IMG/VR virus record: IMGVR_UViG_3300042868_009074 | Coordinates: 186,001-250,000 of that record | Length of the DNA stretch: 64,000 nt | Strand: one strand, 5' to 3' | Part shown: positions 1 through 64,000 of the stretch, piece by piece | How the letters are laid out: every line of letters starts with the position of its first letter | Position numbering within the stretch: the first letter of the stretch is position 1 | The notes under the pieces: generated by a model | Told to the model about the DNA's origin: nothing | Databases searched by the model: none | The model's input: only the letters and a program-made list of their open reading frames with translations | Made by a program: the position numbers and the translations under genes

Positions 1-582
1 TCCCGCAGGCTTTCTTAATGATCCGCCTCTAGCAAACCTATTTACAGCTCTACTTCCATTGACTATTGCGTTTCCAGTCGTAGACATAAACCCACCTTGA
101 ACAGGTGCGTAAAAGTTAGAATGAGCTCCAGCGCTAAATACTGAAGTACTGTGCATTCTTCCTGAAAGCATGTGCAATGGATTGGCATAGTTCGCCCTAA
201 AACCACCAGCCATGCCAGGTGTTCCACGGACTCCTTCTGCTGATCTGGCAAGCATTCTGCTGCCTCTTGTTGTTTCTTTTCCAAACTTTGAACCAAAAGC
301 AAAAGATCTATGCGAAAGATCAGTAGGCTTCATAGAGCCTGCATCTTTATATATTCTAAACTTATCTCTACCTATTGCTGTTCCAAATTTACCCCTACTG
401 GTGAGCTTGTCGTCATAAAAGCCACCTTTAAGCATTGTTTGTTGATAGCGAAAGTTATTAAACCCAGCCATTGCCATAGGCGTTGGAAGCATAGACATAG
501 CTTGCGTCATTGCACCGGGGAATCCACCTATTGCTGCTGCTTCTTGAGCTGCTACCATTTTTGTATTCTGGTCGCCTATCAT
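1..582 (-). CDS. Gly/Ala-rich hypothetical protein, runs off the window edge (possible virion protein)
   Basis: ATG at 582, 1 nt after the upstream stop. Frame open to base 1 (MIGDQNTKMVAAQEAAAIGGFPG...). Absent from the ORF track because it has no stop in the window. Confidence 0.75.
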   Translation of the reverse strand, partial: MIGDQNTKMVAAQEAAAIGGFPGAMTQAMSMLPTPMAMAGFNNFRYQQTMLKGGFYDDKLTSRGKFGTAIGRDKFRIYKDAGSMKPTDLSHRSFAFGSKFGKETTRGSRMLARSAEGVRGTPGMAGGFRANYANPLHMLSGRMHSTSVFSAGAHSNFYAPVQGGFMSTTGNAIVNGSRAVNRFARGGSLRKPAG

Positions 583-583
583 T

Positions 584-1417
584 CTATCCTCTTCTCAAGT
601 TGTGCATTCCGAGAACTATGTCTCCAGAACTATTCATTTGTTGAGATATTCTTCCAGAAGAATTACGATAAGCTTCTCTTGGGTCCGATGGACCTTGGTC
701 CCAATTGTGTTCTAAGGTGTTAGGATCTAGTCTTCTACTTCCACTATATGCAGTCTTAATAGCTTTGTCGCCTCTGTGTTTCCCTGTTCTAACATATCCG
801 GCTGTAGCTGCTCCACCACCCATTAACCCACCTACAGCTGCACCTTTTGCGCTTCTAGTAATTAGTCCACCAATTCCAGCTCCTATTGCTGCACCAGCAG
901 TTACACCTGCTCCTGGATTCAATGGAATTGCATAATCATCTGCGTACTGTGGGCTTAAAAGCTTTGCTCCACTTGCAGCTCCACCAATTGCTCCGCCACC
1001 AAAAATTAATGGACTTAATTTTCCACCTGTAAATTCTTTATCAGCGTCTGGGTTGTCAAACGCAACGTCCATTGCTGCGTCCATTGCTGGACGAGCTGCA
1101 ACGTTGTACATTCCTACTGCTGCTGCTCCTCCAATTATTGCCTTTGTACCAAATGAAGATGTAGCTGCTTTATATAAACTTTTACCCACACCCGGTGCCT
1201 TTGATGCTACTGCACTTGCTCCCCTAGTTAAAGGTGAAGCGTTATTAGCATACTGCCCTGCCCCTTGTGCAACCGCACTAGCACGAGAAGATGCAGAATT
1301 TCCTACCCTATTAAAGAAACCTCCTACACGTGCCGTCTCTTGACTAAAGTATCCTGCAGCTCTACTGGATCTTACCTCTTGTCCAACTCTGTTTAAGATG
1401 TTTCCAAATGATGGCAT
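584..1417 (-). CDS. Gly/Ala-rich hypothetical protein with hydrophobic GxxxG stretches (possible virion/ejection protein)
   Basis: 277 aa ORF, tightly packed between neighbours. Ends SSGDIVLGMHNLRRG. Confidence 0.7.
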   Translation of the reverse strand: MPSFGNILNRVGQEVRSSRAAGYFSQETARVGGFFNRVGNSASSRASAVAQGAGQYANNASPLTRGASAVASKAPGVGKSLYKAATSSFGTKAIIGGAAAVGMYNVAARPAMDAAMDVAFDNPDADKEFTGGKLSPLIFGGGAIGGAASGAKLLSPQYADDYAIPLNPGAGVTAGAAIGAGIGGLITRSAKGAAVGGLMGGGAATAGYVRTGKHRGDKAIKTAYSGSRRLDPNTLEHNWDQGPSDPREAYRNSSGRISQQMNSSGDIVLGMHNLRRG

Positions 1418-1422
1418 CTGTT

Positions 1423-4400
1423 TTATCCTCTAAATAAATGGGCGTTTTTTTGTGGACTCATATTTGTATGCCCTACTTTTCTGCGATCTAAATTACCAAC
1501 AACTCCAGCTGTTGCCAGTGGGTCTGAGTTCGACTGTGGAGCCTTAGGGGCTAACAACGCCTCTTGTGCACCATATGGTCTTTGACCCTGTTCTGGCTCA
1601 GACATCATCATAGTACTTTCATATTGCTGATTTTCTCTATGTTTTTTAGAGAAATGTCTTGCAATTAATGCAGTACCAATTACTGCTGCTCCAATTGCCA
1701 CTTTACCTCTATTGTCCCCATACATTTGTTTAGCCCTAATGGCAAATGGTTGAAACTTATCACCTATTTCTTTAGCCTTACTAATTCTTAAGTTTGATAC
1801 TAATTTAGAATCGTCTGCTAATACATTAGCAGTTGCTCCAAGTCCTCTTATCGCTTCCTCGTCTGCTGCACGACCAGCTAATTGAGCAGCTCTTTCTGCA
1901 CCAGACGCGCCTTCTACTGCTTCTAATCCAATTCTTTCTAATGCTTCTACTCCAACCGCTGCCTCTTGGTTTCTCATTGGTGACAATGCTACTCCTAGCA
2001 TGTCTTCTCCACCAAAAACTTGATTAATTCTCATTGGGTTCTTCATTGCTTCTACGTCAGTGTTTTGTCCAAAGAATATTTCTGGCATAGTGTGTTGTAA
2101 CGCTTGCTTTAATCTTCCTCCTGCTTCTCCCTTTACGGTAAAGCTTATGATTCCTCTTTCTCTTAAGGTTCTGCCAAGTTGTTCTACTATTGATTCGTAA
2201 GCTCCTCTTGCACCCTGTGGTATGACTAGGTCGTCACCTCCTGTCACCATCTGACTAACCTGTTTACTATTTACATCTATACCAGAAGCTTTTATGCTTT
2301 CAGTAATTTGATTAATAGGATGAATTGACATGTCATTTTCAATTGGTATATCTGTTGTAATATGCCTAAGGGCTTGCCTAACTAGATCTTGCGATTCCGC
2401 TACTGCCTCATCTTCTATTTGTGAAAAACCATGATTGAATCTTAAGTTAACAACATTCTCATTTTGAGGACCACTAGGAAGGGAATAGTGAACAGTATGA
2501 TTTGCCTGTTCTAGATATTCTGGACTACCAATAAGAATTCTTTTTCCAGTTTTTTCACCTAAATTATCAATTTGATCTACTTCTAGTTTCCCTAAAATAT
2601 TAGATGGAATAATAAAGTTTGAACCAGATTTTTCAACACCTTCTAATGGAATTCTTGAATAAGGTTTTTTATTAAATGTTGTTTCCTCTATCATTCCAAA
2701 TTCAAGTTCTCTTCCTTGTCCAACAGCGTATGTTTGTCCAAATTCCTCTAACAGTTCAATGTGTTCTGCTATATTTCTAGCAGTTCTTGCTTCTTCTCCG
2801 GATATCTTTCCAGCATGTTGCCTAAATAGTGTTGCTCCAATGTCGGAAGTTGCCCTTGAAGTTTCTACCGCAGAAACTCTAGAAACTGGAGATATATCAG
2901 CATAGGGCAAACCTAGCTCTTGCATTCTTTGCGCATAGTGAGAAATTCTTTCCGTACCATCTTCTAGTATGTCTCCATAATGAACTGTCTTTGAAAGAGG
3001 TATTCCTGCTTCTCTATAATTCGTAGAAGTGTGAGTAAGAGATTCTATTAATTGATCTTGATCAGTATTTGGATTAAATGGTAGCCCAGGTAAGTTTCTA
3101 GCTTGTCTTGCTGCGCTCATTTGTGTTAATTCAGTATGCTCCATGTTGGTCATTCTTATATCCAGCATGTTGTTAGCCATGTTAGTTTTTATTGGAGCAA
3201 TACCAGGTGCAATTTCTATGAGATCTTCTTCTAGTCCTGTTCTTGCATTCGCTAAAGTGTCTCTTATAAGTGATCGAGCTTTTGTTTGAAAATCAGATGG
3301 AAGAGTAGTTCCTTCTGGAAGATTAGTTATATAAAACTTATCTTTACCAAATCTTAATCTTCCCTGAAAATCATCTCCAAACCTAGAGATATCATCTTCA
3401 GAGAGACCTAATGCTCTCATTTGATCTTGGGCTATGCTTCCTTCTAAATCAAGCGATACTCTTCTAATTCCCTCTTCAGTATCTGCTAAATATTTATAGC
3501 CAGTTTCACTTAATAGATTTACGTCTTTAACATTAGTAGTCAAAGTAAGCGCACTACTTCTAGTTGCTTTTCTTCTAAAATGTTGCTCAAATGCACTGAA
3601 ACCTTTTTTTCTAACAAAACCCGCTTCGTCTAATCCCCTAAATGCTTGACGACCAAGTTCTTCGTCTAACCCTGCAGATTTAACCATGTTTATAACTTGT
3701 TCTTCTGTTAAGGTTCTTTGAATTCTTAATCTATCTTCTACTATTGCTTTTTCTATATAGCCCTGCATTACTACGTCCACTTTACCTGTGTGCGTACCTT
3801 TTTCTAGAGCTTTTAAAAGACTTGGATTATTAATCGCATCTTCTTCTATGATTGATAATAGATTTGTATTTAAAATAGTATTTTCTACAGAACTAACAGT
3901 AGCACCTTGCCCTGTAAATTCAGCTTTTTCCATTAGAGATCTATCTATAAGGGAATTTGTTAAAAACTTATTTACATGTTCTTGATTTACTCCACCAACT
4001 CTTTCAAGTATATTTTTTTGATCATTTACTTGTTTCATCATTGTTACAGTAACGCTATGTAATGTATCAACAACAAAATGTGGATCGTTAGCTCTTCTCT
4101 CTGCAAACTCTCTAAGAACTTTTATTGTTTCTGGATTTTTAGCCATGGGTAATACGTTTCTTACCATAAAGTCAATGTCAAAACTGTTGTTATGAAGAGA
4201 AAATCTAGTTGGAAGACCATTTGCATTTTCGCCTTTACCCATTATCATTGTAAAAGCTTCTCTAATTGCAGTTTCTGCGTCATCTCCACCTTCTTCTAAG
4301 AAACTGTATATTGGATTTTTTAATTTTTTTGTAACAGTGCCAAATTCGTCAACATGATCTACCATTTCTCTTGCTTCGGATTGCATAAAAGCGGTTTCTG

Positions 4401-5067
4401 ATAAAGGAACTGGTCTTTCTACTCCACCTACTGTTTCGTAAGTTGCTCCGGCATCCATTTTGTTTGTTTTGATATTAAAAGTTGTAACATTAGAAGGATC
4501 TATATCTTGAGTATATGTAGTATTTCCGTGGATATCGGTTATTGCTTTTCTATGCAATACAGAAATTTCTCTTGTTTGAGATAATGGATGAAGTCCTGTA
4601 GTTTCAATGTCTAATGTATAAATATTATATTCTTGACCAGGCAATATGTCATACATCCCCATTTTTCTAATCAGTTCTTCGTGACTAGAAACACCAGCCA
4701 TTGCTTGTTCTGCAGTAGATGATTCTATACCCTGTCTAATTGATTGGCCCGGCAATCTAACTCCGTATAAGTTAAGACCTCTTTGTAATGGATTAGTTAC
4801 AACCCTATCTCCAATTTCCAATAGCGTACCATCGGCATTAATTAGTCTACCATCGGTATCGACTAATGGTGCTATCCATCTAGCTGTTTGCGAATACATT
4901 TCATATGCTTCTTGGAAAGATGGTAATTGAGTTTTTCCTATACTAATTGCATCACTTAAGTTTCCACCAGTCATTCTAGTGTTAACTGAAGTTCTCATCA
5001 ATGACATTAGGGCTGGATGAATTCCGTTGACCTGCTTGTAATTGAGGGTCAATAAAGTATCTACCAA
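1423..5067 (-). CDS. Large protein with DEDDh 3'-5' exonuclease domain and a C-terminal hydrophobic helix; true start probably 5537
   Basis: ExoI TLDIETTG, ExoII HNNSFDIDF, ExoIII-like HTGKVD, and the helix VAIGAAVIGTALIA. No good start/RBS at 5067. Confidence 0.7.
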   Translation of the reverse strand: MVDTLLTLNYKQVNGIHPALMSLMRTSVNTRMTGGNLSDAISIGKTQLPSFQEAYEMYSQTARWIAPLVDTDGRLINADGTLLEIGDRVVTNPLQRGLNLYGVRLPGQSIRQGIESSTAEQAMAGVSSHEELIRKMGMYDILPGQEYNIYTLDIETTGLHPLSQTREISVLHRKAITDIHGNTTYTQDIDPSNVTTFNIKTNKMDAGATYETVGGVERPVPLSETAFMQSEAREMVDHVDEFGTVTKKLKNPIYSFLEEGGDDAETAIREAFTMIMGKGENANGLPTRFSLHNNSFDIDFMVRNVLPMAKNPETIKVLREFAERRANDPHFVVDTLHSVTVTMMKQVNDQKNILERVGGVNQEHVNKFLTNSLIDRSLMEKAEFTGQGATVSSVENTILNTNLLSIIEEDAINNPSLLKALEKGTHTGKVDVVMQGYIEKAIVEDRLRIQRTLTEEQVINMVKSAGLDEELGRQAFRGLDEAGFVRKKGFSAFEQHFRRKATRSSALTLTTNVKDVNLLSETGYKYLADTEEGIRRVSLDLEGSIAQDQMRALGLSEDDISRFGDDFQGRLRFGKDKFYITNLPEGTTLPSDFQTKARSLIRDTLANARTGLEEDLIEIAPGIAPIKTNMANNMLDIRMTNMEHTELTQMSAARQARNLPGLPFNPNTDQDQLIESLTHTSTNYREAGIPLSKTVHYGDILEDGTERISHYAQRMQELGLPYADISPVSRVSAVETSRATSDIGATLFRQHAGKISGEEARTARNIAEHIELLEEFGQTYAVGQGRELEFGMIEETTFNKKPYSRIPLEGVEKSGSNFIIPSNILGKLEVDQIDNLGEKTGKRILIGSPEYLEQANHTVHYSLPSGPQNENVVNLRFNHGFSQIEDEAVAESQDLVRQALRHITTDIPIENDMSIHPINQITESIKASGIDVNSKQVSQMVTGGDDLVIPQGARGAYESIVEQLGRTLRERGIISFTVKGEAGGRLKQALQHTMPEIFFGQNTDVEAMKNPMRINQVFGGEDMLGVALSPMRNQEAAVGVEALERIGLEAVEGASGAERAAQLAGRAADEEAIRGLGATANVLADDSKLVSNLRISKAKEIGDKFQPFAIRAKQMYGDNRGKVAIGAAVIGTALIARHFSKKHRENQQYESTMMMSEPEQGQRPYGAQEALLAPKAPQSNSDPLATAGVVGNLDRRKVGHTNMSPQKNAHLFRG

Positions 5068-5287
5068 ATGTGTTATATGGGCTTGAAGTTGGTAATGATA
5101 TTCCCGGAGTACCCAATCGTTCTACTATCTCTGGCATATTTATAGTGTTTTGGGCAAACATCTCATAAATAGGTTGTCTTGCCTTGTAATTTAAATCAGT
5201 TAGATCTAGTCTCGCACTTGTGGCTTTTAACCCTTTTCTCCATCGTAACTCAGCTGTTGGAGATTCTCCGTAACATTCTTTGACCAC
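4982..5287 (-). CDS. Probable middle fragment of a frameshifted 5537-1423 gene
   Basis: Overlaps both neighbours in shifted frames and has no RBS. Confidence 0.45.
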   Translation of the reverse strand: MVKECYGESPTAELRWRKGLKATSARLDLTDLNYKARQPIYEMFAQNTINMPEIVERLGTPGISLPTSSPYNTFGRYFIDPQLQAGQRNSSSPNVIDENFS

Positions 5288-5537
5288 TTAGACTTAGACT
5301 ATCTGGATCTTCTAACGTTTCCATGTAAGTGTTAGTAACTTTTCTTAGTGAAGTAAAGTATCTTTCGACGCCATAGATAAATGGATCTGAGTCTTCTGTG
5401 TTATATATTCTATTTATATCTTGTGGAGTAATAAAACTAGATTGAGGAACTATCGGAATTGATCCGCTTCGTCTTGATAGCCTAGCAGCATTTATTTCTT
5501 GTTCTGGTATAGTCTGCCTTGGTAGTATCTTAGCCAC
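5250..5537 (-). CDS. Probable N-terminal fragment of a frameshifted 5537-1423 gene
   Basis: GTG start overlapping the upstream stop, preceded by GGAG. Confidence 0.55.
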   Translation of the reverse strand: MAKILPRQTIPEQEINAARLSRRSGSIPIVPQSSFITPQDINRIYNTEDSDPFIYGVERYFTSLRKVTNTYMETLEDPDSLSLSGQRMLRRISNS

Positions 5538-6261
5538 TTTCTTTTTCTCCCGAGGATTCAGAATCTACAATGTAATCATCGATCTCATAGGTACCAAGTT
5601 TTTGTCTAAGAATCTTATTTCTTTCCGTTTCAACATTTTTAACTTTTTGAATTATTTCAGATATAGCTTGAGCAGTATCAAGTTGAACTTGTCCGACTTT
5701 TGCTCTAGCTTCACGTGTTGCCAGTAATTGATTACGAAGATCTTTTCTTCTCTTGTGCAAACGATCTTCTAATTCAACTGCAAGGTGCAATTCTTTTTTG
5801 AGAATTGGCTCACCACTATTAGGGTCAATTCCAACAATATTTTCTTGAATGAAATGTTCTTTAGCAAGCAGTTTTGTTTTACGAAGATATTGAACTTCTT
5901 GATCCACAAGGTCTCTAACCATAGAAACTTCGACTAAATTGTCTGGACTAACATCCAATTGATGCATGTATTCAGAAGTGAACTGAGAAACCATAGACAT
6001 CTCTATTGGACATGGCTTCCCATGTGGGGCAAGATTCTCTGCGTATAATGGACATGTTGAGGCGTAGACGCATTTGCTAGACTGACAACTCATTGGTATA
6101 GAAGAAAACATGGCGTTTTTAGTTCTCTGTGGTCTAATTAATTCTGTTGCCTTATCTACTTGAGACTGATCCCATTCTTCAGGAAAAAACAAGTCTGGTC
6201 TTAATGACTCAAAACTTTTTATGAAGTTATTCTTTTGGTCAATCTTTTCTATTTCCGACAT
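5530..6261 (-). CDS. Hypothetical protein with Cys cluster and C-terminal coiled coil
   Basis: CQSSKCVYASTCP...PCPIE, followed by a helical C-terminal half. Confidence 0.75.
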   Translation of the reverse strand: MSEIEKIDQKNNFIKSFESLRPDLFFPEEWDQSQVDKATELIRPQRTKNAMFSSIPMSCQSSKCVYASTCPLYAENLAPHGKPCPIEMSMVSQFTSEYMHQLDVSPDNLVEVSMVRDLVDQEVQYLRKTKLLAKEHFIQENIVGIDPNSGEPILKKELHLAVELEDRLHKRRKDLRNQLLATREARAKVGQVQLDTAQAISEIIQKVKNVETERNKILRQKLGTYEIDDYIVDSESSGEKESG

Positions 6262-6424
6262 TTAAGTCTATCCAATCGCTATTATATCTTTTATCTTCGT
6301 AAAATTTTTCTATTAGAACACTCTTACAATTAGAACAATATGTATCTCTTACCAATACCTGTATATTATAATCGTAATATTCTGAAACTACTTCAGTTTT
6401 ATATAGGCACCTAGGACATTTCAT
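6239..6424 (-). CDS. Small zinc-ribbon protein
   Basis: CPRC...CSNC; overlaps both neighbours. Confidence 0.65.
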   Translation of the reverse strand: MKCPRCLYKTEVVSEYYDYNIQVLVRDTYCSNCKSVLIEKFYEDKRYNSDWIDLNVGNRKD

Positions 6425-6824
6425 TTAGTGCTTGAATCAAACTTTTTTGAATCTTACTTATTGCTTGAGCATCTTGGGCTGCGTTAAAAAATACTCCAAC
6501 TTCTCTCATTTCGTCTGGAGAAAGAGTTGCGCTTATTACATATCTTGCACCTTTGCAAGCGTCACAATAGCTTTCTCTGTATGAGGATTTACAGATACAT
6601 TCTTCTATTAGACCAAAAAATTCTAAAGACTCAGCTATAGAAAACCATTTATTCTTAAATAACTTTTTAGTCTGTTCTTTATATGCTCTCAACTTATACT
6701 GATCGTCAGAAAGGAGAGTCCCCATATCTAAAGCTTGTTTCATTAATTCATTTATTGTCTTATATAAAAAATTAGGTAATTCAAAGTTACCATTTAAATC
6801 AATATAATTCTTCCAATCATTCAT
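6411..6824 (-). CDS. Hypothetical protein with CxC/CxxC motifs
   Basis: ECICK...YCDACKG. Start MNDWK follows GGAG. Confidence 0.7.
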   Translation of the reverse strand: MNDWKNYIDLNGNFELPNFLYKTINELMKQALDMGTLLSDDQYKLRAYKEQTKKLFKNKWFSIAESLEFFGLIEECICKSSYRESYCDACKGARYVISATLSPDEMREVGVFFNAAQDAQAISKIQKSLIQALNEMS

Positions 6825-6869
6825 CTTACATATCTCCAATACATTATTATTATAAAATTTTATATCAAG

Positions 6870-7181
6870 TTAGAATTCGCCTACTCCCATTCCACCTGAT
6901 GATTTTGGTTGCAACCCGCCAGTTGCAGAGGATCTTGGATTATATCCACCTCTTTTTTGATTGTCTCTTAATGACATTCCTATTGCACCGCCGGCTGCTG
7001 CACCCATTCTCATTTTGCCCATAGTACTAAAACCGTTTTTATAAGCGTATGATCCATGTAGCCCTATGCTGCCTACACCTTTTTTTAATTGTGGGCCATA
7101 TCCAGAGAATTTTTTCGCTCCAGATCCCATCATCCTTCCAGCTGAACCTACTCGTCCAGCCATTCCACCTAGAAAGGCCAT
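6870..7181 (-). CDS. Small basic Gly/Met-rich protein
   Basis: AGGAG RBS; composition similar to the adjacent ORF. Confidence 0.7.
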   Translation of the reverse strand: MAFLGGMAGRVGSAGRMMGSGAKKFSGYGPQLKKGVGSIGLHGSYAYKNGFSTMGKMRMGAAAGGAIGMSLRDNQKRGGYNPRSSATGGLQPKSSGGMGVGEF

Positions 7182-7193
7182 TAGTCTCTCCTA

Positions 7194-7508
7194 TTAGTAC
7201 ATTGGGTAGTTTTGACTACCCTTACGACGACCGTCACCTGCCATTGCACCAAGTCCAGCTGTTCCGGCTACTCCAGCTGCTCCTATTGATCTCATTGGGT
7301 GTCTAGCTATTGAACTTGCGGCTTTAGCTCCAGCACCGTACATGGCACTTCTTGCGCCTGAGGAACTTGCGCTCCTCATTCCCATAGTAGCAGATGCCCT
7401 TCCTGCTCCTCTTGACACTCTTGAAGCCATTGGCCCCATCATTCCCAGAGCTCTTGCTCCAGTGGATGTTCCGGCTACTCTGCCAACCATTCCGCCATAC
7501 ATTCCCAT
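7194..7508 (-). CDS. Small basic Gly/Ala/Met-rich protein
   Basis: AAGGAG RBS. N-terminus GGMVGRV resembles GGMAGRV of the neighbour. Confidence 0.7.
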   Translation of the reverse strand: MGMYGGMVGRVAGTSTGARALGMMGPMASRVSRGAGRASATMGMRSASSSGARSAMYGAGAKAASSIARHPMRSIGAAGVAGTAGLGAMAGDGRRKGSQNYPMY

Positions 7509-7568
7509 TTTATTTCTCCTTGTTTAAAGACTATCAATACTGAGTGGTATTTATAGCTATATAGTAAT

Positions 7569-8990
7569 TTAAGTTTCCAGATTTAGTTGTTTTTCTGGCT
7601 TTTTAATTGTAAAAATAAAATTATCTTCTTTATCTTTATAAGATATCTCAAATATACTGCCTCTTGGAGGAATGGACTTAATAAGTATGTCTGCCAGCTT
7701 ATCTTCCATTTGTTCTCTACGAACTTGAGCTAAACCTCTGGCCCCCTTTACTGTATCCACGCCTTTTAATATTAGAGCAGATATAACTTGATCGTTATAA
7801 TTAACTGAATAACCTTTTTTAGTAAGCTTTTCTACTATAACAGACATCTCAAGTTCTGCTATTTTTTCATAATCTGATTGAATAAGGTGATTAAATACAA
7901 TAATTTTATCTAATCTATTAAGAAATTCTGGTCTAAAATGTTTTCTTACTGCATCTAAAGTATTTTTTTCAACCATTTCCTTTGGTGGAGCTTGAGTTGT
8001 AGTAGTTTTATAGTTAATATTTTTATTAAATCCAGTTCCACCAGCTAATAAATAATCTACAGTCTTTTCATTTCCCAAATTAGTAGTCATTATTATAACT
8101 GTATTTTGAAAATTAACTTCTTCGCCTTTAGCATCTGTTAAAATTCCGTCATCAAATACTCTAAGGAAAGTATTCCATAGATCTGGATGAGCTTTTTCTA
8201 CCTCGTCAAGCAAAACTACAGTTGAAGGATTCTTTTTTACTAGATTTACTAGCTGACCACCTTCATCGTGACCTATATAACCAGGTGGAGAACCAATTAA
8301 CTTTTGATTTTCATGCTTATGTTGAAATTCTCCGCAATCAATTCGCACCATAGGGTTATCTTCACCAAATAAATACTTATGAAGTGTATTAGCTAGATGA
8401 GTTTTACCAACGCCAGAAGATCCTGCAAATAAAAATATTCCTAATGGTCTGTTTTTATCGTTCAAACCTACTTGAGATCTTTTCAAAGCCGATATTACTG
8501 ACTCTACAGCATCTGTTTGTCCTATGATATTGCTATCAAGATGATTTTGAAGTCCCAAAAACTTTTGTCTAGTAACTTTTTTTACTTTATTTTTAGTTGA
8601 AGTCTTCTTATTCTTAGCGTCGTGTATTTTTTTAGCTAATTCGTCATCTATGAATATATTATCATCTAGTCCAGAGATCTCTAGTGTCTTAGAATATGCG
8701 AGATTAATCCACAAATCTATATCTAGACCGGGGTTTAGCATTACGCAACCGTTATAAAGTGCGTCAATACATTTTTCTGCCGTTGGACGGGACATCAATC
8801 TAAGAGATTCTGATATTTCAGATTTTATATTATAGATAACATTTTCTAAAATAGCTAATTTATACTCTTTAGCAGTTTTTCCAGACAACTCAGCAACTAA
8901 TGCTTCAATATCTTCTGGTGTGAGAACTTTATACTTAACGTAAGATGCTAGTTCTGGAACATATATTTGATATATCTTCATTTTAGTCAC
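7569..8990 (-). CDS. ClpA/B/C-family AAA+ ATPase, second (D2) module only, with an unrecognised N-terminal domain
   Basis: IIGQTDAV, Walker A GSSGVGKT, LIGSPPGYIGH, Walker B LLDEVEKAHPD, FRPEFLNRLD, GARGL. Confidence 0.9.
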   Translation of the reverse strand: MTKMKIYQIYVPELASYVKYKVLTPEDIEALVAELSGKTAKEYKLAILENVIYNIKSEISESLRLMSRPTAEKCIDALYNGCVMLNPGLDIDLWINLAYSKTLEISGLDDNIFIDDELAKKIHDAKNKKTSTKNKVKKVTRQKFLGLQNHLDSNIIGQTDAVESVISALKRSQVGLNDKNRPLGIFLFAGSSGVGKTHLANTLHKYLFGEDNPMVRIDCGEFQHKHENQKLIGSPPGYIGHDEGGQLVNLVKKNPSTVVLLDEVEKAHPDLWNTFLRVFDDGILTDAKGEEVNFQNTVIIMTTNLGNEKTVDYLLAGGTGFNKNINYKTTTTQAPPKEMVEKNTLDAVRKHFRPEFLNRLDKIIVFNHLIQSDYEKIAELEMSVIVEKLTKKGYSVNYNDQVISALILKGVDTVKGARGLAQVRREQMEDKLADILIKSIPPRGSIFEISYKDKEDNFIFTIKKPEKQLNLET

Positions 8991-9137
8991 CTACTTTTAA
9001 ATTAGAGATGTACTTATGAAGATTATAGTAATTACTAGATCCTGTTGCAGATACATTTAATCTGTTTTGCGAAGTAATTATATAATATAGGTTATGTATT
9101 CTTGTGATAGCTAATATTCTGTCGCTGAGAGTAAACA

Positions 9138-9167
9138 ATTATAACCACGCCTGTCAAGCTCTGTCAA
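9138..9167 (-). promoter_or_regulatory. Sigma70/SigA-type promoter upstream of the Clp ATPase gene
   Basis: TTGACA-18 nt-TATAAT on the minus strand. Confidence 0.6.
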
Positions 9168-9322
9168 GAACTTTTAGGTATTTTTTCTACTTCTGGACAA
9201 TCTCCATGAAAAGGTCCGCAAAAAGCCCAAATTTTTATAAGATCCATTGGAGTATTGATTCTATTCTTAAGAAGTAGTACTGCTCTTCTGTAATCAAAAT
9301 TGACATCGACATTCTTAGACAT
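9164..9322 (-). CDS. Small hypothetical protein (52 aa)
   Basis: MSKNVDVNFDYRRAVLLLK..., preceded by AAGGA. Confidence 0.5.
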   Translation of the reverse strand: MSKNVDVNFDYRRAVLLLKNRINTPMDLIKIWAFCGPFHGDCPEVEKIPKSS

Positions 9323-9415
9323 GTTGCCTGATCCTTTTTAGTAGTTATAATGCTTACCTATTATATCATTGACTCATATGGTGATAGTGTATATTGCATG
9401 TGATATACTTGTTCT

Positions 9416-10393
9416 ATGGAAGAATCTAAATCACTTGAATTAGCGATTGCCCAACTCGAAAGACAATTTGGAATTGGTGCAGTAATGAAGTTAGGTGCTC
9501 ATACCTCAGAGCCTTGGCCATCAGTGTCAACGGGAGCACCAACGTTAGATAAGATACTAGGGATTGGCGGATTGCCACTAGGTCGTGTTGTAGAAATTTA
9601 TGGACCAGAATCATCTGGCAAATCTACAATTGCACTATCTACAGTAGCACAAGCTCAAAAGCAAGGACTACGTTGTGCATATATAGATGCCGAACATGCG
9701 TTAGATCCAGGTTACATGACTGCACTTGGTGTAGATCTAGATGAACTATTACTTGCGCAACCAGATTACGGCGAGCAAGCATTAGAGATTGTAGATAAGC
9801 TCATTAGGACCGGAGAGGTCGGCCTTATCGTTATAGACTCAGTTGCGGCACTTGTGCCCAAGGCAGAGCTTGAAGGCGATATGGAGGCCAACCAGATGGG
9901 TCTGCAGGCACGTATGATGTCTAAGGCATTACGTAAGATCGTAGCACTTGCTAACGAGCATAAAACTCTTGTTATATTTATTAACCAGCTTCGCATGAAG
10001 ATAGGTATCATGTTTGGTAACCCAGAGACCACTCCTGGTGGTCGAGCACTACCTTACGCAGCATCTGTACGTCTAGATATTCGCAAGAAAGAAGATCTTA
10101 AGGACAAGGCCGGCGATTCAATTGGAATTAAGGTCAAAGCTAAGGTTATCAAGAATAAGATGGCACCCCCACTTAAGGTAACTGAGTTTGATATCTATTA
10201 CGGTAAGGGTGTGGACATGTATGGTTCTTTGTTGGACCTTGGATTCATGTCTGGAATCTTTACACAAAAGGGAGCTTGGGTTTACTATAATGGTGAGATG
10301 TTTTCTCAAGGAAGAGACAACGCCATCAATAAGCTCAAAGAAGACGAGAATGTTTACAAAGAAATTGCTAAGCTTTTAGATTATGAAAGCTGA
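9416..10393 (+). CDS. recA: Recombinase RecA
   Basis: GPESSGKST, IDAEHALDP, VIDSVAALVP, INQLRMKIG, GNPETTPGGRAL, KNKMAPP. Confidence 0.97.
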   Translation: MEESKSLELAIAQLERQFGIGAVMKLGAHTSEPWPSVSTGAPTLDKILGIGGLPLGRVVEIYGPESSGKSTIALSTVAQAQKQGLRCAYIDAEHALDPGYMTALGVDLDELLLAQPDYGEQALEIVDKLIRTGEVGLIVIDSVAALVPKAELEGDMEANQMGLQARMMSKALRKIVALANEHKTLVIFINQLRMKIGIMFGNPETTPGGRALPYAASVRLDIRKKEDLKDKAGDSIGIKVKAKVIKNKMAPPLKVTEFDIYYGKGVDMYGSLLDLGFMSGIFTQKGAWVYYNGEMFSQGRDNAINKLKEDENVYKEIAKLLDYES

Positions 10394-10541
10394 ACAACTA
10401 AAACTAGACCCTTGCCCTGAATGCCCAGTACCAATGAATGTTTTAATAAAACCATTGGCTGTTAAAGAAGGCGAATGTCAAAGCTTTGGAATCTCTTGTA
10501 GAGAGTGTGGCGAAAAATGGACCGAGGAAATAGAAGGTTGA
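10383..10541 (+). CDS. Small zinc-ribbon protein (52 aa)
   Basis: MKAEQLKLDPCPECP...SCRECGEKW; overlaps the recA stop. Confidence 0.6.
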   Translation: MKAEQLKLDPCPECPVPMNVLIKPLAVKEGECQSFGISCRECGEKWTEEIEG

Positions 10542-10542
10542 T

Positions 10543-10683
10543 ATGTCGCTAGCTGGCTTTAGAAAAGTTACTAAAGGCGATGAGAACGGTATAGACCCTT
10601 GGTCAGTAAACTACTACTGGGATGGAGAGAAATGGGTTATCAAGAACTCAGATCAAGATCCACCAGTTGAAGATGTACCCTAA
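10543..10683 (+). CDS. Small hypothetical protein
   Basis: Starts 1 nt after the previous stop (MSLAGFRKV...). Confidence 0.45.
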   Translation: MSLAGFRKVTKGDENGIDPWSVNYYWDGEKWVIKNSDQDPPVEDVP

Positions 10684-10743
10684 GATTAATCCCAACTTTC
10701 CCCGCAAATTTTTTTTGTAATTTTTAAGGTTAATGGAGTCTAT

Positions 10744-11007
10744 CTATTTCTTGCCACGGTTACGGCCACGGTTTATAGCTGGTGACTCTGGGACCATTCT
10801 GCCGTCTTTAGTGTGTGACATGTCTTTGCCACCCTTGCCCATAATCCCACGGCTACGACGTTCAGCTGATAACTCACGACGCTTTGCTAATTGCTCAGGC
10901 TTTGTGTTGAATGCCTTATTATAAGCGTCCTTCTTAGCCTTAGCTGCTGGGTTCTTAGAGTAGAACTGTGAAGATGATCTTGGCTTAGAAGCCTTACGTG
11001 GTGCCAT
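10744..11007 (-). CDS. Small basic protein with HNH-like remnant
   Basis: GKDMSHTKDG...INRGRN; AAGGA RBS. Confidence 0.65.
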   Translation of the reverse strand: MAPRKASKPRSSSQFYSKNPAAKAKKDAYNKAFNTKPEQLAKRRELSAERRSRGIMGKGGKDMSHTKDGRMVPESPAINRGRNRGKK

Positions 11008-11009
11008 TA

Positions 11010-11276
11010 TTACATCCTTAATGAACTTATATCATAGTTCGGATAATTTGAAGCTATATCTCTTGCTGCTGATGTATGAGATGATCCACCTTCTCTCATC
11101 CATTCATATTGTTTCTGAGGGCTAGCTACACTAGTGAAATCACCAGTAACTGTAATACCCTTAGATCTGTTCCTGTAGCTTCTTACGCCTGCTGCTACAC
11201 CCAAAGCTCCCATACCTCCAAGAGCCATTTTACCACCTGCTGATTTAGGTATGAGGCCAAATCTTGCTGAGGACAT
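11010..11276 (-). CDS. Small hypothetical protein with hydrophobic segment
   Basis: AAGGA RBS; MALGGMGALGVAAGV. Confidence 0.65.
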   Translation of the reverse strand: MSSARFGLIPKSAGGKMALGGMGALGVAAGVRSYRNRSKGITVTGDFTSVASPQKQYEWMREGGSSHTSAARDIASNYPNYDISSLRM

Positions 11277-11345
11277 ATATCATTTCCTTGTCATTTTAGT
11301 GTACTATGTTAGTATAGTAAAACCATTTACGGAAAGATAGAACCT

Positions 11346-11639
11346 ATGAGCCTAAACTTTTGGGAACTAATCTATAAGTTCTTTAGTGAAGACCATGATG
11401 AAGGTAAAGATATCGTAGAATATCAGTTTGAGGGTATAGATGACAGTCAATGTGTCATCACTGCTCACAAAGAGGGTGAAAGTGTATTAGTTATTAATCT
11501 CATTGAAATGGATCAATGGGAAATGATTCAAGATATAGCTGATATCACAAACACCCAGATCTCAGATGTAGTTAAAGGATTATCTCCGCAAGAAATCGAT
11601 CAAATACGCCTGGATCTGGGTGAGATGGATTTAGATTAA
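11346..11639 (+). CDS. Acidic hypothetical protein
   Basis: 97 aa ORF, divergent from 11276. Confidence 0.65.
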   Translation: MSLNFWELIYKFFSEDHDEGKDIVEYQFEGIDDSQCVITAHKEGESVLVINLIEMDQWEMIQDIADITNTQISDVVKGLSPQEIDQIRLDLGEMDLD

Positions 11640-12269
11640 CGCCATCTTACCTTTTGTGTCATTAAGGTAAGTCTTTTGATGAATATCGTATAATACGACT
11701 CCATATGCTTCTTGAGCGTAACGTTGTGTGGTTAACGGTGAAATCAATGTTGGAATCAACTGATTCACATGTGCGCAAGCTAATGGTGAGTATTTTAGGC
11801 TCTTGCCGTAGAGATTGTAGATCTTAGTCTTTTTATATACAGACTTAACTGTATTGCCGTATACCTTTTCTTGATCTTCTCGCAAGTTATTGATGAAAAC
11901 CGCCCCATCAAATGTGAAGCCATAATTCACATAGAGATCGAATAACATCTCACAGTCTTGACCATGACCTATAAAGATCTTTTTATTATATCCAGACTCA
12001 AAGCTATTCTTTAAGGACGGATATATCTCATTAGTCTTTTCTATTGAAAGTTTATTATTATTGTATGGTATTAGAGCTATATCATGTTCATTAGCAAATA
12101 ACTTAGTAAAGCTATTGGTAAGGGACTTAGTGAATAGTCTTTCGGATCCTAGGATCAGGTTGTCTTGTGTCTTTAATAGCACTTTTATATCCTTTGATTT
12201 GTTTGGCATTTGATTAATAGTTTCTCTTGTATCAGTAGGATTCTGAGAATCCATAGTTATCTGTGTCAT
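11631..12269 (-). CDS. Hypothetical protein, possibly a degenerate alpha/beta-hydrolase fold
   Basis: IFIGHGQDC resembles a GHSxG elbow without the Ser. Confidence 0.6.
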   Translation of the reverse strand: MTQITMDSQNPTDTRETINQMPNKSKDIKVLLKTQDNLILGSERLFTKSLTNSFTKLFANEHDIALIPYNNNKLSIEKTNEIYPSLKNSFESGYNKKIFIGHGQDCEMLFDLYVNYGFTFDGAVFINNLREDQEKVYGNTVKSVYKKTKIYNLYGKSLKYSPLACAHVNQLIPTLISPLTTQRYAQEAYGVVLYDIHQKTYLNDTKGKMALI

Positions 12270-12450
12270 AGTCTAGGTATCTATCGTTATTTGAGTAACC
12301 ATAGTATACGGAAGCATATGTGTGGGCGTCTTCTATTGGTTCATCAGCATATACGAGACAGTCTGGACAACGTAGTGTTGTTTCAGCTGCGCCTTCATCT
12401 ATTATGAACTCTGATGAGCATTTTGTACAGGTGGTATATTCCATAGTCAT
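12232..12450 (-). CDS. Small zinc-ribbon protein
   Basis: CTKC...RCPDC; AAAGGA RBS. Confidence 0.65.
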   Translation of the reverse strand: MTMEYTTCTKCSSEFIIDEGAAETTLRCPDCLVYADEPIEDAHTYASVYYGYSNNDRYLDYDTDNYGFSESY

Positions 12451-12508
12451 TGGATTCTATCCTTTTGTTTTTTGGGGCGGATCATCGCCTTTGTGGTTAG
12501 TGAGTGAA

Positions 12509-12537
12509 ACATTATCGGTTGATTTGTGGTTTGTCAA
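12509..12537 (-). promoter_or_regulatory. Sigma70-type promoter for the leftward genes
   Basis: TTGACA-17 nt-TAATGT on the minus strand. Confidence 0.45.
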
Positions 12538-12766
12538 CCTAGGTGGGAATATTTGTAAGAAAAATTTTTTGGACTGTAATGATTGTATGTGAACCTATAT
12601 ATACATATATAAAAGTCATATAGGGGAAAAGTTGAGAAAATTTATAAAGGGGTAATAGTATATTATATGTATATGTTTATATCTTTAACATGCCCACCGG
12701 GTCTATGTAGGATATATATATGTTTTAAAGTTTATAATGTCACTATGAGTACTAGGAGGTACCGAC

Positions 12767-12961
12767 ATGTCCCTATTCACACCACTAACACAAGCCGAGT
12801 TCGAGGCTAAGTGCGCTGCAAAGCGTGCGAAAGGCGTATCAGCACGTCAGAAGAACAACGCACAAGTAACTGCAGTAACACAGCAGGTACGCATGCAAGT
12901 AGTACAACCAGCGTTGGGCTACATCACAGCTCGCGACAAGAGCGTCCCTACAACCATCTAG
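12767..12961 (+). CDS. Cassette protein, 64 aa, copy 1
   Basis: AGGAGG RBS; paralogue of 13403-13597 with mostly synonymous or conservative changes. Confidence 0.85.
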   Translation: MSLFTPLTQAEFEAKCAAKRAKGVSARQKNNAQVTAVTQQVRMQVVQPALGYITARDKSVPTTI

Positions 12962-13061
12962 TCTTCGGACTGCTCTGGTCCCTCACTTCCCCGTAAGGGG
13001 GGTGAGGGTTAAAGGAGTATATATCTTTAAATTATAGTATGCTCGTGAAAGGAGTATTATC

Positions 13062-13208
13062 ATGTTTACACTATTAACATCATTGTTCACTATCATCGGA
13101 TTCGCACTCACCAAGGGTGTATGGATCTTCGGTGCGTACACGCTCGTACGTAAGTACGACGTAGTGAACGTAATCAAGGCTCGCGTTCAGGACTCTTCGG
13201 AGTTCTGA
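13062..13208 (+). CDS. Cassette membrane peptide (48 aa)
   Basis: GAAAGGAG RBS; MFTLLTSLFTIIGFALTKGVWIFGAY... Confidence 0.7.
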   Translation: MFTLLTSLFTIIGFALTKGVWIFGAYTLVRKYDVVNVIKARVQDSSEF

Positions 13209-13402
13209 GCGTAAGCTAAGAAAAGGTATATATATTTAAATCTTATAGTGAGCAGCAATGCACACGTGTCGTTAGAGTTTGTATTTAGGAGGAACAATGT
13301 CAGCAACCGTTCAGGTCTAGAGTTGAGGTGTGTTGTTGTTTCAACAATGTTATATATCTTTAAATATTATAGTGTCTCTATTAGTACTTAGGAGGTACAG
13401 AC

Positions 13403-13597
13403 ATGTCATTATTCACACCACTATCACAGGCCGAGTTCGAGGCTGCGTGCGCTGCAAAGCGTGCGAAAGGCGTCCAAGCACGTCAGAAGAACAACGCTGC
13501 AGTCCAGGCTGTATCACAGCAGGTACGTATGCAGGTCATTGCTCCGGCAATGGGTTACATCACGACTCGTGACAAGAGCGTTCCAACAACCATCTAG
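13403..13597 (+). CDS. Cassette protein, 64 aa, copy 2
   Basis: AGGAGG RBS; paralogue of 12767-12961. Confidence 0.85.
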   Translation: MSLFTPLSQAEFEAACAAKRAKGVQARQKNNAAVQAVSQQVRMQVIAPAMGYITTRDKSVPTTI

Positions 13598-13717
13598 TCT
13601 TCGGACTACTCTGGTCCCTCACTTCCCCGTAAGGGGGGTGAGGGTTAAAGGAGTATATATCCTTTAAATCTTATAGTGACGCAAGGAAACCCAAGTACTT
13701 GTATCAGAAAGGTAAAC

Positions 13718-13969
13718 ATGTTTACATTAGCGCAAGTTGACGCACTCATCAACACGGCTATCAGCAAGGGCGATCTGCTCCACTACAACGGTGGTCAGGC
13801 TTACATCCGTTACGGTAACAACGTGATCATCATTGATCATGCTTGTCTTCCAGTAACAATGGAAGTCCACACCGGTGGATGGGCAGAGTCCTACATTGCA
13901 GAAAACCGTGGTGGTGGATACACTCACCACACGTCGCACTTGGCCGAGCTCCATCCGGAACTCGTCTAA
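13718..13969 (+). CDS. Cassette hypothetical protein
   Basis: GAAAGG RBS before MFTLAQVDALI; GCAA-tetraloop hairpin follows. Confidence 0.75.
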   Translation: MFTLAQVDALINTAISKGDLLHYNGGQAYIRYGNNVIIIDHACLPVTMEVHTGGWAESYIAENRGGGYTHHTSHLAELHPELV

Positions 13970-14057
13970 TCGCCAGCCTGTTCCCCCGCAAGGGGGACGG
14001 GCACCAAGGATTATAGTTCTTTAAATTATAGTATGAATTCCATGAAAGGGGATAAAC

Positions 14058-14162
14058 GTGAAGACTTTACGTTCTGCGTACTATGTTACGTACATCGTGT
14101 CAGCGATTCTTTCGTTCGTTGCTTTGGCTTTTGCCTACAAGCATCGCGACGAGATTCTCTGA
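14058..14162 (+). CDS. Cassette membrane peptide (34 aa)
   Basis: GAAAGGGG RBS, GTG start, one hydrophobic helix. Confidence 0.6.
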   Translation: MKTLRSAYYVTYIVSAILSFVALAFAYKHRDEIL

Positions 14163-14455
14163 CCAACCGCTCCGGCTGCCTCTCCCCCAGGCAAGTCGGG
14201 TAAGTCGGTTACTGTTATATATCTTTAGTTTATAGCCCACTATCACGGCTAGCCTATGTCCACATAGTGGGATAGGGTAGGCATAGTGATGTATATATGT
14301 ATGTATGTATTGTACATACCTTTAAATCATAGTATGAGCGATATGCAACTGGGTACCAGAGCTATCGTGGACTTGGTCTTTACTTCCCTTTTGGGAGGTA
14401 GAGACTACTGATTTATATATCTTTAAATTATAGTTTGCTCGTGAAAGGAGTTATT

Positions 14456-14617
14456 ATGTGGACATGTGGACACTGCACTAAGGAAATTGAAGACAAGTAT
14501 GATTACTGTGGATGGTGTGAATACTGTGGATGCACGTTGGATGATCATCGTTGCGTTTGCAAATGTGGTTCTACCGATGTGGAAGATCATGATTGCACTG
14601 GAGTTGGCTCAGCGTAA
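14456..14617 (+). CDS. Cassette Cys-rich peptide
   Basis: GAAAGGAG RBS; CGHC, CGWC, CGC, CVCKC. Confidence 0.7.
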   Translation: MWTCGHCTKEIEDKYDYCGWCEYCGCTLDDHRCVCKCGSTDVEDHDCTGVGSA

Positions 14618-14679
14618 GCTGGGTTAACTTCCCTGATTTATATACCTTTAAATTTCATAGAGAACTTAGGAGGTTCATT

Positions 14680-14850
14680 ATGGCTAAGAAAGCTATTATC
14701 TGTCGGCACTCTATCTGGTCGTTGATTAGCGACGATTCACGTCGTGCACTCATCACCCTCATCGAGGCTAACGTTGAGTTTGCTAATCGTCAGCTCAAGT
14801 TTGAGTTGGTTAATGGTCAGCTCAAGAAGGCCCCAGCGAAAGCTGGGTAA
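14680..14850 (+). CDS. Cassette hypothetical protein (56 aa)
   Basis: AGGAGG RBS; ends KKAPAKAG inside a hairpin. Confidence 0.75.
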   Translation: MAKKAIICRHSIWSLISDDSRRALITLIEANVEFANRQLKFELVNGQLKKAPAKAG

Positions 14851-14907
14851 CCTTCAACTATTTATATATCTTTAAATTATAGTATGTCCCTACAGAATGG
14901 AGATTAC

Positions 14908-15162
14908 ATGTATTACGTGTATCTACGACGTCGTATTGCGGTAGCAGTTGTACTGTTTATCGCCTTTATCCCAGTCATCAAGGTGCTCGTTCAAGAGCCA
15001 CCTGCCGATTGCGACCATGCATTGCATGTTGTTGCAAGAGGCGAGACTATTTGGTCAATCGCACATGCGCATTGCACCTCCGGTATCATCACCGCCATTG
15101 ATCAATTGGTAGATCAGTATGGTGGTGTTATCGATGTCGGTGACCGCATTCAGTTGCCTTGA
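14908..15162 (+). CDS. Membrane-anchored LysM-domain protein
   Basis: YLRRRIAVAVV TM segment, then HVVARGETIWSIA...IDVGDRIQLP. Confidence 0.8.
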   Translation: MYYVYLRRRIAVAVVLFIAFIPVIKVLVQEPPADCDHALHVVARGETIWSIAHAHCTSGIITAIDQLVDQYGGVIDVGDRIQLP

Positions 15163-15488
15163 CCAGGTCAAGTACACTCAGCCTTTTAGGTTGGGTGTAT
15201 TTGGCTATTGTATATATCTTTAAATCTTATAGTGGGAGAGATGGCACAGACAAGACTCATCCCGCTGCAGACGTGCAGTCCGGTTCGTCATGAACTGGGA
15301 TCTTGTTGGTAGTCACTGATCTTACCCGCTTAAGAGCGGTGCAGTGACTATTTACCTAATTGTTATATATCTTTAAATTATAGAGTGAGAAGCAATTGCA
15401 AACCGATGGGGCACTGGACTGCAGTGCATTGTTTCTTATTGTGTATATATCTTTAAATTTTATAGTGTGACTTGTGAAAGGAGTTATT

Positions 15489-15668
15489 ATGTCTAATGTA
15501 GACGAAGACGGACGTGGAGCATGTGTGAAATGTGGTCGTAATCAAGTATTGATTGATGAACTATGTGAAATGTGTGACAATGGGTTCACCCTAAAGGAAA
15601 TCAACATGTTTGAAACATGGTTGGCCGTTGGGGCACCCGGCGAGACCCCCTGGAGTAATCCAGGGTAA
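15489..15668 (+). CDS. Cassette zinc-finger peptide
   Basis: CVKC...CEMC; GAAAGGAG RBS. Confidence 0.7.
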   Translation: MSNVDEDGRGACVKCGRNQVLIDELCEMCDNGFTLKEINMFETWLAVGAPGETPWSNPG

Positions 15669-15764
15669 GTCCGTTGTATTTATACACCTTTAGTCCATAG
15701 TCCACTATCACGCGCAGGGTGATTATATATCTTTAAATACTTTAGTGAACTAAGGAGGTTCATT

Positions 15765-15920
15765 ATGTATTATGATTTTGACAAAGATGCTTGGTATTGT
15801 TCGACTTGTCACATCGATCTCAAGCAGATGGTTATTGACTATGACCCAGATTGTGGTGAATGCGAGTCTGCCATTTACACACTTCTGGTCAGTGGTGATC
15901 ACGACGTTTCGGCGTCGTGA
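15765..15920 (+). CDS. Cassette zinc-finger peptide (51 aa)
   Basis: AAGGAGG RBS; WYCSTC...DCGEC. Confidence 0.7.
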   Translation: MYYDFDKDAWYCSTCHIDLKQMVIDYDPDCGECESAIYTLLVSGDHDVSAS

Positions 15921-16111
15921 TTATCCACTTGTATATATCTTTTAAATTTTATAGTGAGTTGCCAACAAAACCAACCAGCGAAGTGGTTCTTCGGGTCTAG
16001 CACAGCACTAGGCGATAATGCAACTAAGATCTTCGGGAGTCATTCTCCCGAGGATCTATGCTGAAAGGTATATATCTTTAAATTATAGTTCGACTTTTGA
16101 AAGGAGTTATT

Positions 16112-16306
16112 ATGAGATTATTTATTATGCCAGATGGAAAAGGCGAAGGCGTCGATGCTGTGGTCTGTGAACGTTGTATTGAAAATGACTACGACATCAA
16201 CGAGAACAACGGTATGAGTGACCTTGAGCAGCAGCGCTACTTAAACGGGCTCGATGTTGCACCTGCTGCATCGTATTGTTGGTTGTGTGGAGTTGACTCG
16301 GCTTAG
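16112..16306 (+). CDS. Cassette zinc-finger peptide
   Basis: CERC...CWLC; GAAAGGAG RBS. Confidence 0.7.
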   Translation: MRLFIMPDGKGEGVDAVVCERCIENDYDINENNGMSDLEQQRYLNGLDVAPAASYCWLCGVDSA

Positions 16307-16372
16307 GCTGGGTTAACTCTCATGTCTTATATACCTTTAAATACTTATATGAACTCTTGAAAGGAGAACACA

Positions 16373-16606
16373 ATGAAGAATGCGATTTTATTCTTTCGTA
16401 ACATTGGCAATCCACACGGCATGGAATGGCGCAAGATTGGCTGTTTCAACATTTGGGCTTTTAGCGACTGGGCTGATTACGCAGGCTCTGGCTTGCATTG
16501 GAGCACCCATGACCGTTGCCTCGTGTTGAAAACATCCGCGAACAAGCGTAAATCTTGGAAGACCATTACACTTCTGCGTTTGCCCAAGGAAGGGACCTCA
16601 GCTTAG
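16373..16606 (+). CDS. Cassette hypothetical protein
   Basis: GAAAGGAG RBS; 77 aa. Confidence 0.7.
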   Translation: MKNAILFFRNIGNPHGMEWRKIGCFNIWAFSDWADYAGSGLHWSTHDRCLVLKTSANKRKSWKTITLLRLPKEGTSA

Positions 16607-16811
16607 GCTGAGGGACTTTTCCTTGTTTATATATCTTTAAATTTCATAGTGGTAGGCTGTACCGACGGCTATTCGATGGTCGGAGTAAATGGTGGGTCAA
16701 CACAGCGCAGGCTCCATCAGCTGGGTACCAGAAAGCTCAGAACGTTTATCGTTCTGGGTTTTTCTATTATTATATATCTTTAAATTTCATAGCGAACTAA
16801 GGAGGTTCAAC

Positions 16812-16970
16812 ATGTTTGTTACTAACTGTCCTCGTTGCGGGCAACTTGCGCCTGACTTTGAGAGTCCATCACATCAAGACGAATGGTGTTTTCATCATCG
16901 TTTGAATGGATTTGGCGAAGTCGTTGTTTCTGACGACGATTACCAGTCATCGGACGACGAGCCCTTTTAG
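16812..16970 (+). CDS. Cassette peptide with CPRC motif
   Basis: AAGGAGG RBS before MFVTNCPRCG. Confidence 0.7.
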   Translation: MFVTNCPRCGQLAPDFESPSHQDEWCFHHRLNGFGEVVVSDDDYQSSDDEPF

Positions 16971-17029
16971 GGTTCGTTGTTTGAGCTTTATATATCTTTA
17001 AATTTCATAGTGACCTAAGGAGGTTCATT

Positions 17030-17371
17030 ATGGCAACAACGCCATCCGTCACATCCCTACTATTACAACAGGAAGATTTGCAAACGCAAATTGATTCTGT
17101 TGACAGCAAGATTGCTGCGCTTCATCAGACCATGAAGGAGTGCGAGTCTCAAATCAACGCTTATGAGCAGGACCGTAAGCGTCTTGATTATTTGACTTGG
17201 GAGATTCAGAAGGCTTTGGCCAAGGCTGTCTGCCCTACTAACCAAGTTCTTCTTCGGTTCTCTAGTACTCTCAACGCTCTTCGGAATCCTGACCATCCGA
17301 GCTATGGAGCACTAGCGATTGACCAACGCTTTGCAGCCCTTGGCTTTACTCAGTCTTCTTCGGAAGGCTGA
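17030..17371 (+). CDS. Cassette coiled-coil protein
   Basis: AAGGAGG RBS; heptad pattern. Confidence 0.8.
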   Translation: MATTPSVTSLLLQQEDLQTQIDSVDSKIAALHQTMKECESQINAYEQDRKRLDYLTWEIQKALAKAVCPTNQVLLRFSSTLNALRNPDHPSYGALAIDQRFAALGFTQSSSEG

Positions 17372-17425
17372 GTTTAGCTGGATTATATATCTTTAAATTA
17401 TAGTGGGACGAAAGGAGTCATCATC

Positions 17426-17614
17426 ATGAATGACTGGGTAACACCAAAAATGGTGGACCAAGCTTTAGACTTTGCAGAACTACATCAACGTTCAAACAAG
17501 TTTTGTCGTGCAATGTTTCTGACCTTCAGGGCTAAGGGTAACTTGTCTGACAAGCAGGTTCTCAAGCTGTTGGAAATCAAAGCTGGTTACCGCCGCAGTG
17601 CTCGAGCTTCTTAG
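17426..17614 (+). CDS. Cassette hypothetical protein
   Basis: GAAAGGAG RBS; GNLSDKQV motif. Confidence 0.75.
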   Translation: MNDWVTPKMVDQALDFAELHQRSNKFCRAMFLTFRAKGNLSDKQVLKLLEIKAGYRRSARAS

Positions 17615-17867
17615 CTCGGGTTACTGTGGTCTTTATATATATCTTTAGCTTATAGTTGTCGTCCACTATCACGCGCCAGCTTGTATGCACATAGTGCTAT
17701 ACAGATGGTGTAGTGATTATACTGTGTGTATATCTTTAAATCTTATAGTGCCGACTGGAGTTGTAACAAGGACTGTCCGGGCACACAAGGATTGCATCTC
17801 TGACGAGAGATGTAGTCTTGTATCTATATAGATCTTTAAATGTCATAGTGTCCTTAGGAGGTACACT

Positions 17868-18020
17868 ATGTCCGCTATTTGCGCACGTTGTCGCTTGGAA
17901 AGCAACAACATCACACCACAGTCCATCGACCACATCCGTGGTCATTACGCAGCATTCCATGCTGCTTCGTCGAAGCCTCGCAAGGCTCGTGCGAAGAAGG
18001 CCCCAGCGAAAGCTGGGTGA
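17868..18020 (+). CDS. Cassette basic peptide (50 aa)
   Basis: AGGAGG RBS; MSAICARC...KKAPAKAG. Confidence 0.7.
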   Translation: MSAICARCRLESNNITPQSIDHIRGHYAAFHAASSKPRKARAKKAPAKAG

Positions 18021-18332
18021 CCTTCAACCGTTTATATGTCTTTAGTTTATATCTATAGTCTCACGTTTCAGGGATTGGAAACCAGTGAACTAAGTGAATA
18101 GTATGAGGAGTCCGCGAACGATTGTCCTACTGAACGCTGTAATAGTATCTTATATATGTTTATATATATGTTGGAGCAATGTCTTAGACTTGATCAGGCA
18201 TAGTTATTTTGCCGGCAAACAATTACGTCTATATTATTAATAGACATATATCTTAAGTTTTAATATTATATTATTCTAAATTTTCAAATAGGGACCCAAT
18301 CCGTGGGTTTCTTGTAGTAGTTTGGAGAAACT

Positions 18333-18758
18333 ATGAAAGTCCGTATCAACGCTCTTGCTTCTGGCAAGGGCTCAACTCAGCAAGCACCAATCCAAAAGCG
18401 TTCCGCTGATGGTCAACGCTTCGCTTTCTTGGTTAGCATTATGGATGCTACCAACACTGTACCAGTCGACCTTCGTTTCGACTCGGTTGCCTCTGATGGC
18501 GTCAAGTACCAGAACTTCTCTGGTGCGTATGAACTCTGGTTTTCAGCAGAAGAGAACTCTGAGATTGTTTCTCGGTTCAACACAGCAAAGGCTTCTGGCC
18601 AAGTTGTGTACTATGAGTTCACTTGCTTGACCGCTGACAAGTCTGTCCCCTATCTCTCTGAGAAGGGTGTCACTTATCAGACCATCATCCTGAATGCTGA
18701 CCGCTTTGCGGAACGCATTTGCGGTTTGGCACCAGTGCCCGCCATCAAGTTCGTTTGA
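18333..18758 (+). CDS. Hypothetical beta-rich protein
   Basis: GGAG RBS; 141 aa; hairpins downstream. Confidence 0.75.
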   Translation: MKVRINALASGKGSTQQAPIQKRSADGQRFAFLVSIMDATNTVPVDLRFDSVASDGVKYQNFSGAYELWFSAEENSEIVSRFNTAKASGQVVYYEFTCLTADKSVPYLSEKGVTYQTIILNADRFAERICGLAPVPAIKFV

Positions 18759-19452
18759 TGAGATTTGCCACCAAGTTCTCTTGGTGAAGACACCAGTCTG
18801 GTCACTTCGGTGACTAGGCTGTGTGTAACCCCCTCTATATATCCTTAGGTTTGATTTCACCTAGCACTGATCCGCTGAAACAATCCTTGTGTCCTACCTT
18901 GTGTAGTTGTGTACTGACGAGTACATTACTACATTAGGTAACACTCGTACCTACATAGATTCTAAATCTATAATCGATCTCAAGTTCTCTGGGGTTGGGC
19001 CCCCAGTTAGATGATTGCAGGTATCATATCGATATCTTTAGCCCGTTGTCCCGCTTTAAGGCATTTCCATTTGGATTTGCCGGCCAGGCAACAAAAGCAA
19101 ACATATGATAGTTTGGTAGATACCTACGGCTGATTGCCAAGAAACTACCCTTTTCGTTAGTATAAGTATACTTATCCCCTAATGTATCTATAGCAATATA
19201 TATATTATTGTTGGACAAATGCTTATATTAATATCTCTCAGGGGTATACCCATTATAAAACTATGCATATGTAACCTGCCAAGGTGTTATGCATTTGGGT
19301 ATACTAGACACGGCAAATGTAAGTATACCCAATATGGGAGATTATCTCCCCCTATATTAGGTGTCTCTATACTCTCTTATTCCTTTCTAGAGTATATGAT
19401 ATACCCCTGAGAATATTCGTGTTCGTTGGTTTTGCCGGCGAACCACAAGATT

Positions 19453-19734
19453 TCTTAAGAAGAGTCTGTATAGCGAGTCTGTAACTGATTAGACTAAAAC
19501 CCGATTGAGTTACCCTTAAGTTTCCAATTGAGAAGTGCCTAATCAAGTGCCACTTTAGCCGAGACTACAGAACTGTCTCTTTGAGACTATGGTTGATACG
19601 AAATCCCGTGATAACCTCTGCGAACGAATGCATTACCCTGGTTCAATTGTTGGATTGTACAATCCCAACCCAGCGTATGTTAGCCATCTAGTACCCATTG
19701 TTATCCTTGCAAAATAGGACCAATCTTCTTAAGA
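19453..19734. ncRNA. Candidate ~280-nt structured RNA
   Basis: 11-bp terminal stem TCTTAAGAAGA/TCTTCTTAAGA, nested stem ATGGTTGATACG/CGTATGTTAGCCAT, no ORF. Confidence 0.5.
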
Positions 19735-19982
19735 TTAAAGTTTCCAACTGCACACTGCTTATTGTGTGTGCGTGTAGAAATATCGCACGGTTAGCGATAA
19801 AAACCCCTCACTGGTATATTGAGGCTCTTCTAACCGAATATACCACTTATGGTTTGTTACTTACTTAATTTAAAAGTAACTCATGCTGAGTATCATGATG
19901 TAAAGTGCTTCCATTCTATAAGATATTTGCCTGCGGGCAATTGACCATACGCCCATACAAAACCAGAATAACAGGAGTTATT

Positions 19983-20207
19983 ATGAACACTACAAAAATT
20001 AAATCAACATTTAAGAAAACAGCTCAATATGGAGTTGTTGCGCCAGCCATTGGTGCAGGAACATTGCTTTATGGCACTGCTCTTGGTCTATGGCACATCA
20101 CTAAATCTACTGGTTTTGCCCTAAAAACCATTGCTAATGATTCAGTCACAAATACTGTTGAGTATATCAATGAAATCAAAAACCCACACGTTCGTAACGA
20201 TTGGTAA
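19983..20207 (+). CDS. Small membrane protein
   Basis: AGGAG RBS before MNTTKIK; hydrophobic segment. Confidence 0.65.
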   Translation: MNTTKIKSTFKKTAQYGVVAPAIGAGTLLYGTALGLWHITKSTGFALKTIANDSVTNTVEYINEIKNPHVRNDW

Positions 20208-20436
20208 CAAAATGCATTTCCTATTTATAGGTTACCTGGATGGTAGTAAGCCAGGGTAAAATGCTAGCTAACGGAGCCTGAGTATGCTCTGCACAAATAT
20301 GCTCACCTTCGGGTGCCTGGAAGGTAATGACCACCCTGAATATAGCCTTCCCCCGCTATATCAGCTGTGAGATACATAATTGGGTTCAAATCCCATTACA
20401 CCCACTAAAATCAAATCTATAGTTAGGAGAACTATA

Positions 20437-20616
20437 ATGAACAATAATAATCAAACTATCTATTACGTAGTTGACCCTGCAGATGAATTCATCCTTTATC
20501 GTGGTAATCTTCAAGACTGTGAACAGGTCCTTGAACAACAATATGGAGGAGTTCTTATCTATCAAGAGTCACAACTGACTGAGGAAATGAAAACTTCAGT
20601 TTGGTATTATTTCTAA
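20437..20616 (+). CDS. Small hypothetical protein
   Basis: AGGAG RBS before MNNNNQ. Confidence 0.65.
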   Translation: MNNNNQTIYYVVDPADEFILYRGNLQDCEQVLEQQYGGVLIYQESQLTEEMKTSVWYYF

Positions 20617-20634
20617 AGAAAGAGTAAATTTAAA

Positions 20635-21252
20635 ATGAATCAACCTAATGACAAAAAAGTAATATGGGATCCTGAAACAGAGTCTTACAAAGTTGTTTCA
20701 AATCCTGAATGGGATATTGAAGCTGAAGTTGGCATTTACTCATCGCTTGTTCAAAGCGGTGTTAATGATACTTTAGCAACTGACATTCTATCTATGTTTA
20801 ATACCACTAGACCTGTCTATTCGTGCTATTGTCACAGTGAACACACAGAAATTGGCTATGGATTTAATCCATGCCCTTGTGCAGACTGTGAAGCAATTGC
20901 TCGTATTGAAGGTTATAATATCTCAGAACCTATAGACAACATTCAATTGCACAAAAATTCAGTTCATGTTGTTGGCCATATGGTTCAACAACAGCTTTCT
21001 GCTATTAATAAAGTTATTGCTTCTGACAATATTTATATTTCTGAAGATGACTTTAAAACTTTTCAATCTCTTTTAGAAGACTATGGCAAAACAGATTTGT
21101 CTTGGTCTGAAATCTTAGATTATATGGCCGTTGATCCTAGAAACTCATCTGAACCAGATCATTTTTATGCTGTTGCTGCAGTTTTAGAATACTTCTGGAT
21201 TGCATTTGTTCTCAAGAACCCAACAGTTACGGGTCATCGTCCAAAACAATAA
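20635..21252 (+). CDS. Hypothetical protein with Cys motifs
   Basis: 205 aa; CYCH, CPCADC. Confidence 0.7.
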   Translation: MNQPNDKKVIWDPETESYKVVSNPEWDIEAEVGIYSSLVQSGVNDTLATDILSMFNTTRPVYSCYCHSEHTEIGYGFNPCPCADCEAIARIEGYNISEPIDNIQLHKNSVHVVGHMVQQQLSAINKVIASDNIYISEDDFKTFQSLLEDYGKTDLSWSEILDYMAVDPRNSSEPDHFYAVAAVLEYFWIAFVLKNPTVTGHRPKQ

Positions 21253-21270
21253 AGAAAAAAATGAAAGAGT

Positions 21271-21792
21271 ATGCTTAATCATTCTCAAGAATTAGTGGAT
21301 AAATATCCACTACTCAACTGTACAAACTGTGGGATACCCAATCCCACGACTCAACAACAGGGTATGTTTATTGACGACGGTATTTCTATCAATACCTTGT
21401 CACTTGGACACTATGGCGGATTCACTGACTGCATCCCCGATCAAACTCGGGGTGAAGTGTACTCAATTTCTGAGTATGATTCTAATCCATACCTAGCACA
21501 TTTGTGCCATGACTGCAGTGTGATACTTTTCAATGCACTACCTGGACTTGCAAAATTTGCAGGAGTTCATGGTGGTCATGGCAACATCACCGGAGGATGG
21601 TGTTTCTCAGGTGGCGAACTTAGCCACATTGAGAATGGAACACTTGTTCCACCTTGTTGTCCATACGCTTGGACTTGGGATCAGACTGAAAAGTCTGGTC
21701 CATACAATCAATCCACTACTTACATAGCTACACCCGAATTAACTTGGGTAAAGCGACAATATTTGGATGATGACTTAGAGGATTTCCTCTAG
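21271..21792 (+). CDS. Hypothetical Cys-containing protein
   Basis: CTNC, GHYGGFTD, LCHDC. Confidence 0.7.
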   Translation: MLNHSQELVDKYPLLNCTNCGIPNPTTQQQGMFIDDGISINTLSLGHYGGFTDCIPDQTRGEVYSISEYDSNPYLAHLCHDCSVILFNALPGLAKFAGVHGGHGNITGGWCFSGGELSHIENGTLVPPCCPYAWTWDQTEKSGPYNQSTTYIATPELTWVKRQYLDDDLEDFL

Positions 21793-21843
21793 GTCATTAT
21801 CCTTAGCCCAAACAATAACCCACTAACATTAGGAGAAATTAAA

Positions 21844-22038
21844 ATGTGGTATTGGTATCTTTCAGGTATGATTTCAGCTTTCTTGCTGGTATCTGCCGTA
21901 ATCAATGTAGGATTTGTGTTTGGTTTTATAACCTATACAAAATCTAAATCAAAATCATCCCAACTTACAGGAGCTGATAAAGCCCTGTATGATTGGGCCA
22001 AACAAGACATCACTGGTGAAACCCAAAGGAGTAACTAA
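21844..22038 (+). CDS. Small membrane protein
   Basis: AGGAG RBS; N-terminal TM helix. Confidence 0.65.
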   Translation: MWYWYLSGMISAFLLVSAVINVGFVFGFITYTKSKSKSSQLTGADKALYDWAKQDITGETQRSN

Positions 22039-22553
22039 TGTTATTATCTATGATGATTATCTTAGCAATTACATCGTGTGCTTTAGAGCTCATGATTGCT
22101 GCTAAGGTTCCAATCTGGCGTCAAATGTCAGCTAAATATCCATTGTTCAACCTACTAAACTCTCTTGTTATCTCATTCATAATGGGTATAGCATTTGGTG
22201 CAGCAGGTCTTGTAGCAATGGGTGCTGGTGTTATCTCAACTGTACTTTCAGTTCCAGGTTATCAGTTCCTTAAATGGAACTATGACACACCTCGTGCTCG
22301 TGCACACGGTGGAAGTGAATACAAATATCACCATGCTATCTTTAAGTCTAAACTAGAAAACTATAAAGTTACCCTCGCTAAATGGGGTGTAGCTTTGAAT
22401 GATCTAGGTAAACTTATGTATAGCTTTATCCGATTCCTTACTTTCCCTATCTGGATGACCCGCGACTTTATCGTATGGGTTCGTCCATATGTGGTTAAGT
22501 ATAACAACTATGTAGCTAGAAAACGTCTGGCTAAGATAAGGACAACACCATGA
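22038..22553 (+). CDS. Membrane protein
   Basis: AGGAG RBS; several hydrophobic helices. Confidence 0.75.
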   Translation: MLLSMMIILAITSCALELMIAAKVPIWRQMSAKYPLFNLLNSLVISFIMGIAFGAAGLVAMGAGVISTVLSVPGYQFLKWNYDTPRARAHGGSEYKYHHAIFKSKLENYKVTLAKWGVALNDLGKLMYSFIRFLTFPIWMTRDFIVWVRPYVVKYNNYVARKRLAKIRTTP

Positions 22554-22617
22554 AACGTGTAGCACAATACATTGGGCTCACTATCACTTCCGTAGCGTTT
22601 GCTTTTGGGTGGTCAAA

Positions 22618-22821
22618 ATGACCATTTCCAATACAATAGGTGCATACCAAGCAAACCCTAGTAACGGTATATATAGACACAAATGTATAGAACCATCTTG
22701 CTCAGAATTCGTCTTGTACGATGACGAGCCTTGGTGTTTCGACCATTCCCCTGATGAAGGTTCATCCCTTCCAGGATATTCCGCTTATCAACTAGATCTC
22801 TTAAAGGAGACAGCACAATGA
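22618..22821 (+). CDS. Small hypothetical protein
   Basis: ATGA-type overlap; CIEPSC...WCFDH. Confidence 0.55.
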   Translation: MTISNTIGAYQANPSNGIYRHKCIEPSCSEFVLYDDEPWCFDHSPDEGSSLPGYSAYQLDLLKETAQ

Positions 22822-22931
22822 GTATCATTAAAAATACTGTTGTTGCAATCAGTCAGCGTGTTCGCATCTTTGGTGCGTTCATCACTGGCTTTGTAACAAA
22901 GAAATAAATAAATTCATTAAAATAAAAAACA

Positions 22932-22963
22932 ATGACCTAGGGATCACCCAATCCCTAGGTCAT
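22932..22963. terminator. Perfect 13-bp inverted repeat (terminator or processing hairpin)
   Basis: ATGACCTAGGGAT/ATCCCTAGGTCAT. Confidence 0.55.
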
Positions 22964-23022
22964 AAAGCCCAATTAAAAACCCAAATATTATCCCTATTTA
23001 TACAGAAAGAATTATTGACACT

Positions 23023-24084
23023 ATGTCTATTCTAAATACACTTGTTAAGTCCTTCGACCCAGAAGGTTCACTTGGAATTGCAGTAGATTCACCCGAAATA
23101 CTGCAGTCCACACCAAAAACAGCTAACTTAATCCTTGGCCGTCGTGTTCCATTTCAGGCTTCCTTTAATGGCAACATGCTTCCTGGTTTCGTTACCTTAA
23201 AATCTGCAAATCTCCAGCGTCTTAGCGTTGAAGATCACACTTCTGCAAATGGCACAAAGCCATTAGTATCAGGTATCTTTAACAACGTTCAAATGGACGT
23301 AGAAGTAATGATTGGAACTGAAATTATTAGCCTTCAAGAACTTCTTCTTGCAATGTCTAATGCTTCAGCTCAAAACCAAGTTACATTGGAAGAATTCATG
23401 CCTACACTCGAAAGCCTTGGCTTCCGTTTCAACTCAGGTATGACCTTCTTCTGGCAACAGTTTGGCTCTAATATCGATAGCTACAACGAACTTCGTGACT
23501 CATTCAAGTCACTTGGTGCAGTAAGTGGTCTCGGTACTAAGAACTTGCCTGCTAAAGTTAAAGAAGTTTGGGAAATGCCAAAGAACCTTACTGGTCCTGC
23601 AATTGTAGGCTTTGAAGTTAGCCGTGCAAAGCGCGAAGAATCTAAGACAGGTCAAGGTTTCCTTGATTTCGTAGATGCCATTACAGCTAACTACAAGCGT
23701 ATTGTAGATCTTCGTAAGACTTCAGCAGCTATGAAGAACGATATCACTACAAACTCTGTTGTAGAAGCATGGTCTCCTGAGAAAATTAAAGCCGTTGAAG
23801 AGCATGCAAATGCTTTGATGCGCATTTCTCAGAACTGGTCAAGCGTTTGGTCTGGTTCTTCTCAAGGTAAAGTTATCGACGAGAAAGATCCTTCTGTTAT
23901 TGAACTTCAAGACCAGTGGTATGCAACCAAAGCTAACTGCGGACGTTTCTCTGTTGTCGTTAACGACAAAGTAATGCCAGTTGATCTTTGGACAAACTCA
24001 TTGCAAGCTAATACCTCAGGTAATACGACTGCATCTGCACCAGCTTCGGCTGTTGCTGGTGAAGCTCCAATTTCCTGGGAATAA
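23023..24084 (+). CDS. Hypothetical protein (353 aa) immediately upstream of the polymerase gene
   Basis: Long ORF with a low-complexity tail ending APISWE. Confidence 0.85.
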   Translation: MSILNTLVKSFDPEGSLGIAVDSPEILQSTPKTANLILGRRVPFQASFNGNMLPGFVTLKSANLQRLSVEDHTSANGTKPLVSGIFNNVQMDVEVMIGTEIISLQELLLAMSNASAQNQVTLEEFMPTLESLGFRFNSGMTFFWQQFGSNIDSYNELRDSFKSLGAVSGLGTKNLPAKVKEVWEMPKNLTGPAIVGFEVSRAKREESKTGQGFLDFVDAITANYKRIVDLRKTSAAMKNDITTNSVVEAWSPEKIKAVEEHANALMRISQNWSSVWSGSSQGKVIDEKDPSVIELQDQWYATKANCGRFSVVVNDKVMPVDLWTNSLQANTSGNTTASAPASAVAGEAPISWE

Positions 24085-24227
24085 GCAATCATCTAACTAA
24101 GCCCTACCGTAGGTGGGAGTATGCAGAAATGTATACTCCCACTTACACCCCCCATCATACTTTTTTATGTTTATGCAAAGACATACAAAAATATAATTAT
24201 AATTACACAATCTCTTAAGGAGGGATT

Positions 24228-26771
24228 TTGGCCATTAACCCCAAAACAAGAACTATCTGCTATGCTGATGGACCTATTCGCTCTACAGGTGGATATCAAG
24301 TAGGTTTCTACGATATATCTCACCTTCGCCAGGCATTACAATATTCTGGCGAATCATTCTATCGGGTAGGCTCTTTGCCTATCCCACAAAACGAACATGA
24401 ATTTACCCAAATTCAACAAATCATTAATGATCCTTCTATTCAGTATGCTCTAGTTGACAAGAACAAAATTGTTATCTGTCAAATTGGCAACAATACTGAA
24501 TGGCTTAGTATCTTTACTGATATGGGTTATACTGTCCACGGTGGAGGCAAGACTGCTAAGCGGTTGAAGACTCTCCATCGACCTACTTTAATCAATGCTC
24601 ACTTTGATCTTGATGAAATCAAAATACGCTATTGTGAAGCCGGCGACTTTAGTCGCTATTTCGATAGCGATGAAGAAGGCTATTGGCTTATAGATGCTGA
24701 AGACTATCAAGAATTTTATCAAAATCCTGAAGTTTGGGATCGACTCTTAGACGGTGGCTTTGCTATCCATCCACGATTGATCCATAAAGGTATTGATAAC
24801 CTACCTATCTTTGATCCCGCTGAAAACGAGGATCCAGGTGAGTACTATCTTAATCCTACTATGCGTATGGATTGCATCCGTAATCTATATAATGCTAAAG
24901 TATTTAATATTAGACTTACTGGACCAATGGGTCAGCTTAAAGGCAACTGCTTTGTTACCGATAAACTTCCTGAAGGTGTAGATGTATTGACTTGGCATGG
25001 AAATGTCAAGACAGAGATCTCATATTCTGAAGGCTATCAACTCATTGCTGAGCCTCAAGGACCTAAGTCCAAAGTCCGTACGGACGATCAAACTCTTATT
25101 AATATGCCACAACTCTTTACCAAGAGTGATATGGAATATTGGCTAGACGAGGAATATAAGAAACTCTTCAACGATGCCATCAACAATAAGCTTTTGATGA
25201 ACTGGAAGAATGTATACCAACGTTCTTTCCGTGATGATACTAACCTTGAAGATGAAGAGTCTTATGCACGGTTTCAATATCAAGGTTATCGCTGGAAAGC
25301 AATGGGGATGAAGGTAACTGATTCCCCTTGGTTATTCCAGACCCTTGCTACTAGCCATGCTAAACCCCTTCAAGAACGTATCCCAATCCCTTGTTCTGTA
25401 TCTGAACAGATTATTAGCGAGTCTATGGCTCGCTTATCTGGTTATGATGTAGAAGTCGAAGAAGGAACTATTCAACGCATCAATGACCTTGGTGTACACG
25501 TAGTTAATGATCTCGATTGGATTGAGATGTATGAGAGCCATGGTGGCTGCGACGGTGACGACTTCTTTGGTTTATTCTATAGGACTCCAGTTGGTGGACA
25601 ATATGATAAAGAAAAGGTTGTCTTTGCACGTCGATCTCCAAATGGTCTTGGTGAGTACTCTGTATTTAGATATGTAGAAGGACAATGGTCTCCAACTTGG
25701 TTGACCAGTGACGGTACTCAAGTTAAGTTTCCTGAGTGTTCTGGACGTGGTTGGCCTATGCGCCTATCTACCGCCATTCACGCAGGGAAAGTTAGCTATG
25801 TAGGACTTCCTTCTTCTACTGCTCCTAAAGCTGAACGTACTGAAACCTATACTAGACAAGATGTCTTTAATGATATCCGATCTAGTATGACAGGTGGAGG
25901 CGTTGGCGGTTTCGTCAATGCTGTAATGCTACATACTTCTGTGTTCCATTCTCATCGTCCACTTCAACTGTGTAGTTTGGAAGATGCAATCGACGGTTGC
26001 ACTCAGACAAACGAACCAGCTGACCGTGAAGCGATTGAGCTTGAAGCTAAAGTATTGGTTGATGAAGTTATTAGTTCTGGACTTCCAGTAGACCGTTCAT
26101 TATGGGATGCTAAGAAGTTTGACTACTATCTCAAGCCAGGCCAATTTGTAGAAAAGCACGAAGGTAAAATCACTCAGCTTAATATGATCACGAAAACTAA
26201 ATATCGTGAGTATGTAAAGATGATTACCGAATGGGCTCAAAAGAACTGTCAACCTGATGAAGTTATTCATAAGATTGGCTATCGCTTGAGCTTCAATGCT
26301 ATTCCTATCTTAAAACAATTCCGTAAAGATATTTACAACTTGAATCAATCAGACATGAATGAATCTAGTGGTTATCTTGACAGCAGTAGCTGGGACTTCC
26401 TGTATCAATCAATCGTTGATAAGATTGAACTACATGACAATGAGTCTGATCGACACGATCTAGTACTTGGTCTCTATTCTGCCAGCTTGAAGCACCCAAC
26501 TTCAAATGGTAAAGTAAGTGACCAAATCGTATTCAATCGACATGTCTTTCCGTTCCTTGAACGAGCACTCCAATATTATGGATTGGCTAACGTAGTTTCT
26601 TTCATTAGAAACAAAGATGGCACAGTCCGAGTAATGCAGAGCAAGACATCTGAATGGATTGGCATCGATGAAGATGGCAGTTATCATACCTTTGATGAAG
26701 CCATTGAATACCAAAGATTCCGTGGTAAGATTAGCCCTATTGTGTTTACCAACGCAAAGAAAACTGCTTAA
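24228..26771 (+). CDS. Single-subunit two-barrel (DPBB) RNA polymerase, QDE-1/YonO-like
   Basis: AAGGAGG RBS. Motifs LDGGFAI (DG.G.I), FNIR...LKG (fQiR...KG), HGGCDGDD (metal-binding loop), RRSPNGLGE (R.P....G[DE]), VGGFVNAVM (lG..aNa), DAIDG (AVD). Confidence 0.7.
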   Translation: MAINPKTRTICYADGPIRSTGGYQVGFYDISHLRQALQYSGESFYRVGSLPIPQNEHEFTQIQQIINDPSIQYALVDKNKIVICQIGNNTEWLSIFTDMGYTVHGGGKTAKRLKTLHRPTLINAHFDLDEIKIRYCEAGDFSRYFDSDEEGYWLIDAEDYQEFYQNPEVWDRLLDGGFAIHPRLIHKGIDNLPIFDPAENEDPGEYYLNPTMRMDCIRNLYNAKVFNIRLTGPMGQLKGNCFVTDKLPEGVDVLTWHGNVKTEISYSEGYQLIAEPQGPKSKVRTDDQTLINMPQLFTKSDMEYWLDEEYKKLFNDAINNKLLMNWKNVYQRSFRDDTNLEDEESYARFQYQGYRWKAMGMKVTDSPWLFQTLATSHAKPLQERIPIPCSVSEQIISESMARLSGYDVEVEEGTIQRINDLGVHVVNDLDWIEMYESHGGCDGDDFFGLFYRTPVGGQYDKEKVVFARRSPNGLGEYSVFRYVEGQWSPTWLTSDGTQVKFPECSGRGWPMRLSTAIHAGKVSYVGLPSSTAPKAERTETYTRQDVFNDIRSSMTGGGVGGFVNAVMLHTSVFHSHRPLQLCSLEDAIDGCTQTNEPADREAIELEAKVLVDEVISSGLPVDRSLWDAKKFDYYLKPGQFVEKHEGKITQLNMITKTKYREYVKMITEWAQKNCQPDEVIHKIGYRLSFNAIPILKQFRKDIYNLNQSDMNESSGYLDSSSWDFLYQSIVDKIELHDNESDRHDLVLGLYSASLKHPTSNGKVSDQIVFNRHVFPFLERALQYYGLANVVSFIRNKDGTVRVMQSKTSEWIGIDEDGSYHTFDEAIEYQRFRGKISPIVFTNAKKTA

Positions 26772-26780
26772 CAGTTTATG

Positions 26781-26827
26781 AACCCCCAGAGTATTAGCAC
26801 GTTGCTAGTATTCTGGGGGTTTTTTTT
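26781..26827 (+). terminator. Rho-independent terminator
   Basis: AACCCCCAGAGTATTAGCA/TGCTAGTATTCTGGGGGTT followed by a T-run. Confidence 0.85.
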
Positions 26828-26870
26828 CTCACGCGGGCGAACGCGTACGAGGGTTAACACCAACTTACAA

Positions 26871-26886
26871 TGTTCCACGTGAAACA
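26871..26886. promoter_or_regulatory. parS-like site
   Basis: TGTTCCACGTGAAACA, one mismatch from the chromosomal parS palindrome TGTTTCACGTGAAACA; intergenic. Confidence 0.75.
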
Positions 26887-26913
26887 TCCGCTACCATAAA
26901 AAACAACGAACTG

Positions 26914-27026
26914 TAGTCAGCTCTGCTGTCTCTAGGAAATAATCTTTGAGCACTTACCCTCCTTAGCTCAGATTAAAATCTCCCAGTGCCCCATCACCAC
27001 TGTCCTAGAGATGGCAGAGTTGACTA
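26914..27026 (+). ncRNA. Candidate sRNA: 24-bp closing stem with two C-rich loops
   Basis: TAGTCAGCTCTGCTGTCTCTAGGA/TCCTAGAGATGGCAGAGTTGACTA; the G-U pairs favour the + strand. T-run follows. Confidence 0.6.
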
Positions 27027-27058
27027 TGGTTTTTTTTAAACGAGAGGCACCAACTAAT

Positions 27059-27343
27059 ATGGCTGATATTGATATCTCAAGTTATAACTTACAAGACCCT
27101 GCAGACATTGAGAAATTCTTCTTGGCTAACCACGCTGAGCTCATGTCTATGATGTCAGTGCTGTCTGAAAATGTTAGCACTATCCAAAATTATATTCTTG
27201 AATTAGATCTTTACACACTTCCAGAAGATACTGTTGTTAGTCTTTCTTCATTAATGGACGCTAACTTCAAAGTTCATGAAACCATCATAACTTTCTTTCA
27301 AGCTCTCATGCAAGTCTCTAAGATAGCTCCACGTCAAGATTAA
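27059..27343 (+). CDS. Helical hypothetical protein
   Basis: GAGG RBS before MADIDIS. Confidence 0.65.
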   Translation: MADIDISSYNLQDPADIEKFFLANHAELMSMMSVLSENVSTIQNYILELDLYTLPEDTVVSLSSLMDANFKVHETIITFFQALMQVSKIAPRQD

Positions 27344-27531
27344 TTTGTTAGACCATTGATTTTATATACCTTCGAGGACATCATCACTATATATATTATA
27401 TTATTTGTAATGATGTTCTTGATTTTATCAACTTTATTTGCTAAACTATTCCTATGTAACACAATTATTTATATACCTTTATATGAATAAAAATCCATAA
27501 ACAATCCCCGTTAACGGGAAAGGAAACCACA

Positions 27532-27756
27532 ATGCAAAAGAGAAATAAAACTCAACTCATAACACAATACCTTGACCAGAACATTGGTAGTGAAGTTACT
27601 CCTCAGCAGATTGCTGATGCAGTAGAAACTACCATTCAAACAGTATACACTTTTATTCGTTCAAATGCATCACGCTTTGAGTCAGTTAAGCGTGGTACTT
27701 TTAAAATTAATTCCTCACAAAACACCCTCTTTTTAAATAACGAGGGTACTATATAG
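27532..27756 (+). CDS. Small winged-HTH DNA-binding protein
   Basis: VTPQQIADAVETTIQTVYTFI...VKRGTFK; GAAAGGA RBS. Confidence 0.7.
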   Translation: MQKRNKTQLITQYLDQNIGSEVTPQQIADAVETTIQTVYTFIRSNASRFESVKRGTFKINSSQNTLFLNNEGTI

Positions 27757-28336
27757 AGGTTATCAACAATTGATAACAGCGCAGTAATCTCGATAAATCG
27801 GCTTCATGCTAACCATTTGCTTTGTTAAGAGCGAATAAGTAAACTAAAAATCTACTTCTTTGTTTTAAAGTTATGGTTAGATATGAGGCCTTTTTTTATC
27901 TATTGCTTCCTGTTTTCAAAAGATTATTATTAAGGAATAGACTATGGCTAAGAAAGATAGAACTCAACAGCACCCTGTTGATGTAAATCTACTCACTAGG
28001 TCAATAGTCTTGGTTGCTCAAAAAATTGATCAACTTACCGAAGAAGTTCGTCTTCTTAGGCAAGACCTTTCTAATAGTCCTAACAAGGAGGAATGTAGCT
28101 GAACACCAACTGGAACCACCCATATCCAATGTGTTATACTATATACATGCCCGTTGACAAGCGGGCAGGGAAACAATCCCTTACGTAACAGTTATACTGT
28201 GAAGTCGGAGAAGGCAAACCTGTCTTTTGTTGAACGGACAATTCGTTGTGTCCGGAACATTCGATTTCGCAACCTGCGCGATGCTAATGAAATCTGTTTT
28301 TAAGATTTCAAACCCAATCGAAAAGGAGCGAATAAA

Positions 28337-29212
28337 ATGCGCATACTACGAGTGATAATATTAATATTAACAATGCTAGTAACATCTGTTGTTGTTAGCT
28401 CTGCTGCTGGTGCAGCAACTGGAGGCGTCTCGGAGCTTTCTTCCGAGCCCCGAAGTACCACCCTACTCAGTACTCCTACTAAGTGGAAGTCCGTCGAATT
28501 TAAGATGGGACCTTCTATTAAGTACTGGACTAAAGTAGCCCAATGCGAGACTCGCCAGGACTGGCAAGACGGTGGCAACTGGGGTGGTGGACTTGGCATA
28601 GCTAAATCCACATGGCAAGGATATGGTGGCAAAGAGTTTGCATCTCATCCTTCCAAAGCGACTGTTCTTGAACAGATCGTAGTGGCTAACAGAATTGCAG
28701 TGTTTGGCTACCAAACAAAGAATGAGTTTATGACTGTCGAAGACAGAACTAATAACACACCATTCTTTAGACCAGCTGTTGGCTTTAATGGTTGGGGCTG
28801 TATTAAAAATAATACTTACCTCAAACCTAAAAAAGACACAGTTCTTAAAGTTAAACTTCCTGTAGGTAAAGAATTTTACTGTCCACAGTTTGAAGATACT
28901 TTTAAGAAGTATGCCCTGCCACACAAAGTGTTTTCTTATATCGCTTGGCGTGAATCTAGGTGTAATCCTGGAGCCGTCAATGCTAAATGGGAAAACGGGC
29001 ATATAGTCTGGACCCTCAACTCTAACGGTTCATACGACTCAGGTCTGCTCCAAATCAACTCTTCATGGTTTAAAACATTAAGAGAACAATTTGGTTATGC
29101 CCCTGACGATCTAATGACACCAGCAGTCAATGCTTTATTCGCCAGTTGGATTCTCCACTTCTCTAGTGGCAGACTTAGAAACTGGAATGTTAAAGCTACT
29201 TCTGTACGCTAG
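28337..29212 (+). CDS. Secreted dual lytic transglycosylase: Rpf-like domain plus SLT-like domain
   Basis: Signal peptide; WTKVAQCET...GGGLGIAKSTWQGYGG...ATVLEQIVVA (Rpf); IAWRESRCNPGAVN...DSGLLQINSSW (SLT). Confidence 0.85.
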   Translation: MRILRVIILILTMLVTSVVVSSAAGAATGGVSELSSEPRSTTLLSTPTKWKSVEFKMGPSIKYWTKVAQCETRQDWQDGGNWGGGLGIAKSTWQGYGGKEFASHPSKATVLEQIVVANRIAVFGYQTKNEFMTVEDRTNNTPFFRPAVGFNGWGCIKNNTYLKPKKDTVLKVKLPVGKEFYCPQFEDTFKKYALPHKVFSYIAWRESRCNPGAVNAKWENGHIVWTLNSNGSYDSGLLQINSSWFKTLREQFGYAPDDLMTPAVNALFASWILHFSSGRLRNWNVKATSVR

Positions 29213-29245
29213 TTTGCAGTAAAAGGGGAATACCCATTCCCCTTA

Positions 29246-29560
29246 ATGCAAAACACAAGAATCATTACCCTTAATCATAAGGATATCCCTATGCCTAAAA
29301 CTAACTACCTACCAGAAGAACTAGACTCTAAGTCTAAAATAAAAGAAATCATACTACAATACATTATCGATGCCAATGTAGAAGAGTATGAATACGACGA
29401 TGACGACGGCGACTGCTGTGACGATTGCTCGTATGAAGATGCTGACTGCAGCGACTGCTCATGTCATTCTGATTTTCCTGGCTACGATGAACATCTTGCT
29501 GCCCTACTAGTAAGATTCATCTATAATAACTTTAAACTTCAAGAAACACCTAATGAATAA
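29246..29560 (+). CDS. Acidic Cys-rich hypothetical protein
   Basis: DCCDDCSYEDADCSDCSCH. Confidence 0.6.
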   Translation: MQNTRIITLNHKDIPMPKTNYLPEELDSKSKIKEIILQYIIDANVEEYEYDDDDGDCCDDCSYEDADCSDCSCHSDFPGYDEHLAALLVRFIYNNFKLQETPNE

Positions 29561-30308
29561 TCAAATTAACTATGACCATGTTCACAATCAAGATCTAGCC
29601 CAATTAGATATTGAATCAGACACCCTTATGAGCGTAGATGTTGTGTCTATAATGTCACGCAAATTTAATTTTATTTCTCGTGGTTTTGATACTACAGAAA
29701 TGGAAAACCTTGTATCTTTCTATTATGACATAGAAGACACACGGATCTCGTTGCTAGATCTCAATGATTCTAAGAACTCATCTGTTTTTAAATCATATTC
29801 TCATTATCTAAGAGGATTAGAGAATTCTACTACTCCCATCTTTAGTGACTATAACCACTCCACTGTGACTGGTACCTGGGCTTTACAACAGCCTGGTATC
29901 GGACAAGCTGCCTCTGCTGCGTTGTTGTCTACGATAGATATTCACAAAGCTCCTAACTTTAATAACTTATGGAGCTATTGTGGTCTTAATCCAAGTACTG
30001 CTCAACCAGGATCTTGGAACCCATTCTTAAAGAATCTTACTTGGAAGATCGGCAAATCTTTTGCTACTGTTCCTGATTCCTTTTACGGTCAACTCTATAC
30101 TAAAGAGCTTGACCGTAGAATCAAACAACGAGATGATTCAGGTGCTGACACAGAAGACTCCAGGCTAGAAGCTCAAGCTCGACGCTATGCAACTAAGATC
30201 TTCTTGTCTCACTGGCATCAGATCCGATACATAGAAGTTATTGGACAAGAGCCATCATCTTCATTCAAAAATTCTAGTTACATTGCCCCACCTAATAATC
30301 CTTATTGA
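29553..30308 (+). CDS. IS110/Nop-domain-like protein without a nuclease domain (TasA-like)
   Basis: HhH PGIGQAASAALLSTID, LWSYCGLNP, WNPFLK, ARRYATKIFLSHW. No DEDD/RuvC N-terminus. Confidence 0.7.
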   Translation: MNNQINYDHVHNQDLAQLDIESDTLMSVDVVSIMSRKFNFISRGFDTTEMENLVSFYYDIEDTRISLLDLNDSKNSSVFKSYSHYLRGLENSTTPIFSDYNHSTVTGTWALQQPGIGQAASAALLSTIDIHKAPNFNNLWSYCGLNPSTAQPGSWNPFLKNLTWKIGKSFATVPDSFYGQLYTKELDRRIKQRDDSGADTEDSRLEAQARRYATKIFLSHWHQIRYIEVIGQEPSSSFKNSSYIAPPNNPY

Positions 30309-30365
30309 ATAAAAAGCAATGAACAATTTCAGTTCCTATCACCACTATATAATAAGAGGTAAATC

Positions 30366-30710
30366 ATGCCTATGATAACAAGTACAGAGACTCAAGTACA
30401 TCAGAACCCAGGGCGGTTCAAGATGGCTGAGCCAACCAAGCTGCTCACACCAATCCAAGGCGAGCCACCAATCGGTGCAGGCAAAGGCCGTAAGCGTAAT
30501 CCAGTGATTACCGCAATCTACAACGAGCTTGTAGGTAAGCGTAACCAGTGGTTCCACGTAAACATTCCCATCACCGACAAAAAGCAACTGAGCACCCTTC
30601 GTGCATCATTGTTTGCTCGCGCAGCAAAAGATAATCTCAGTATCTCTTCAGCGTCTGTTCTCAACGAACAAACAAAGATGATCGATCTTTGGGTAATGCT
30701 TACAGCCTAA
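30366..30710 (+). CDS. Basic hypothetical protein
   Basis: GAGG RBS; GKGRKRNP. Confidence 0.75.
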   Translation: MPMITSTETQVHQNPGRFKMAEPTKLLTPIQGEPPIGAGKGRKRNPVITAIYNELVGKRNQWFHVNIPITDKKQLSTLRASLFARAAKDNLSISSASVLNEQTKMIDLWVMLTA

Positions 30711-30932
30711 CCCAATTAAGATTTCCTAGAGTACAAGTTCATTGAACTTATAATGCTTAGATGTATTATGATTAAATGTGTGTGTTTATTGGGTACAAAG
30801 AAATAATCCTTTCTTGTGCTCTAGGATTAAAGTCTTAAGACCTGCTTAGTCATATGCAGGAGAATGACCGACGCCAGCTCGGCTCACTAAATATGACAGC
30901 TGGCTTTTACTCTATTTTTAAAAGGTACCATT

Positions 30933-31169
30933 ATGACCAATGTGATCTATTATAGACTCACTAAAGAAGTAGCTCCTTGTTTTGTTCAAAAGATATGCCT
31001 TCATTGTAATGATGAAGTATTCTTTTTAATGACACAAGATCAGTACGATCGATGGGTTAAAAATCTAGAGTATGCTCAAGATGTTTTTCCTGATACAGCT
31101 CCAGACATTCGTGAATGGATGATTTCAGGTACTCACCCGAAGTGTTGGGATGAAATGTTTTCTGAATAA
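30933..31169 (+). CDS. Small phage protein with Cys/His motifs
   Basis: CLHC...ISGTHPKCWD. Confidence 0.7.
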   Translation: MTNVIYYRLTKEVAPCFVQKICLHCNDEVFFLMTQDQYDRWVKNLEYAQDVFPDTAPDIREWMISGTHPKCWDEMFSE

Positions 31170-31343
31170 GATTTGAATTAATCATGTTTAGTTTATACAA
31201 AGAAAAAACTATTTAATATTCTCAAAAAAAAAAATAAACGGAGTTCTTCGGCACCGGATTATTAGTGGATCGTACAGCCATATACTTATCCTTTTAAGTA
31301 TATACAAAACAAAAATATATTATCTTTACAGTAAGGAATAGTT

Positions 31344-31691
31344 ATGACTATTATTACACCAACCCCATACGCATCGTTCTTCGATAGACTCAAGATGAAC
31401 GATCTTGAAATCGCTTATCATGTACCACAGTACGTATCTCAAGATACGCTCTTTACTAAAAGTAAAAGGCTTACACGTATTAGTGCAACTAAAACAAAAG
31501 AGTTCTTTGCTAGACCAGAAGTTAAAGTTGGATCTTTGATTTCCTATTGGGCAACTGAGGCTTTAATCTCTGCTCTTGGAGTCTACGCATTTATATCCAT
31601 GGGCATGTTTGTTCCTGCAGGATTTACTCTTGCTATCTTTGCCTATCTTACCTACGCTACATTTGGCGTTATCAATGAGGTTCAACTATGA
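31344..31691 (+). CDS. Membrane protein
   Basis: Two C-terminal TM helices; AAGGA RBS. Confidence 0.7.
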   Translation: MTIITPTPYASFFDRLKMNDLEIAYHVPQYVSQDTLFTKSKRLTRISATKTKEFFARPEVKVGSLISYWATEALISALGVYAFISMGMFVPAGFTLAIFAYLTYATFGVINEVQL

Positions 31692-32317
31692 GTTTTGATG
31701 TTGATCTTCTAAATGAATTTGGTATTCATCAGAATCCTGAAGTAGAAATCGCTAGTCTTCAAAAGACCTTTGAAGCTTGCGTTAAAGAAAACGGACCTGA
31801 CTCTTACAACCCAATGCTTGTAATTTACGACCATGATTCAAGTCCTATGTTTGCACTAGAAGCTCGTCCTTATACTTCTAAGAAAGACATGTACACCTGC
31901 TTTGCCGAAATGCTCTATTCCTATAGCGCATTAGAGGGTCATTCATTCATGATGTCTAGTGACGTTACCTTAAGGTCTCATGAATCTACTGGTGAAGCTA
32001 CTAAGAAAGAAGATTGTCTTACTCTTAGCTTTGCTTCTCGTAGTTCATCTTGTCTTGTAATCATGCCCTATCAAGTAGATTCTGATAACAATGTTATCTG
32101 GTTACATGATGAATTTAATATTGCTTCTATGCTTGATGATGAAGCTGCTGTATCTTTGGATGCAAGTGGTACTCTTACTGAGTTGTTTTATATCATGTCA
32201 CACATTAAACAATCTCCATTTCCTTTTAATACTTTAATTAATTATTATTCTTTTAGGGATTTTCCCTACACACTTCCCCCATCAATGATCGGTGACAAGA
32301 TACTTGTCAAGATCTAG
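31688..32317 (+). CDS. Hypothetical protein
   Basis: ATGA overlap, GAGG RBS, 209 aa. Confidence 0.75.
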   Translation: MSFDVDLLNEFGIHQNPEVEIASLQKTFEACVKENGPDSYNPMLVIYDHDSSPMFALEARPYTSKKDMYTCFAEMLYSYSALEGHSFMMSSDVTLRSHESTGEATKKEDCLTLSFASRSSSCLVIMPYQVDSDNNVIWLHDEFNIASMLDDEAAVSLDASGTLTELFYIMSHIKQSPFPFNTLINYYSFRDFPYTLPPSMIGDKILVKI

Positions 32318-32332
32318 AAATTATATAAATAT

Positions 32333-32542
32333 ATGTTAATAAAAAATATAACTAAACGTAGCTTAAGTAAAACTTATAATACAAAAAATTCAAAAGCTAA
32401 AGCTTCTATTTCTAATCAAGATAAATATCTTGTCACTAAAGAAGATTGTTACTTGGTTAATCAAGTTGTTTCTTTTGATAATCCATATGATAAAATGGAT
32501 GAGTTCATGGTTGATGAAATCTTCTATGAACCTTTATTCTAA
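32333..32542 (+). CDS. Small hypothetical protein
   Basis: 69 aa ORF in a co-directional run. Confidence 0.5.
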   Translation: MLIKNITKRSLSKTYNTKNSKAKASISNQDKYLVTKEDCYLVNQVVSFDNPYDKMDEFMVDEIFYEPLF

Positions 32543-32630
32543 TTATGATTATTCCAACTTGTTTGGTAATCTACTTTACAATTAGAATTATTGTCCATTA
32601 TTCTAACAAATTCTTTTAAGGAATTTAAAC

Positions 32631-34310
32631 ATGACCGTTACCCTTAGACCCTACCAGCAAGAAGCTCTTGATGCTATCCTATTCCATGAAGGAAAAGGAA
32701 TTAGTAAACAACTTGTAGTACTCCCTACTGGTGCCGGTAAAACAGTTTTGTTTTCTCATCTACCAGTTATTCGCAAGAACACTCTACCTATGCTCGTTCT
32801 TGCACATCGTGCAGAGCTATTAGAGCAGGCCCGCAATAAGATCATGGCATCTAACCCTACACTTACTGTAGAGATAGAGCAAGCTGATCGTAAAGCTGGC
32901 CATGTAGACGTAGTGGTAGCTTCTGTAGCTACCTTAGGTCGTAGTGGCACACCCCGTATTGAAGGATATCCTAATGACTATTTTAAGTCTATCGTTATTG
33001 ACGAAGCCCACCATGCTGCTGCTCCTTCTTACAGAAGAATTGTTGATTACTTTAATCCTCCTTTTCTGTTGGGAGTTACGGCAACGCCGCAAAGGTCGGA
33101 TTCGGTTAGACTCATTGATGTTTTCGATGAGATAGTTTACTATAAATCAATACAAGATCTCATTGAAGATGGCTGGCTTAGTCCCCTCATCGGATATAGA
33201 GTTAAAACAAATGTAGACATATCAGATGTCGAAATTAGAAACGGTGAATATGCTCAAGATCAACTCGAAGAAAAAGTGGATACTCCTGAGCGCAACGCTT
33301 TTGTTGTCGCTACCTATCGCAATTTGGCAATGGCTACGAAAGCCATTGTATTCGCATCCGGCGTTCGACACGCCGAAAACCTGGCCTTATCCTTTCGACA
33401 AGCGTCGGTAGAATGCGAAGTAATCGTGGGGACAACTCCTCACGAAGAACGTCAAAAGATCCTTCAGGATTTTTCTACGAATAAACTTAAAGTAATTGTC
33501 AATGTAGGTGTTCTCACCGAAGGTTTTGATGAACCCTCATTGGAAACAATTATCTTAGCTAAACCAACCAGATCAACACTTCTGTATACTCAGATTGTTG
33601 GTCGAGGTACCCGTCTATTCGAAGGCAAAGAACATTGTACGATTATCGATATTGCAGACACCACGAGGGGGAAGAAGCCTATTGGCCTTCCTACTCTTTT
33701 GGGAATGCCACCAGAGTTCGATTTACAAGGACAGAGCCTAACAGACGTCGCTAAGAAGTATGAAGAGCTAGAAGACTATTGTCCTGGTGAAGCTATTCGT
33801 GTACTTAATCCAGATGATATTCAAGGTGCATACAAACGCATTAACTTGTTTATGCCACCACCACCAAACCCTGCTATCTTAGAATACTCTAAGTATGTAT
33901 GGGCAGAGATCGGTGAAAACTCTTACCACCTAGGTCTTAATAATAATGAGTCCATGCATATAACATTAGATGCTTTGGGTCGTTGGAATACTGAGCTTCA
34001 TTATAAAGATAATGATAAAACTTCAGTTAAGATTATTGGTAGAGCTGATAATCTTAGATCAGTATTTTCCGGCACTGACAAATGGATTCAAGAGAATCGT
34101 GCAGCATCTTTAGTTCTAATCGATTCTTCTGCTCAATGGAGAACTGATGGACCTACTGATCCTCAAAAGAAAATGTTAAAGCGTTTAGGTATACCCCTTA
34201 CTGCTGACATGACTAAAGGTATGGCTTCTCAAATCATATCTAAGTATTACGAAAACAATCCTAAGCCTAAATGGCTTCAAAATAAGATTGAATCTAAAAA
34301 ACGTTGGTAG
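32631..34310 (+). CDS. SF2 DExH helicase (ResIII/Irc3-like)
   Basis: LRPYQ, PTGAGKT, DEAHH, TATP, LTEGFDEP, QIVGRGTR. Confidence 0.93.
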   Translation: MTVTLRPYQQEALDAILFHEGKGISKQLVVLPTGAGKTVLFSHLPVIRKNTLPMLVLAHRAELLEQARNKIMASNPTLTVEIEQADRKAGHVDVVVASVATLGRSGTPRIEGYPNDYFKSIVIDEAHHAAAPSYRRIVDYFNPPFLLGVTATPQRSDSVRLIDVFDEIVYYKSIQDLIEDGWLSPLIGYRVKTNVDISDVEIRNGEYAQDQLEEKVDTPERNAFVVATYRNLAMATKAIVFASGVRHAENLALSFRQASVECEVIVGTTPHEERQKILQDFSTNKLKVIVNVGVLTEGFDEPSLETIILAKPTRSTLLYTQIVGRGTRLFEGKEHCTIIDIADTTRGKKPIGLPTLLGMPPEFDLQGQSLTDVAKKYEELEDYCPGEAIRVLNPDDIQGAYKRINLFMPPPPNPAILEYSKYVWAEIGENSYHLGLNNNESMHITLDALGRWNTELHYKDNDKTSVKIIGRADNLRSVFSGTDKWIQENRAASLVLIDSSAQWRTDGPTDPQKKMLKRLGIPLTADMTKGMASQIISKYYENNPKPKWLQNKIESKKRW

Positions 34311-34336
34311 TCAATACCACCTACGGAAACTATTCT

Positions 34337-35917
34337 ATGAACAATAAATTAACTAAATACATAACAGCATTAGTTATGTTAACTACGTTTACACTTACTA
34401 ATGCTATTCCAGCCCAAGCTGCCCAAAACAAGGGCGGTTCAGAAATAACTAAACCCAATTCTAAACCTAAGAAAAAGACTAACAAAAGAGTTAAGTCTCA
34501 TTCTTATAAGAAAGTTGTAAAGACTAAGTCTAAAGTTGCTACTGCTAACTCTAAAGTTAAATTTAAACTTTCTTTGTCCACAGCTATTCCTAAGATAGGT
34601 GCAGACTATTCTTATGATTCTGGTTATACTGGGCAAGGATCTTACGTTGTTGTCATTGATACCGGCGTAGAAAAAGCACATCCTTTCTTAGCCGATAAGA
34701 TAGCTCTAGAAGCCTGCTTTGCTACTCGTTGCCCTAATGGTACCAATCAGATGATTGGACCAGGAGCAGCTGTCCCAGTGCATTATCACGGGACACACGT
34801 TGCTGGTATCATTGCTGGTAGCAACTCACAGTTTCATGGAATTGCCCCAGGTGCAAAGATCATAGCTATCAACATTTTTGACGTATATGGTGCAGCCTAT
34901 GATGATGATATGGTTAAAGCTTTAAACTATGTCTACTCTTTAGCTGATACTTACAACATTACTTCAGTTAATATGTCACTTGGTGGTAACACTGTTTTTA
35001 GATCTACTTGCGATTCTTATCTTCCTGATGTTACTCAAGCTATTAACAATTTAAAGTCAAAGAATATTGCTACAGTTATTGCTTCTGGAAACAATTATTC
35101 TGCTGGTATGTCAGCTCCTGCTTGTATCTCTACCGCCGTTAGCGTAGCTGCTACTTATACTTCTACAGATAAAGTAACTACATTTTCTAACGTATCTCAG
35201 TTTACTACACTGTCGGCTCCTGGCTATGCCATTAACTCTTCTAAGTTGATGGGATCTTATGGTTCAGCTTCTGGTACCTCAATGGCAACTCCATTTGTTG
35301 CCGGAGCTTTAGCCGTGTACCGTTCCAAGTTTGGTGTCCAATCTGTAGATAAAGTTATTACTGACTTTCAATCTACTTCTTCGCCTGCTGTTGATGATTT
35401 CACTGGAATTATAACTAAGCGAATTAATATGAAGTCCTTGATTGATTCCACTACTACACCGGTTGTTCCTCCAGTAGTAACTACTACTACTATTCCAAAT
35501 GCAACAACTACAACGTTACCTACTACAACAACTACTACTACTGTTCCGGTGACCACTACTACTGTCCCAGTAACTACAACCCTTCCTCCCGTTACTGGAT
35601 ATGCAGTAGGAAAACCATTGCTTGTTTCGTTAGACTCTATGTCGTCTGTCTATAACTCTTACCTCCATGATGTATTCACGATTACATATCTTGATGTTTA
35701 TTATGGCAAAGATGTTTTAACTCATTATCTATTGACTTGCGACAGTGGTCAAACGTTTACTATTCCAGTAGATTATACTGGCCGTTTAAACTATTATAGA
35801 TTAAAGAATACAGATGGAACCTACGCTAAAGCTACAGGTATCATTAGGTGTTACCTGCAAGGTGCAGTAGGATCCTTTCTTGCTCCAAAATCTTGGTGGG
35901 AAGACGTCAATAGATGA
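34337..35917 (+). CDS. Secreted S8 subtilisin-like serine protease with Thr-rich linker
   Basis: Signal peptide; VIDTG, HGTHVAG, ASGN, SGTSMATP. Confidence 0.93.
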   Translation: MNNKLTKYITALVMLTTFTLTNAIPAQAAQNKGGSEITKPNSKPKKKTNKRVKSHSYKKVVKTKSKVATANSKVKFKLSLSTAIPKIGADYSYDSGYTGQGSYVVVIDTGVEKAHPFLADKIALEACFATRCPNGTNQMIGPGAAVPVHYHGTHVAGIIAGSNSQFHGIAPGAKIIAINIFDVYGAAYDDDMVKALNYVYSLADTYNITSVNMSLGGNTVFRSTCDSYLPDVTQAINNLKSKNIATVIASGNNYSAGMSAPACISTAVSVAATYTSTDKVTTFSNVSQFTTLSAPGYAINSSKLMGSYGSASGTSMATPFVAGALAVYRSKFGVQSVDKVITDFQSTSSPAVDDFTGIITKRINMKSLIDSTTTPVVPPVVTTTTIPNATTTTLPTTTTTTTVPVTTTTVPVTTTLPPVTGYAVGKPLLVSLDSMSSVYNSYLHDVFTITYLDVYYGKDVLTHYLLTCDSGQTFTIPVDYTGRLNYYRLKNTDGTYAKATGIIRCYLQGAVGSFLAPKSWWEDVNR

Positions 35918-36309
35918 AGACCTTGAAAGATGTTCATAAATCTTTTGATGATGATTTCTTTCAATCTATTCTAATACCTTTTGATTCTTATCCACAAGTT
36001 ATTAAAGCTTCATTGAATGATGTTTTTAATTACGCTGGATTATCAGAAGAGAACTTATCTTTATTAATATTAAAGAATAACCATTGTCTAATCTTTCATG
36101 AAGACCATGAAAGATCAATTAAAGAATCTAATATCCTAGCAACTTCTATATATAGAGACTACACTAATACTTATTATATTAATGAAGTTATATATGGTAA
36201 TGCTGTAATATTGGGTTACAACTCTATCTTAATACAAGACAACGAAAGATTTCATTCCATATCTACTTTGTATATGAATGAAATTATTAACAGGTTTAAT
36301 GTATTATGA
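35914..36309 (+). CDS. Hypothetical protein
   Basis: ATGA overlap; IYGNAVILG. Confidence 0.65.
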   Translation: MKTLKDVHKSFDDDFFQSILIPFDSYPQVIKASLNDVFNYAGLSEENLSLLILKNNHCLIFHEDHERSIKESNILATSIYRDYTNTYYINEVIYGNAVILGYNSILIQDNERFHSISTLYMNEIINRFNVL

Positions 36310-36483
36310 AAAAAGATAGAAAATCTATTCACATTAAACAAATTAGATCTATACAAAACACATGTTCAGCATGTGGATTAAAATCCACTAAAGTTGAAAA
36401 GTCAATTAAGTTTAACAAATACTTTTGTATAGATTGTCTATTAGATTACATAAGAAATAATCTATAATTAATAGGAGACATTT

Positions 36484-36726
36484 ATGTCAATTAACATTTT
36501 AGTCGGATCAGATCCCGACGATATCCCCCGCATCGTGGACACGATTGCAGCACTTGAATTCCTTCATAATATCCTTCCACAACACCAATCTGTATTAGAT
36601 TTAGAAGGTGGAGAATTTAATGGAGAAAAAGTAGAATATCTTATTGACTGGTATAAGTCAATGAAAGATGTTATACTTTATGCAGGAAACACCGAAGACG
36701 TAGTCTTAGAACCTAACCTCGTCTAA
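36484..36726 (+). CDS. Hypothetical protein
   Basis: AGGAG RBS. Confidence 0.7.
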   Translation: MSINILVGSDPDDIPRIVDTIAALEFLHNILPQHQSVLDLEGGEFNGEKVEYLIDWYKSMKDVILYAGNTEDVVLEPNLV

Positions 36727-36731
36727 CATCT

Positions 36732-36815
36732 GCCCGAGTGGCGGAATAGGCAGACGCAGGGGGCTTAAACCCCCCGGAGGGCAACCTCTTACCGGTTCAA
36801 GTCCGGTCTCGGGTA
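36732..36815 (+). tRNA. tRNA-Leu(TAA)
   Basis: Acceptor GCCCGAG/CTCGGGT, anticodon loop CTTAAAC, long variable arm, GTTCAAGTC. Confidence 0.92.
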
Positions 36816-36844
36816 CTATGCAATACACTATAATAAGGAAAAAA

Positions 36845-37318
36845 ATGAACGATATTTTACTAGACCCACCAACACCTCAAGCTCCTAAGCCAGGTGCAGG
36901 TATGAAACAAATGGGAATTATCATGGGACTAATTGCAGTTGTTGCATTACTCATTGGTATTCTTTTAGCATCTGGGAGTAAAACATCAGATTCTGTAGTT
37001 ACCACACCGCCTGCCCCAGTGCAAACTTATGCTCCAGCTCCAGTTGTCAACAAGTATGAAGCTTATCTTGACCATGTTTATAATAACTCTGGTCAAGCTA
37101 ATACAATTACTAAAGCTTCTCTTATTGAATATGGAGATACTATTTGTTCTGCCTTAGATAATGGTAGAACAATTCCTTATATCGTAGGTTATCTTTCAAA
37201 TAGTTCTTCTGGCGAAACCGATGCTGCTTTGTATGCTTCAGTAATCTTTGGAGCTATCACTTATATTTGCGATGAATATAAAGGTGATCTTAACCTTTAT
37301 CTTTCTAACTCCAATTAA
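36845..37318 (+). CDS. Membrane-anchored DUF732-like protein
   Basis: TM helix, Pro-rich linker, LIEYGDTICSALDNG...AITYIC. Confidence 0.7.
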   Translation: MNDILLDPPTPQAPKPGAGMKQMGIIMGLIAVVALLIGILLASGSKTSDSVVTTPPAPVQTYAPAPVVNKYEAYLDHVYNNSGQANTITKASLIEYGDTICSALDNGRTIPYIVGYLSNSSSGETDAALYASVIFGAITYICDEYKGDLNLYLSNSN

Positions 37319-37336
37319 TATTTAAGGAAACATTTT

Positions 37337-38569
37337 ATGTCTATTCTAGTATCTGAACTAGATCTTCCTTATGTACCACCTAAACTTATTAAATCTGATT
37401 TAACAACTTATGATCAATTTAAAATTGGTTTAGAAGCTCATAAGCAAAACTGGATTGGCACAACAAAACTTTCTTATGTGATTTTAGACCACAAGCATTC
37501 TGCTGCTATGTTGAAAGACAAGAGATGGCACAATGGTTTGTATTTATTAAGCGAACTTAATCCTCATTTTACTGAAGAGATTAAGATGAGTAGGAAAAAA
37601 TTAATAATTAACTTAGAAGGCGAAGATCATTCAAGACTCAGAAAGATAATTGCTCCAGTTTTTTCACCAAAGACAGCTGAGCTTCTTCGACCAGACATGC
37701 AAGATGCTATCAATCAAGTTCTTAATGATGTCATCGAAAGCGGTCAATGCGATTTGCAAAAAGATGTATTCAACAAGTATCCATCATACATTATCTCTAA
37801 GATAGTAGGAGTCCCCAATTCAGATTGGGAGAAGTTTAGTCAATGGGCTGATGATACCTTCAAAACATTTGGTGGAAACTTTGAACACCATAGCGAAGTT
37901 ATATTAAATACTCAAAATGAATTAGATCAATATACTAATAATTTAATCATCAGCAAAAAAGAAAACAAAGGCAATGACCTTGTTTCTATGTTAATTGACG
38001 CAGAATTTGATGGTCAAAAATTATCAGATCAAGAAATACAATCTCTTATCCAAGTAGTTCTGATGGCAGGCATGGATACGACTAGAGCACAGCTTGGTCT
38101 TATAGCAGTTATGCTATCTGAGAGACCAGATTTAATATCGATGTTAGCCAATGATTTAAATGTTGAAGATATAATAGAAGAGTCTACTCGCTTAGATTCT
38201 GTTTTTAAATATGTAATGAGAATTGCTTCAGAAGACATTGAATACAATGGAGTCTTATTCCCTAAGGGAACAATTATCTCCCCAGCATTGGGTGTTAATA
38301 ATTACGATGACTTAGCTTTTGAAAACGCATCTGAATTTATTCTTGATCGTAAAGCAACAAAGGGCATTACCCTGTCTTATGGTGGTGGAATTCATTACTG
38401 TCTCGGTGCTTCTTTAGCACGAGCTCAAATGCAGGAATGTATGAAAGTTGTTGCAAAAAGAATGCCAGATTATAAAATTACTGGAGAAGTTCTTTATAAA
38501 GAAGCTTACGAATCAGTAGTCGGTCCAAGATCTATCCCTGTGACTTTTACACCTAACATTAAGATTTGA
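37337..38569 (+). CDS. Cytochrome P450
   Basis: HSRLRK, I-helix AGMDTT, ExxR (EESTR), heme motif YGGGIHYCLGASLAR. Confidence 0.95.
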   Translation: MSILVSELDLPYVPPKLIKSDLTTYDQFKIGLEAHKQNWIGTTKLSYVILDHKHSAAMLKDKRWHNGLYLLSELNPHFTEEIKMSRKKLIINLEGEDHSRLRKIIAPVFSPKTAELLRPDMQDAINQVLNDVIESGQCDLQKDVFNKYPSYIISKIVGVPNSDWEKFSQWADDTFKTFGGNFEHHSEVILNTQNELDQYTNNLIISKKENKGNDLVSMLIDAEFDGQKLSDQEIQSLIQVVLMAGMDTTRAQLGLIAVMLSERPDLISMLANDLNVEDIIEESTRLDSVFKYVMRIASEDIEYNGVLFPKGTIISPALGVNNYDDLAFENASEFILDRKATKGITLSYGGGIHYCLGASLARAQMQECMKVVAKRMPDYKITGEVLYKEAYESVVGPRSIPVTFTPNIKI

Positions 38570-38572
38570 TAT

Positions 38573-38785
38573 ATGGACAGTCAAATAATTAAAGCACAGA
38601 TGTCTTCTCTTATTGGTAGAAGGATAGAACTTGTTGATTGCACTGATGAGTTCACCCCAATGACACCTGGTACCAAAGGAACTATATCTTATATAGATGA
38701 TATTGGTACAGTCTTTGTTGATTGGGATAACGGATCTGCATTAGGTCTTATCCCTGGAATAGATAAATGGAAGTATATTAAATGA
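38573..38785 (+). CDS. DUF4314-like small protein
   Basis: GTKGTISYIDDIGTVFVDWDNGSALGLIPGID. Confidence 0.75.
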   Translation: MDSQIIKAQMSSLIGRRIELVDCTDEFTPMTPGTKGTISYIDDIGTVFVDWDNGSALGLIPGIDKWKYIK

Positions 38786-39078
38786 CTATTACATTTGGAA
38801 CACGGTCACTCGAAGGAGTGACATTAGAACACAAAACATTAGAAGAATCATTAGAGGCTTTTATGGCTGCTGATGGTTATAGAATAGATTTCATGTTCCC
38901 AGATGGAAGATTTCTTTTTATTCATCGGGGAGAATATGGCGATGACATTCCTGAAGAAAAGTTAAATCACCCTGCATGGAGGAACTACAAACAAGCTGTC
39001 TCTAAAGTTCTTGTTTATGATCCTCAAAATTTGCACAACAATAATGACAACGTAACTTACGTTGATTTTTCTTCTTAA
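38782..39078 (+). CDS. Hypothetical protein
   Basis: ATGA overlap. Confidence 0.7.
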   Translation: MTITFGTRSLEGVTLEHKTLEESLEAFMAADGYRIDFMFPDGRFLFIHRGEYGDDIPEEKLNHPAWRNYKQAVSKVLVYDPQNLHNNNDNVTYVDFSS

Positions 39079-39083
39079 GATTT

Positions 39084-39182
39084 TAGCTAGTAGCGTGTTC
39101 GATTTACTATTTGGAATTCGGAACGATATTAATAGTTACACACAGCACGTGGGCCTATATTCCCCGTAACTACTACTAGCTA
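39084..39182 (+). ncRNA. Candidate structured RNA, copy 1
   Basis: Terminal stem TAGCTAGTAG/CTACTAGCTA; inner stem GCGTGTT/AGCACGT. Confidence 0.55.
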
Positions 39183-39189
39183 GATAAGT

Positions 39190-39305
39190 TTGATGGTAGC
39201 TGGTAAATTCCTACTAAGCGATTTTCGCAGAAATAAGCCGGTGTGAATTGCTAACTAAAAGTAACGATACTAGTGGCCCCATATCGCCCCGTTACCTACC
39301 ATCAA
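39190..39305 (+). ncRNA. Candidate structured RNA, copy 2
   Basis: Terminal stem TTGATGGTAG/CTACCATCAA; inner stem GCTGGTA/TACTAGT; 3' motif shared with copy 1. Confidence 0.55.
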
Positions 39306-39557
39306 TTAATTTAAATTTAAAGGCAGTATTTTTTATGAACTTTTTTGCTATGACTATGTGCATATCAATTGTTGGTGGAACAATACTTTGCATTATATAT
39401 GATGCTTATAAATATAAGGACTGAATATGATTCATTCTATTAAACAACTTATTATCCGTATTCGTTTTAAACGAACAGCTAGACAACGTCATAAATCATA
39501 CAATAAAATGCATCAGACTCCTTATGGAGTTCCCACTAGAAATCAAGGATATTACGA

Positions 39558-39746
39558 ATGACTTACATTAAAATGCATGTTAAAGATAAGCTAGACATTA
39601 TTGCTCATGTTTTAACTCGTAATGGCATTACTGTTTGGTATGGTATACCAGAACAGATAGTTGATGAACTTAAAGCTAATGGCTATAAGATAAAAAAGCG
39701 TAAGAATTTTAAAAACCTTACATCTAAGAATCAACCATACTTATAA
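39558..39746 (+). CDS. Small hypothetical protein
   Basis: AAGGA RBS. Confidence 0.6.
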   Translation: MTYIKMHVKDKLDIIAHVLTRNGITVWYGIPEQIVDELKANGYKIKKRKNFKNLTSKNQPYL

Positions 39747-39870
39747 TGATAGCTTATGTAATCATTGCTATTGGTTCTTTGTGGGGCATCTTAACTTTTA
39801 TTGGGTTCCATGAAGAAGATAAAGAAATTAAAGAGATGATTGAATCTGCTCGCAAAGCAACTGAAAACAA

Positions 39871-39943
39871 GCGCCTTTAGCTCAGTTGGTAGAGCAGTGG
39901 ACTTTTAATCCATGTGTCCCGGGTTCGAACCCCGGAGGGCGCA
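39871..39943 (+). tRNA. tRNA-Lys(TTT)
   Basis: Acceptor GCGCCTT/AGGGCGC, anticodon loop CTTTTAA, GTTCGAAC. Confidence 0.95.
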
Positions 39944-40211
39944 CTATTAAAGATGTGTCTGTACTATATACAATACAAATCCAAAAGTTAGAGGGTAAAC
40001 ACAATGGAAGCAACTCCTAAACAACTAGCAACTAATCTCATAGATAAAGCTATTAAAGATATATCAGGTAGAGATCTTGTTTCCACCAATGAAATGACTG
40101 ATCTTCTTCTTGATATTAGGCTTTATCTTCTGGCTCAAGAAGAGCCAGTCCCCCAGTAGATCTAATCTATGCTATACTTAATAAATATTAGAAACAAATG
40201 AAAGATATATA

Positions 40212-40412
40212 ATGAACAAAGGTACAGTAAAATTCTTCAATGATGAAAAAGGCTTCGGCTTTATTTCACGTGAAAACGGTGACGATTTATTCGTTCACTT
40301 CTCAAACATCGAAGGTACAGGTCGCCGTTCTTTGGCTACCGGTCAAGAAGTAGAGTTTGAAGTTGGTCAAGGCCAAAAAGGCATGGAAGCTAAGAACGTC
40401 CGCCCACTCTAA
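40212..40412 (+). CDS. csp: Cold-shock protein
   Basis: [25 protein letters not shown]. Confidence 0.95.
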
Positions 40413-40422
40413 TAAGGTAGTT

Positions 40423-40623
40423 ATGAAAATTAAATTTACAGCTGAAATAACCATGGATATTCCTGGTGAATTTCAAGACGATGCAGATGCAGTTCAACTG
40501 ATTACAGAAGAACTTCGGGATAGACTAGAGACAGAAGTTGAGTACGATAAGTACGATCAACCTTCTCTTATGTTTCTAACTGCAGAAGTTCGTAGTTATT
40601 TTGTAACTGCCGGAAGAGTTTAA
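40423..40623 (+). CDS. Small hypothetical protein
   Basis: AAGG RBS before MKIKF. Confidence 0.6.
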   Translation: MKIKFTAEITMDIPGEFQDDADAVQLITEELRDRLETEVEYDKYDQPSLMFLTAEVRSYFVTAGRV

Positions 40624-40759
40624 TTGCTCTAGGCATTTTATTTCGGGAGCTTACAGTCCCCATTGTTACGGATCCCCACTCGTTTACGACTGGCCCGTCC
40701 ACAAAGTGAATATACCAATCCACCTTTCTCCCCAGATAAGGTGGTCACAACTGTCCTAC

Positions 40760-40833
40760 GGGCCTTTAGCTCAGTTGGTTAGAGCAGGGTGCTCATAACG
40801 CCTTGGTCCTCGGTTCGAGTCCGGGAAGGCCCA
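40760..40833 (+). tRNA. tRNA with CAT anticodon (Ile2 or elongator Met)
   Basis: Acceptor GGGCCTT/AAGGCCC, loop CTCATAA, GTTCGAGTC. Confidence 0.92.
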
Positions 40834-40835
40834 CT

Positions 40836-40991
40836 ATGATAAATCTTTTATTCACCTATATTTGGTTATTCTATATTGGATTAACCGAGTCTATAGTTAT
40901 GCAGTTTGCAGCAATACTTATATTTTATGTTGCTTCTCGAATTGCATACGCCCCTACTGATAATTGGTATTATCCCAAACAGGAAGACTAA
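40836..40991 (+). CDS. Small membrane peptide
   Basis: Hydrophobic 51 aa ORF directly after the tRNA. Confidence 0.45.
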   Translation: MINLLFTYIWLFYIGLTESIVMQFAAILIFYVASRIAYAPTDNWYYPKQED

Positions 40992-40992
40992 T

Positions 40993-41190
40993 ATGCCAAG
41001 ATATAATTTAAACCGTGAAGATGTAGATCTTCTTGTCGACGCTTTACAGAACTACTTAGTTAATAATGGTTTTGAAAAACATCCTACTAGAGTAGTTAGT
41101 CTTAAGAATAGACTCTTATTAAAAATCAAACCTGAAGATCTATCACTCGATGAGGTAGATGTTTGGTCCGCATTTCAAGAAGGTAACTAA
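40993..41190 (+). CDS. Small hypothetical protein
   Basis: AGGA RBS before MPRYN. Confidence 0.6.
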
Positions 41191-41453
41191 TGCCATATAT
41201 TGAACAATCTGATAGAAGCTTTTTTGATGAAAAGATTTCTTTTAAAAATAATGCAATACAAACTCCAGGTGAGTTAAACTATTTCATTACCAAGATAGTT
41301 GATCATTATATTTCAAGTCATGGTAAAAACTATTCTAGTATCAATGAAGCTATTGGCGTATTAGAATGCGCAAAACTTGAACTTTATCGTAGAATTGCAG
41401 CACCTTATGAAGATGCAAAGATACAACAAAACGGTGATGTTTACACCGCCTAA
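41190..41453 (+). CDS. Small conserved-looking phage protein
   Basis: MPYI...PGELNY...[11 protein letters not shown]...PYED...NGDVY. Confidence 0.8.
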
Positions 41454-41468
41454 TTAAGGAGAACCCAA

Positions 41469-41951
41469 ATGGGTATGGACGTCTATGGCAATAAGCCAAA
41501 GAACGAACTTGGTGAATACTTTCGTGCCAACGTATGGTACTGGCATCCTATGTGGGATTGTTTAGACCAACTCCACCCTACTATTTGTTCTAAGTGCGAA
41601 AGCCCCCATGATAATTCTGGCGCAGGTTTAAGTGCTAAAGACTCTATAACTCTTGCTAAACTTTTAAAAAAAGATTTAGAAGATGGAACTATAAAAGCAT
41701 ATATTGAACAATACAAAGCCCACATGGATTCTCTTCCATTGGATGATTGCAAGTATTGTGAAGGCTTAGGTGTTCGTGTTTGGAAAGAAGCAGATGCTAA
41801 TGGTCAAGAACAGAGTGTTACTAAACAATGTAACTCTTGCCAAGGTACTTTAAAAGTAGCTAACTTTGCTACTCATTACCATATGGATTATGATCTTCTC
41901 GTAGAGTTCCAACTATTCTTGCAAAATTGTGGCGGATTTAGGATTTGCTAA
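41469..41951 (+). CDS. Phage protein with DnaJ-type zinc finger insert
   Basis: YFRANVWYWHP, CKYCEGLG, CNSCQG. Confidence 0.8.
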   Translation: MGMDVYGNKPKNELGEYFRANVWYWHPMWDCLDQLHPTICSKCESPHDNSGAGLSAKDSITLAKLLKKDLEDGTIKAYIEQYKAHMDSLPLDDCKYCEGLGVRVWKEADANGQEQSVTKQCNSCQGTLKVANFATHYHMDYDLLVEFQLFLQNCGGFRIC

Positions 41952-42186
41952 TATGTCATTTCAAAACAAGCAGAGCATTAAACATCCTCCTTTGAGTATG
42001 AGAATGAAAGTTCTTGAAGTATATTATAAAAAGCTCAGTGAGTCAGATCATATTGATGCACTTGTTCTTTATAAAAATACTATGGGTGGACTTTACCATA
42101 GGTTTAATCCATGGTTAAGACAACGATTCTATACCAGAAAATCTTTTATGCCTAAGGAAGAAGAAGAATACGATGACTATAATTAA
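41929..42186 (+). CDS. Small hypothetical protein
   Basis: Co-directional ORF; true start probably at MSFQN. Confidence 0.55.
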   Translation: MADLGFANMSFQNKQSIKHPPLSMRMKVLEVYYKKLSESDHIDALVLYKNTMGGLYHRFNPWLRQRFYTRKSFMPKEEEEYDDYN

Positions 42187-42460
42187 TATCAAAAGAGATT
42201 CTAGCATTCATCTAGTATTAAAATATTTAAAGATGAAAAATTCTAGACCTTCAACTCAAAAAGATATTTATACATTTAATCCTAATAAGTTTGATTCTTC
42301 TTATGATGTTCAGGATTTGCTTAACAATTTAATTGATCAGCAATTTGCTATTTGCAAAAACAAACAGTATACTATTACTCCACGAGGTAAAGAGGCTCTT
42401 TGTTTTATAACCGCACAACAACCATTACCGAGATACAATGACAAAGCATCTATCATTTAA
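42173..42460 (+). CDS. Winged-helix protein
   Basis: LNNLIDQQFA...YTITPRGKEAL. Confidence 0.65.
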   Translation: MTIINIKRDSSIHLVLKYLKMKNSRPSTQKDIYTFNPNKFDSSYDVQDLLNNLIDQQFAICKNKQYTITPRGKEALCFITAQQPLPRYNDKASII

Positions 42461-42503
42461 ATTAGACTTTCGAATAACCACCGATACTACCCCAGCTTAT
42501 CAA

Positions 42504-42580
42504 GCGGGTGTATCCCCTCACTCTTATAAAGTGTAGAAAGGGTAGTTGGTGGCACGCGGGTTCAAATCCCGTCACCCGCA
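42504..42580 (+). ncRNA. Non-canonical tRNA-like RNA (TAT anticodon-like loop, no normal D arm)
   Basis: Acceptor GCGGGTG/CACCCGC+A; T arm GCGGG-TTCAAAT-CCCGT; hairpin CACT-CTTATAA-AGTG. Confidence 0.7.
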
Positions 42581-42598
42581 CTTTACCGAAAGGTTCTT

Positions 42599-42883
42599 AT
42601 GGAATCCGAACAATTAGATGATATAATTAATTCAGTCATCAATGAACATGATGTTATACTGAATAATTATAACGATATCTATTCTTTATTCAAAGAAATT
42701 ATTTGGATGCCCAAACAAGTTCTCATAAATCTTTCTTCTGTTGTTGAGTATATGCAAAGTAAAGATTCCAAATCAACATTGGATGCGCTACAAGAAACTA
42801 GTGCAATCCTTGAATCATTAAACAAAAAAATCAATCAATCAATTGAGTTAATCAAATCTGGAGAAGTTGTTGAAAAAAACTAG
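42599..42883 (+). CDS. Helical hypothetical protein
   Basis: GAAAGG RBS. Confidence 0.65.
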   Translation: MESEQLDDIINSVINEHDVILNNYNDIYSLFKEIIWMPKQVLINLSSVVEYMQSKDSKSTLDALQETSAILESLNKKINQSIELIKSGEVVEKN

Positions 42884-43274
42884 TAGAAAACCAAAAGGCT
42901 CTAAAAAGCTAGATGACTTTAATATTATTTCTGCTAATGAAAATGGTTGGAGACACAAAGCTTCTTGCTCTTCTAAGGAAGTCAATAGCAATTGGTTCTT
43001 TGCTCAACCTAAATCCCCTGAAGCCAATAGAGCTTTAAGCGTTTGCAAAAACTGTCCTGTTAAAGCTAATTGTCTTTACGATGCAATCATGTATCAATAC
43101 CATGGTATATGGGGTGGCTATACTCAAGAAGCCCGTAATAAGATAATTGTTCATTACCTCAATAATGATTTGACTTCTTTTACCCTTGAGCAAGCAAAAC
43201 AAATCTATGATCATGTAGAACAATCTGGACAGCGTAAACCTGTCAATACAACTAACGTCCATATAAAACGTTAG
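42867..43274 (+). CDS. whiB: WhiB-family Fe-S transcription factor
   Basis: W...ASC...WFF...VCKNCPVKANCL...GIWGG. Confidence 0.92.
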   Translation: MLKKTSRKPKGSKKLDDFNIISANENGWRHKASCSSKEVNSNWFFAQPKSPEANRALSVCKNCPVKANCLYDAIMYQYHGIWGGYTQEARNKIIVHYLNNDLTSFTLEQAKQIYDHVEQSGQRKPVNTTNVHIKR

Positions 43275-43290
43275 GTACAACTATTCTGGA

Positions 43291-44055
43291 GTGTGTATGC
43301 ACAACTATTCTTTTAACGATAACGATGATGACATCTTTGATGAAGAAAAAACTTTAACTAGTTCTAAACCTAAAGAACAAAAAAACTTTAAAGAAGATGT
43401 TAAAGATAAAGTTTCTGATTCAGACAAAGAGTTGAAAGACCTTATCGATTCTTTGTCATTAGACGATGATGAACAGAAACCTTTTAGCTTTGTTGCTAGT
43501 CTTGCTCTTAACTTTTATGGAGCTTCTGTTAAATGGATACAATCTAATCATGATGATCAGTTTAAGAAAGCTCTTCATTCTTATTTAGAATCTCTTAATA
43601 AAGGTAACCAAAAATCTTTTCCTTTTTATGAGAAGTACTATACAGCTCAATCTGATTTAGCTATGCGGAGAGTCGTTAATTTATTCTTACAAGAAGTAGT
43701 TAATTCTCCAGAAAAAATAGAACAACTAGTTAATAAAATTGGTTCTTCAGTTGATCCTAATTTTGTGACTACTTACTTTGCATCTTACTTTAATATAAAC
43801 CAGTTTACTATTTTAGAATGCTTCTCTCATTACAAAGCTCTAGCTCAGTACTTAGATCTTCCATTTGATGACTCAATAATGAAAGAGGTTAGTGGAGGAG
43901 CTCTTTCTCCAATTGACTATGAAACATTTTCTTCTAATCAATTCTCTCTTGCCATTATGGATAATCAAGAACTTAAGACTATCCTTACAGAAGTATTATC
44001 TGAATCAATAAAGACCTTTGTAAGAGTTAAGAACTTAGAAGATCTAGATATATAA
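43291..44055 (+). CDS. Hypothetical protein
   Basis: 254 aa; GGAG RBS. Confidence 0.75.
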   Translation: MCMHNYSFNDNDDDIFDEEKTLTSSKPKEQKNFKEDVKDKVSDSDKELKDLIDSLSLDDDEQKPFSFVASLALNFYGASVKWIQSNHDDQFKKALHSYLESLNKGNQKSFPFYEKYYTAQSDLAMRRVVNLFLQEVVNSPEKIEQLVNKIGSSVDPNFVTTYFASYFNINQFTILECFSHYKALAQYLDLPFDDSIMKEVSGGALSPIDYETFSSNQFSLAIMDNQELKTILTEVLSESIKTFVRVKNLEDLDI

Positions 44056-44071
44056 CAGAAAGTTTTAAAAT

Positions 44072-44380
44072 ATGTCAGAAGCCGTAATAATACCCGTTGA
44101 ACAAAAAGAATATGTTTCAGTTCTTTTAACTCTTGAAGTTACTGATTGCTACCACATGGCTGAACTTCTTATGACAGTTGCTTCACAGGTAGCAAGAATA
44201 AAAAACAATAAAATTTCTTTAGTAGAATCCCAAATTGTGTTATTAGATTCCGAAACTGGTCAACCAAAATACCGAGATATTGAAGATGATGACGAAGGTT
44301 ATGAATATCAGATGACTGAATCTGGGGTTATTAAAAATGATGAACATTTGATTGTATTTGATCCAAATGAAGAAATATAG
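44072..44380 (+). CDS. Acidic hypothetical protein
   Basis: 102 aa, co-directional. Confidence 0.7.
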   Translation: MSEAVIIPVEQKEYVSVLLTLEVTDCYHMAELLMTVASQVARIKNNKISLVESQIVLLDSETGQPKYRDIEDDDEGYEYQMTESGVIKNDEHLIVFDPNEEI

Positions 44381-44382
44381 AT

Positions 44383-44826
44383 ATGTTTATAGGAAAAAAG
44401 TTTAAATCTTTTACAGTTAGCTTTTGTACTATTGGTGCTCTCGCTGCAATCAACTATACATTGATCCATAACCCTTTAGTGTTTGTCTTTACTATGATGT
44501 TACTGGTTCATGAACTAGGTCATTATCTTATTGCTAAACTAGCTAAAGCAGATGCATCTTATCCTTTCTTTATACCTCTTCCTTTTATAGGTATAGGTAT
44601 AACCAGAGTTAAAAATCTCTTACCCAAGCACAGAGCTTCCGTTGCTATTGCCGGAGTTCTGTTTTCTGCATTGTTTATTTTAAACGTTATTTTTAATAAC
44701 TTTATATATCATATGTTTACTTTTTCTTCTTTATTTGTTCTTTTGTTTCTGGAATTGTTCTTTAACTATTTCGGATCAGACGGTAATAAATACCGTCAAT
44801 CAAAACTTTCTTTGCTATCTTCCTAA
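44383..44826 (+). CDS. M50/site-2-protease-like membrane zinc metallopeptidase (short)
   Basis: LLVHELGHY, FIPLPFIG, VAIAG; multiple TM helices. Confidence 0.75.
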   Translation: MFIGKKFKSFTVSFCTIGALAAINYTLIHNPLVFVFTMMLLVHELGHYLIAKLAKADASYPFFIPLPFIGIGITRVKNLLPKHRASVAIAGVLFSALFILNVIFNNFIYHMFTFSSLFVLLFLELFFNYFGSDGNKYRQSKLSLLSS

Positions 44827-44850
44827 ACCAAAACAAAACATAAATCATCA

Positions 44851-45093
44851 TTGAACAGGAAAACCATGAATCAAAGCAACAAGGCCAAAGCTAATATGTT
44901 AGAAAACAAAATCAATAATTTCTTTGAAGAATCTTATTTTGATGTTCAAGGAATGACTACTAAGATTTCTTTTAATGAGACTCAACTTGTTCGTCTTATG
45001 ACTAAGATTAGTGTTGGTCTTGTGACTGTTTGGTGGTCATCGTTAGAACTCAAAACTCTGCTAAAAACTTATCAATTATCTAAGGGGCTTTAA
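44851..45093 (+). CDS. Small hypothetical protein
   Basis: AGGA before MNQSN. Confidence 0.6.
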   Translation: MNRKTMNQSNKAKANMLENKINNFFEESYFDVQGMTTKISFNETQLVRLMTKISVGLVTVWWSSLELKTLLKTYQLSKGL

Positions 45094-45485
45094 TGTCTGA
45101 ATATCCTGAACAAATTCCAAAGGAACAAAAGCCTTTGGATAAGTTTACCTTTTCTCTTAATCTTTCCAACAAAGTTAAAGAAGATCTAGAGTCTGAACTT
45201 TCTACAATAGAAGAGAGAATAAATTCTATTGTTAATAAGGTTACTGTTGACGGGATGCCTATACTAAAAGCTATTCTTCAAACCAGCCACGATAAAAAAG
45301 AACTTAAGCGTTTAGCTAAAGGTCTAGATAGAGTTGCTGATTTGATTGAAGGATCTGATCATATTAAAACTCGGTTAAATATAATTGATACCGCACATAA
45401 AGATCCTGATTGGTTCGCTTGGACCTTTGGTGATTTCTCTGAAGAAATCGACAAGCACATTGAATCTATTCTAGACGAAAGCTGA
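45093..45485 (+). CDS. Coiled-coil hypothetical protein
   Basis: TAATG coupling to the upstream gene. Confidence 0.7.
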   Translation: MSEYPEQIPKEQKPLDKFTFSLNLSNKVKEDLESELSTIEERINSIVNKVTVDGMPILKAILQTSHDKKELKRLAKGLDRVADLIEGSDHIKTRLNIIDTAHKDPDWFAWTFGDFSEEIDKHIESILDES

Positions 45486-45487
45486 TT

Positions 45488-47410
45488 ATGTCTAAAAATA
45501 TAACCTATTCTATTGAGCAAACAGAGTCAACTATTGTAGCTCGCTCTACTGTAAAATCTTTTAACTTAGATCATGTGACAGATAAAGATATTACTTCTTA
45601 TTATCGTCAGATTTCTAACCAGGCTTTATTTGACACCGGTCTTTTGCCCCTTAATGGAACTGGAATTCTTTCTATCCGTTCTGCAGGACGGCATACTCAG
45701 ATAGCTTTCCAGCATGCTCCAGCATTGGCTTACATTAACTGGGGTGCTAACGAAGGAGACCGAAACGCTAAAGCCTATTTGCTTGCTCAGCCTTATCGTA
45801 TTTGGGTAGCAGATCTTTTAGACGGCAATCTATACGGTGCTAGAATGTTCTATAGCCCTTATCCAATCAGCCATCCTGATCAGCCTCTTTATCATATCAA
45901 CCTTCCTAACACTAACTGCAAGGGTTATCGTGGTAATGGTGTAGGTTGGCAATGCTTGTATCACAATGAAGACTGGACTAACATTTCTTTTAACGATAAA
46001 GTTAATAAGTTGATTCAACGTTGTTCAGGCATTGAAGCATACAACGATGCTAACATGTCAGAGACTGATGGTCCTAGGTTTTATCGTGAAAACAATAAAC
46101 CAGAATACCTTTGGAACCCATCTGCTTGGCAAGAAAAATCTCAAGAAGAAGGATTAGACTGGACTCTTGATGAAGATATGTGGATTCCTATTCTTGTTAA
46201 AGATATGGATAACCAAGACAAGCACTACGATGATGGTCAACCATTAACATTTGCAATGGCTTTGTTAGGTAACTATAATTCTTACTACAATGATAACTAT
46301 CACCCTAAGCTTATCAACGCTTTTGCTCGTACTGATATTGATATTCCTACAGACCAAGTATTTAATGTCTTTGTACAAGCTCACAACTCTGCTAAAACTG
46401 AACCTCAAAAGCTAGATCAGTTTAATGCTGCTGCTTTAAGCAAGGTAAAGATTGCAGAAACTTTTGTACAACCTTCGCTATTCAATTCACCAGACGATGA
46501 TAATGATAACACGTTTACTTGCCCAGGATGTGAAGAATCTTATTCTGAAGATAATGAAGAGTTCTTTGCTGATCCTAAAGGATCTAACTGGTGTCAAAGT
46601 TGCTTCCAAGAAAATTGGGTTTATTGTGAAAACGTAGATACTTATCTTCATGCAGAAGATGATGATGCTGTTTACATGGAAGCTTATTCTTATTATGTAG
46701 ATGCCAAGAAAGCAACTATAAAAGAATGTAACCATTGCGACATGTCTTATTGGATCACTAAAGATTCTACTGAATCATTTCCGTTCTATCAGTTTCAATC
46801 GCAAAAAGAAGACGTTGATTTAGTTGATTGTTGTCCATCATGTTTTAACGAACAAGCAGCTGAACATCTTCCTGATCTTCTTCCTTCTGGATTAAACCCT
46901 TACAGTAAAAAGCCTGTTTACACTAAGAACCATGCTGTATGTTCTGGTTGTAATGTTGGTATATTTGTGGATGTTCCTGAGCTTGCTCACACTTATGTAA
47001 GCGTTCCTTCTTTGTTTCATCATAACGCTAACTTTTGGGAAGACATTGAAATTGATATTTCTACGTTTACTTTAGCCAGTCAAAAGTTTTGTTTACAATG
47101 TGCAAAGAAACAACACTATTGTCCTTCTGGACATTGGACTGACAAGAGTAATATTTCGATAATGCCTTTTGTCTCTACTCCTTTTGTTAATTCTAAAGGC
47201 GATGAAATAATTCTTAAAATAAAAGAAGTTTGTCAAGGATGTTTAAACTCTAAATATGATTTAGATGATCCTGTTAAATCTTTGTTTACTCATACTCATT
47301 ATTATTACAGAGCTTTGAGTTCAGTTTACTACGACCTTCATCCACAATATTCTACTACATTTGAATTGTTCAATACTGACGGTTCAGATTACAGTCCAGA
47401 ACCTTTTTAA
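45488..47410 (+). CDS. Prokaryotic E2-like (family D / PRTRC B-like) protein with C-terminal multi-zinc-finger region
   Basis: DTGLLP, LAQPYRIW, DQPLYHINLPNTN...GVGWQCL; many CxxC pairs after residue ~340. Confidence 0.7.
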   Translation: MSKNITYSIEQTESTIVARSTVKSFNLDHVTDKDITSYYRQISNQALFDTGLLPLNGTGILSIRSAGRHTQIAFQHAPALAYINWGANEGDRNAKAYLLAQPYRIWVADLLDGNLYGARMFYSPYPISHPDQPLYHINLPNTNCKGYRGNGVGWQCLYHNEDWTNISFNDKVNKLIQRCSGIEAYNDANMSETDGPRFYRENNKPEYLWNPSAWQEKSQEEGLDWTLDEDMWIPILVKDMDNQDKHYDDGQPLTFAMALLGNYNSYYNDNYHPKLINAFARTDIDIPTDQVFNVFVQAHNSAKTEPQKLDQFNAAALSKVKIAETFVQPSLFNSPDDDNDNTFTCPGCEESYSEDNEEFFADPKGSNWCQSCFQENWVYCENVDTYLHAEDDDAVYMEAYSYYVDAKKATIKECNHCDMSYWITKDSTESFPFYQFQSQKEDVDLVDCCPSCFNEQAAEHLPDLLPSGLNPYSKKPVYTKNHAVCSGCNVGIFVDVPELAHTYVSVPSLFHHNANFWEDIEIDISTFTLASQKFCLQCAKKQHYCPSGHWTDKSNISIMPFVSTPFVNSKGDEIILKIKEVCQGCLNSKYDLDDPVKSLFTHTHYYYRALSSVYYDLHPQYSTTFELFNTDGSDYSPEPF

Positions 47411-47450
47411 AATTTAAAACTACAACTACAAATATACTATTGGAGAAATT

Positions 47451-49151
47451 ATGTCTAATAAAATTAAAGAACCAGTTACTCTAGATGATCTAGACTACTT
47501 CTGGATGACTAACGGAGCACCATGTTTTATGGCTGACCGTGAAGACATCTGTGAAGTAGTTGAGTCTCTAGGTTTTCAGATCTATTACTTAATCGCTGAT
47601 CTTGCAATTAATAAAGAAGTTAAAGGCAAAGATAAACAATTTAAAGAAATTACGTGGATTGAGACTACTCATAAAGCCCGAGTTCTTAAAGTTGTTAATA
47701 ACATTATTGGTCGTTCTGTTTCAGAAACAGATGATGAATTTGGACAAGACATTCTTTCTTCAGTAGAAGAATCTGCAACATACAACATGCCAAAGATTCC
47801 TAAAGTTATTGTTAAAAAGTTAGACGAGTTCTTTAGATTAGTGCACGCTCAGCACGGCACCGAGTCTATAGTCATCTTAACTTTTGATCCTAATGTAAAC
47901 ACATCTGATGGTTGGGGTGTCTTGGTTCCTGAACAGACTAATACTCCAGCACACTGCAAGTATGACGCTGAGTCCATTGTTGATCTTAAACCTGACCATG
48001 TAATCATTGTTGGCTCAGTCCACAGTCATCCTGAGATGGCAGCATACGCCTCTGGGACCGATCATGAGGACCAAGCAGACTTCGATGGGGTCCACATCAC
48101 CTACGGCTGGATGAAGACCAAGAACGGTGGAGCTACTGAGTATCATGCAGAGATGCAAATGAACGGTACTGCTTATCTTTTGAATATTGAAGATGTCTTT
48201 GAAGACACTACTGAAATTAAAGATCCAGATCCTCAAGTTGTTGAATGGTCCGGCAAAGTAAAAAAAGTATCCCCCCCGCCGTACAAAGCGGGGGTTACAC
48301 CACAGGCTACCCAAGCCCTGCCAACTGGTCAGGCTCAGGGTCTAGTGTCGGGACATACGGGCACTACTGGGATTAACTATTACGGTGGACGTTCTGTTCC
48401 ATCTCGTAAGCAAACAATCCCTTTTCAAATGGATGAATACGATGGTCAACTCGTTGCCGAGATTGACACTTCTTCAAATGTTTCAATGACCTGTCCTTCT
48501 TGTGAACTATATCTATTTAAAGCAGACGTTGAAGGACATGGCTTTTGTCCAGCTTGTGACATCCCATTAGCTCCTAAAAATGCTTCTCTTAAATCTATTG
48601 AATTTGCAGTTAATTATCATCTTGTCAATCGTTCTAAAGAAACAGGATGTGCCTATTACCTTTGGTGTAAAGACGATAAGAATGAAAACTTTCTTATTCA
48701 AATTAAACCAGATGAATTAGATAGTCGTGACATTTCAATCGGTTCTAGAATAGATGAATTCGAAGAGTATGGTGATGCTGATCAAGCTGGCTTATCTCTT
48801 CTTAAAGAATCAGATGGCTTGTTCTTTTATGCAGAAGACGTAACATTATGTTGTGCGTGTCCTGCTGACAGAGCATGGACTGAATGCAAGTGTGCACCTA
48901 CGGTTTACTGGGAAGACATTGAAAGATTTGAAATAGCAGCAAACAATACAGAAAAATATGTTGCTGATTCAATTTGTCAAACATGTGCTTTCTATTGTCT
49001 TCCTGAATGTGATTCTTATAGAAACAACATTATTGAATTTATTTCTACACAACAGTTGCCATCCAAAGCAATAGATGGCTGTGATTCTTGGGTTGATTTT
49101 TCCAAGGTTGCTAACGATATAGATAGCGGTATTTATGACACATACAGATAA
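47451..49151 (+). CDS. JAB/MPN metalloisopeptidase (PRTRC A-like) with C-terminal zinc fingers
   Basis: GTESIV (catalytic E), VPEQ, GSVHSHPEMAAYASGTD (HxH-x7-S-x2-D), DGVHITYG. Confidence 0.9.
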   Translation: MSNKIKEPVTLDDLDYFWMTNGAPCFMADREDICEVVESLGFQIYYLIADLAINKEVKGKDKQFKEITWIETTHKARVLKVVNNIIGRSVSETDDEFGQDILSSVEESATYNMPKIPKVIVKKLDEFFRLVHAQHGTESIVILTFDPNVNTSDGWGVLVPEQTNTPAHCKYDAESIVDLKPDHVIIVGSVHSHPEMAAYASGTDHEDQADFDGVHITYGWMKTKNGGATEYHAEMQMNGTAYLLNIEDVFEDTTEIKDPDPQVVEWSGKVKKVSPPPYKAGVTPQATQALPTGQAQGLVSGHTGTTGINYYGGRSVPSRKQTIPFQMDEYDGQLVAEIDTSSNVSMTCPSCELYLFKADVEGHGFCPACDIPLAPKNASLKSIEFAVNYHLVNRSKETGCAYYLWCKDDKNENFLIQIKPDELDSRDISIGSRIDEFEEYGDADQAGLSLLKESDGLFFYAEDVTLCCACPADRAWTECKCAPTVYWEDIERFEIAANNTEKYVADSICQTCAFYCLPECDSYRNNIIEFISTQQLPSKAIDGCDSWVDFSKVANDIDSGIYDTYR

Positions 49152-49899
49152 TTCTCCTAGAAGAGTAGTTCTTGTTGGTGCCGGTGGCATTGGCACTTGG
49201 CTTGCTGAAGGCGTAGCTCGAATGCTAGAGTGGAAATTTCCTGGCTCTGCATTGATTCTTGTTGACGGTGATAACTATGAACAAAAGAATTTAGAACGTC
49301 AGAACTTTAAACAGATGGGCAACAAGGCTTCAGTTAAAGCTTTGGAACTTACTCCTTCATTTCCAAACACAATGTTTATTCCAGTCCCTAAATGGGTTGT
49401 TGATGATAACTTTGCTGGAGTAACAGATGAAGAATCTCCAAAGATTAAAGCTTCTGAGCTAATCACTGAAGGAGATATTGTTCTTGCAGTAGTAGATAAC
49501 TTTGCTGCACGCAAAATCTTGTTCGATGCGGCATCTAAACTTGATAATGTTGACGTCTTTACTGGTGGCAATGATGATGACCTTTTTGGTTCTATCTATC
49601 ATTATCAACGCAGAGATGCTAAAGATGTTACTGAGCATCCAGTAACCTTTCATCCAGAGTATGAGAGTCCACCAGATAAAAACCCCGGTGAGATGTCTTG
49701 TCAAGAACGAGCAGAAGTAAATGGTGGAACCCAGTTACTTGCAACTAACATGGCAGTTGCAGCTTTTATTCTTGGTCGTATTCACAAAACAATTGTGAAC
49801 AACCAAAACCCCGAAGAGTCTGAGATTTACTTTGATCTCGGCGTCGGTAAATCAGAACCATATAACCGTATGGTTCAATTAGTACCACTACCAGTATAA
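49135..49899 (+). CDS. ThiF/E1-like adenylating enzyme
   Basis: VVLVGAGGIG, LVDGDNYEQKNLERQ, NKA, AVVDNFAAR, candidate catalytic Cys in EMSCQE, ATNMAVA. Confidence 0.93.
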   Translation: MTHTDNSPRRVVLVGAGGIGTWLAEGVARMLEWKFPGSALILVDGDNYEQKNLERQNFKQMGNKASVKALELTPSFPNTMFIPVPKWVVDDNFAGVTDEESPKIKASELITEGDIVLAVVDNFAARKILFDAASKLDNVDVFTGGNDDDLFGSIYHYQRRDAKDVTEHPVTFHPEYESPPDKNPGEMSCQERAEVNGGTQLLATNMAVAAFILGRIHKTIVNNQNPEESEIYFDLGVGKSEPYNRMVQLVPLPV

Positions 49900-49916
49900 T
49901 AGGAGAATCTATTACT

Positions 49917-50168
49917 ATGAATAATCAATCATCATCAGCTTCGGCTGCGTCTTCTTCTGGCGTAGCTAACGTCAGATTTGGCGTTTACAGTCAGCCAACA
50001 CCAGTTGCTGGCAAAAGCGTTAAAGAAGTTCGCGAGCAATTCAGCAAGTTGTGGGGAATCCCCAACGACGCAATTGCTTACAAGGGCAAGGATAAGCTTG
50101 ACGAAGACTATGTCGTTCAGCCAAGTGACAACCTTGAGTTCCATCGCCGTGCCGGCGAAAAGGGCTAA
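49917..50168 (+). CDS. Ubiquitin-like beta-grasp protein (PRTRC C-like)
   Basis: GKSVKEVRE...DYVVQPSDNLEFHRRAGEKG; C-terminal Gly; AGGAG RBS. Confidence 0.85.
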   Translation: MNNQSSSASAASSSGVANVRFGVYSQPTPVAGKSVKEVREQFSKLWGIPNDAIAYKGKDKLDEDYVVQPSDNLEFHRRAGEKG

Positions 50169-50284
50169 CTAACCCTTGCAAAGATCGTGGGGGAGGATGT
50201 ACTAAACTTCTTACTTGATGTAGTACAGCTTCCCCCACTCTTACATTTTTTACAAAGGCCCCCACTTATTTTAAAGGTATCCTA

Positions 50285-51907
50285 ATGCTATTCTCCCAAA
50301 TTAAACTTGGAGTTCCTTCTATTTGGCTTAAGACTACTGATTATGCTAGAACCACAGAGTCTCTTATCAAGTTTAATCAACGCTCTTTCTACACTATAGA
50401 TCCCCTTAAAGGTTATGCTAAGTTCATAGACAATGAATGGAAGAGCATACTAGTCCAAATGCCTGATCCTCAAAACCCAGAGGAACTTCGTGAGACTACA
50501 ACTTTTGATTTTACTGTAGCTTACACTCATCTTCTTGACCAGTTAAACACTAACAAAGAATCTGCTACATTTTTATATTCTGTTTACACTAAACCAGAAG
50601 CAATGATGGAAATGTTTTCTGGATTGATCTCCATGAACAACACTCAATATCGTTCTGCTTTTTGGTCTGATGATCTTGAACAAATGCCTCTTCAGTTGGT
50701 GTTTATGTCTTGGTTTGATTGTCCAGAAGATTTTAAAAACATGTTTTATCTTTCTGATTTTGAAGAACCAAACCTTGAAGAACTCGCAACTATTATTAAT
50801 CACATAGATGATTCTTCTGGTAACACTCTTGTTGATCAGGGATCTCTTCCTGCAATTGCTAAAGCCGCAATTGGTTTGACAGAATCTGATTTCATTAATG
50901 TTTGTCTTAATTCTGTTCTTGAAAATGGAAAGATTGATCCAGATTATATTTATAATTTTAAGATGGCCGACATTAAAAAGAATGGCATTCTTGAAATCAT
51001 TCGTCCTAAGACTACCTTTGATAATATTGGTGGTCTTGATAACATTAAAGAACTTATTACTCGCAACGCTGTTCTTTGGCATAATCCAGAAAAAGCTGCT
51101 GAGTTTGGGATTAGTCCTATCCGTCGTATTCTTATGGTTGGCGTTCCCGGTACTGGTAAATCAGCTATTTGTGAAGCAACTGCTAATGCACTAGGGCTTG
51201 ATCTTGCTCGTACTGGTGTTAGCCAAGTTATGAATTCTTACATTGGTCAATCAGAGCAAAACATGCGTACTGTCTTTAAACAGATTAGTGTTATGGCTCC
51301 GTTGTGCGTTTGGATTGATGAGTTTGGTCGAGACATGTCTGGTGGTCAAAGCTCTGGACAAGTCGACGGCGGTACTACTGACCGTGTTCATGGTGAGTTC
51401 CTTACTGGTTTACAAGAGCTTCCTGATAACGTCTTCTTGATGTGTGCTGCCAATCAGCTTGATCATCTTAAACCAGAAATGCTACGAGCTGATCGTTTTG
51501 ACAAGATCATGTTTGTTGGTCTTCCTTCTTTTAATGAGCGTATGTCCATCCTTGATATTTATCTTCAAGGAATTAAAACAGATCACGTTTTTGATCTTGA
51601 AGAGCTAGCTCATGCTACTCAATACTTTACTGGTGCAGAGATGAAGTCTTTGATTAAAGAAGTTAAGTTTAACGTTTCTTCTGCCGAACTTCGTCCAATC
51701 AATACCCGTGATATTCTGGCTTATGCTCCGAAGCAGAGAAATATTCTTTGGAATAAGAGTCGTCAAATGATTCAAGATCTCTACGTCACTGCTATAGAGC
51801 AATGGGACTGGGCCTCGACAGATCAATTTAATGATGCTAAACTAATAGTTAGCGGTGAATCTAAAACAACAAATGCACCTGCAAAAGCCAGTGGCTTTAA
51901 ATGGTAA
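50285..51907 (+). CDS. AAA+ ATPase (Ycf46/Cdc48-clade, degenerate N-terminal module plus intact C-terminal module)
   Basis: FDNIGGLDNIK, GVPGTGKS, YIGQSE, WIDEFG, AANQ, MLRADRFD, FTGAEM. Confidence 0.92.
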   Translation: MLFSQIKLGVPSIWLKTTDYARTTESLIKFNQRSFYTIDPLKGYAKFIDNEWKSILVQMPDPQNPEELRETTTFDFTVAYTHLLDQLNTNKESATFLYSVYTKPEAMMEMFSGLISMNNTQYRSAFWSDDLEQMPLQLVFMSWFDCPEDFKNMFYLSDFEEPNLEELATIINHIDDSSGNTLVDQGSLPAIAKAAIGLTESDFINVCLNSVLENGKIDPDYIYNFKMADIKKNGILEIIRPKTTFDNIGGLDNIKELITRNAVLWHNPEKAAEFGISPIRRILMVGVPGTGKSAICEATANALGLDLARTGVSQVMNSYIGQSEQNMRTVFKQISVMAPLCVWIDEFGRDMSGGQSSGQVDGGTTDRVHGEFLTGLQELPDNVFLMCAANQLDHLKPEMLRADRFDKIMFVGLPSFNERMSILDIYLQGIKTDHVFDLEELAHATQYFTGAEMKSLIKEVKFNVSSAELRPINTRDILAYAPKQRNILWNKSRQMIQDLYVTAIEQWDWASTDQFNDAKLIVSGESKTTNAPAKASGFKW

Positions 51908-51927
51908 CAACAATATAAAGGATAAAT

Positions 51928-52554
51928 ATGTCTGAAGAATTTTCTTATCACGATGATTCATACAACCCTGAAGCTGCAATTGATGCATCTACTGGTGAAG
52001 TTCAAAAAACTTATGATAAAGATCTATACAAGAAATGGTTTCGTTCTAAAACTCAGAGTGGATTTCTTTCAATCCGTCCTTGGTTTCAGGGTCTAAAGCT
52101 TCGTATTGATATTGGTAAGACTTCTTCAGACGGCAAGCTTATGAGCAGCACTAATGTGTTTGTTGATGTAGTAGACTTTGGTGCCTATCTCAAGGCTATT
52201 ACTACAGGCACTGCAGCTCTTGGCTATCCAGCCAATGAAAGAACTGGTGTACCTAGTGCTGAAGGATTTGTTTCTTATGGTGGTGCTAAAATAAATGGCA
52301 AACCAGTAAGTAGAATATTTAAATCTCATTATTGGCAAAATGGAGATGTCTTTGATTCTAACAACTTTGTATTTAAGACTGGTCACTTTGAAGCTCGTAT
52401 GGCTGAGTCCGGAGCTTTCATTCCAGATATGAAGAATATTATTTCTTTTGATTCAATTAAAGTAACTCGTCAAGATATCCACTCTATTTCTTATATGGTT
52501 GATCTGGCTATGGCTTCTCATGTAGCTAATAAATCAGATTGGTATGAGGTCTGA
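51928..52554 (+). CDS. Hypothetical protein
   Basis: AAAGGA RBS; 208 aa. Confidence 0.8.
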   Translation: MSEEFSYHDDSYNPEAAIDASTGEVQKTYDKDLYKKWFRSKTQSGFLSIRPWFQGLKLRIDIGKTSSDGKLMSSTNVFVDVVDFGAYLKAITTGTAALGYPANERTGVPSAEGFVSYGGAKINGKPVSRIFKSHYWQNGDVFDSNNFVFKTGHFEARMAESGAFIPDMKNIISFDSIKVTRQDIHSISYMVDLAMASHVANKSDWYEV

Positions 52555-52954
52555 TATGGAAAATATAGAAGAAGAATTTCTTGAACTTCCTCCTTTGACT
52601 GAGATAGAAGAACTTAAAAGACTTCTTAACGAATTAGTTATAGGACTTGCTGCTAAGTTTGATGAGAAAATAAATCAGATTGAAAAGACCATGGAAGATT
52701 ATGAGAAGCAGTCTGCTACTCTTATAGTTGGTTTTGGTGAACAAGCAGTATTCCTTGAGGCCTTAATGGGTCAACTCCAGTTTGCTACATCTGAAGCACA
52801 AAAAGATTTTCACGATACTCTTAACAACAGTAGAAAACAAATGTTGAACATTATGAAAGATGGTGCTCGTGATCTCGTGGCCGATGAAAATGAAGGACTT
52901 GCCTCAGCCATTGAAGACGTGGTTGACTCAAAGTCAACTGACACCCCCAATTAA
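52544..52954 (+). CDS. Acidic coiled-coil protein
   Basis: GAGG RBS; heptad pattern. Confidence 0.75.
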   Translation: MRSDMENIEEEFLELPPLTEIEELKRLLNELVIGLAAKFDEKINQIEKTMEDYEKQSATLIVGFGEQAVFLEALMGQLQFATSEAQKDFHDTLNNSRKQMLNIMKDGARDLVADENEGLASAIEDVVDSKSTDTPN

Positions 52955-53147
52955 TTCTGCTTGTGTTCTGTTGGTAGATAAAGAATCTTATCCATTCATT
53001 AATACACTACCATCTTTAAATAAGATTTATCCTTTTGTTAAATCTTTGCATCCTGACATGCTTTCCCTGCATGTTATATCTTCGTCCGTTTCTTTCTTCA
53101 TTAAAAATAATGTCTTAGAACTACACACAGTAGAGGTAATAAAATGA
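52860..53147 (+). CDS. Small hypothetical protein (start uncertain)
   Basis: Fills the gap and ends in an ATGA overlap with the next gene. Confidence 0.5.
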   Translation: MVLVISWPMKMKDLPQPLKTWLTQSQLTPPINSACVLLVDKESYPFINTLPSLNKIYPFVKSLHPDMLSLHVISSSVSFFIKNNVLELHTVEVIK

Positions 53148-53764
53148 TTACAGTCATTGATACTTTAGAACAGTTTAATGATCGTTTTATTAATTTTAAC
53201 GATTCTCAAAGAACTGATTTCTTTCTTCCTTTAGACTCAATGGTTAATGATGCCCTTGTCAATAACCGGATTGAAGAACTTAGAATAATATTAGAAGATA
53301 ATGATAATTCTTATTCTTATTATGAGGATTTGTATAACTTAAATTACAGTCCTTTAACAGAACACCAGTACATATCTAATTATTCTTTACTCTATCCTTA
53401 TTCTAAAAATAATTTTATTAAACAGTTCTTTAATGATATGCTTCCTAGCTTATCTAATCATGTTTTATCTTACATGAAAACAACTTCTAGAATTGTCCAG
53501 ATTGGTGCTGGAAAAGGCAAAGGCCTTATGCTTAATCCTGTTTCTTTCACCGAAGACGATCTTCAGTTTTTAAAACCATTACAATATCAGCATGTTATTG
53601 AAGCTATGGTTAACGTCACAGCTTTAGTTAATAACCAACAAGCAGATATTAAATTCCTTCTTGACCAAAATCAAGAACTACAAACTACTAATACTATTTT
53701 ATCCCTTGAACACCAAGCAATGAATAACGCTCGAGTTCAGGATTATCTAACTACTTGGAGATAA
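53144..53764 (+). CDS. Hypothetical protein with C-terminal coiled coil
   Basis: GAGG RBS; 206 aa. Confidence 0.75.
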   Translation: MITVIDTLEQFNDRFINFNDSQRTDFFLPLDSMVNDALVNNRIEELRIILEDNDNSYSYYEDLYNLNYSPLTEHQYISNYSLLYPYSKNNFIKQFFNDMLPSLSNHVLSYMKTTSRIVQIGAGKGKGLMLNPVSFTEDDLQFLKPLQYQHVIEAMVNVTALVNNQQADIKFLLDQNQELQTTNTILSLEHQAMNNARVQDYLTTWR

Positions 53765-54669
53765 CTACTATGTCTAATTTCATTGTTCAAGATGAAAAAA
53801 CTATTCTCTATCCTACTCAACCTTGGGATGGCTCAATAGAAAACTGCATTATTCTTATTGAAGACAAAGATATGATTCCTGGCACTGTGCGCTGGGATAC
53901 TACAGCTACTGGGTTTATGTTTTATAATCTTCCAGAATATTCTACAATTTCTTCTATTAGCGATAGCCTTCTTCAAGTATACAATAAGTTTGTAATTCCT
54001 GGAAAATTTGCCAATGTCCCTTCTCCCAATGACAGCATTCCTAACTGGGCAACTTTTAACCCTGAAGACAAATCTTTCTATTTAAGATTTGATTTAGTTT
54101 TTAATATTAGAACAGACTATTCTTCTGTTTCTACTTGTAAGTTTTACACTAACCCTCATAGCAGCTTTTCTTCAGATGAATACCAGTATGCTAATAAATC
54201 AAAAGGCGACATTTGCTCTGAGCCAGTACTAAATGCCAAGTCTAGCGGCGTTGCTTATTGCCCTTATTACCAAAACTTGTTCGCTGATATGCCAGCACAT
54301 TCTTGCCAAGGTTACTCTGCTGACAGTAAGATTCTTTCTTTGACAAATCTTTCTTCTAGGCATTCTGAAAATAAAATTAATATTACTGTTACTCAATCCA
54401 GAATGGATGCAGGTAAAACGGTCAATATTTTATTTAAAGATCAAATAAATAACACTGTATTTCATGACATTAAATTTAGTTCTTTAGATAAAGACCAATT
54501 AGATTCCATACCTACTATGGTTCAATCTATCCTTGATGAAATATTAGAATCATATAAAAACGATTTTAATATTGATACACAAGATGTTATTTCGCAAGTA
54601 GTTAAAATAGAAAGAAAAAGTTTCATATCTTCTCTTATAGAAAGAGAGAATCAAGATGTCTACATTTAA
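53755..54669 (+). CDS. Hypothetical protein with Cys cluster
   Basis: 304 aa; CKFY...ICSE...YCPYY...SCQGY. Confidence 0.75.
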   Translation: MEITTMSNFIVQDEKTILYPTQPWDGSIENCIILIEDKDMIPGTVRWDTTATGFMFYNLPEYSTISSISDSLLQVYNKFVIPGKFANVPSPNDSIPNWATFNPEDKSFYLRFDLVFNIRTDYSSVSTCKFYTNPHSSFSSDEYQYANKSKGDICSEPVLNAKSSGVAYCPYYQNLFADMPAHSCQGYSADSKILSLTNLSSRHSENKINITVTQSRMDAGKTVNILFKDQINNTVFHDIKFSSLDKDQLDSIPTMVQSILDEILESYKNDFNIDTQDVISQVVKIERKSFISSLIERENQDVYI

Positions 54670-55810
54670 TATCTATAAACAATATGATGATAACCTTTAT
54701 TATCTATCTTTGATTTCTGATCGTTTTCAAAGACAAAATTCTGAATACTACAGATTCTCATCTCATCTTGGAATTATTTCTTTAGATCAAGTTCAAGAAA
54801 ATATTAATTCGTTTCCAAAGAACCGGTTAATAGATTCTCTTAGCGGTCCTTATCCAATAGCTGTTCGTTATATGGATAAAGGAGTATTCCTTGTTGAAAG
54901 GCCTCCTTTCCAAATGAAGATTGACTACTCACCTACTAAGAGCAATCGTGTTCGCCGTCCAATTAAACCAGTTACAGTCTGGGTCCCCTGGACTGTTTCT
55001 GTTTATAATTTATCTGCAGATGTAAACACAATGATCAACTCTTACAAGATATATTTTAACGACTCTTCTATATCTTCATTAGAAGATCGTTTAGTTACTA
55101 ACTATTTTTGTAATGTTTATGGTGATGGCAAAATTTGTTTAGGCCGTTCTGCTCAAGGTATCCAAGATAAATTACAAAATAATCAGATTACAGACTTTGC
55201 TACTTTACATTCTTATATGTTTAATGAATACTTTTCTGGTGGATGGAATACTGACTTAGGTTCTAATTTGTATTCTTTAATGAGAAGTATAGATTCTTCT
55301 TACATGATCAAAGATTACATTAATCTTTCTGATTCCTCAATCGATGCAAGAGCTAAAAAATTAAAGTTGAAGTTCTTTAAATCTCATCATCCTGCTTATG
55401 AGATAGCTAACTCTTTTTATAATCTTTCTCTTTTATCTCTTGAAGAAACTTTGAACATGGTTACTGAAGTAAAACAAAAGCATTTTCATCAAGTTAAACC
55501 AATTAGTTCTATTGCAGCTACTGACGTAGATAGTTCTGTAGATCATTATGTTGATCCAATAAATTTTACAGATAATTATTCTAACAATTATTGTGTTGTA
55601 AAACTTGTTTTAGATAACAGTCTTAACGCTACTAATCTTAATAGCCGTGATATCCCTTCTGAAATATTGCAGTTCTTTAAAGAAAACTCCTACGATATTA
55701 TGGATCAAGTTTACGAAAGCTATAATTCTAGAAACTCAATGTCTATTGAATTAAATTATCAAATTCCTCTTATTTCTCCTTCTACAATTGAGGAGCAGGT
55801 GAATGTATAA
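54656..55810 (+). CDS. Prokaryotic E2-like (family D) paralogue 2
   Basis: LVERPP, VWVPWTV, NYFCNVYGDGKICLG, WNTDL. Confidence 0.7.
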   Translation: MSTFNIYKQYDDNLYYLSLISDRFQRQNSEYYRFSSHLGIISLDQVQENINSFPKNRLIDSLSGPYPIAVRYMDKGVFLVERPPFQMKIDYSPTKSNRVRRPIKPVTVWVPWTVSVYNLSADVNTMINSYKIYFNDSSISSLEDRLVTNYFCNVYGDGKICLGRSAQGIQDKLQNNQITDFATLHSYMFNEYFSGGWNTDLGSNLYSLMRSIDSSYMIKDYINLSDSSIDARAKKLKLKFFKSHHPAYEIANSFYNLSLLSLEETLNMVTEVKQKHFHQVKPISSIAATDVDSSVDHYVDPINFTDNYSNNYCVVKLVLDNSLNATNLNSRDIPSEILQFFKENSYDIMDQVYESYNSRNSMSIELNYQIPLISPSTIEEQVNV

Positions 55811-56873
55811 CTTAACAAACTTTAAAAGTACTTCTTCAAATTACGAAACAACCAATGCAGGAATTGTTCATTCTCTTACCGCATTTGATTCCTCTGGCAT
55901 AAGCCATGTTATAGAAGACCAAAACGAATTTGAATTTACCTACTACAATGAGTGGATGAAAGATAATATCTTTATTTCTCTTTATCGAGATTCAAAAGAT
56001 ACTTACAATTACAATTCTAATTCCATTATTCCACCAGGTCTTATCCATATTGATAAAAACTTTTTAGTTTTTGAGAAGCCTCCTACTCATAAGCTAATTA
56101 ATATTTATAACCAGTATCTTCATGACATAAATGATGATACAAGATTATACTCTTACTACCTACCTATTCCTTGGCAAGTTTATATTGTAGAATTTGATCC
56201 TAATAATAATAGGACTTGTTTAGTTAAAATGTTCTTTTCCAAATCAAGCTTAGTTAATTTTGATCAACAGCTTTTTCTTCCTCCTATCCCTAACTTTTAT
56301 GTTAACGGATTATTGTGTCGCCCGTTCTTTAATTCCATGGATGATATAGAAAGATATTCTGCTGATGTTCCTGGAATCATGGAATCAGCTTACGATTGGG
56401 TTTGGGCTAGTAACTTTAACTTAGATCTTTCAGAAACTATTTCTTCTGTTTATGTTCAAAAGAATCCTATTCAGTTATCTCGTGGCATAACTGACAGTTC
56501 TCACCTTAGTTATAAGCTTGGCATGAGTGTCATAAACCAGCTTTACACACATTGGGAATCATTACCGTTATCTGAAGTTACTTCTTTTAATTGGCCAAAT
56601 CCAGCTTTTGCAATGACTTTTCAAGAAGATCTTGCTACTGTAGATGTCCATGATTTATTTGATCAATGGTGTGAGAATAACAGTATATCCATAGATTCAG
56701 ACGAAGAGCATGATGAATACTACCAATCTGATAGTTTCAGATCATCTCTTCCTAATCCTAAAACTATCTCTAAGACATTTAAGGATATTATGAATTATTG
56801 CATTAGCCATACTTCTTTCCCTGTTTCTAAGAAAAAACTCAAAAATATTCTTGTTTCTCGAGCATCAGAATAA
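55803..56873 (+). CDS. Prokaryotic E2-like (family D) paralogue 3
   Basis: IIPPGL, VFEKPP, LPIPWQVY, LFLPPIPNFYVNGLLC, SNFNLDL. Confidence 0.7.
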   Translation: MYNLTNFKSTSSNYETTNAGIVHSLTAFDSSGISHVIEDQNEFEFTYYNEWMKDNIFISLYRDSKDTYNYNSNSIIPPGLIHIDKNFLVFEKPPTHKLINIYNQYLHDINDDTRLYSYYLPIPWQVYIVEFDPNNNRTCLVKMFFSKSSLVNFDQQLFLPPIPNFYVNGLLCRPFFNSMDDIERYSADVPGIMESAYDWVWASNFNLDLSETISSVYVQKNPIQLSRGITDSSHLSYKLGMSVINQLYTHWESLPLSEVTSFNWPNPAFAMTFQEDLATVDVHDLFDQWCENNSISIDSDEEHDEYYQSDSFRSSLPNPKTISKTFKDIMNYCISHTSFPVSKKKLKNILVSRASE

Positions 56874-56879
56874 AACGAC

Positions 56880-56908
56880 TTGACAAATCTATTATGCTAT
56901 TATATACT
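56880..56908 (+). promoter_or_regulatory. Sigma70/SigA-type promoter
   Basis: TTGACA-17 nt-TATACT. Confidence 0.75.
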
Positions 56909-56936
56909 TATATAAACTTTAAAAAAGGTATTAAAA

Positions 56937-57245
56937 ATGGCAAAACAAAAGATGACAGAACCAGTATTCACTAGATCTGAAATAGCAGAAATACTTAATG
57001 TATCCACCCTCACCATAGCCAATAGGGAAAAGAACAAAAAATACCCTGAGCCAAAAAGAGATATGAATAACTATAGAATATATAGTTTGAATGATGTTTT
57101 CAATCTTCAACTTATTACCTATAACCATATCAACCCAAAGCCTGTGATATCTATTCTTTTTGATAAAGGGTATAAAGACAGTAAGCATCTAGGTGAAATG
57201 ATAGACAATGTTCTATCTCGTAGGAGCAACGCAAATGCAAAATGA
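56937..57245 (+). CDS. MerR-like HTH DNA-binding protein
   Basis: FTRSEIAEILNVSTLTIANRE...PKRDMNNYRIYSLNDV. Confidence 0.85.
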   Translation: MAKQKMTEPVFTRSEIAEILNVSTLTIANREKNKKYPEPKRDMNNYRIYSLNDVFNLQLITYNHINPKPVISILFDKGYKDSKHLGEMIDNVLSRRSNANAK

Positions 57246-57465
57246 TAAAGAAGAAAAGTTTTCACTAGTAGACGATGTAGATGATAATGTATCTACTGAT
57301 AATATTACAGAATTAAAATCTGGAATATTTAATCTATTTGTTAACTTGTACGACCATTTGTCCATAGACGTTGGTCCTCGTGATGCTATAATCGAATCAA
57401 CTAATTATCTACTTTATATTGTAGATACATTCAAACAAGCTCTTGAAAATGAAAATCAAGAATAA
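57208..57465 (+). CDS. Small acidic hypothetical protein
   Basis: AGGAG RBS before MQNDK. Confidence 0.65.
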   Translation: MFYLVGATQMQNDKEEKFSLVDDVDDNVSTDNITELKSGIFNLFVNLYDHLSIDVGPRDAIIESTNYLLYIVDTFKQALENENQE

Positions 57466-57495
57466 TAAATCAAACTAAATATTGGAGTAAACAAC

Positions 57496-57939
57496 ATGTT
57501 AGACGCAAAGAATGTAGTAACCATCTCAGGTGGTATAGTTTCAGAGCCAGAAATAATCAATGATAAAATAGCTAAGTTTAGAGTAGCTATTGATTACGCT
57601 GGTTCAGAAAAAGGCGGAGATAATAACTCAGGTTATTTCGACGTAGTATACTATCTCAAAGAAGGTACAAACTTCGCTTCAAAGAATGCACAGTTCTTGC
57701 ATTCTCAAATCACAGGTGGAAAACTCAAGAAGGGTTCACCACTTCAAATCCTCGGACGCTTAGTGCAAGAGCGTTGGCAACAAGATGGAGCTAACCGCTC
57801 TAAGGTTGTTATCGTAGCTGAATCAGTGTCCTACGCTGCATCTAACTACTCAAAGACTAATGAGTCAGGTGAAGCACCAAAGACTGCAGAAGCCGGATCC
57901 CCAGCATCTTCTTACTCTTCAGTACCTAACCAGTTTTAA
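57496..57939 (+). CDS. ssb: Single-stranded DNA-binding protein
   Basis: NVVTISGGI...EPE, LKKGSPLQILGRLVQERWQQDGANRSKVVIVAE, tail ending in F. Confidence 0.9.
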   Translation: MLDAKNVVTISGGIVSEPEIINDKIAKFRVAIDYAGSEKGGDNNSGYFDVVYYLKEGTNFASKNAQFLHSQITGGKLKKGSPLQILGRLVQERWQQDGANRSKVVIVAESVSYAASNYSKTNESGEAPKTAEAGSPASSYSSVPNQF

Positions 57940-58676
57940 TGGAGTCTGAGTTTAATCAGGATGATTTAGATTCTCTGATTAAAGAAGCTCTATCTGTTCC
58001 GGTAAACCCGCTGCATCCTAAATCTGGGATGCATGTGGGTTTTATGGAGACTGATATGTTGGAGCTGTTAAGCGGTCATCTTTCTAATAAGATTCCGCTT
58101 TCAGCTATATCAGAGATCTATCAAGATTTGCGATTAGATCTTTTATCTAGAAAATCTAATCATCAAATAAAAGACTTGCATACAGTTATACTTAATTGTC
58201 GCAAATGTGAGATGCAACAAACTACTCCGGAACTTCCTAAGTGGAATGTAAAAAACCCAGATGTTTTATTCATTACTGATAATCCTTCTTTAGATTCTGA
58301 TTCAGTTTCTTTCTTTCTTTCTGCTTTGAAAGAAGCCGGTTTTGAATCATCTAATGTTTGTTTAACTTACGTTAACCGTTGCCCAGTCAAAAGAAAATAT
58401 ACCAATCAAGAAGTTTTTAATTGTTCTCCTTATCTTCATAATGAGATTCAACTATTAAACCCTAAATTGATTGTAACGTTAGGTTCAGTGCCTCTAATCT
58501 CATTACTTGGATTAGATGTAAAACTTAAAGAGTATAGGGGTAATTTAACTTGGTTAGGATACTGGCCAATCATTCCCACATATTCACCAATATACGCTGT
58601 AAGAAATGGTCAGAATTTTCAAGACCAATTTTTATCAGACATTAAATCAGCACATAACTTTTCAACCAAGGATTAA
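57939..58676 (+). CDS. Family-4 uracil-DNA glycosylase-like protein (catalytic motifs altered)
   Basis: NCRKC, YVNRCP, NCSPYLHNEIQLLNPKLIVTLG, PTYSP. Confidence 0.8.
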   Translation: MESEFNQDDLDSLIKEALSVPVNPLHPKSGMHVGFMETDMLELLSGHLSNKIPLSAISEIYQDLRLDLLSRKSNHQIKDLHTVILNCRKCEMQQTTPELPKWNVKNPDVLFITDNPSLDSDSVSFFLSALKEAGFESSNVCLTYVNRCPVKRKYTNQEVFNCSPYLHNEIQLLNPKLIVTLGSVPLISLLGLDVKLKEYRGNLTWLGYWPIIPTYSPIYAVRNGQNFQDQFLSDIKSAHNFSTKD

Positions 58677-58684
58677 CACAAATC

Positions 58685-59065
58685 ATGACTACAGACATAT
58701 GGTCTGATCTTCCTATAGAAGATCTTACAGAATCACAACTTAACTCTTTTAATGATCTTGTCTTAAAGGACATTAAAAACGAAGGTTCCTCAGAGGATAA
58801 AACAATCCTTTCTAACAATTTAGATCTTTGGCTTTTTCAATTGCGCGTTATTCGCCGCGATGTTGAGTTTCAATTATCTTCTCAAAAGTCTAAAGATAAA
58901 ATTAAGTTTATTGAATTAGCAGAAGTTAATGATGAAAATGAAATTAATGACTATAAAGTAAAGCAAAATAAGTGGAGAATGGGCGCAGTAAGATTTCTTA
59001 CCGCCATCGAACACAAGATGCTTTATGTTAAGTTAATCTTATCTGATTCAGAAGAATACGCTTAG
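58685..59065 (+). CDS. Helical hypothetical protein
   Basis: 126 aa; AAGGA upstream. Confidence 0.7.
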   Translation: MTTDIWSDLPIEDLTESQLNSFNDLVLKDIKNEGSSEDKTILSNNLDLWLFQLRVIRRDVEFQLSSQKSKDKIKFIELAEVNDENEINDYKVKQNKWRMGAVRFLTAIEHKMLYVKLILSDSEEYA

Positions 59066-59077
59066 GTCTAGTTTGAT

Positions 59078-59536
59078 ATGCAGCTGATAAATACTTTAGA
59101 ATATATATCTACAAAAGAATCTACTTTTGATGAGCAAGATTCTTATTATTTTCTTCAGGATTATCAGTTGCATACCGACTGGTATTCTTACTCTTCTAAA
59201 GATTTTTCATTAGATTCCGTTAAGAAACTTGCCAATACCTTTTGCTATTCCCATGGAATGGTTCCACTTAAGTCTAGTAAAGACCAACAAACGACTGAAG
59301 ATAATTTATTTTGGTCTTCTGTTCCTCTTGGTTTATTTAGATATAAGATGTTAGAAGATGGCTTTTGGTGTTCTACTTCTGTTCTTAAAAAACAAAAAGG
59401 ATTTATAGTAGAAGGCATTTATTGGATAAACGGCTTCGCTTATCTTGTAAGAAACAATGATTTTATCTTAGAAGCAAATTTATTTATTGATCAGAAAACA
59501 AAATTAAGATACAGTTATCCTGATACAATAAGCTAA
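59078..59536 (+). CDS. Hypothetical protein
   Basis: 152 aa, co-directional. Confidence 0.7.
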   Translation: MQLINTLEYISTKESTFDEQDSYYFLQDYQLHTDWYSYSSKDFSLDSVKKLANTFCYSHGMVPLKSSKDQQTTEDNLFWSSVPLGLFRYKMLEDGFWCSTSVLKKQKGFIVEGIYWINGFAYLVRNNDFILEANLFIDQKTKLRYSYPDTIS

Positions 59537-59544
59537 TAAACTTT

Positions 59545-59619
59545 GCCTCTATAGTTAAAGGGATATAACAAGGGACTTCTAATCCCTCGTTCTAGGTTCG
59601 AGTCCTAGTGGAGGCGCCA
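59545..59619 (+). tRNA. tRNA-Arg(TCT)
   Basis: Acceptor GCCTCTA/TGGAGGC+G, encoded CCA, loop CTTCTAA, GTTCGAGTC. Confidence 0.93.
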
Positions 59620-59900
59620 TGTCAGTCAGCGAACACTATTTTATAGACAGTTCTTTTATTCAACACATTCATTGGTATGAAGATACCAGTAACATGATTA
59701 TTACTTTTGCTACTAATTCTGTTTGGGTATATTACGATGTGCCTAAAGAAGTTTTTATTAACATGACTAAATCTAAATCAGTTGGTTCTGTATTTAACAA
59801 AGAAGTTAGAAACAAATTTCGAGCAGAAGTTTTATTTAAATTAGGTAAAACTTCAAATATCATTTATTCTAAAGGCGAAGAAATTGTCCAAGAAACGTAG
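59619..59900 (+). CDS. KTSC-domain protein
   Basis: SSFIQHIHW...YYDVPKEVF...SKSVGSVFNKEVR. Confidence 0.8.
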   Translation: MSVSEHYFIDSSFIQHIHWYEDTSNMIITFATNSVWVYYDVPKEVFINMTKSKSVGSVFNKEVRNKFRAEVLFKLGKTSNIIYSKGEEIVQET

Positions 59901-60072
59901 AAACAAAAACAAATATGCGTACAAAGACAACAGGTTTTACGGAAATGATGTAGTTTCTCATTACGCACGTCCAAAGAGTACTGCTTCACCTGAACAAATA
60001 AAGTCTTTAGCTTTACAGGTTTTTGGCTCTTTGTACGTTGATTCAACTTCTTTTTAATGTTATAATTATTCT

Positions 60073-60376
60073 ATGTCTATTTTTGATTATTTTAAATATA
60101 ATACAAAGAACAAAATTACTGATCATAAACTTATTTATATTAAGTGGTTAGATTCTTATACTCTAGAAGATACTTGGACTTCTCCAGATCAAATAGAAAA
60201 CTCCACATATGAAGTAGAAACATTTCGGATTTCTTATCTCATCTAACCCAATTGATTCTTATTATTCTGTAGCTTTATCCGTCGGCACTAAGACCGGTTC
60301 TAACCAAATATCTTATTCAAGTATTATTAATATACCTATATCTTCTATCATAACTTTAATAGAAAAAGATTTTTAA
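60073..60376 (+). pseudogene. Small phage gene interrupted by a +1 frameshift near 60226
   Basis: IKWLDSY...W...YEVETF continues as GFLIS...NIPISSII in the +1 frame. Confidence 0.55.
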
Positions 60377-60381
60377 TATAC

Positions 60382-60410
60382 TTGCGTTTTCTTTCAGTAA
60401 GCGCTATACT
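60382..60410 (+). promoter_or_regulatory. Sigma70-type promoter
   Basis: TTGCGT-17 nt-TATACT. Confidence 0.55.
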
Positions 60411-60443
60411 TTTATCAAGATATTATAGAAGTTAGGAGCTCAC

Positions 60444-60659
60444 TTGCCAAGACAGCATCAATCTAAATCGATGAAGAAAGTCTTAGCTGAATTAGAACGG
60501 TTAGGTTTCTCCGTAGTTAGGAATAAATCTGGTACATATAAGATTGTCCCCCCTCCGACAACATGCGGACCGATCTACACTACACACGGGACGGAATCAG
60601 CCCTCCATCCCATGCGGAGAGATTTTAAACGGCTCTATAATGTAGAACTCACTTTATAA
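60444..60659 (+). CDS. HicA-like dsRBD-fold protein
   Basis: KKVLAELERLGFSVVRNKSGTYKI...TTHGT; AGGAG RBS. Confidence 0.65.
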   Translation: MPRQHQSKSMKKVLAELERLGFSVVRNKSGTYKIVPPPTTCGPIYTTHGTESALHPMRRDFKRLYNVELTL

Positions 60660-60668
60660 TACTTAATT

Positions 60669-60713
60669 AAAACCCTGGATCTCTTTGGTGGTAAGAGCTC
60701 CAGGGTTTTTTTT
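60669..60713 (+). terminator. Rho-independent terminator
   Basis: AAAACCCTGGA...TCCAGGGTTTTTTT. Confidence 0.8.
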
Positions 60714-60727
60714 ATCTCACAGAAGGA

Positions 60728-63700
60728 TTGACCAATATGATATATGCAGATAATTGGAATCTCCCATCGCCTCAGATTAATAAACGAGTTGAAAAACCAA
60801 TTTCCCAAGACTCAGAAACATATTCTTCTAAGTTTCAAACTTTATTAAATGATTCTAAAAGTAATCAAAAATTAGGAATTCTATTTAAAGATATTGATAC
60901 ATCACAAATGATGGATGCTTTAAATGCTTTAGATAAAGTAATAGCTAATAAAAAGCTAGGTGGTTTTGATTTAGATGATGTTCAAATAAATACTGCCGGT
61001 CTTTTAGATAAATTTCATAATAAAATTAACTATGATCCAAAAGGTAAAATTCCTTTTCCTAAAGAACAACCAATTGTATTTATAGATGGCCTTGCCAATG
61101 ATGATCCGTTTTGATATAATCGATCATGGATAATATTAAATCAGGTGCAACCATAAAAGTCGACAAAGACTGGAACATTGAATTTTCTGATGGTCCTGAT
61201 GCTGAATATATAATTAATGGTCAAGTAATCACAACTTTAATAGAACATATTAAATATTTAGAAGTTGTTATTTTAGATTGTCCTGGCAATGAAAAAGTTC
61301 TAACAGAACGTGATCAGCTAAAAGTAAGAGTACAACATTTATCTTCTGAAGTAGAAAGACTTTCTAAGGAGTTGGGTCATGGTTAATTCATTCGATGATT
61401 GGATTAAAATTGGTTTAGACAAAGGCTGGTGTGGTCCTGCTGTGTGTTATACTCATGATAGCTTTCCTATAAGCTTAGAAGAAGATAATGAGTTTGAAGA
61501 AGGCAATGATCCTTGTATGCACATGATAAGGTTGTACGAAGATCCTGAACATAAACAATCTATAGAAGAATCTCATTCTCCTTCAATTTGGAGAAAACCG
61601 TATGAATCAGAATGATAGGAACATTAAACTTATAAAAGAGTTTTACCCTTATGTACTAGCCGAAGCTGAACAGGCTATAAAGCTAGGTGCTCTTCCTGAT
61701 GATCATCCTTATGATCCTCAATGTGAAGATTGTCAGTGGTACAATTGGGGTATATCTTTTATGTTAAGAGTACAAAAAGGAGAATTTAATGAATTCAATA
61801 GTTAGAGCATTAAACAACATAGCTGTATCTCTTGGTAAAATAGCTGACGCTTTAAATAATAAAGCAGTTACCAAGACTCATACTTCGATTCCAACTACTT
61901 CTACTTCAGTAGATAACAAAGTTGCAATAACAAGTTACAAAGTTGCTAACACCACTAATCCTTATCAAGATGTTTGGAAACAAAAAAAATCTCAAGACCA
62001 GTTTCAAAAACACAAGCATGATTATATTTCTCAAAAAATAGAAGAGCTATCCTCTAAAGATAACAGAGATATTCTTATTTTAAGATTGCGCAATATTGTC
62101 TTTAACGATAACGCATCAGACTCTTTACAGTCTTATTATATTGGTTCTGTAAATCCTAAACTTCATCAAAAAATTATAGATCAGCACAGACGAGAATGGC
62201 CTTCTCTTTGGCTTGTAATAGATGAGTTAATTAAAGATTCAAAACAGACTGGATTAAAATGAGCGTTCTATACTCTTTAATGATAGAAGGTCCTGATGGC
62301 TGGGATACTGAATATGATGTTGATCAGCATATTTACGTAATAATGAGATCTTATGACAACGGATTAACTTGGCATAAGCTTGCAACTATGAATGACTCAG
62401 ATCGAGACGATGCTTTAGATCTAATAAATACTTTAAATTTAAATAGCCAAAAAGTTAATAATTCCATTAGTACTAAAAGCGTTTCTACTGCATCTTCCTT
62501 AGATGCAATACGTAAACAACTAAGTGAATGGGATATCCACGATGATTAGTTGTAATGATATTTTTACCCTCTAAAGAAGTAAGAGATAGACTATCTTCTT
62601 ATTGGGGAACCGAAGTTATACTTCGTTGTTGCACAGATTGGCCAAGTCATTCTATGTTCCATCAAAGAGGAAACGGTAAATGTGGATCTTGCCACAACAC
62701 GCCTAAGATGCTACCTATAACCTGGGAAGAGTACAATGACTCAAATGATTATAAGAGCTGAACACGATCATCCTTCAATTACCGGACACTCTAGTCCTGG
62801 TTTTGCTCAACTATATGATGGATCACAAGTTCATTTTACTTCCCTTTGGGTTGAGGGTGATGAGTTTGTAGTAGATACTTTATTAAATGGGTTGATAACC
62901 TTTCCTATTGAAGAAACGTTGGTAATAGATTATGAGTGATTTTGAAGAAATGAGAAAAGCAATGACACGTGCCTTAGATGAGATACATAATGATTTTTGT
63001 AACAATTGTAAAAATTCATTTGATGAAAATCAAGGTGGATACACAGATCTTGTAACTGCTAGTAAAATGTATAAACTTTGGTACTGTGATGATTGTTTTG
63101 AAGTTGTTGAAAATGAAGATGAATATTTTAGTTAATATTAAAAATCGTAGAAAACATAAAGTTATTTTTAGACTTCAGTCAAACAATAAAAAGATTTGCA
63201 CTGTTAAATTTAATGACAGAGAATTTTTAAAGATAAAGCTTGCAGCTATATCTGCAGATATTACTCTTGAAGAGTTCTTTATTCGTATAATAAAAGATTT
63301 AGGAAAAAAATGACACATCATAATCCAATTACAGAAGTAATTAAAAAACTAAAGCGTCATCCCAACAACACTGATCAACCTGATCTTACTGAGTCTGAAT
63401 TAATAGCTAATCAACGTCAATTAATTAAATTTTGGGTTGATCGTTCTACTTTATTGGAAAAAGAAAACGACCAACTTAAGCTTCAAATAAACACTTTACG
63501 TGAAGAATACAATTGTACAGAAGATCCTGATCTGATATAATTTACTTATGGGATTATACGACACTATATTCATAGAATATCCCTTGCCTATACCGGAATA
63601 TATTCCCTCTAAAATTAGATCCTTCATCCATTCAACAATTTCTCAAGATGGATTTCAAACAAAAGATTTAGATCAATGTTTAGATGATTATTTTATTTCA

Positions 63701-63952
63701 AATGATGGAAGATTTCACATTTGTAATTATCTTAATTTTGATTCTCCTGAAATATCCAATTATGAGCCTATGTACATGCATGGTCATATTGAAGTTCATA
63801 CGATAGTTCGACTTGATGAAGAGTCTATGTATATGACTCCTACTAACAGTTTTAGGCTTGAGTATGATTTAAAATTTACTGACAGCCTATTGGTCTCAGC
63901 TACTCTGTTATCACCTACTATTGAGGATATACAAAAATATGAACAAGATTAA
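60728..63952 (+). other. Run of about 12 small, tightly coupled hypothetical phage CDS (60728, 61126, 61379, 61602, 61789, 62259, 62555, 62736, 62932, ~63120, 63310, 63548)
   Basis: Co-directional ORFs with overlapping start/stop codons; no family recognised with confidence. Confidence 0.7.
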
Positions 63953-64000
63953 ACAATGGATTTACATTGCAAAAGTGTTTTTAACTGGTTTTGATTATGG

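What the first reader, a model, noticed from the sequence alone, without database searches (positions are those of the whole stretch)
14600..18030. Unrelated cassette genes share identical 3' ends: evidence of part-swapping
Seen: ORFs 14680-14850 and 17868-18020 are unrelated but both end AAGAAGGCCCCAGCGAAAGCTGGGT(A/G)ACCTTCAAC (KKAPAKAG*). ORFs 14456, 16112 and 16373 all end ...SA* inside the hairpin CTC(A/G)GC-(GTAA/TTAG)-GCTG(G/A)G, and the first two continue GTTAACT. Inference: coding ends and terminators are exchanged as modules, and the hairpin supplies the last codons and the stop. This could be a route for de novo gene birth.
Basis: partly seen in the sequence, partly recalled or inferred. 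Interest (0 to 1): 0.6.

Follow-up and report, generated by a model that had tools for sequence, protein, structure and literature searches.

The report
Shuffled phage mini-genes sharing hairpin-encoded ends
In an uncultured 268-kb lake phage, about 27 tiny self-contained genes sit in a row, each ending in an RNA hairpin that also encodes the protein's last few residues and stop codon, and recombination at these repeated hairpin-promoter joints has shuffled genes and grafted identical tails onto unrelated proteins, a variant of the "PeSL" cassettes known from T4-type phages.

Summary
The last 24 coding nt of ORFs 14680-14850 and 17868-18020 are identical (average for ORF pairs in the array is 7.2 of 24), yet the proteins are unrelated (BLASTP E=52). 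The shared block is 58 nt at 90% identity and runs on through a hairpin and spacer into the next promoter.

The region 12640-18100 is an array of about 27 units, each made of a promoter motif, a short leader, a small ORF or non-coding RNA, and a hairpin. Eleven of 16 ORFs stop inside their hairpin.

Related lake-metagenome contigs carry the same units in different numbers and orders. At least six ORF families have alternative tails. The same hairpin family is also read in a second frame or left untranslated. Its 14-bp stem covaries strongly (93.8% paired, 9 of 14 pairs with double changes, 0 of 500 shuffles as high) while the encoded tails change. Distant homologues of ORF 14680 lack the KKAPAKAG tail.

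A 636-bp cassette deletion with its crossover inside a junction is polymorphic in lake samples.

So module exchange, and hairpins supplying the last codons and the stop, are supported. De novo gene birth is not shown. The closest known system is the PeSL terminator-promoter cassette of T4-type phages. This phage is not detectably T4-like, its promoter is not sigma-70-like, and its hairpins lie inside coding sequence.

The parts
12640..18100 (+). Whole array: about 27 promoter-headed mini transcription units, about 16 with SD plus an ORF of 34-113 aa and about 10 short non-coding
   Evidence: Motif TATATCTTTAAAT (2 mismatches or fewer): 39 hits against 8.8 expected, clustered here on the + strand. 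Unit table. In the complete 268-kb genome the motif occurs only in this array.
14456..14617 (+). u9 ORF (53 aa, Cys-rich), ends ..GVGSA; stop TAA lies in the GTAA loop
   Evidence: Homologues in L033, L034 and L036 end ..DVDPA..EVDPA and ..EVDLA.
14600..14631 (+). u9 terminal hairpin, 14-bp stem
   Evidence: dG -21.4, z -3.6. Flagged as terminator-like.
14680..14850 (+). u10 ORF (56 aa), ends KKAPAKAG
   Evidence: Homologues. Homology to distant relatives stops at residue 42.
14824..14881 (+). Shared 3' module, copy 1: last 8 codons, two-tier GAAA hairpin (14826-14855), spacer, next promoter
   Evidence: 58 nt, 90% identical to 17994-18051 (D6). Fold dG -18.8. Alignment A5.
16112..16306 (+). 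u18 ORF (64 aa), ends ..GVDSA; stop TAG lies in the TTAG loop
   Evidence: The L030 homologue ends ..AGINPA with a compensated stem.
16289..16320 (+). u18 terminal hairpin, 14-bp stem
   Evidence: dG -22.7, z -5.6. Terminator-like.
16373..16606 (+). u19 ORF (77 aa), ends ..EGTSA; stop TAG lies in the TTAG loop of hairpin 16585-16625
   Evidence: Homologues end ..GETSA, a tail also carried by the unrelated ORF L033:1733-1894.
16812..16970 (+). u21 ORF (52 aa). Its last 17 codons plus hairpin plus junction (16917-17009) form a mobile 3' block
   Evidence: 98% identical over 93 nt to L036:11751-11843, while the two ORF bodies align only weakly.
17426..17614 (+). u23 ORF (62 aa), ends ..RSARAS; stop lies in the loop of hairpin 17592-17630
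   Evidence: The ORF at about L036:12201-12374 has a different-looking body but the same ..RRARAS tail and hairpin.
17868..18020 (+). u26 ORF (50 aa), ends KKAPAKAG; likely donor of the tail
   Evidence: All homologues found keep KK(A/V)PAKAG. GCC to GTC covaries with TGA to TAA.
17994..18051 (+). Shared 3' module, copy 2: hairpin 17996-18025, spacer, degenerate promoter
   Evidence: About 52 nt identical to the junction after the diverged u10 homologue L033:280-426.
12753..13031 (+). Paralogous unit u1 (ORF 12767-12961) with its double-hairpin junction
   Evidence: 86% identical to 13389-13667 (D1; alignment A1).
13389..13667 (+). Paralogous unit u4 (ORF 13403-13597) with the same junction
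12973..13608 (+). 636-bp block (u2, u3, u4) that is present or absent in the population; the crossover lies within 53 identical nt of the junction
   Evidence: A contig in run X16 joins 12972 to 13609 at depth 8.6, while the skipped part has depth of about 2 or less. The IMG/VR contig behind L011 has the same join. L026 shows u1 followed by u5, with no u3 or u4.
9416..10393 (+). Phage RecA-type recombinase; candidate enzyme for the exchanges (inference)
   Evidence: phrog_97, E=3.6e-85. About 55% identical to RecA proteins.

Best explanation
The region is a hyperplastic array of autonomous mini-genes, probably early genes, in an uncultured 268-kb freshwater phage. Each unit consists of a conserved promoter motif, one of two short leader/SD modules, a small ORF or a small structured RNA, and a long tetraloop hairpin. 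The hairpin, together with the T/A-rich start of the next promoter, forms a composite terminator-promoter junction. The hairpin begins inside the upstream ORF, so the last 3-10 codons and the stop codon are hairpin sequence. These junctions are short repeats along the array. Homologous or microhomology-mediated recombination between them, probably by the phage's own RecA and replication machinery, deletes, duplicates, permutes and replaces units. When a crossover falls at or upstream of the 5' arm, the recipient ORF inherits the donor's last codons, stop, hairpin and downstream promoter. That is why unrelated proteins end identically. For the KKAPAKAG pair the likely event is that the 14680 family, whose distant homologues continue ..KKA plus about 18 more residues, recombined at the AAGAAGGC microhomology with the junction of the 17868 family.

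Shown: the architecture; the shared blocks; the covariation, which points to an RNA-level structure on the + strand; alternative tails and frames; different unit order among relatives; a deletion polymorphism with its crossover in a junction.

Inferred: promoter and terminator activity; which polymerase reads the promoters; the recombination enzyme; the direction of the KKAPAKAG transfer.
For: Architecture.

Hairpins: stable and significant. Terminator-like sites number 12 against 4.3 +/- 2.1 expected, all on the + strand.

Shared blocks: they span tail, hairpin, spacer and promoter (D4 and D6). Stop-anchored identity is 24 of 24 against a mean of 7.2. The proteins are unrelated.

RNA-level selection: in 15 hairpins from different ORF families the 14-bp stem is 93.8% paired, 9 of 14 pairs carry double-sided changes, 0 of 500 shuffles reach this, and slid controls give 30-58%. 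G.U pairs are abundant, so the structure matters on the sense transcript rather than as a DNA cruciform. Meanwhile the tails read GVGSA, GVDSA, EGTSA, GETSA, GDDSA, INPA, EVNPA, DVDPA, KYIA and KCIA.

Other frames: the same hairpin class is read in a second frame (L028:1411-1566 and L036:10683-10838, ending ..LKPD and ..RKLD), or is untranslated (after L028:1151-1327 and after L033:1034-1216).

Same ORF, different tails: the u10 family, u9, u18, the 40/43-aa family (GVDPA versus GVQA on different hairpins), the 37/39-aa family, and u2.

Sharp mosaic boundaries: the diverged L033 u10 homologue is identical to the window's u26 junction over about 52 nt. In the L036 chimeric unit the leader module is 98% identical to u18, and identity to u21 jumps from weakly alignable to 98% over the last 93 nt.

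Unit order and number differ among contigs, including MEGAHIT k141 and JGI assemblies. L036 holds a complete array about half the size.

Population polymorphism: a 636-bp deletion with its crossover in the junction.

The ORFs are genuine coding sequence (dN/dS 0.1-0.75). RecA lies 2.3 kb away.

Published precedent for terminator-promoter cassettes driving such shuffling: PMC2839356, PMC4122927.
Against: There are no RNA data: none of the 24 runs that hold the region is on record as RNA. Promoter, terminator and 3'-end roles are therefore inferred from position and form. Most hairpins are followed by a T/A-rich tract only after 0-8 nt, so they are not textbook intrinsic terminators.

The motif does not fit the sigma-70 two-hexamer consensus (13 sites against 12.4 expected), and no RNA polymerase or sigma factor was recognised in the phage. 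The reading polymerase is unknown.

All relatives are metagenomic contigs. Repeats of 50-58 nt can mislead k=31 assemblies; the key contigs L028, L033 and L034 (k141) and L036 (JGI) are less exposed to this. The L011 join lies about 100 nt from a contig end.

The hairpins in alignment A4 were chosen because the inner 6 bp pair. Only the outer 8 pairs are unbiased evidence.

The direction of the KKAPAKAG transfer rests on not having found tail-less homologues of the 17868 family. The word-based search that would have found them has limited reach.
Confidence: 0.75

Rival explanations
1. Convergence. Each ORF evolved its own terminal hairpin in place. The hairpins resemble each other only because the terminator or an RNA-binding factor demands a particular sequence, such as the GC-UUAG-GC top. 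No exchange of parts occurred.
For: The loop and the two closing G-C pairs are invariant or nearly so in 15 hairpins, while the stems vary. This suggests functional constraint on the top of the hairpin. The u9/u18/u19 similarity inside coding sequence is modest (14 of 24).
Against: Identity extends beyond anything a hairpin needs. It covers the spacer, the lower-stem flanks and the downstream promoter variant: 58 nt for u10/u26, and 55 nt including the rare TATACC promoter form for u9/u18. About 52 nt are identical between a diverged u10 homologue and another phage's u26 junction. A 93-nt block is 98% identical next to a body that is only weakly alignable. Unit order differs between relatives.
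Confidence: 0.07
2. Protein-level function. The shared tails are functional peptide motifs kept by selection on the protein: a basic KKAPAKAG nucleic-acid-binding tail, or C-terminal ..SA/..PA signals for proteolysis or localisation. The hairpin would be incidental.
For: KK(A/V)PAKAG is kept in every homologue found of the 17868 family, where it continues a basic stretch (..KPRKARAKK..). It is also retained in all array copies of the 14680 family. From my own knowledge, not tested here: Lys/Ala/Pro-rich tails occur in bacterial nucleoid proteins.
Against: Nucleotide identity is complete at synonymous sites and continues into non-coding DNA. In the TTAG class the residues change freely while base pairing is kept. 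The one Ala-to-Val change in the KKAPAKAG tail covaries with the stop codon across the stem. The same hairpins occur untranslated and in another frame. Distant homologues of ORF 14680 work without the tail.
Confidence: 0.1
3. Site-specific mobile cassettes. The hairpins are recombination sites in the manner of integron attC sites or small palindromic mobile elements, moved by a dedicated recombinase rather than by general recombination.
For: The hairpin top is conserved. ORFs end inside the hairpin, as integron cassette ORFs often end inside attC (my own knowledge). Cassette gain and loss is seen among relatives.
Against: No tyrosine recombinase was found in the complete 268-kb genome, and no recombinase domain in the neighbouring ORFs that were scanned. 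Every unit carries its own promoter. Abundant G.U pairs point to an RNA structure on one strand. Crossovers map to different places (junction hairpin region, promoter core, inside ORFs) rather than one site. The hairpin core is not dispersed in the genome.
Confidence: 0.05

Closest known systems
PeSL (promoter-early stem-loop) regulatory cassettes of T4-type phages (Arbiol et al. 2010, PMC2839356; Comeau et al. 2014, PMC4122927)
   Same: A composite stem-loop plus promoter lies between small ORFan genes, concentrated in a hyperplastic region. [quoted passage not shown] Each unit is transcriptionally self-contained.
   Different: The phage is not detectably T4-like: no gp23 or gp20 match, although those two searches had no working positive control. 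The promoter motif is not a sigma-70 -35/-10 pair. [quoted passage not shown] About a third of the units are non-coding. The stems are 12-17 bp tetraloop hairpins rather than G-run/C-run stems. Mini-circles were not tested.
Intrinsic terminators that overlap the 3' end of coding sequence
   Same: A GC-rich hairpin is followed by a T-rich tract and overlaps the last codons. There are 12 terminator-like sites against 4.3 expected.
   Different: Here the T-rich tract is the 5' half of the next promoter and often starts a few nt after the stem. The hairpins form sequence families shared between unrelated genes. Termination itself is untested.
Palindromic repeat elements inside genes (Rickettsia palindromic elements, REP/MITE-like repeats) and integron attC sites (comparison from my own knowledge)
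   Same: A repeated palindromic element contributes codons or a stop to otherwise unrelated ORFs.
   Different: These hairpins occur only at unit ends within one 5.5-kb array. They always come with a promoter. No integrase was found. The evidence favours general recombination between repeats rather than transposition or site-specific insertion.

Membership tests
PeSL cassettes (T4-type phages) | Composite element: a stable stem-loop immediately upstream of a conserved promoter, repeated between small ORFs | tested here: met
   About 27 junctions have a hairpin 0-15 nt upstream of the motif.
PeSL cassettes (T4-type phages) | The promoter is a strong sigma-70-like -35/N17/-10 early promoter | tested here: not met
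   The two-hexamer scan is not enriched: 13 sites against 12.4 +/- 4.4 expected. The conserved block sits directly upstream of a TATAGT-like hexamer, and no conserved -35 lies at 16-18 nt.
PeSL cassettes (T4-type phages) | The host genome is a T4-type myovirus | tested here: inconclusive
   No Gp23 (PF07068) or T4 portal (PF07230) match in the complete 268-kb genome. The control genomes cannot ring for these families, so absence is not proven.
PeSL cassettes (T4-type phages) | [quoted passage not shown] | tested here: not met
   Eleven of 16 ORFs have their stop inside the hairpin; the 5' arm is coding sequence.
PeSL cassettes (T4-type phages) | Indels, replacements and displacements between related phages have breakpoints in the elements | tested here: met
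PeSL cassettes (T4-type phages) | Measured promoter and terminator activity; excised mini-circles | not testable with these tools
   This needs reporter fusions and inverse PCR on infected cells. No RNA runs hold the region.
Rho-independent terminator | GC-rich stem-loop followed directly by a U-tract | tested here: inconclusive
   Twelve sites pass a simple scan against 4.3 expected, all on the + strand. Several hairpins, including the GAAA-loop pair, have the T-rich tract only 5-8 nt downstream.
Integron gene cassettes (attC) | An IntI tyrosine recombinase and promoterless cassettes | tested here: not met
   No PF00589 match in the 268-kb genome, with a positive control in 14 of 14 genomes. 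Every unit has its own promoter motif.
Known RNA families (Rfam 15) | A match at or above the gathering score | tested here: not met
   There are only two sub-threshold chance-level hits, E 0.21 and 0.98.

The most novel reading that the evidence does not exclude
The stop-in-hairpin design may be a regulatory device rather than only a by-product of compaction and recombination. A ribosome reaching the stop codon in the loop or 3' arm would melt the terminator, so translation of each mini-gene would decide read-through into the next. The invariant GC-UUAG-GC top would be recognised by a dedicated phage or host factor. The array would be read from a new class of -35-less promoters by an unidentified polymerase or a modified host polymerase. 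It would act as a nursery in which hairpin-derived codons and some of the roughly 10 non-coding units are recruited into new small proteins.
Probability: 0.12. Interest if true: 0.7.

Novelty: new variant of a known kind. Interest (0 to 1): 0.45.

Why it matters
This is a clear natural example of how regulatory RNA structure and recombination together write protein sequence. The C-terminal residues of a dozen or more small phage proteins are dictated by base pairing: compensatory stem changes appear as amino-acid changes, and one sense codon covaries with a stop codon. Whole tails are transplanted between unrelated genes along with the terminator and the next promoter.

It extends PeSL-type modular shuffling beyond T4-type phages and beyond sigma-70 promoters, to an abundant uncultured freshwater jumbo phage lineage seen in 24 lake studies.

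It also has a practical consequence. In such arrays, shared C-termini and sharp identity jumps should not be read as protein homology or as functional motifs.

The array offers a compact set of about 27 candidate promoters, two leader modules and about 20 hairpins for testing how mini-genes are insulated.

Tried and rejected
- Nucleotide search of the array against 50,697 phage records found no match. The phage has no sequenced close relative there.
- IMG/VR scans with two flanking proteins, the promoter pattern and the hairpin pattern found only the same phage (a 268-kb contig, identical over window 11001-19500) and one short variant contig.
- Rfam found nothing above threshold for the hairpins or the non-coding units.
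- PHROGs and Pfam scans of the cassette proteins gave only a borderline LysM hit in ORF 14908-15162 (19.8 bits, cut-off 20.9) and coiled-coil noise in ORF 17030-17371.
- I looked for the polymerase that reads the motif. T7-type RNAP, the multisubunit beta subunit and sigma-70 region 2 were all absent by Pfam. The T7-type search had no working control, and very divergent jumbo-phage polymerases would be missed, so this stays open.
- The integron idea is rejected: no tyrosine recombinase.
- The dispersed REP/MITE idea is rejected: motif and hairpin core occur only in the array.
- The idea that the tails reflect distant paralogy of the ORFs is rejected for u10/u26 and u9/u18 by BLASTP. It is not fully excluded for the several small Cys-rich (zinc-ribbon-like) ORFs that end ..PA or ..SA.
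- RNA evidence was sought, but none of the 24 holder runs is RNA.
- One call failed on a mistyped frame, one on a bad search term, and one script used start coordinates off by one or two; it was corrected with the ORF listing.
- Not used: the large representative protein search, structure prediction and complex prediction; the question did not need them. No alternative genetic code was used.

Full report
WHAT THE WINDOW IS

The window is part of an IMG/VR virus record (104 kb). Over 11001-19500 it is identical to a 267,766-bp contig that CheckV rates as complete. Twenty-four lake-water metagenome studies hold the array region.

The genome encodes a RecA-type recombinase (9416-10393), helicases, proteases, four tRNAs, a cytochrome P450 and an Rpf/SLT-type transglycosylase. 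It has no nucleotide relative among 50,697 phage records. No T4 capsid or portal match was found (those two searches had no working control).

CHECK OF THE OBSERVATION

- ORFs 14680-14850 (u10 in my numbering) and 17868-18020 (u26) both end KKAPAKAG.
- With all 16 array ORFs aligned at their stop codons, this pair is 24 of 24 identical in the last 24 coding nt. The mean over 120 pairs is 7.2, and body controls give about 6.5.
- The two proteins are unrelated (BLASTP E=52).
- The shared block is longer than reported: 14824-14881 against 17994-18051, 58 nt at 90%. It covers the tail, a two-tier GAAA-tetraloop hairpin, the spacer and the start of the next promoter (D6).
- ORFs 14456 (u9), 16112 (u18) and 16373 (u19) end ..SA with the stop codon in a GTAA or TTAG loop.
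- u9 and u18 share 55 nt at 84%, including a rare promoter variant with C in place of T (D4). Their proteins are unrelated (E=3.2).

ANATOMY

Between about 12640 and 18100 there are about 27 copies, all on the + strand, of a motif: TATATCTTTAAAT, then 0-3 nt, then a TATAGT-like hexamer. In the complete 268-kb genome the motif occurs only here.

Each copy heads a unit of 80-400 nt.
- About 16 units have a strong Shine-Dalgarno sequence and an ORF of 34-113 aa.
- About 10 units are short, structured and non-coding.

Two leader/SD modules are shared by unrelated ORFs, with up to 21 of 24 nt identical before the ATG. Identity drops to background just after the ATG (D5, D9 and D12).

Every ORF unit ends in a 12-17 bp hairpin with a GNRA, UUCG or UUAG-type loop (dG -17 to -27 kcal/mol; z -3.6 to -7.3). 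By my reading of the folds, 11 of 16 ORFs have their stop codon inside this hairpin, as follows.
- In the loop: u9, u18, u19, u21, u23.
- In a 3' internal loop: u10, u14, u26.
- In the 3' arm: u2, u16, u22.

The T/A-rich 5' half of the next promoter follows 0-15 nt later. A simple scan finds 12 terminator-like sites against 4.3 +/- 2.1 expected, all on the + strand. Sigma-70-type two-hexamer promoters are not enriched (13 against 12.4).

RELATIVES

Word-based protein searches with u10 and u26, look-ups of the contigs that encode the hits and one metagenome pattern scan gave array fragments from related phages: L026-L035, plus one complete smaller array, L036 at about 9830-12700 with roughly 13 units. 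They use the same promoter motif.

A more distant group (L019-L025) has homologues of u10 and u5 but a different upstream repeat.

Orthologous ORFs between arrays have dN/dS of 0.1-0.75, so they are genuine coding genes.

EVIDENCE THAT ENDS ARE EXCHANGED AS MODULES

(a) Same ORF family, different tails.
- u10 family: array copies end KKAPAKAG. Five distant homologues share residues 1-42 and then continue ..KKA/KKS plus about 18 other residues, ending ..FFGL.
- u9 family: GVGSA in the window; DVDPA, EVDPA or EVDLA in relatives.
- u18: GVDSA against AGINPA.
- A 40/43-aa family: GVDPA on a TTAG hairpin against GVQA on a GTAA hairpin.
- A 37/39-aa family: EVNPA against VEIDPA.
- u2: two unrelated hairpins.

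(b) Same tail module, different ORF families.
- KKAPAKAG on u10 and u26.
- GETSA on two adjacent unrelated ORFs of L033.
- The ..(D/N)PA module on at least four families.

(c) Sharp mosaic boundaries.
- The diverged u10 homologue L033:280-426 aligns poorly with window u10 in its body. From GAAGAAGG onward it is identical over about 52 nt to the window's u26 junction, up to the promoter core, after which it continues as the u11 promoter.
- The unit around L036:11619-11804 has u18's promoter and leader (98% identical) and a body only weakly alignable to window u21. It then matches u21's last 17 codons, hairpin and junction at 98% over 93 nt.
- The ORF at about L036:12201-12374 has a different-looking body but keeps u23's RRARAS tail and hairpin.

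(d) Unit order and content differ between contigs, including MEGAHIT k141 and JGI assemblies. The right end, u19-u22-u23-u26-u27, is syntenic; the rest is permuted, gained or lost.

(e) Polymorphism within the window's own population.
- A contig in run X16 joins 12972 to 13609, skipping 636 nt (u2-u4), with 53 nt that fit both sides. Its depth is 8.6, while the skipped part has depth of about 2 or less.
- The IMG/VR contig behind L011 has the same join, with the crossover mapped to the junction and promoter core.

EVIDENCE THAT THE HAIRPIN, NOT THE PEPTIDE, IS SELECTED

Fifteen TTAG-class hairpins from different ORF families align without gaps. For a 14-bp stem:
- 93.8% of cells pair;
- 9 of 14 pairs show changes on both sides;
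- no shuffle out of 500 reaches the observed values;
- sliding the partner by 1-3 columns drops pairing to 30-58%.

The inner 6 bp were a selection criterion, so the outer 8 pairs carry the independent signal. G.U pairs are common, which fits an RNA structure on the sense strand rather than a DNA cruciform.

The encoded residues vary freely. Two orthologous ORFs read the same hairpin class in a second frame and stop in the 3' arm (..GLIRLKPD and ..ELIRRKLD). Two hairpins of the class lie downstream of ORFs that have already stopped.

In the u26 family the only tail substitution, Ala to Val (GCC to GTC), pairs across the stem with the change of stop codon from TGA to TAA (C:G to U:A). In u5 a coding hairpin just before the stop shows three compensated versions, which read ELHPEL, KLHPQF and ELHPQF.

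MECHANISM

The best explanation is a PeSL-like system. Terminator-promoter junctions insulate mini-genes. Being short repeats, they also serve as portable homology for general recombination. The phage RecA is a candidate enzyme; that is an inference.

Because the stems reach into the ORFs, crossovers at or before the 5' arm transplant last codons, stop, hairpin and next promoter together.

For KKAPAKAG, the ancestral ..KKA of the u10 family offers an AAGAAGGC microhomology with the u26 tail. I infer that u26 was the donor, because every u26 homologue found has the tail and distant u10 homologues lack it.

Promoter and terminator activities, the polymerase and the enzyme are inferred, not shown. 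No RNAP or sigma factor was recognised in the phage, and no RNA runs exist for this region.

COMPARISON WITH KNOWN SYSTEMS

PeSLs of T4-type phages (PMC2839356, PMC4122927) are the closest match. They are composite stem-loop plus early promoter elements. They flank ORFans in hyperplastic regions. Their breakpoints fall in the elements, and the units are transcriptionally insulated.

The differences are these:
- the promoter is not sigma-70-like;
- the phage is not detectably T4-like;
- the stem-loops lie inside coding sequence, whereas PeSLs are defined from stop codon to ATG, so exchange rewrites protein ends;
- many units are non-coding.

Integron-type and dispersed palindromic-element models fail their defining tests.

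VERDICT

It is a new variant of a known kind. It is of moderate interest as an unusually clear case of RNA structure and recombination shaping protein C-termini in an abundant uncultured phage lineage.

Noticed in passing
window 16650-16768 (unit u20): A non-coding unit ending in a classical terminator (stem plus a T-run). It is 100% identical over 107 nt to L033, while the flanking ORFs are only 76-83% identical. That makes it a candidate conserved small RNA. There is no Rfam match.
   Followed up: partly
window 14218-14312, 15682-15725, 17638-17728 (units u7, u15, u24): A family of short non-coding units with a variant promoter (TCTTTAG instead of TCTTTAAAT), followed by a hairpin whose arms are CACTATCAC and GTGATAGTG-like. 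It is conserved in L028 and L036 (alignment A6).
   Followed up: partly
window 13229-13352, 14315-14415, 15213-15445, 15934-16070, 17729-17828: Further promoter-headed units without a credible SD-led ORF. They fold stably (z about -3 to -3.8). About a third of the array may encode small RNAs rather than proteins.
   Followed up: partly
window 12652-12685 and 18139-18172: A direct repeat of about 34 nt (79% identical), beginning GTAATAGTAT and running into a TATATGTTTATAT-like stretch, brackets the whole array. It is also present at both ends of the smaller array in L036. It could be boundary promoters or a mark of the array as a block.
   Followed up: no
window 14416-14458, 15446-15491, 16071-16114 versus 14641-14682, 15726-15767, 16773-16814, 16991-17032: Two leader/SD modules (an ..GAAAGGAGTTATTATG type and a GAACTAAGGAGGTTCATTATG type) are shared by unrelated ORFs. 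Gene 5' ends are therefore modular too. In the second type, GAAC and GTTC flank the SD and could pair.
   Followed up: partly
window 14774-14826 and 14497-14532: In-frame tandem duplications inside small ORFs: a 27-nt repeat in u10 (..EFANRQLKF / ELVNGQLKK..) and an 18-nt repeat in u9. The diverged u10 homologue in L033 has its own version of the repeat.
   Followed up: no
window 13940-13969 (end of ORF 13718-13969); L026:1804-2055; L036:10161-10412: A hairpin wholly inside coding sequence just before the stop shows three compensated versions, which translate as ELHPEL, KLHPQF and ELHPQF. Here the amino-acid changes follow RNA pairing.
   Followed up: partly
whole 268-kb genome (G001) and window 12000-18000: The promoter motif occurs only in this 5.5-kb array. 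No RNA polymerase or sigma factor was recognised in the phage. The array has a higher GC content (42-44%) than most of the window (31-41%).
   Followed up: partly
window 37337-38569, 28337-29212, 47451-49151: Unusual cargo for a phage: a cytochrome P450 (E=9e-25), a protein with an Rpf-type transglycosylase-like domain plus an SLT domain, and a JAB-domain protein. The Rpf-type domain may hint at an actinobacterial host.
   Followed up: no
L019 5250-6000 (also L020-L025): A more distant phage group shares u10 and u5 homologues but places them behind a different repeated upstream element (..CAAAGTAAAGGGG.., preceded by a small hairpin). The mini-gene layout may be older than the particular promoter motif.
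   Followed up: no

What the first reader, a model, noticed from the sequence alone, without database searches (positions are those of the whole stretch)
24228..26771. QDE-1/YonO-like single-subunit RNA polymerase with a variant, apparently permuted catalytic barrel
Seen: motifs DGGFAI, FNIR-x7-KG, GGCDGDD, RRSPNGLGE, VGGFVNA and DAIDG. Known: in cellular RdRP/YonO-type two-barrel enzymes the order is DG.G, R...KG, [RK].P...G[DE], DxDGD, G...N, AVD. Here the Asp loop is DGDD instead of DxDGD, and it comes before the R.P motif rather than after it. Inference: a circularly permuted DPBB and a distinct polymerase subfamily. It is the obvious candidate reader of the repeated cassette motif 6-11 kb upstream, although it could instead transcribe late genes, as YonO does.
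Basis: partly seen in the sequence, partly recalled or inferred. Interest (0 to 1): 0.82.

Follow-up and report, generated by a model that had tools for sequence, protein, structure and literature searches.

The report
Phage RNA polymerase with rewired catalytic barrel
A roughly 200-kb lake-water phage encodes an unannotated single-chain enzyme with the fold of cellular-type ("two-barrel") RNA polymerases, but its metal-binding loop is DxDD instead of DxDxD and lies before, not after, the conserved Arg-x-Pro loop, defining a large undescribed polymerase family.

Summary
ORF 24228-26771 (+, 847 aa, TTG start behind AAGGAGG) contains all six motifs in the stated order. Pfam, PHROGs, NCBIfam, PDB sequences and GenBank phages give no match. 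It nevertheless heads a large family: 398 clusters at 50% identity. K111, K238, D442, D444, D445, R469 and P471 are invariant in 124 diverse members.

An AlphaFold model (pLDDT 86.8) matches only two-barrel RNA polymerases in the PDB: QDE-1, Arabidopsis RDR2 and the Thermus-phage non-virion polymerase. So a QDE-1/YonO-class polymerase is supported at fold level. Membership of the YonO/RdRP sequence family (PF05183) is not.

The Asp loop really is DxDD and really precedes R-x-P, family-wide. The catalytic barrel modelled alone (pLDDT 94) matches no known double-psi barrel. Coevolution places the Asp-loop strand beside the R-x-P hairpin. The barrel is therefore rewired. A plain circular permutation fits worst, and the exact topology needs coordinates I could not see.

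The gene lies on the early/middle arm, not the structural arm. Whether it reads the 24-copy AT-rich cassette motif is unproven. The 353-aa neighbour is not a conserved partner; a 171-aa membrane protein and a RadD/XPB-like helicase are.

The parts
24228..26771 (+). Gene for the 847-aa single-subunit two-barrel polymerase (TTG start)
   Evidence: AF2 pLDDT 86.8; Foldseek hits to QDE-1, RDR2 and gp64
24182..24189 (+). CATACAAA, 46 nt upstream of the start. A [TC]CATACAAA element sits about 45-55 nt upstream of the RNAP gene in relatives L033, L017 and L011. Candidate promoter element of the gene itself, distinct from the cassette motif.
24217..24223 (+). Shine-Dalgarno AAGGAGG
24549..24581 (+). 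Helix K108-T-A-K111-R112-L-K..H-R118 (K111 100%, R112 96%, K108 90% conserved). Probable counterpart of the 'duplex-binding helix' that precedes barrel B in QDE-1 and gp64.
   Evidence: comparison with the supplement text of PMC10770324. Inference.
24579..25067 (+). Barrel B (beta-subunit-like), aa about 118-280
   Evidence: DSSP strands; DCA contacts R118-N227, F178-I228, I228-C241, N240-Q277, T120-I273. Weak DPBB-protein hits appear for the whole model only.
24750..24755 (+). D175-G176 (98% and 99% conserved), counterpart of YonO D249-G250 and Rpb2 D837
24903..24944 (+). F-N-I-R229 ... K238-G239 (R 86%, K 100%, G 87% conserved), counterpart of YonO F263-M-x-R266..K271-G272 and Rpb2 R983..K987-G
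25377..25697 (+). Barrel A (catalytic), aa 384-490. Strands 390-397, 414-418, 423-426, 446-455, 464-469, 477-486; helices 398-403 and 428-437. Non-canonical connectivity.
   Evidence: pLDDT 94.1 when modelled alone; no DPBB hit; DCA
25539..25562 (+). Metal-binding loop H-G-G-C-D442-G-D444-D445 (D-x-D-D, 100% conserved)
25629..25655 (+). R-R469-S-P471-N-G-L-G475-E476 hairpin loop (R and P 100%, G 89%, E 86% conserved), placed after the Asp loop
   Evidence: Best local profile alignment is to YonO L-R492-S-P494..E499. DCA contacts G440-E476 and H438-S478.
25902..25922 (+). V-G560-G-F-V-N564-A (G 94%, N 86% conserved), collinear with YonO I-G593-E-I-S-N597
25980..25994 (+). E585-D-A-I-D589 (E 83%, D 95% conserved), collinear with YonO I-D625-Y-A-K. 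N-to-D spacing is 25 here and 28 in YonO.
26780..26822 (+). Intrinsic-terminator-like hairpin (20 pairs) plus T-run, ending the RNAP transcription unit
22038..22553 (+). 171-aa membrane protein, the best-conserved upstream neighbour of the RNAP gene (40 of 41 related loci; under 300 nt away in 22)
23023..24084 (+). 353-aa protein of unknown function. Present in 32 of 41 related loci, at a median 7 kb upstream and never within 300 nt of the RNAP gene (within 1 kb only in the 62%-identity relatives L004/L036). Not a conserved adjacent partner.
27532..27756 (+). 74-aa HTH-like protein (weak Sigma70_r3 and HTH_20 hits, E about 0.07). Present in 32 of 41 loci and always preceded by the TATATAYCTTTATAT motif. 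Candidate transcription factor.
32631..34310 (+). RadD/XPB/type-I-R-like SF2 helicase, downstream of the RNAP gene in 39 of 41 loci (median 1.5 kb)
13018..18165 (+). Early-cassette region. 24 copies of TATATATCTTTAAAT(N0-3)[TC]ATAG[TC], all on the + strand. Each follows a hairpin and precedes an AGGAG site and a small ORF. Candidate phage-specific promoters.
   Evidence: (13 found against 0.19 expected)

Best explanation
The ORF encodes the phage's own single-polypeptide nucleotidyl transferase of the two-barrel superfamily, the fold of cellular RNAP beta/beta-prime, eukaryotic RdRPs/QDE-1, YonO, and the crAss and P23-45 phage RNAPs. It is most likely a DNA-dependent RNA polymerase.

Shown: the fold class; the family-wide invariance of a D-x-D-D loop, an R-x-P hairpin, a D-G and an R...K-G motif; and the inverted order of the first two relative to every described family.

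Inferred mechanism. Barrel B supplies D175 and the basic residues R229, K238 and K261. Barrel A supplies the three carboxylates (D442, D444, D445) for the catalytic Mg2+ and the Arg (R469) that contacts the incoming NTP in canonical enzymes. These meet at the barrel interface as in canonical enzymes. Barrel A reaches that geometry with a different chain path: the strand after the Asp loop is joined by a hairpin directly to the strand that ends in R-x-P. In canonical barrels these two strands are also neighbours but lie far apart in sequence.

Inferred biology. The enzyme is a non-virion protein made from the early/middle arm of a roughly 200-kb tailed lake phage, and it transcribes phage genes from phage-specific promoters. 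The AT-rich cassette motif is one candidate set and later genes are the other. It possibly works with the conserved 74-aa HTH protein and the RadD/XPB-like helicase.
For: Fold. The AF2 model has pLDDT 86.8 and pTM 0.85. All six PDB hits with E<=1e-3 are two-barrel RNAPs: QDE-1 5.7e-8, RDR2 1.8e-6, P32 gp64 and P74 gp62 2e-5 to 9e-5. The next hit is at E=0.2. In the protein atlas, 67 of the 100 nearest clusters fall in the set whose members partly carry PF05183 (15% in the example shown) and 11 more in sets where 96-100% do; all ten best family-bearing hits share that family or clan.

Catalytic residues. The eight residues common to all two-barrel RNAPs are three Asp, R and P in barrel A, plus one Asp and two basic residues in barrel B (PMC2919709). 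All have 86-100% conserved counterparts here.

Collinearity. Motif order matches YonO except for one local swap. The best local profile-profile alignment pairs our R469-S-P..E476 with YonO R492-S-P..E499.

Rewired barrel. Barrel A alone has pLDDT 94.1 yet finds no DPBB (best E 1.8). The weak DPBB-protein hits of the whole model (FMD subunit D, p97-N) are absent, so they must come from barrel B. DCA ladder scores are e-f 5.46, d-e 4.33, a-b 4.11, c-d 4.06, a-d 3.6, b-c 3.43 and b-f 3.35. Contacts G440-E476 and H438-S478 put the Asp loop next to the R-x-P loop.

Phage context. A portal and a Peptidase_S74 tail fibre lie on the opposite arm. The window has 4 tRNAs. Related contigs are 170-210 kb and come from lake metagenomes.

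Precedents. YonO and P23-45 gp64 are non-virion enzymes of this fold that transcribe phage genes.
Against: No sequence-level link to any characterised polymerase was found. PF05183 is absent from the window protein and from 54 diverse members. hhalign against the YonO family gives 0.4% probability, and the R-S-P local alignment has only P=0.057.

The Asp spacing (i, i+2, i+3) is unprecedented for this superfamily, so catalytic competence is assumed, not shown. I could not inspect model coordinates. The barrel-A topology therefore rests on DSSP, on DCA with Meff of about 125, and on a negative Foldseek result. Re-ordering the alignment columns into canonical order did not raise the YonO profile score.

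Template (DNA or RNA), product (RNA or DNA) and promoter specificity are all untested. No RNA-seq run holding this phage was listed.
Confidence: 0.72

Rival explanations
1. There is no permutation. RSPNG.GE corresponds to the conserved segment that follows the Asp loop in canonical enzymes: E. coli beta-prime 'ILSPANGEP' and Rpb1 'IVSPQSNKP' (both recalled from memory), and YonO R555..P562..E566. The canonical pre-Asp R-x-P was lost and its Arg function moved. The barrel looks odd only because of insertions.
For: YonO has invariant R555, P562 and E566 16-27 residues after its Asp triad, a similar distance to ours (24). The letter pattern S-P-x-N-G-E resembles ours. Re-ordering the columns did not improve the profile match to YonO.
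Against: hhalign pairs our segment with YonO's pre-Asp R492-S-P494..E499, not with 555-566. In ours the Asp-loop strand is joined to the R-x-P strand by a plain hairpin with no intervening helix. No R-x-P remnant is conserved before the Asp loop. An invariant Arg directly before x-P is the hallmark of the canonical motif. A canonical barrel should have found DPBB folds, and it did not.
Confidence: 0.25
2. One reading: the enzyme is delivered with the virion, or is otherwise present at time zero. It reads the 24 AT-rich cassette promoters (13.0-18.2 kb), driving early transcription independently of the host.
For: The motif is a contiguous block of about 23 nt found 13 times where 0.19 are expected. 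It is strictly + strand and confined to the cassettes. It is not picked up as a -35/-10 promoter, whereas TTGACA/TATAAT-like sites are visible in other intergenic stretches, read by eye. A variant precedes the HTH74 gene in about 25 relatives whose RNAPs are only about 50% identical, and the closest relatives use a diverged version. The P23-45 virion RNAP reads exactly such a conserved AT-rich pre-early motif.
Against: The gene lies on the early/middle arm, about 12 kb from the divergence point and away from the portal and tail-fibre arm. It has a different conserved upstream element, CATACAAA. No evidence of virion packaging could be obtained. The motif contains a TANNNT-type hexamer (TATAGT) at a sensible distance from the SD, so a host sigma factor is not excluded. 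In L004 and L039 a cassette-like motif precedes the TM171-RNAP operon, which would demand a pre-existing polymerase.
Confidence: 0.3
3. The T7/YonO/gp64-like scheme. The host RNAP, or another injected enzyme encoded outside the window, reads the cassettes and the RNAP gene. This enzyme then transcribes middle or late genes, for example the leftward structural arm, from another promoter class.
For: The gene's position next to the early region, with its own upstream motif and a strong terminator. Precedents are YonO for late genes and gp64 for early and middle genes. The conserved neighbours are an HTH protein and an XPB/RadD-like helicase rather than structural proteins.
Against: No repeated late-promoter motif was found in the 64-kb window. 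The leftward arm appears to start behind a TTGACA-type site. Only 64 kb plus 20 kb of a roughly 200-kb genome was seen.
Confidence: 0.4
4. It is a polymerase of the fold but not a transcriptase. It could be a replicative primase, a PolD-like DNA polymerase, or an RNA-dependent RNA polymerase used in host-phage conflict.
For: QDE-1 and RDRs copy RNA, and PolD copies DNA with the same fold. The Asp loop C-D-G-D-D resembles P. abyssi PolD 'C-D-G-D-E-D' (supplement text). No primase or DNA polymerase gene was recognised in the window. Jumbo-phage RNAPs have been proposed as primases.
Against: R469 is invariant, and its canonical counterpart reads the NTP ribose (established knowledge for beta-prime R425). 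Every characterised phage enzyme of this fold is a transcriptase. Most of the genome was not examined.
Confidence: 0.1

Closest known systems
[quoted passage not shown]
   Same: These are the best structural matches (E 5.7e-8 and 1.8e-6) and the nearest protein-language-model neighbours. Both are single chains with barrel B before barrel A. The D-G, R..K-G, [RK]-x-P...G-[DE], G...N and A-[IV]-D motifs are all present.
   Different: There is no PF05183 hit. The metal loop is DxDD, not DxDGD. The Asp loop precedes R-x-P. Barrel A is not superposable as a canonical DPBB. The setting is a phage, not eukaryotic silencing.
YonO of Bacillus phage SPbeta (single-subunit DNA-dependent RNAP for late genes)
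   Same: Similar size (839 against 847 aa), phage-encoded, and the same motif set with near-identical local patterns: F-x-x-R-L..K-G, R-S-P....E, and G...N followed 25-28 residues later by D. The best local profile alignment is R-S-P to R-S-P.
   Different: hhalign probability is 0.4%. YonO has the canonical order (R492-S-P, then D535-N-D-G-D539) and many of its homologues hit PF05183. YonO has a C-terminal Cys4 cluster that is absent here.
Thermus phage P23-45 gp64 / P74-26 gp62 non-virion RNAP
   Same: Structural hits at E 2e-5 to 9e-5. It is a minimal phage single-chain two-barrel RNAP with almost no sequence similarity to others, encoded among early genes and reading a phage-specific promoter.
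   Different: gp64 is about 590 aa and carries a canonical DxDxD. No sequence similarity was found.
crAss-like phage virion RNAP (phi14:2 gp66)
   Same: Same superfamily. A crAss-like phage protein segment appears weakly in BFVD (E 4.4e-3, prob 0.35).
   Different: gp66 is a protein of more than 2,000 aa packaged in the virion with a DFDxD motif (abstract). It is not among the significant PDB hits here.
Archaeal PolD DP2 catalytic barrel
   Same: The Asp loop reads C-D-G-D-E-D in P. abyssi PolD and C-D-G-D-D here.
   Different: PolD is a DNA polymerase with a different architecture. It was not hit by Foldseek or by sequence search.

Membership tests
Two-barrel (DPBB) polymerase superfamily | Overall fold: two beta-barrels with connector, helical and clamp elements, resembling solved members | tested here: met
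   Foldseek of the pLDDT-86.8 model: all six hits with E<=1e-3 are QDE-1, RDR2 and gp64/gp62, each with probability 0.99-1.00.
Two-barrel (DPBB) polymerase superfamily | The eight universally conserved active-site residues (3 Asp, R and P in barrel A; Asp and 2 basic residues in barrel B; PMC2919709) | tested here: met
   D442, D444, D445, R469 and P471 are 100% conserved, D175 98%, K238 100%, R229 86% and K261 96% in 124 members. Residue identity is met; order and spacing are not (see the next rows).
Two-barrel (DPBB) polymerase superfamily | Metal-A signature DxDxD | tested here: not met
   D-x-D-D is invariant and no member has DxDxD at this site. All 23 described families are said to share DxDxD.
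Two-barrel (DPBB) polymerase superfamily | R-x-P lies N-terminal to the Asp loop (beta3-RxP-beta4-beta5-alpha2-Asp-beta6) | tested here: not met
   The Asp loop at 442-445 precedes R469-x-P471 in all 124 members. No conserved R-x-P lies before it.
Two-barrel (DPBB) polymerase superfamily | Catalytic barrel has canonical double-psi connectivity (ring order b3-b4-b2-b5-b1-b6, PMC11258233) | tested here: inconclusive
   Barrel A alone (pLDDT 94.1) finds no DPBB, best E 1.8. DCA supports a closed sheet with d-e-f matching b6-b3-b4, but two ring orders fit about equally.
Two-barrel (DPBB) polymerase superfamily | Template-dependent nucleotidyl transfer | not testable with these tools
   Needs biochemistry.
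RdRP / YonO family (Pfam PF05183) | Match to the PF05183 profile | tested here: not met
   No hit at E<=1 for the window protein and none at E<=0.01 in 54 diverse members. Many YonO homologues do hit it.
RdRP / YonO family (Pfam PF05183) | Profile-profile similarity to the YonO family | tested here: not met
   hhalign of A3 against A2 gives probability 0.4%. The catalytic halves give 1%, P=0.057.
Virion-packaged phage RNAP (N4, crAss, phiKZ vRNAP, P23-45 gp96) | Protein present in virions, or gene within the structural/late module | tested here: not met
   The gene lies on the rightward early/middle arm. The portal and tail fibre lie on the leftward arm. Actual virion content is not testable here.

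The most novel reading that the evidence does not exclude
The catalytic barrel of a working RNA polymerase has been naturally rewired. The two-strand module carrying R-x-P (beta3-beta4) and the module carrying the Asp loop (beta5-alpha-beta6) have changed places, and the metal loop has shortened to DxDD, while the active-site geometry is kept. This would be the first topological isomer of the universal RNAP active-site barrel. It occurs in a family of several hundred phage lineages that signature searches based on DxDxD and on Pfam have missed. In these freshwater jumbo phages it would run a host-independent transcription programme from the conserved AT-rich promoter.
Probability: 0.35. Interest if true: 0.88.

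Novelty: new variant of a known kind. Interest (0 to 1): 0.78.

Why it matters
The double-psi barrel pair with its DxDxD loop is regarded as the invariant core of all cellular transcription and of its viral and RNAi relatives. New viral RNAPs have been found by looking for that signature.

A large, well-conserved phage family that keeps the catalytic residues but changes both the Asp spacing and the chain order would matter in several ways:
- It would show that the core tolerates rewiring.
- It would give a natural test case for how the barrel evolved. Engineered interconversions of DPBB, RIFT, OB and SH3 folds are already a research topic (PMC11258233).
- It would reveal a transcription system, present in abundant lake phages, that current annotation pipelines miss entirely.
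- It would offer a compact 847-aa polymerase with a possibly simple promoter of about 23 nt.

Tried and rejected
- Sequence searches of the 847-aa protein found nothing: Pfam, PHROGs, NCBIfam, PDB sequences (single protein and profile) and tblastn against 50,697 GenBank phages.
- hhalign against a 20-member YonO family alignment gave no significant similarity.
- 'Un-permuting' test. I moved alignment columns 458-488 in front of 412-457 and re-ran hhalign against the YonO catalytic half. The score did not rise (16.3 against 18.3), so this gave no positive support for a simple module swap.
- Strict circular permutation (3-4-5-6-1-2) leaves the strongest coupling (strands 464-469 with 477-486) unexplained. 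It also requires two pairings that have the lowest ladder scores, so I rate it least likely.
- A paralogue in the window (a possible second, virion polymerase) was not found. hmmsearch with the family profile hits only this ORF. The second copy on IMG/VR contig 3300042868_009074 sits in a fully syntenic block, so it looks like a second phage joined in assembly.
- The 353-aa protein as cofactor: no family, poor predicted structure, not syntenic.
- RNA evidence: no RNA run was listed. Laying contigs of 4 DNA runs on 9.8-15.7 kb showed only assembly breaks at the 279-nt repeat and no genome terminus.
- Host: only 3 hits in 185,579 species genomes, on short MAG contigs from three phyla, which is uninformative.
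- TRF did not detect the 37-nt array seen in relatives.
- The literature library holds no description of a DxDD or permuted two-barrel polymerase.
Full report
**The object.** ORF 24228-26771 on the + strand encodes 847 aa. It starts at TTG, 4 nt after AAGGAGG (24217-24223). It ends 8 nt before a 20-bp hairpin with a T-run at 26780-26822.

**No annotation, but a large family.** The protein hits nothing in Pfam, PHROGs or NCBIfam, nothing among PDB sequences (as a single sequence or as a profile), and nothing in GenBank phage records. It nevertheless has 237 homologues of 798-860 aa in the 90%-clustered collection; the 120 listed are unnamed or called 'hypothetical protein'. A profile search of 1.84 billion representatives found 398 clusters at E<=1e-3, 266 at E<=1e-10 and 114 at E<=1e-30, with lengths around 750-1,565 aa. 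None of 54 diverse members hits any polymerase Pfam family. In BFVD the relatives are 'Uncharacterized protein [uncultured Caudovirales phage]'.

**Conservation.** I aligned 124 members of at least 700 aa, down to about 20% identity. K111, K238, D442, D444, D445, R469 and P471 are 100% conserved. R112, D175, G176, K261, G439 and D589 are at least 95% conserved. G235, G475, E476, G560, N564 and R229 are 86-94% conserved. The Asp loop is H-G-G-x-D-x-D-D in every member. It lies 18-24 residues before R-[SN]-P-N-x-x-G-E-Y. No R-x-P is conserved upstream of it.

**Fold.** AlphaFold2 with a 45-sequence alignment gave pLDDT 86.8 and pTM 0.85. Foldseek against the PDB returned exactly six hits with E<=1e-3:
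- QDE-1 (5.7e-8)
- Arabidopsis RDR2 (1.8e-6, TM 0.39)
- both chains of Thermus-phage P32 gp64 and both of P74 gp62 (2e-5 to 9e-5)

The next hits, at E 0.2-1, are small double-psi-barrel proteins: formylmethanofuran dehydrogenase subunit D and AAA-ATPase N-domains. That these are DPBB folds is my own knowledge. The protein-language-model atlas places the protein among unnamed clusters and clusters carrying PF05183 RdRP, including plant and animal RDRs at 0.88-0.89.

[quoted passage not shown] I fetched YonO from SPbeta and aligned it with 19 homologues. It shows D249-G250, F263-M-x-R266..K271-G272, R492-S-P494..E499, D535-N-D537-G-D539, G593...N597 and D625. Our protein has the same elements with similar local patterns. 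The downstream spacing is nearly identical: N564 to D589 is 25 residues, against 28 in YonO. The one difference is that the Asp loop and the R-x-P loop have changed places. In addition, the Asp spacing is i, i+2, i+3. An upstream K108-x-x-K111-R112 helix resembles the 'duplex-binding helix' aligned ahead of barrel B in QDE-1 and gp64 (supplement text); this is inference. At sequence level the link is invisible: hhalign of our family against the YonO family gives 0.4%.

**Is barrel A permuted?** I could not read model coordinates, so I used three indirect tests.

1. *Barrel A modelled alone.* Residues 380-540 with a 104-sequence alignment gave pLDDT 94.1. This confident domain finds nothing in the PDB. 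The best E is 1.8 and TM is at most 0.24. The few RNAP beta-prime chains appear at E 4-6. None of the DPBB proteins seen with the whole model appear. So the canonical-looking barrel is barrel B, and barrel A cannot be superposed in sequence order on known DPBBs.

2. *Coevolution.* I ran mean-field DCA on 246 sequences (Meff about 127). The strands are labelled a 390-397, b 414-418, c 423-426, d 446-455 (the strand after the Asp loop), e 464-469 (ending in R-x-P) and f 477-486. The summed ladder scores are:

   | Strand pair | Score | Orientation |
   |---|---|---|
   | e-f | 5.46 | antiparallel |
   | d-e | 4.33 | antiparallel |
   | a-b | 4.11 | |
   | c-d | 4.06 | |
   | a-d | 3.6 | |
   | b-c | 3.43 | |
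   | b-f | 3.35 | |
   | c-e | 1.72 | |
   | c-f | 1.87 | |

   Contacts G440-E476 and H438-S478 join the two catalytic loops. The canonical ring order is b3-b4-b2-b5-b1-b6 (Yagi and Tagami 2024). In it the strand after the Asp loop (b6) pairs with the strand ending in R-x-P (b3), which pairs with b4. That is exactly our d-e-f sheet, but here d is joined to e by a hairpin. Two ring orders fit about equally (e-f-b-c-a-d and e-f-b-a-c-d). The first corresponds to sequence order 1-2-5-6-3-4, a swap of the b3-b4 and b5-alpha-b6 modules. A strict circular permutation (3-4-5-6-1-2) needs c-e and c-f pairings, which score lowest. It also leaves e-f unexplained.

3. *Local profile comparison.* The best local alignment between our catalytic half and YonO's pairs R469-S-P..E476 with YonO's pre-Asp R492-S-P..E499, not with its post-Asp R555..P562..E566. 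The statistic is weak (P=0.057). Moving our columns into canonical order did not raise the score.

My reading: the inversion of motif order is a fact. Non-canonical connectivity of barrel A is likely, at about 0.6. Its exact form is open. A no-permutation rival, in which RSPNG.GE equals the 'SP.NGEP' segment that follows the Asp loop in beta-prime (recalled from memory), keeps about 0.25.

**Genomic setting.** The window is identical to parts of two IMG/VR contigs of 104 and 268 kb. 41 further loci carry homologues at 46-64% identity, on contigs reaching 170-210 kb. The DNA is found in at least 20 lake-water metagenome runs. The region at 12.3-12.7 kb is a divergence point. Leftward (minus strand) lie RecA (itself on the plus strand), a ClpB-like ATPase and a 1,214-aa protein. 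Just beyond the window lie a Peptidase_S74 tail fibre and a portal. Rightward lie the cassettes, then the RNAP block, then helicase, subtilase, P450, tRNAs, JAB/ThiF, SSB and UDG. So this is a tailed jumbo-class phage, and the polymerase gene sits on the early/middle arm.

**Conserved neighbours across 41 loci.**
- The 171-aa membrane protein is upstream in 40 loci and adjacent in 22.
- A RadD/XPB/type-I-R-like SF2 helicase is downstream in 39 loci, at a median 1.5 kb. A Rad25-like ATPase neighbourhood is already noted for jumbo-phage RNAPs.
- A 74-aa HTH-like protein is present in 32 loci.
- The 353-aa protein is present in 32 loci but at a median 7 kb away and never within 300 nt of the RNAP gene; it comes within 1 kb only in the 62%-identity relatives L004/L036. 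It has no family and a poor predicted structure.

**The cassette motif.** TATATATCTTTAAAT(N0-3)[TC]ATAG[TC] occurs 24 times, only on the + strand and only between 13,018 and 18,165. Each copy follows a hairpin and lies about 10-25 nt before AGGAG and a small, poorly conserved ORF. A stricter pattern gave 13 hits against 0.19 expected. The sigma-70 scan does not pick these up. Other intergenic stretches, read by eye, contain TTGACA/TATAAT-like sites, for example before the leftward arm. A variant, TATATAYCTTTATAT, precedes the HTH74 gene here (27470) and in about 25 relatives whose polymerases are only about 50% identical. The closest relatives (62-64% identity) use a diverged TTATATAAAT-type cassette motif. 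This behaviour fits a phage-specified promoter, as with the AT-rich pre-early motif of the P23-45 virion RNAP.

The polymerase gene itself sits behind a different conserved element: CATACAAA at 24182, and TCATACAAA about 55 nt upstream in L033, L017 and L011. No evidence on virion content or transcripts could be obtained. I therefore rate 'reads the cassettes' at about 0.3 and 'made early, reads later promoters' at about 0.4. The remainder goes to other roles.

**Verdict.** The protein founds a large, undescribed family within the two-barrel polymerase superfamily. It works like YonO or QDE-1 by fold and catalytic residues. It fails the sequence-family test for PF05183/YonO and two defining order and spacing features of the superfamily's active site. 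I found no description of such an enzyme in the held literature.

Noticed in passing
window 29553-30308 (+); L006 9372-9890; L017 13705-14412: The 251-aa protein matches NCBIfam 'TIGR-Tas system RNA-guided endonuclease' (E 5e-26, 92 bits against a cut-off of 100) and the IS110 C-terminal domain. Homologues occur in 25 of 41 related loci. Two relatives carry, next to the RNAP gene, a roughly 37-nt periodic array of two conserved blocks (AATGAATCA and ATTAGTAACA) separated by variable stretches of 7 and about 10 nt. It looks like a TIGR guide array. No such array is in the window.
   Followed up: partly
IMG/VR contig 3300042868_009074 (L003 and L005): This 268-kb contig holds two fully syntenic copies of the TM171-RNAP-helicase-subtilase block, one at 100% and one at 53% RNAP identity. 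It is probably two related phages joined in assembly rather than paralogues in one genome.
   Followed up: partly
window 14198-14247, 15663-15712, 17618-17667: There are three copies of a cassette-motif variant (…CTTTAGNNTATAG) followed by the conserved CCACTATCACG and no obvious ORF. They may be small RNAs driven by the same promoter type.
   Followed up: no
window 12753-13031 and 13389-13667: A 279-nt direct repeat (86% identity) lies at the start of the cassette region. Public assemblies break here in all four runs examined.
   Followed up: partly
window 47451-51907: A JAB-domain protein, a ThiF/E1-like protein and an AAA ATPase lie in a row, a ubiquitin-like conjugation/deconjugation gene set in a phage. 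A possible proteasome-like gene (faint Pfam hit) lies about 1.5 kb beyond the window's right end (L047 11895-12512).
   Followed up: no
window 37337-38569; 34304-35917; 28337-29212: The phage encodes a cytochrome P450, a subtilase, and a secreted Rpf-like plus SLT double transglycosylase. The Rpf-like domain and strong AGGAG ribosome-binding sites hint at a Gram-positive or actinobacterial host, but the host is unknown. Only three MAG contigs from three phyla carry relatives.
   Followed up: partly
window 36732-36816, 39871-39944, 40760-40834, 59545-59619: There are four tRNA genes (Leu-taa, Lys-ttt, Met-cat, Arg-tct). Another tRNA-like stretch at about 42540-42580 was not called by ARAGORN.
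   Followed up: no

What the first reader, a model, noticed from the sequence alone, without database searches (positions are those of the whole stretch)
26914..27026. sRNA candidate displaying an anti-Shine-Dalgarno loop
Seen: a 24-bp closing helix encloses two hairpins, with loops ACTTACCCTCCTTA and CCCCATCAC. CCTCCTTAG is the exact complement of CTAAGGAGG in cassette leaders at about 15750, 16798 and 17015, and the polymerase RBS TAAGGAGGG is also complementary to the loop. Known: actinobacterial 6C RNA uses two C-rich loops to pair with mRNAs. Inference: a translational shut-off RNA for early phage genes or host mRNAs.
Basis: partly seen in the sequence, partly recalled or inferred. Interest (0 to 1): 0.62.

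Follow-up and report, generated by a model that had tools for sequence, protein, structure and literature searches.

The report
Phage small RNA targeting its polymerase gene
A giant lake-water phage carries a conserved, tightly folded small RNA whose exposed loop matches, and co-evolves with, the ribosome-binding site of the phage's own RNA polymerase gene next door, so it most likely switches that gene's translation off; expression has not been shown.

Summary
On the + strand, 26908-27032 folds into a 30-bp closing helix around two hairpins, followed by U8. The fold is far more stable than shuffled sequence (z = -9.8). It matches no Rfam family.

Homologues occur in at least 18 distinct sequences from related uncultivated freshwater jumbo phages, probably actinophages. 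They come in a two-hairpin and a three-hairpin form. Both forms show strong compensatory base changes, and G-U pairs mark the + strand as the RNA.

The new result concerns the target. In three phage genomes scanned gene by gene, the best partner of loop 1 is the translation start region of the gene directly upstream. That gene encodes an 847-aa protein whose confident model matches two-barrel RNA polymerases (QDE-1, RDR2, phage P74/P32 RNAPs).

Across eight lineages the loop and this Shine-Dalgarno region change together. The base 3' of GGAGG pairs with the base 5' of CCUCC in 8 of 8. In the three-hairpin clade a third loop matches a second site at about -26 in the same leader. The window phage lacks both that hairpin and that site.

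The match to early-gene leaders is weaker and is not conserved in relatives. The four RNA runs laid gave no RNA contig over the element, so expression and repression remain inferred.

The parts
26908..26937 (+). 5' arm of the 30-bp closing helix of the small RNA
   Evidence: MFE fold. In the two-hairpin clade 21 of 34 predicted pairs show changes on both sides. In the three-hairpin clade 15 of 29 closing-helix pairs do.
26940..26951 (+). Hairpin 1, 5' side of the stem (with a 2-nt internal loop)
   Evidence: The GAGC/GCUC stem core is conserved and is aligned by model R1 to hairpin 1 of the relatives.
26952..26965 (+). Loop 1, ACUUACCCUCCUUA: the anti-Shine-Dalgarno loop and proposed seed
   Evidence: Unpaired with probability about 1.0. 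CCUCCU is the only invariant loop stretch in alignment A8. It is complementary to 24216-24224. The loop co-varies with that site across lineages.
26966..26975 (+). Hairpin 1, 3' side of the stem
26984..27002 (+). Hairpin 2 (5-bp stem, loop 26989-26997 CCCCAUCAC). The loop is C-rich in most relatives. Its partner is unknown.
   Evidence: The loop is UCCCCC in L190, AACCCCUC in L193 and UUACCCCCCGA in the three-hairpin clade, but UUCCAUCAU in L188.
27003..27032 (+). 3' arm of the closing helix
27033..27040 (+). U8 tract. Together with the helix it looks like an intrinsic terminator and the 3' end of the RNA.
   Evidence: The U-tract is present but of variable quality in relatives.
26896..26907 (+). 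Conserved A-rich single-stranded 5' leader (AUAAAAAACAACG-like). The likely 5' end of the RNA lies about here.
   Evidence: Aligned motif in all two-hairpin variants, with CAUAUAAAAC in the three-hairpin clade. The motif is unique in the 267.8-kb genome. The transcription start is not mapped.
26871..26886 (.). Canonical parS site (TGTTCCACGTGAAACA) beside the RNA gene
   Evidence: It is the only copy in the complete genome. The same site adjoins the RNA gene in L003, L004, L188, L191 and L193, and lies downstream of it in L190. Identified as parS from the literature.
24216..24230 (+). Proposed target: Shine-Dalgarno UAAGGAGGG (24216-24224) and UUG start (24228) of the polymerase gene
   Evidence: Best duplex with loop 1 among 391 start regions of the genome (-15.4 kcal/mol, 9 contiguous pairs). 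The same gene ranks first in two other genomes. Co-variation is shown.
24228..26771 (+). 847-aa gene: single-subunit two-barrel RNA polymerase (structure-based call)
   Evidence: No Pfam or PHROG match. AlphaFold2 model with 47 sequences: pLDDT 87.7, pTM 0.85. All 21 Foldseek hits at E <= 1e-3 are two-barrel RNAPs, including RDR2 at 8e-10, QDE-1 at 3e-8 and phage P74 gp62 / P32 gp64. Invariant D442, D444 and D445.
26780..26822 (+). The polymerase gene's own intrinsic terminator, which separates it from the RNA gene
   Evidence: 20-bp stem followed by a T run.
27059..27343 (+). 94-aa ORF directly downstream, of unknown function. It is not obligatorily linked to the RNA.
   Evidence: Homologous ORF in L003, L004, L129 and L188, but absent after the RNA in L190, L191 and L193. 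No Pfam or PHROG match.
15750..15758 (+). Early-gene leader with CUAAGGAGG (also at 16797-16805 and 17015-17023): a possible secondary target, specific to this phage
   Evidence: Duplex with loop 1 is -11.9 kcal/mol. In relatives only GGAGG matches.

Best explanation
This is the gene for a small RNA of about 135-145 nt, running from roughly 26896-26908 to 27040 on the + strand, in an uncultivated 267.8-kb freshwater phage that is probably an actinophage.

The two ends of the RNA pair into a 30-bp helix that ends in a U-tract. This helix holds two hairpins out, each with a fully single-stranded loop. Loop 1 looks like the 3' tail of 16S rRNA (CCUCCUUA).

Loop 1 pairs with 9 nt of the ribosome-binding site (UAAGGAGGG, three bases before a UUG start) of the gene immediately upstream. 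That gene encodes the phage's single-subunit two-barrel RNA polymerase. By occupying the Shine-Dalgarno sequence, the RNA competes with the 30S subunit and turns polymerase synthesis down.

The result would be a dedicated post-transcriptional brake on a phage transcription enzyme, encoded beside its target but acting in trans. In the three-hairpin relatives a further loop (UUUCCGAUUAG) grips a second site (CUAAUCGGAAA) about 26 nt upstream of the start, giving a two-point contact.

Shown: the structure, its conservation, loop accessibility, the complementarity, its top rank in three genomes, and loop-target co-variation.

Inferred: that the RNA is made, that pairing represses rather than activates, when it acts during infection, and which polymerase transcribes it.
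For: Structure
- The fold has z = -9.84.
- Thirteen distinct three-hairpin homologues: 52 consensus pairs, 20 with changes on both sides, 97.5% of cells paired against 30-43% when the partners are slid, and covariation 0.354 against 0.201 in shuffles (0 of 500 reach it).
- Five two-hairpin sequences including the window: 21 of 34 pairs have changes on both sides.
- Model R1, built without the window, finds the window element at 48.4 bits, E = 1e-11. The opposite strand scores 26.9 bits.
- There is one copy per genome.

Target
- Loop 1 was scanned against every predicted start region. The polymerase gene ranks first of 391 (G001), of 90 (G003) and of 88 (G004).
- Loop / leader pairs:
  - window: CCCUCCUUA / UAAGGAGGG
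  - L188: CCCUCCUU / AAGGAGGG
  - L190: UACCUCCUAG / CUAGGAGGUA
  - L191 and L193: GCCUCCUA / UAGGAGGC
  - L129: UACCCUCCA / UGGAGGGUA
  - L148: CCCUCCC / GGGAGGG
  - L003 and L004: CCCUCC / GGAGGG
- The base 3' of GGAGG is G, G, U, C, G, G, G, G in these lineages. It pairs with C, C, A, G, C, C, C, C in 8 of 8.
- Cognate pairings beat all but 99 of 40320 permutations by match length, and all but 76 by energy.
- Loop 3 matches 9-11 nt at about -26 in the L003 and L004 leaders and 6 nt in L129.
- In G003 the + strand holds only 2 GGAGGG and 2 AATCGGAAA in 48.7 kb, and one of each lies in this leader, 14 nt apart.
- The window phage lacks hairpin 3 and has AAUCUC in place of AAUCGG.

Co-occurrence
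- All nine lineages examined whose polymerase is at least 60% identical carry the RNA downstream.
- Six more distant homologues (46-54% identity) have an ordinary AGGAGG-type Shine-Dalgarno sequence (AAGGAGGA, UAGGAGGA or AGGAGGU) and no such RNA immediately downstream.

Target identity.
Against: - There is no evidence of expression. Contigs from four freshwater metatranscriptomes cover flanking regions but not 26813-27317. Such contigs rarely recover small RNAs, so this is weak evidence either way.
- No convincing promoter is found in the window phage. Relatives have TTGACA-17-TAAACT-type promoters, but the window has a 29-nt gap there.
- Any CCUCC loop will favour the strongest Shine-Dalgarno sequence in a genome. 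The polymerase gene also has a strong one in relatives that lack the RNA, so part of the match is generic.
- In L003 and L004 loop 1 gives only 6 contiguous Watson-Crick pairs.
- The lineages are related, so the permutation test overstates their independence.
- Start regions came from a home-made gene caller that itself uses Shine-Dalgarno strength.
- Pairing of 9-10 nt inside a 14-nt loop is sterically demanding.
- Loop 2 has no identified partner.
Confidence: 0.62

Rival explanations
1. A general anti-Shine-Dalgarno RNA. The loop titrates or blocks many strong ribosome-binding sites, shutting off the early phage 'cassette' genes and/or host mRNAs. The polymerase site would be just one of many.
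For: Three early leaders carry CUAAGGAGG. They belong to an array of about 24 near-identical promoter-leader units at 13.0-18.2 kb. Duplex energy with these leaders is -11.9 kcal/mol. The C-rich loop 2 has no assigned partner, and host transcripts could not be examined.
Against: The early-leader match is weaker than the polymerase match, and only 3 of about 24 leaders have it. In relatives the early leaders share only GGAGG with the loop. The bases flanking the CCUCC core track the polymerase leader, not a general consensus. A generic sponge would not need a second loop matching a non-SD site in one particular leader.
Confidence: 0.15
2. A cis-acting 5' leader or processing element for the downstream genes. 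The long helix would be an RNase III site or a leaky terminator that sets the level or stability of the following mRNA, and the loops would be incidental or bind a protein.
For: A small ORF starts 19-30 nt after the U-tract in several lineages. The U-tract is poor in some relatives, for example L129. A helix of about 30 bp is long enough for RNase III (general knowledge).
Against: The 94-aa ORF is absent downstream in L190, L191 and L193, yet the RNA is kept. No complementarity was found between the loops and the downstream ribosome-binding site (-5.4 kcal/mol). This model does not explain why the loops co-vary with another gene's leader.
Confidence: 0.1
3. A protein-binding or decoy RNA. It might mimic the 16S rRNA 3' tail and so soak up a host factor or an anti-SD-cleaving toxin, or it might bind, or serve as template for, the neighbouring QDE-1-like polymerase.
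For: Loop 1 ends in CCUCCUUA, like the 16S tail. Toxins that cut the anti-SD are known in Actinobacteria (paper abstracts listed: PMC12274833, PMC12620021). The polymerase's best structural matches are RNA-dependent enzymes. CCGAUU recurs in loops 2 and 3.
Against: The loop sequence outside CCUCC varies and follows the mRNA leader. A mimic of an invariant host rRNA tail, or a protein-binding site, would be expected to stay constant.
Confidence: 0.06
4. A DNA-level element (cruciform, partition or packaging signal) tied to the adjacent parS, rather than an RNA.
For: A long inverted repeat lies next to the only parS site of the genome, and this linkage is conserved.
Against: There are 6 G-U pairs in the window helix and many G-U to A-U or G-C exchanges in relatives. 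These would be A-C mismatches on the other strand. The + strand folds 10.7 kcal/mol better and scores 48 against 27 bits with R1. A U-tract lies on one side only.
Confidence: 0.03

Closest known systems
c4 antisense RNA of phages P1 and P7 (Rfam RF01695; Citron & Schuster 1990, cited in PMC2864571)
   Same: Both are phage-encoded small RNAs in which a stem formed by the two ends holds out hairpin loops. Short loop sequences pair with two sites in a target leader, one of which covers the ribosome-binding site, and so block translation of a phage regulatory gene encoded close by. (The c4 description rests on my own knowledge of the literature; the family's listing is.)
   Different: There is no sequence or structure match in Rfam. 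Here the target lies upstream on a separate transcript that ends in its own terminator. The target is an RNA polymerase, not icd/ant. The closing helix is 30 bp. The host is probably an actinobacterium. RNase P processing is unknown.
6C sRNA of Actinobacteria (Rfam RF01066; PMC6486639)
   Same: Both have C-rich hairpin loops that pair with G-rich mRNA sites without a need for Hfq. Both belong to an actinobacterial setting: this phage has three WhiB genes and an Rpf-like lysin.
   Different: No Rfam match even at E <= 10. This RNA is phage-encoded. It has a long closing helix that 6C lacks. Its loop is CCUCC-centred and tuned to one leader rather than being a run of six or more C. Multiple targets are not shown.
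UCCC / C-rich-motif sRNAs of Firmicutes (RsaE/RoxS, LhrC)
   Same: Several exposed C-rich motifs bind Shine-Dalgarno regions and repress translation (own knowledge).
   Different: Those are chromosomal and have many targets. There is no Rfam match here, and the architecture is different.

Membership tests
6C RNA (RF01066) | Match to the Rfam covariance model | tested here: not met
   No 6C hit at gathering score or at E <= 10, either on the window element or on the L004 homologue.
6C RNA (RF01066) | Two hairpins whose loops each carry a run of about six C | tested here: inconclusive
   The window loops hold CCCUCC and CCCC. Three-hairpin relatives have CCCUCC and CCCCCC. L188 loop 2 is UUCCAUCAU.
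6C RNA (RF01066) | Encoded in actinobacterial chromosomes | tested here: not met
   All copies lie on phage contigs. The single hit in a genome collection is a 13-kb contig with phage gene content, binned into a Cyclobacteriaceae MAG.
c4 antisense RNA (RF01695) | Match to the Rfam covariance model | tested here: not met
   No hit.
c4 antisense RNA (RF01695) | Loops complementary to two sites of a nearby phage leader, one covering the ribosome-binding site | tested here: met
   Loop 1 pairs with the Shine-Dalgarno sequence in all lineages. Loop 3 pairs with the -26 site in the three-hairpin clade. The window phage has only the SD contact. This is a functional analogy only.
c4 antisense RNA (RF01695) | Processed from a longer transcript by RNase P | not testable with these tools
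   RNA ends could not be obtained. The RNA runs are contigs and do not cover the element.
Trans-acting base-pairing sRNA (general class) | A discrete transcript with its own promoter and terminator | tested here: inconclusive
   The terminator-like helix and U8 are present. Sigma-70-like promoters are present in L003, L004, L129 and L190, but none is convincing in the window. There is no RNA evidence.
Trans-acting base-pairing sRNA (general class) | Seed and target co-vary across species | tested here: met
Two-barrel single-subunit RNA polymerases (QDE-1 / YonO / P23-45-type), for the target gene | Double-psi beta-barrel fold similar to solved members | tested here: met
   Model pLDDT 87.7. 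All 21 top Foldseek hits are two-barrel RNAPs, with E from 8e-10 to 9e-5. Atlas feature hits include PF05183 clusters.
Two-barrel single-subunit RNA polymerases (QDE-1 / YonO / P23-45-type), for the target gene | Catalytic acidic loop (DxDGD-type) and polymerase activity | tested here: inconclusive
   An invariant HGG-D-x-D-D-F (D442, D444, D445) is present in 47 sequences. Its placement in the active site was not checked, and activity and template preference are untested. There is no Pfam match.

The most novel reading that the evidence does not exclude
The RNA and the polymerase form a self-limiting circuit. The phage's own two-barrel polymerase, whose nearest solved relatives are RNA-dependent enzymes, would transcribe or copy this RNA from the unique conserved A-rich start motif. 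The RNA would then shut off polymerase translation. The single parS site kept beside the RNA gene would tie the circuit to loading of the host ParB clamp on the phage genome.
Probability: 0.08. Interest if true: 0.85.

Novelty: new variant of a known kind. Interest (0 to 1): 0.68.

Why it matters
Small RNAs encoded by lytic and jumbo phages are barely charted. None is known to control a phage RNA polymerase, and none is described for phages of freshwater Actinobacteria.

Here an uncurated RNA family comes with its likely target already identified by natural compensatory changes. These changes supply ready-made orthogonal RNA/leader pairs (window, L190, L191) for a clean reporter test.

The work also annotates a large family of 'hypothetical' 850-aa phage proteins (at least 239 clusters) as two-barrel RNA polymerases. 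It suggests that their dosage is tightly limited, through a UUG start, a very short Shine-Dalgarno-to-start spacing and a dedicated RNA.

If confirmed, this adds a post-transcriptional layer to how giant phages schedule their own transcription machinery.

Tried and rejected
- **Rfam.** The gathering scan of the whole window gave only tRNAs. E-value scans of the element, of the L004 homologue and of 27340-28345 gave only chance rows such as microRNA precursors and rli37.
- **Isolated phages (INPHARED).** No DNA or protein match to the region or to the 847-aa protein.
- **Helix-motif patterns.** Patterns built on TGTCTCTAG...TTACCC...CTAGRGA returned the known loci plus three chance matches, L131-L133. 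The loop-motif pattern returned 8 chance matches among 20 metagenome hits and 2 among 3 genome hits.
- **Ascertainment.** The 12 metagenome homologues were found with a pattern that required the loop motifs. Their loop conservation is therefore ascertained, not independent. The synteny-derived loci (L003, L004, L129, L188-L193) are independent.
- **The palindrome as promoter.** I first took the upstream palindrome for a phage promoter or operator. The literature shows it is the canonical parS site.
- **L004 loop 1 and a start codon.** An apparent match of L004 loop 1 to 'SD + spacer + AUG' is not conserved and was dropped.
- **C-rich stretch at about 24140.** It resembles the loops, but it is the tail of the upstream gene's terminator.
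- **Cis pairing.** Pairing of the loops with the downstream ORF's ribosome-binding site is weak.
- **Cognate against non-cognate energies with stem bases included.** These were uninformative. Loops alone gave the signal.
- **RNAcofold.** It cannot represent loop-to-linear kissing contacts and predicted none.
- **The A-rich start motif.** It is not a general promoter. It is unique in the genome.
- **First AlphaFold model (7 sequences).** It was poor, with pLDDT 55, and was replaced by the 47-sequence model.
- **Sequence-profile searches of the polymerase.** Searches against PDB chains and Pfam gave nothing.
- **Metatranscriptome contigs.** No coverage of the element. This does not show that the RNA is silent.

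Full report
**1. What is in the sequence**

The window is part of an IMG/VR virus record. The same region is 100% identical in a 267,766-bp contig that CheckV rates complete (G001).

On the + strand, 26908-26937 pairs with 27003-27032. This is a 30-bp helix that includes six G-U pairs. It encloses two hairpins:
- Hairpin 1 has the loop ACUUACCCUCCUUA (26952-26965).
- Hairpin 2 has the loop CCCCAUCAC (26989-26997).

U8 follows the helix at 27033-27040.

The fold energy is -59.1 kcal/mol against -26.0 +/- 3.4 for shuffled sequence (z = -9.84). The reverse strand reaches only -48.4. The loop bases are unpaired in essentially the whole ensemble.

CTAAGGAGG lies at 15750, 16797 and 17015, which is 4 matches in the window against 0.43 expected. 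TAAGGAGGG lies at 24216-24224.

**2. Context**

The 847-aa ORF upstream (24228-26771, UUG start) ends with its own strong terminator at 26780-26822. Then comes the 16-bp palindrome TGTTCCACGTGAAACA (26871-26886), then the element. An RBS and a 94-aa ORF (27059-27343) follow.

Neither ORF has a Pfam or PHROG match. The element matches no Rfam family at any threshold.

**3. Relatives and structure**

Synteny searches with the 847-aa protein found homologous elements in three other viral contigs, L003, L004 and L129. These carry three hairpins inside a helix of about 30 bp.

A loop-motif pattern then found 12 genuine metagenome copies and one copy on a MAG contig.

Thirteen distinct three-hairpin sequences give a consensus of 52 pairs:
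- 20 pairs show changes on both sides.
- 97.5% of cells are paired, against 30-43% when the partners are slid by one to three columns.
- The covariation score is 0.354 against 0.201 in shuffles, and 0 of 500 shuffles reach it.

A covariance model built from these sequences, without the window, finds the window element at 48.4 bits (E = 1e-11). It aligns the window's hairpin 1 to theirs. The opposite strand scores 26.9 bits. Each genome holds one copy.

Closer relatives of the window's polymerase (66-71% identity) were fetched by exact-protein look-up. They carry two-hairpin versions like the window's: L188/L189, L190, L191/L192 and L193.

In the five-sequence alignment of these, 21 of 34 pairs have changes on both sides. 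The only invariant loop stretch is CCUCCU.

The many G-U pairs, and exchanges of G-U with A-U or G-C, show that the + strand RNA is the selected form, not the DNA.

**4. The target**

I called genes in three phage genomes and folded each loop against every start region from -30 to +12. In all three genomes the best partner of loop 1 is the start region of the 847-aa gene directly upstream of the RNA. It ranks first of 391, of 90 and of 88.

The leaders of this gene were then collected from every locus that holds both the gene start and the RNA. Loop and leader change together:

| Lineage | Loop 1 | Leader |
|---|---|---|
| window | CCCUCCUUA | UAAGGAGGG |
| L188 | CCCUCCUU | AAGGAGGG |
| L190 | UACCUCCUAG | CUAGGAGGUA |
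| L191, L193 | GCCUCCUA | UAGGAGGC |
| L129 | UACCCUCCA | UGGAGGGUA |
| L148 | CCCUCCC | GGGAGGG |
| L003, L004 | CCCUCC | GGAGGG |

The base just 3' of GGAGG is G, U or C in different lineages. It always faces its Watson-Crick partner 5' of CCUCC (8 of 8).

Over eight lineages the cognate assignment beats all but 99 of 40320 permutations by contiguous match, and all but 76 by energy. The lineages are related, so this is not a true probability.

In the three-hairpin clade the third loop (UUUCCGAUUAG) matches 9-11 nt (CUAAUCGGAAA) about 26 nt before the start in L003 and L004, and 6 nt in L129. L147 has this site twice.

In G003 the + strand holds only two GGAGGG and two AATCGGAAA in 48.7 kb. 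One of each sits in this leader, 14 nt apart.

The window phage lacks that hairpin. Its leader reads AAUCUC at the corresponding place.

Polymerase homologues at 46-54% identity have an ordinary AGGAGG-type Shine-Dalgarno sequence (AAGGAGGA, UAGGAGGA or AGGAGGU). They have no such RNA immediately downstream.

**5. What the target encodes**

Sequence methods give nothing. The family is large, with at least 239 clusters, all labelled 'hypothetical'.

Feature search in the ESM Atlas pointed to clusters carrying PF05183, the cellular RdRP family.

A first model from 7 sequences was poor. A model from 47 sequences reached pLDDT 87.7 and pTM 0.85.

All 21 of its Foldseek hits at E <= 1e-3 are two-barrel RNA polymerases:
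- maize and Arabidopsis RDR2 (8e-10)
- Neurospora QDE-1 (3e-8)
- the phage RNAPs P74 gp62 and P32 gp64 (9e-6 to 9e-5)

D442, D444 and D445 are invariant. I therefore call it a single-subunit two-barrel RNA polymerase of the kind described for YonO (PMC5467207) and P23-45 (PMC10770324). Its activity and template preference are untested.

**6. Mechanism proposed**

The RNA's loop 1 mimics the anti-Shine-Dalgarno tail of 16S rRNA. It occupies the polymerase gene's unusually placed ribosome-binding site: the SD ends 3-5 nt before a UUG start in the two-hairpin clade. In the three-hairpin clade a second loop clamps a site upstream. The expected outcome is reduced initiation, hence a limit on polymerase synthesis.

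The long closing helix would keep the loops exposed and end transcription.

This works like the c4 RNA of P1/P7 and like C-rich-loop sRNAs such as 6C (PMC6486639). It is a member of neither family.

**7.

The three early leaders belong to an array of about 24 promoter-leader units (TATATATCTTTAAAT followed by TATAGT) at 13.0-18.2 kb. They pair with the loop at -11.9 kcal/mol, against -15.4 for the polymerase site. In relatives the early leaders share only GGAGG with the loop. They may be secondary targets in this phage only.

**8. Host**

G001 encodes three WhiB-family proteins. The control search rings only in Corynebacterium. The window holds a lysin with an Rpf-type transglycosylase domain, and a relative has WhiB next to the polymerase gene. 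The phage occurs in at least 14 lake-water metagenome runs. A freshwater actinobacterial host is therefore likely but not shown.

**9. Weak points**

- There is no expression evidence. Contigs of four metatranscriptomes cover 25500-26812 in parts and 27388-28500, but not the element.
- The window's promoter is not identified. Relatives have sigma-70-like hexamers that fall in a 29-nt gap of the window.
- Part of the complementarity is what any anti-SD loop would show against a strong SD.
- Loop 2 has no partner.
- Gene calls were home-made.

Noticed in passing
window 26871-26886; also L003 5764-5779, L004, L188, L190, L191, L193: A canonical chromosomal parS site (TGTTCCACGTGAAACA) sits next to the small-RNA gene. 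It is the only parS in the complete 267.8-kb genome, which encodes no ParB N-terminal domain, so a host ParB would have to be used. The linkage to the RNA gene is kept in most lineages, and in L190 the site lies on the other side. L129-type phages instead have GGTTCCA-N12-TGGAACC.
   Followed up: partly
IMG/VR loci L005-L124, e.g. L029 and L064: The same 18-mer parS occurs in more than 120 viral contigs of very different GC content. In some it forms directional arrays in short intergenic spacers just upstream of ribosome-binding sites (10 copies in L029, 4 in L064). This looks like ParB/KorB-type regulation or clamp loading on phage genomes.
   Followed up: partly
window 13018-18165 (+ strand): An array of about 24 near-identical promoter-like units: TATATATCTTTAAAT, 0-3 nt, then TATAGT. 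Each follows a terminator hairpin and precedes a small ORF, which is the layout of an early-gene region. In several leaders (those starting near 14639, 15724, 16771 and 16989) the SD lies in the loop of a small hairpin of the GAAC-UAAGGAG-GUUC type.
   Followed up: partly
window 27388-28033 and 27790-27895: This mostly non-coding stretch (one 74-aa ORF at 27532-27756) is the part of the 3-kb region most consistently present in RNA contigs of four freshwater metatranscriptomes. It starts after a copy of the early-promoter motif at 27470. It holds a second terminator-like structure made of a long closing helix with an inner hairpin (z = -5.7). A counterpart in L165 at 1003-1100 is weakly hit by model R1.
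   Followed up: partly
window 28125-28335; L129 about 7500-7690; L165 1140-1300: A conserved non-coding leader of about 200 nt (CATGCCCGTT..AGCGGGCAGGGAA..) lies upstream of the Rpf/SLT transglycosylase gene (28337-29212). It is conserved in relatives and seen in an RNA contig. There is no Rfam match. It may be a cis-regulatory RNA.
   Followed up: partly
L003 5545-5740; L004 5565-5760: L003 and L004 share a conserved non-coding stretch of about 200 nt between the polymerase terminator and parS. It ends in a hairpin with a U-rich tail and is absent from the window. It may be another small RNA.
   Followed up: no
L165 (JBDNFI010000070.1, 13,113 bp): This contig is binned into a Cyclobacteriaceae MAG, yet it carries the phage small RNA and the same neighbouring genes as L129 and L142. 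It is probably a mis-binned phage contig, not evidence for a Bacteroidota host.
   Followed up: partly
window 7569-8990 (-), 9416-10393, 34304-35917, 37337-38569, 29553-30308: Unusual cargo for a phage: a ClpB-like AAA+ protein, RecA, a subtilase, a cytochrome P450, and a 251-aa ORF with only the C-terminal IS110-type transposase domain.
   Followed up: no
window 36732-36816 and 42504-42580: The two tRNA finders disagree. ARAGORN calls a tRNA-Leu(UAA) at 36732-36816 that Rfam does not report at gathering score. Rfam reports a weak tRNA (35.2 bits) at 42504-42580 that ARAGORN does not call.
   Followed up: no
L129 5560-6400: In this relative about 0.9 kb is inserted between the polymerase gene and the RNA gene. 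It includes small ORFs and a reverse-strand ORF-like stretch. The RNA has therefore kept its own promoter (TTGATT-17-TATACT) independently of the polymerase transcript.
   Followed up: no
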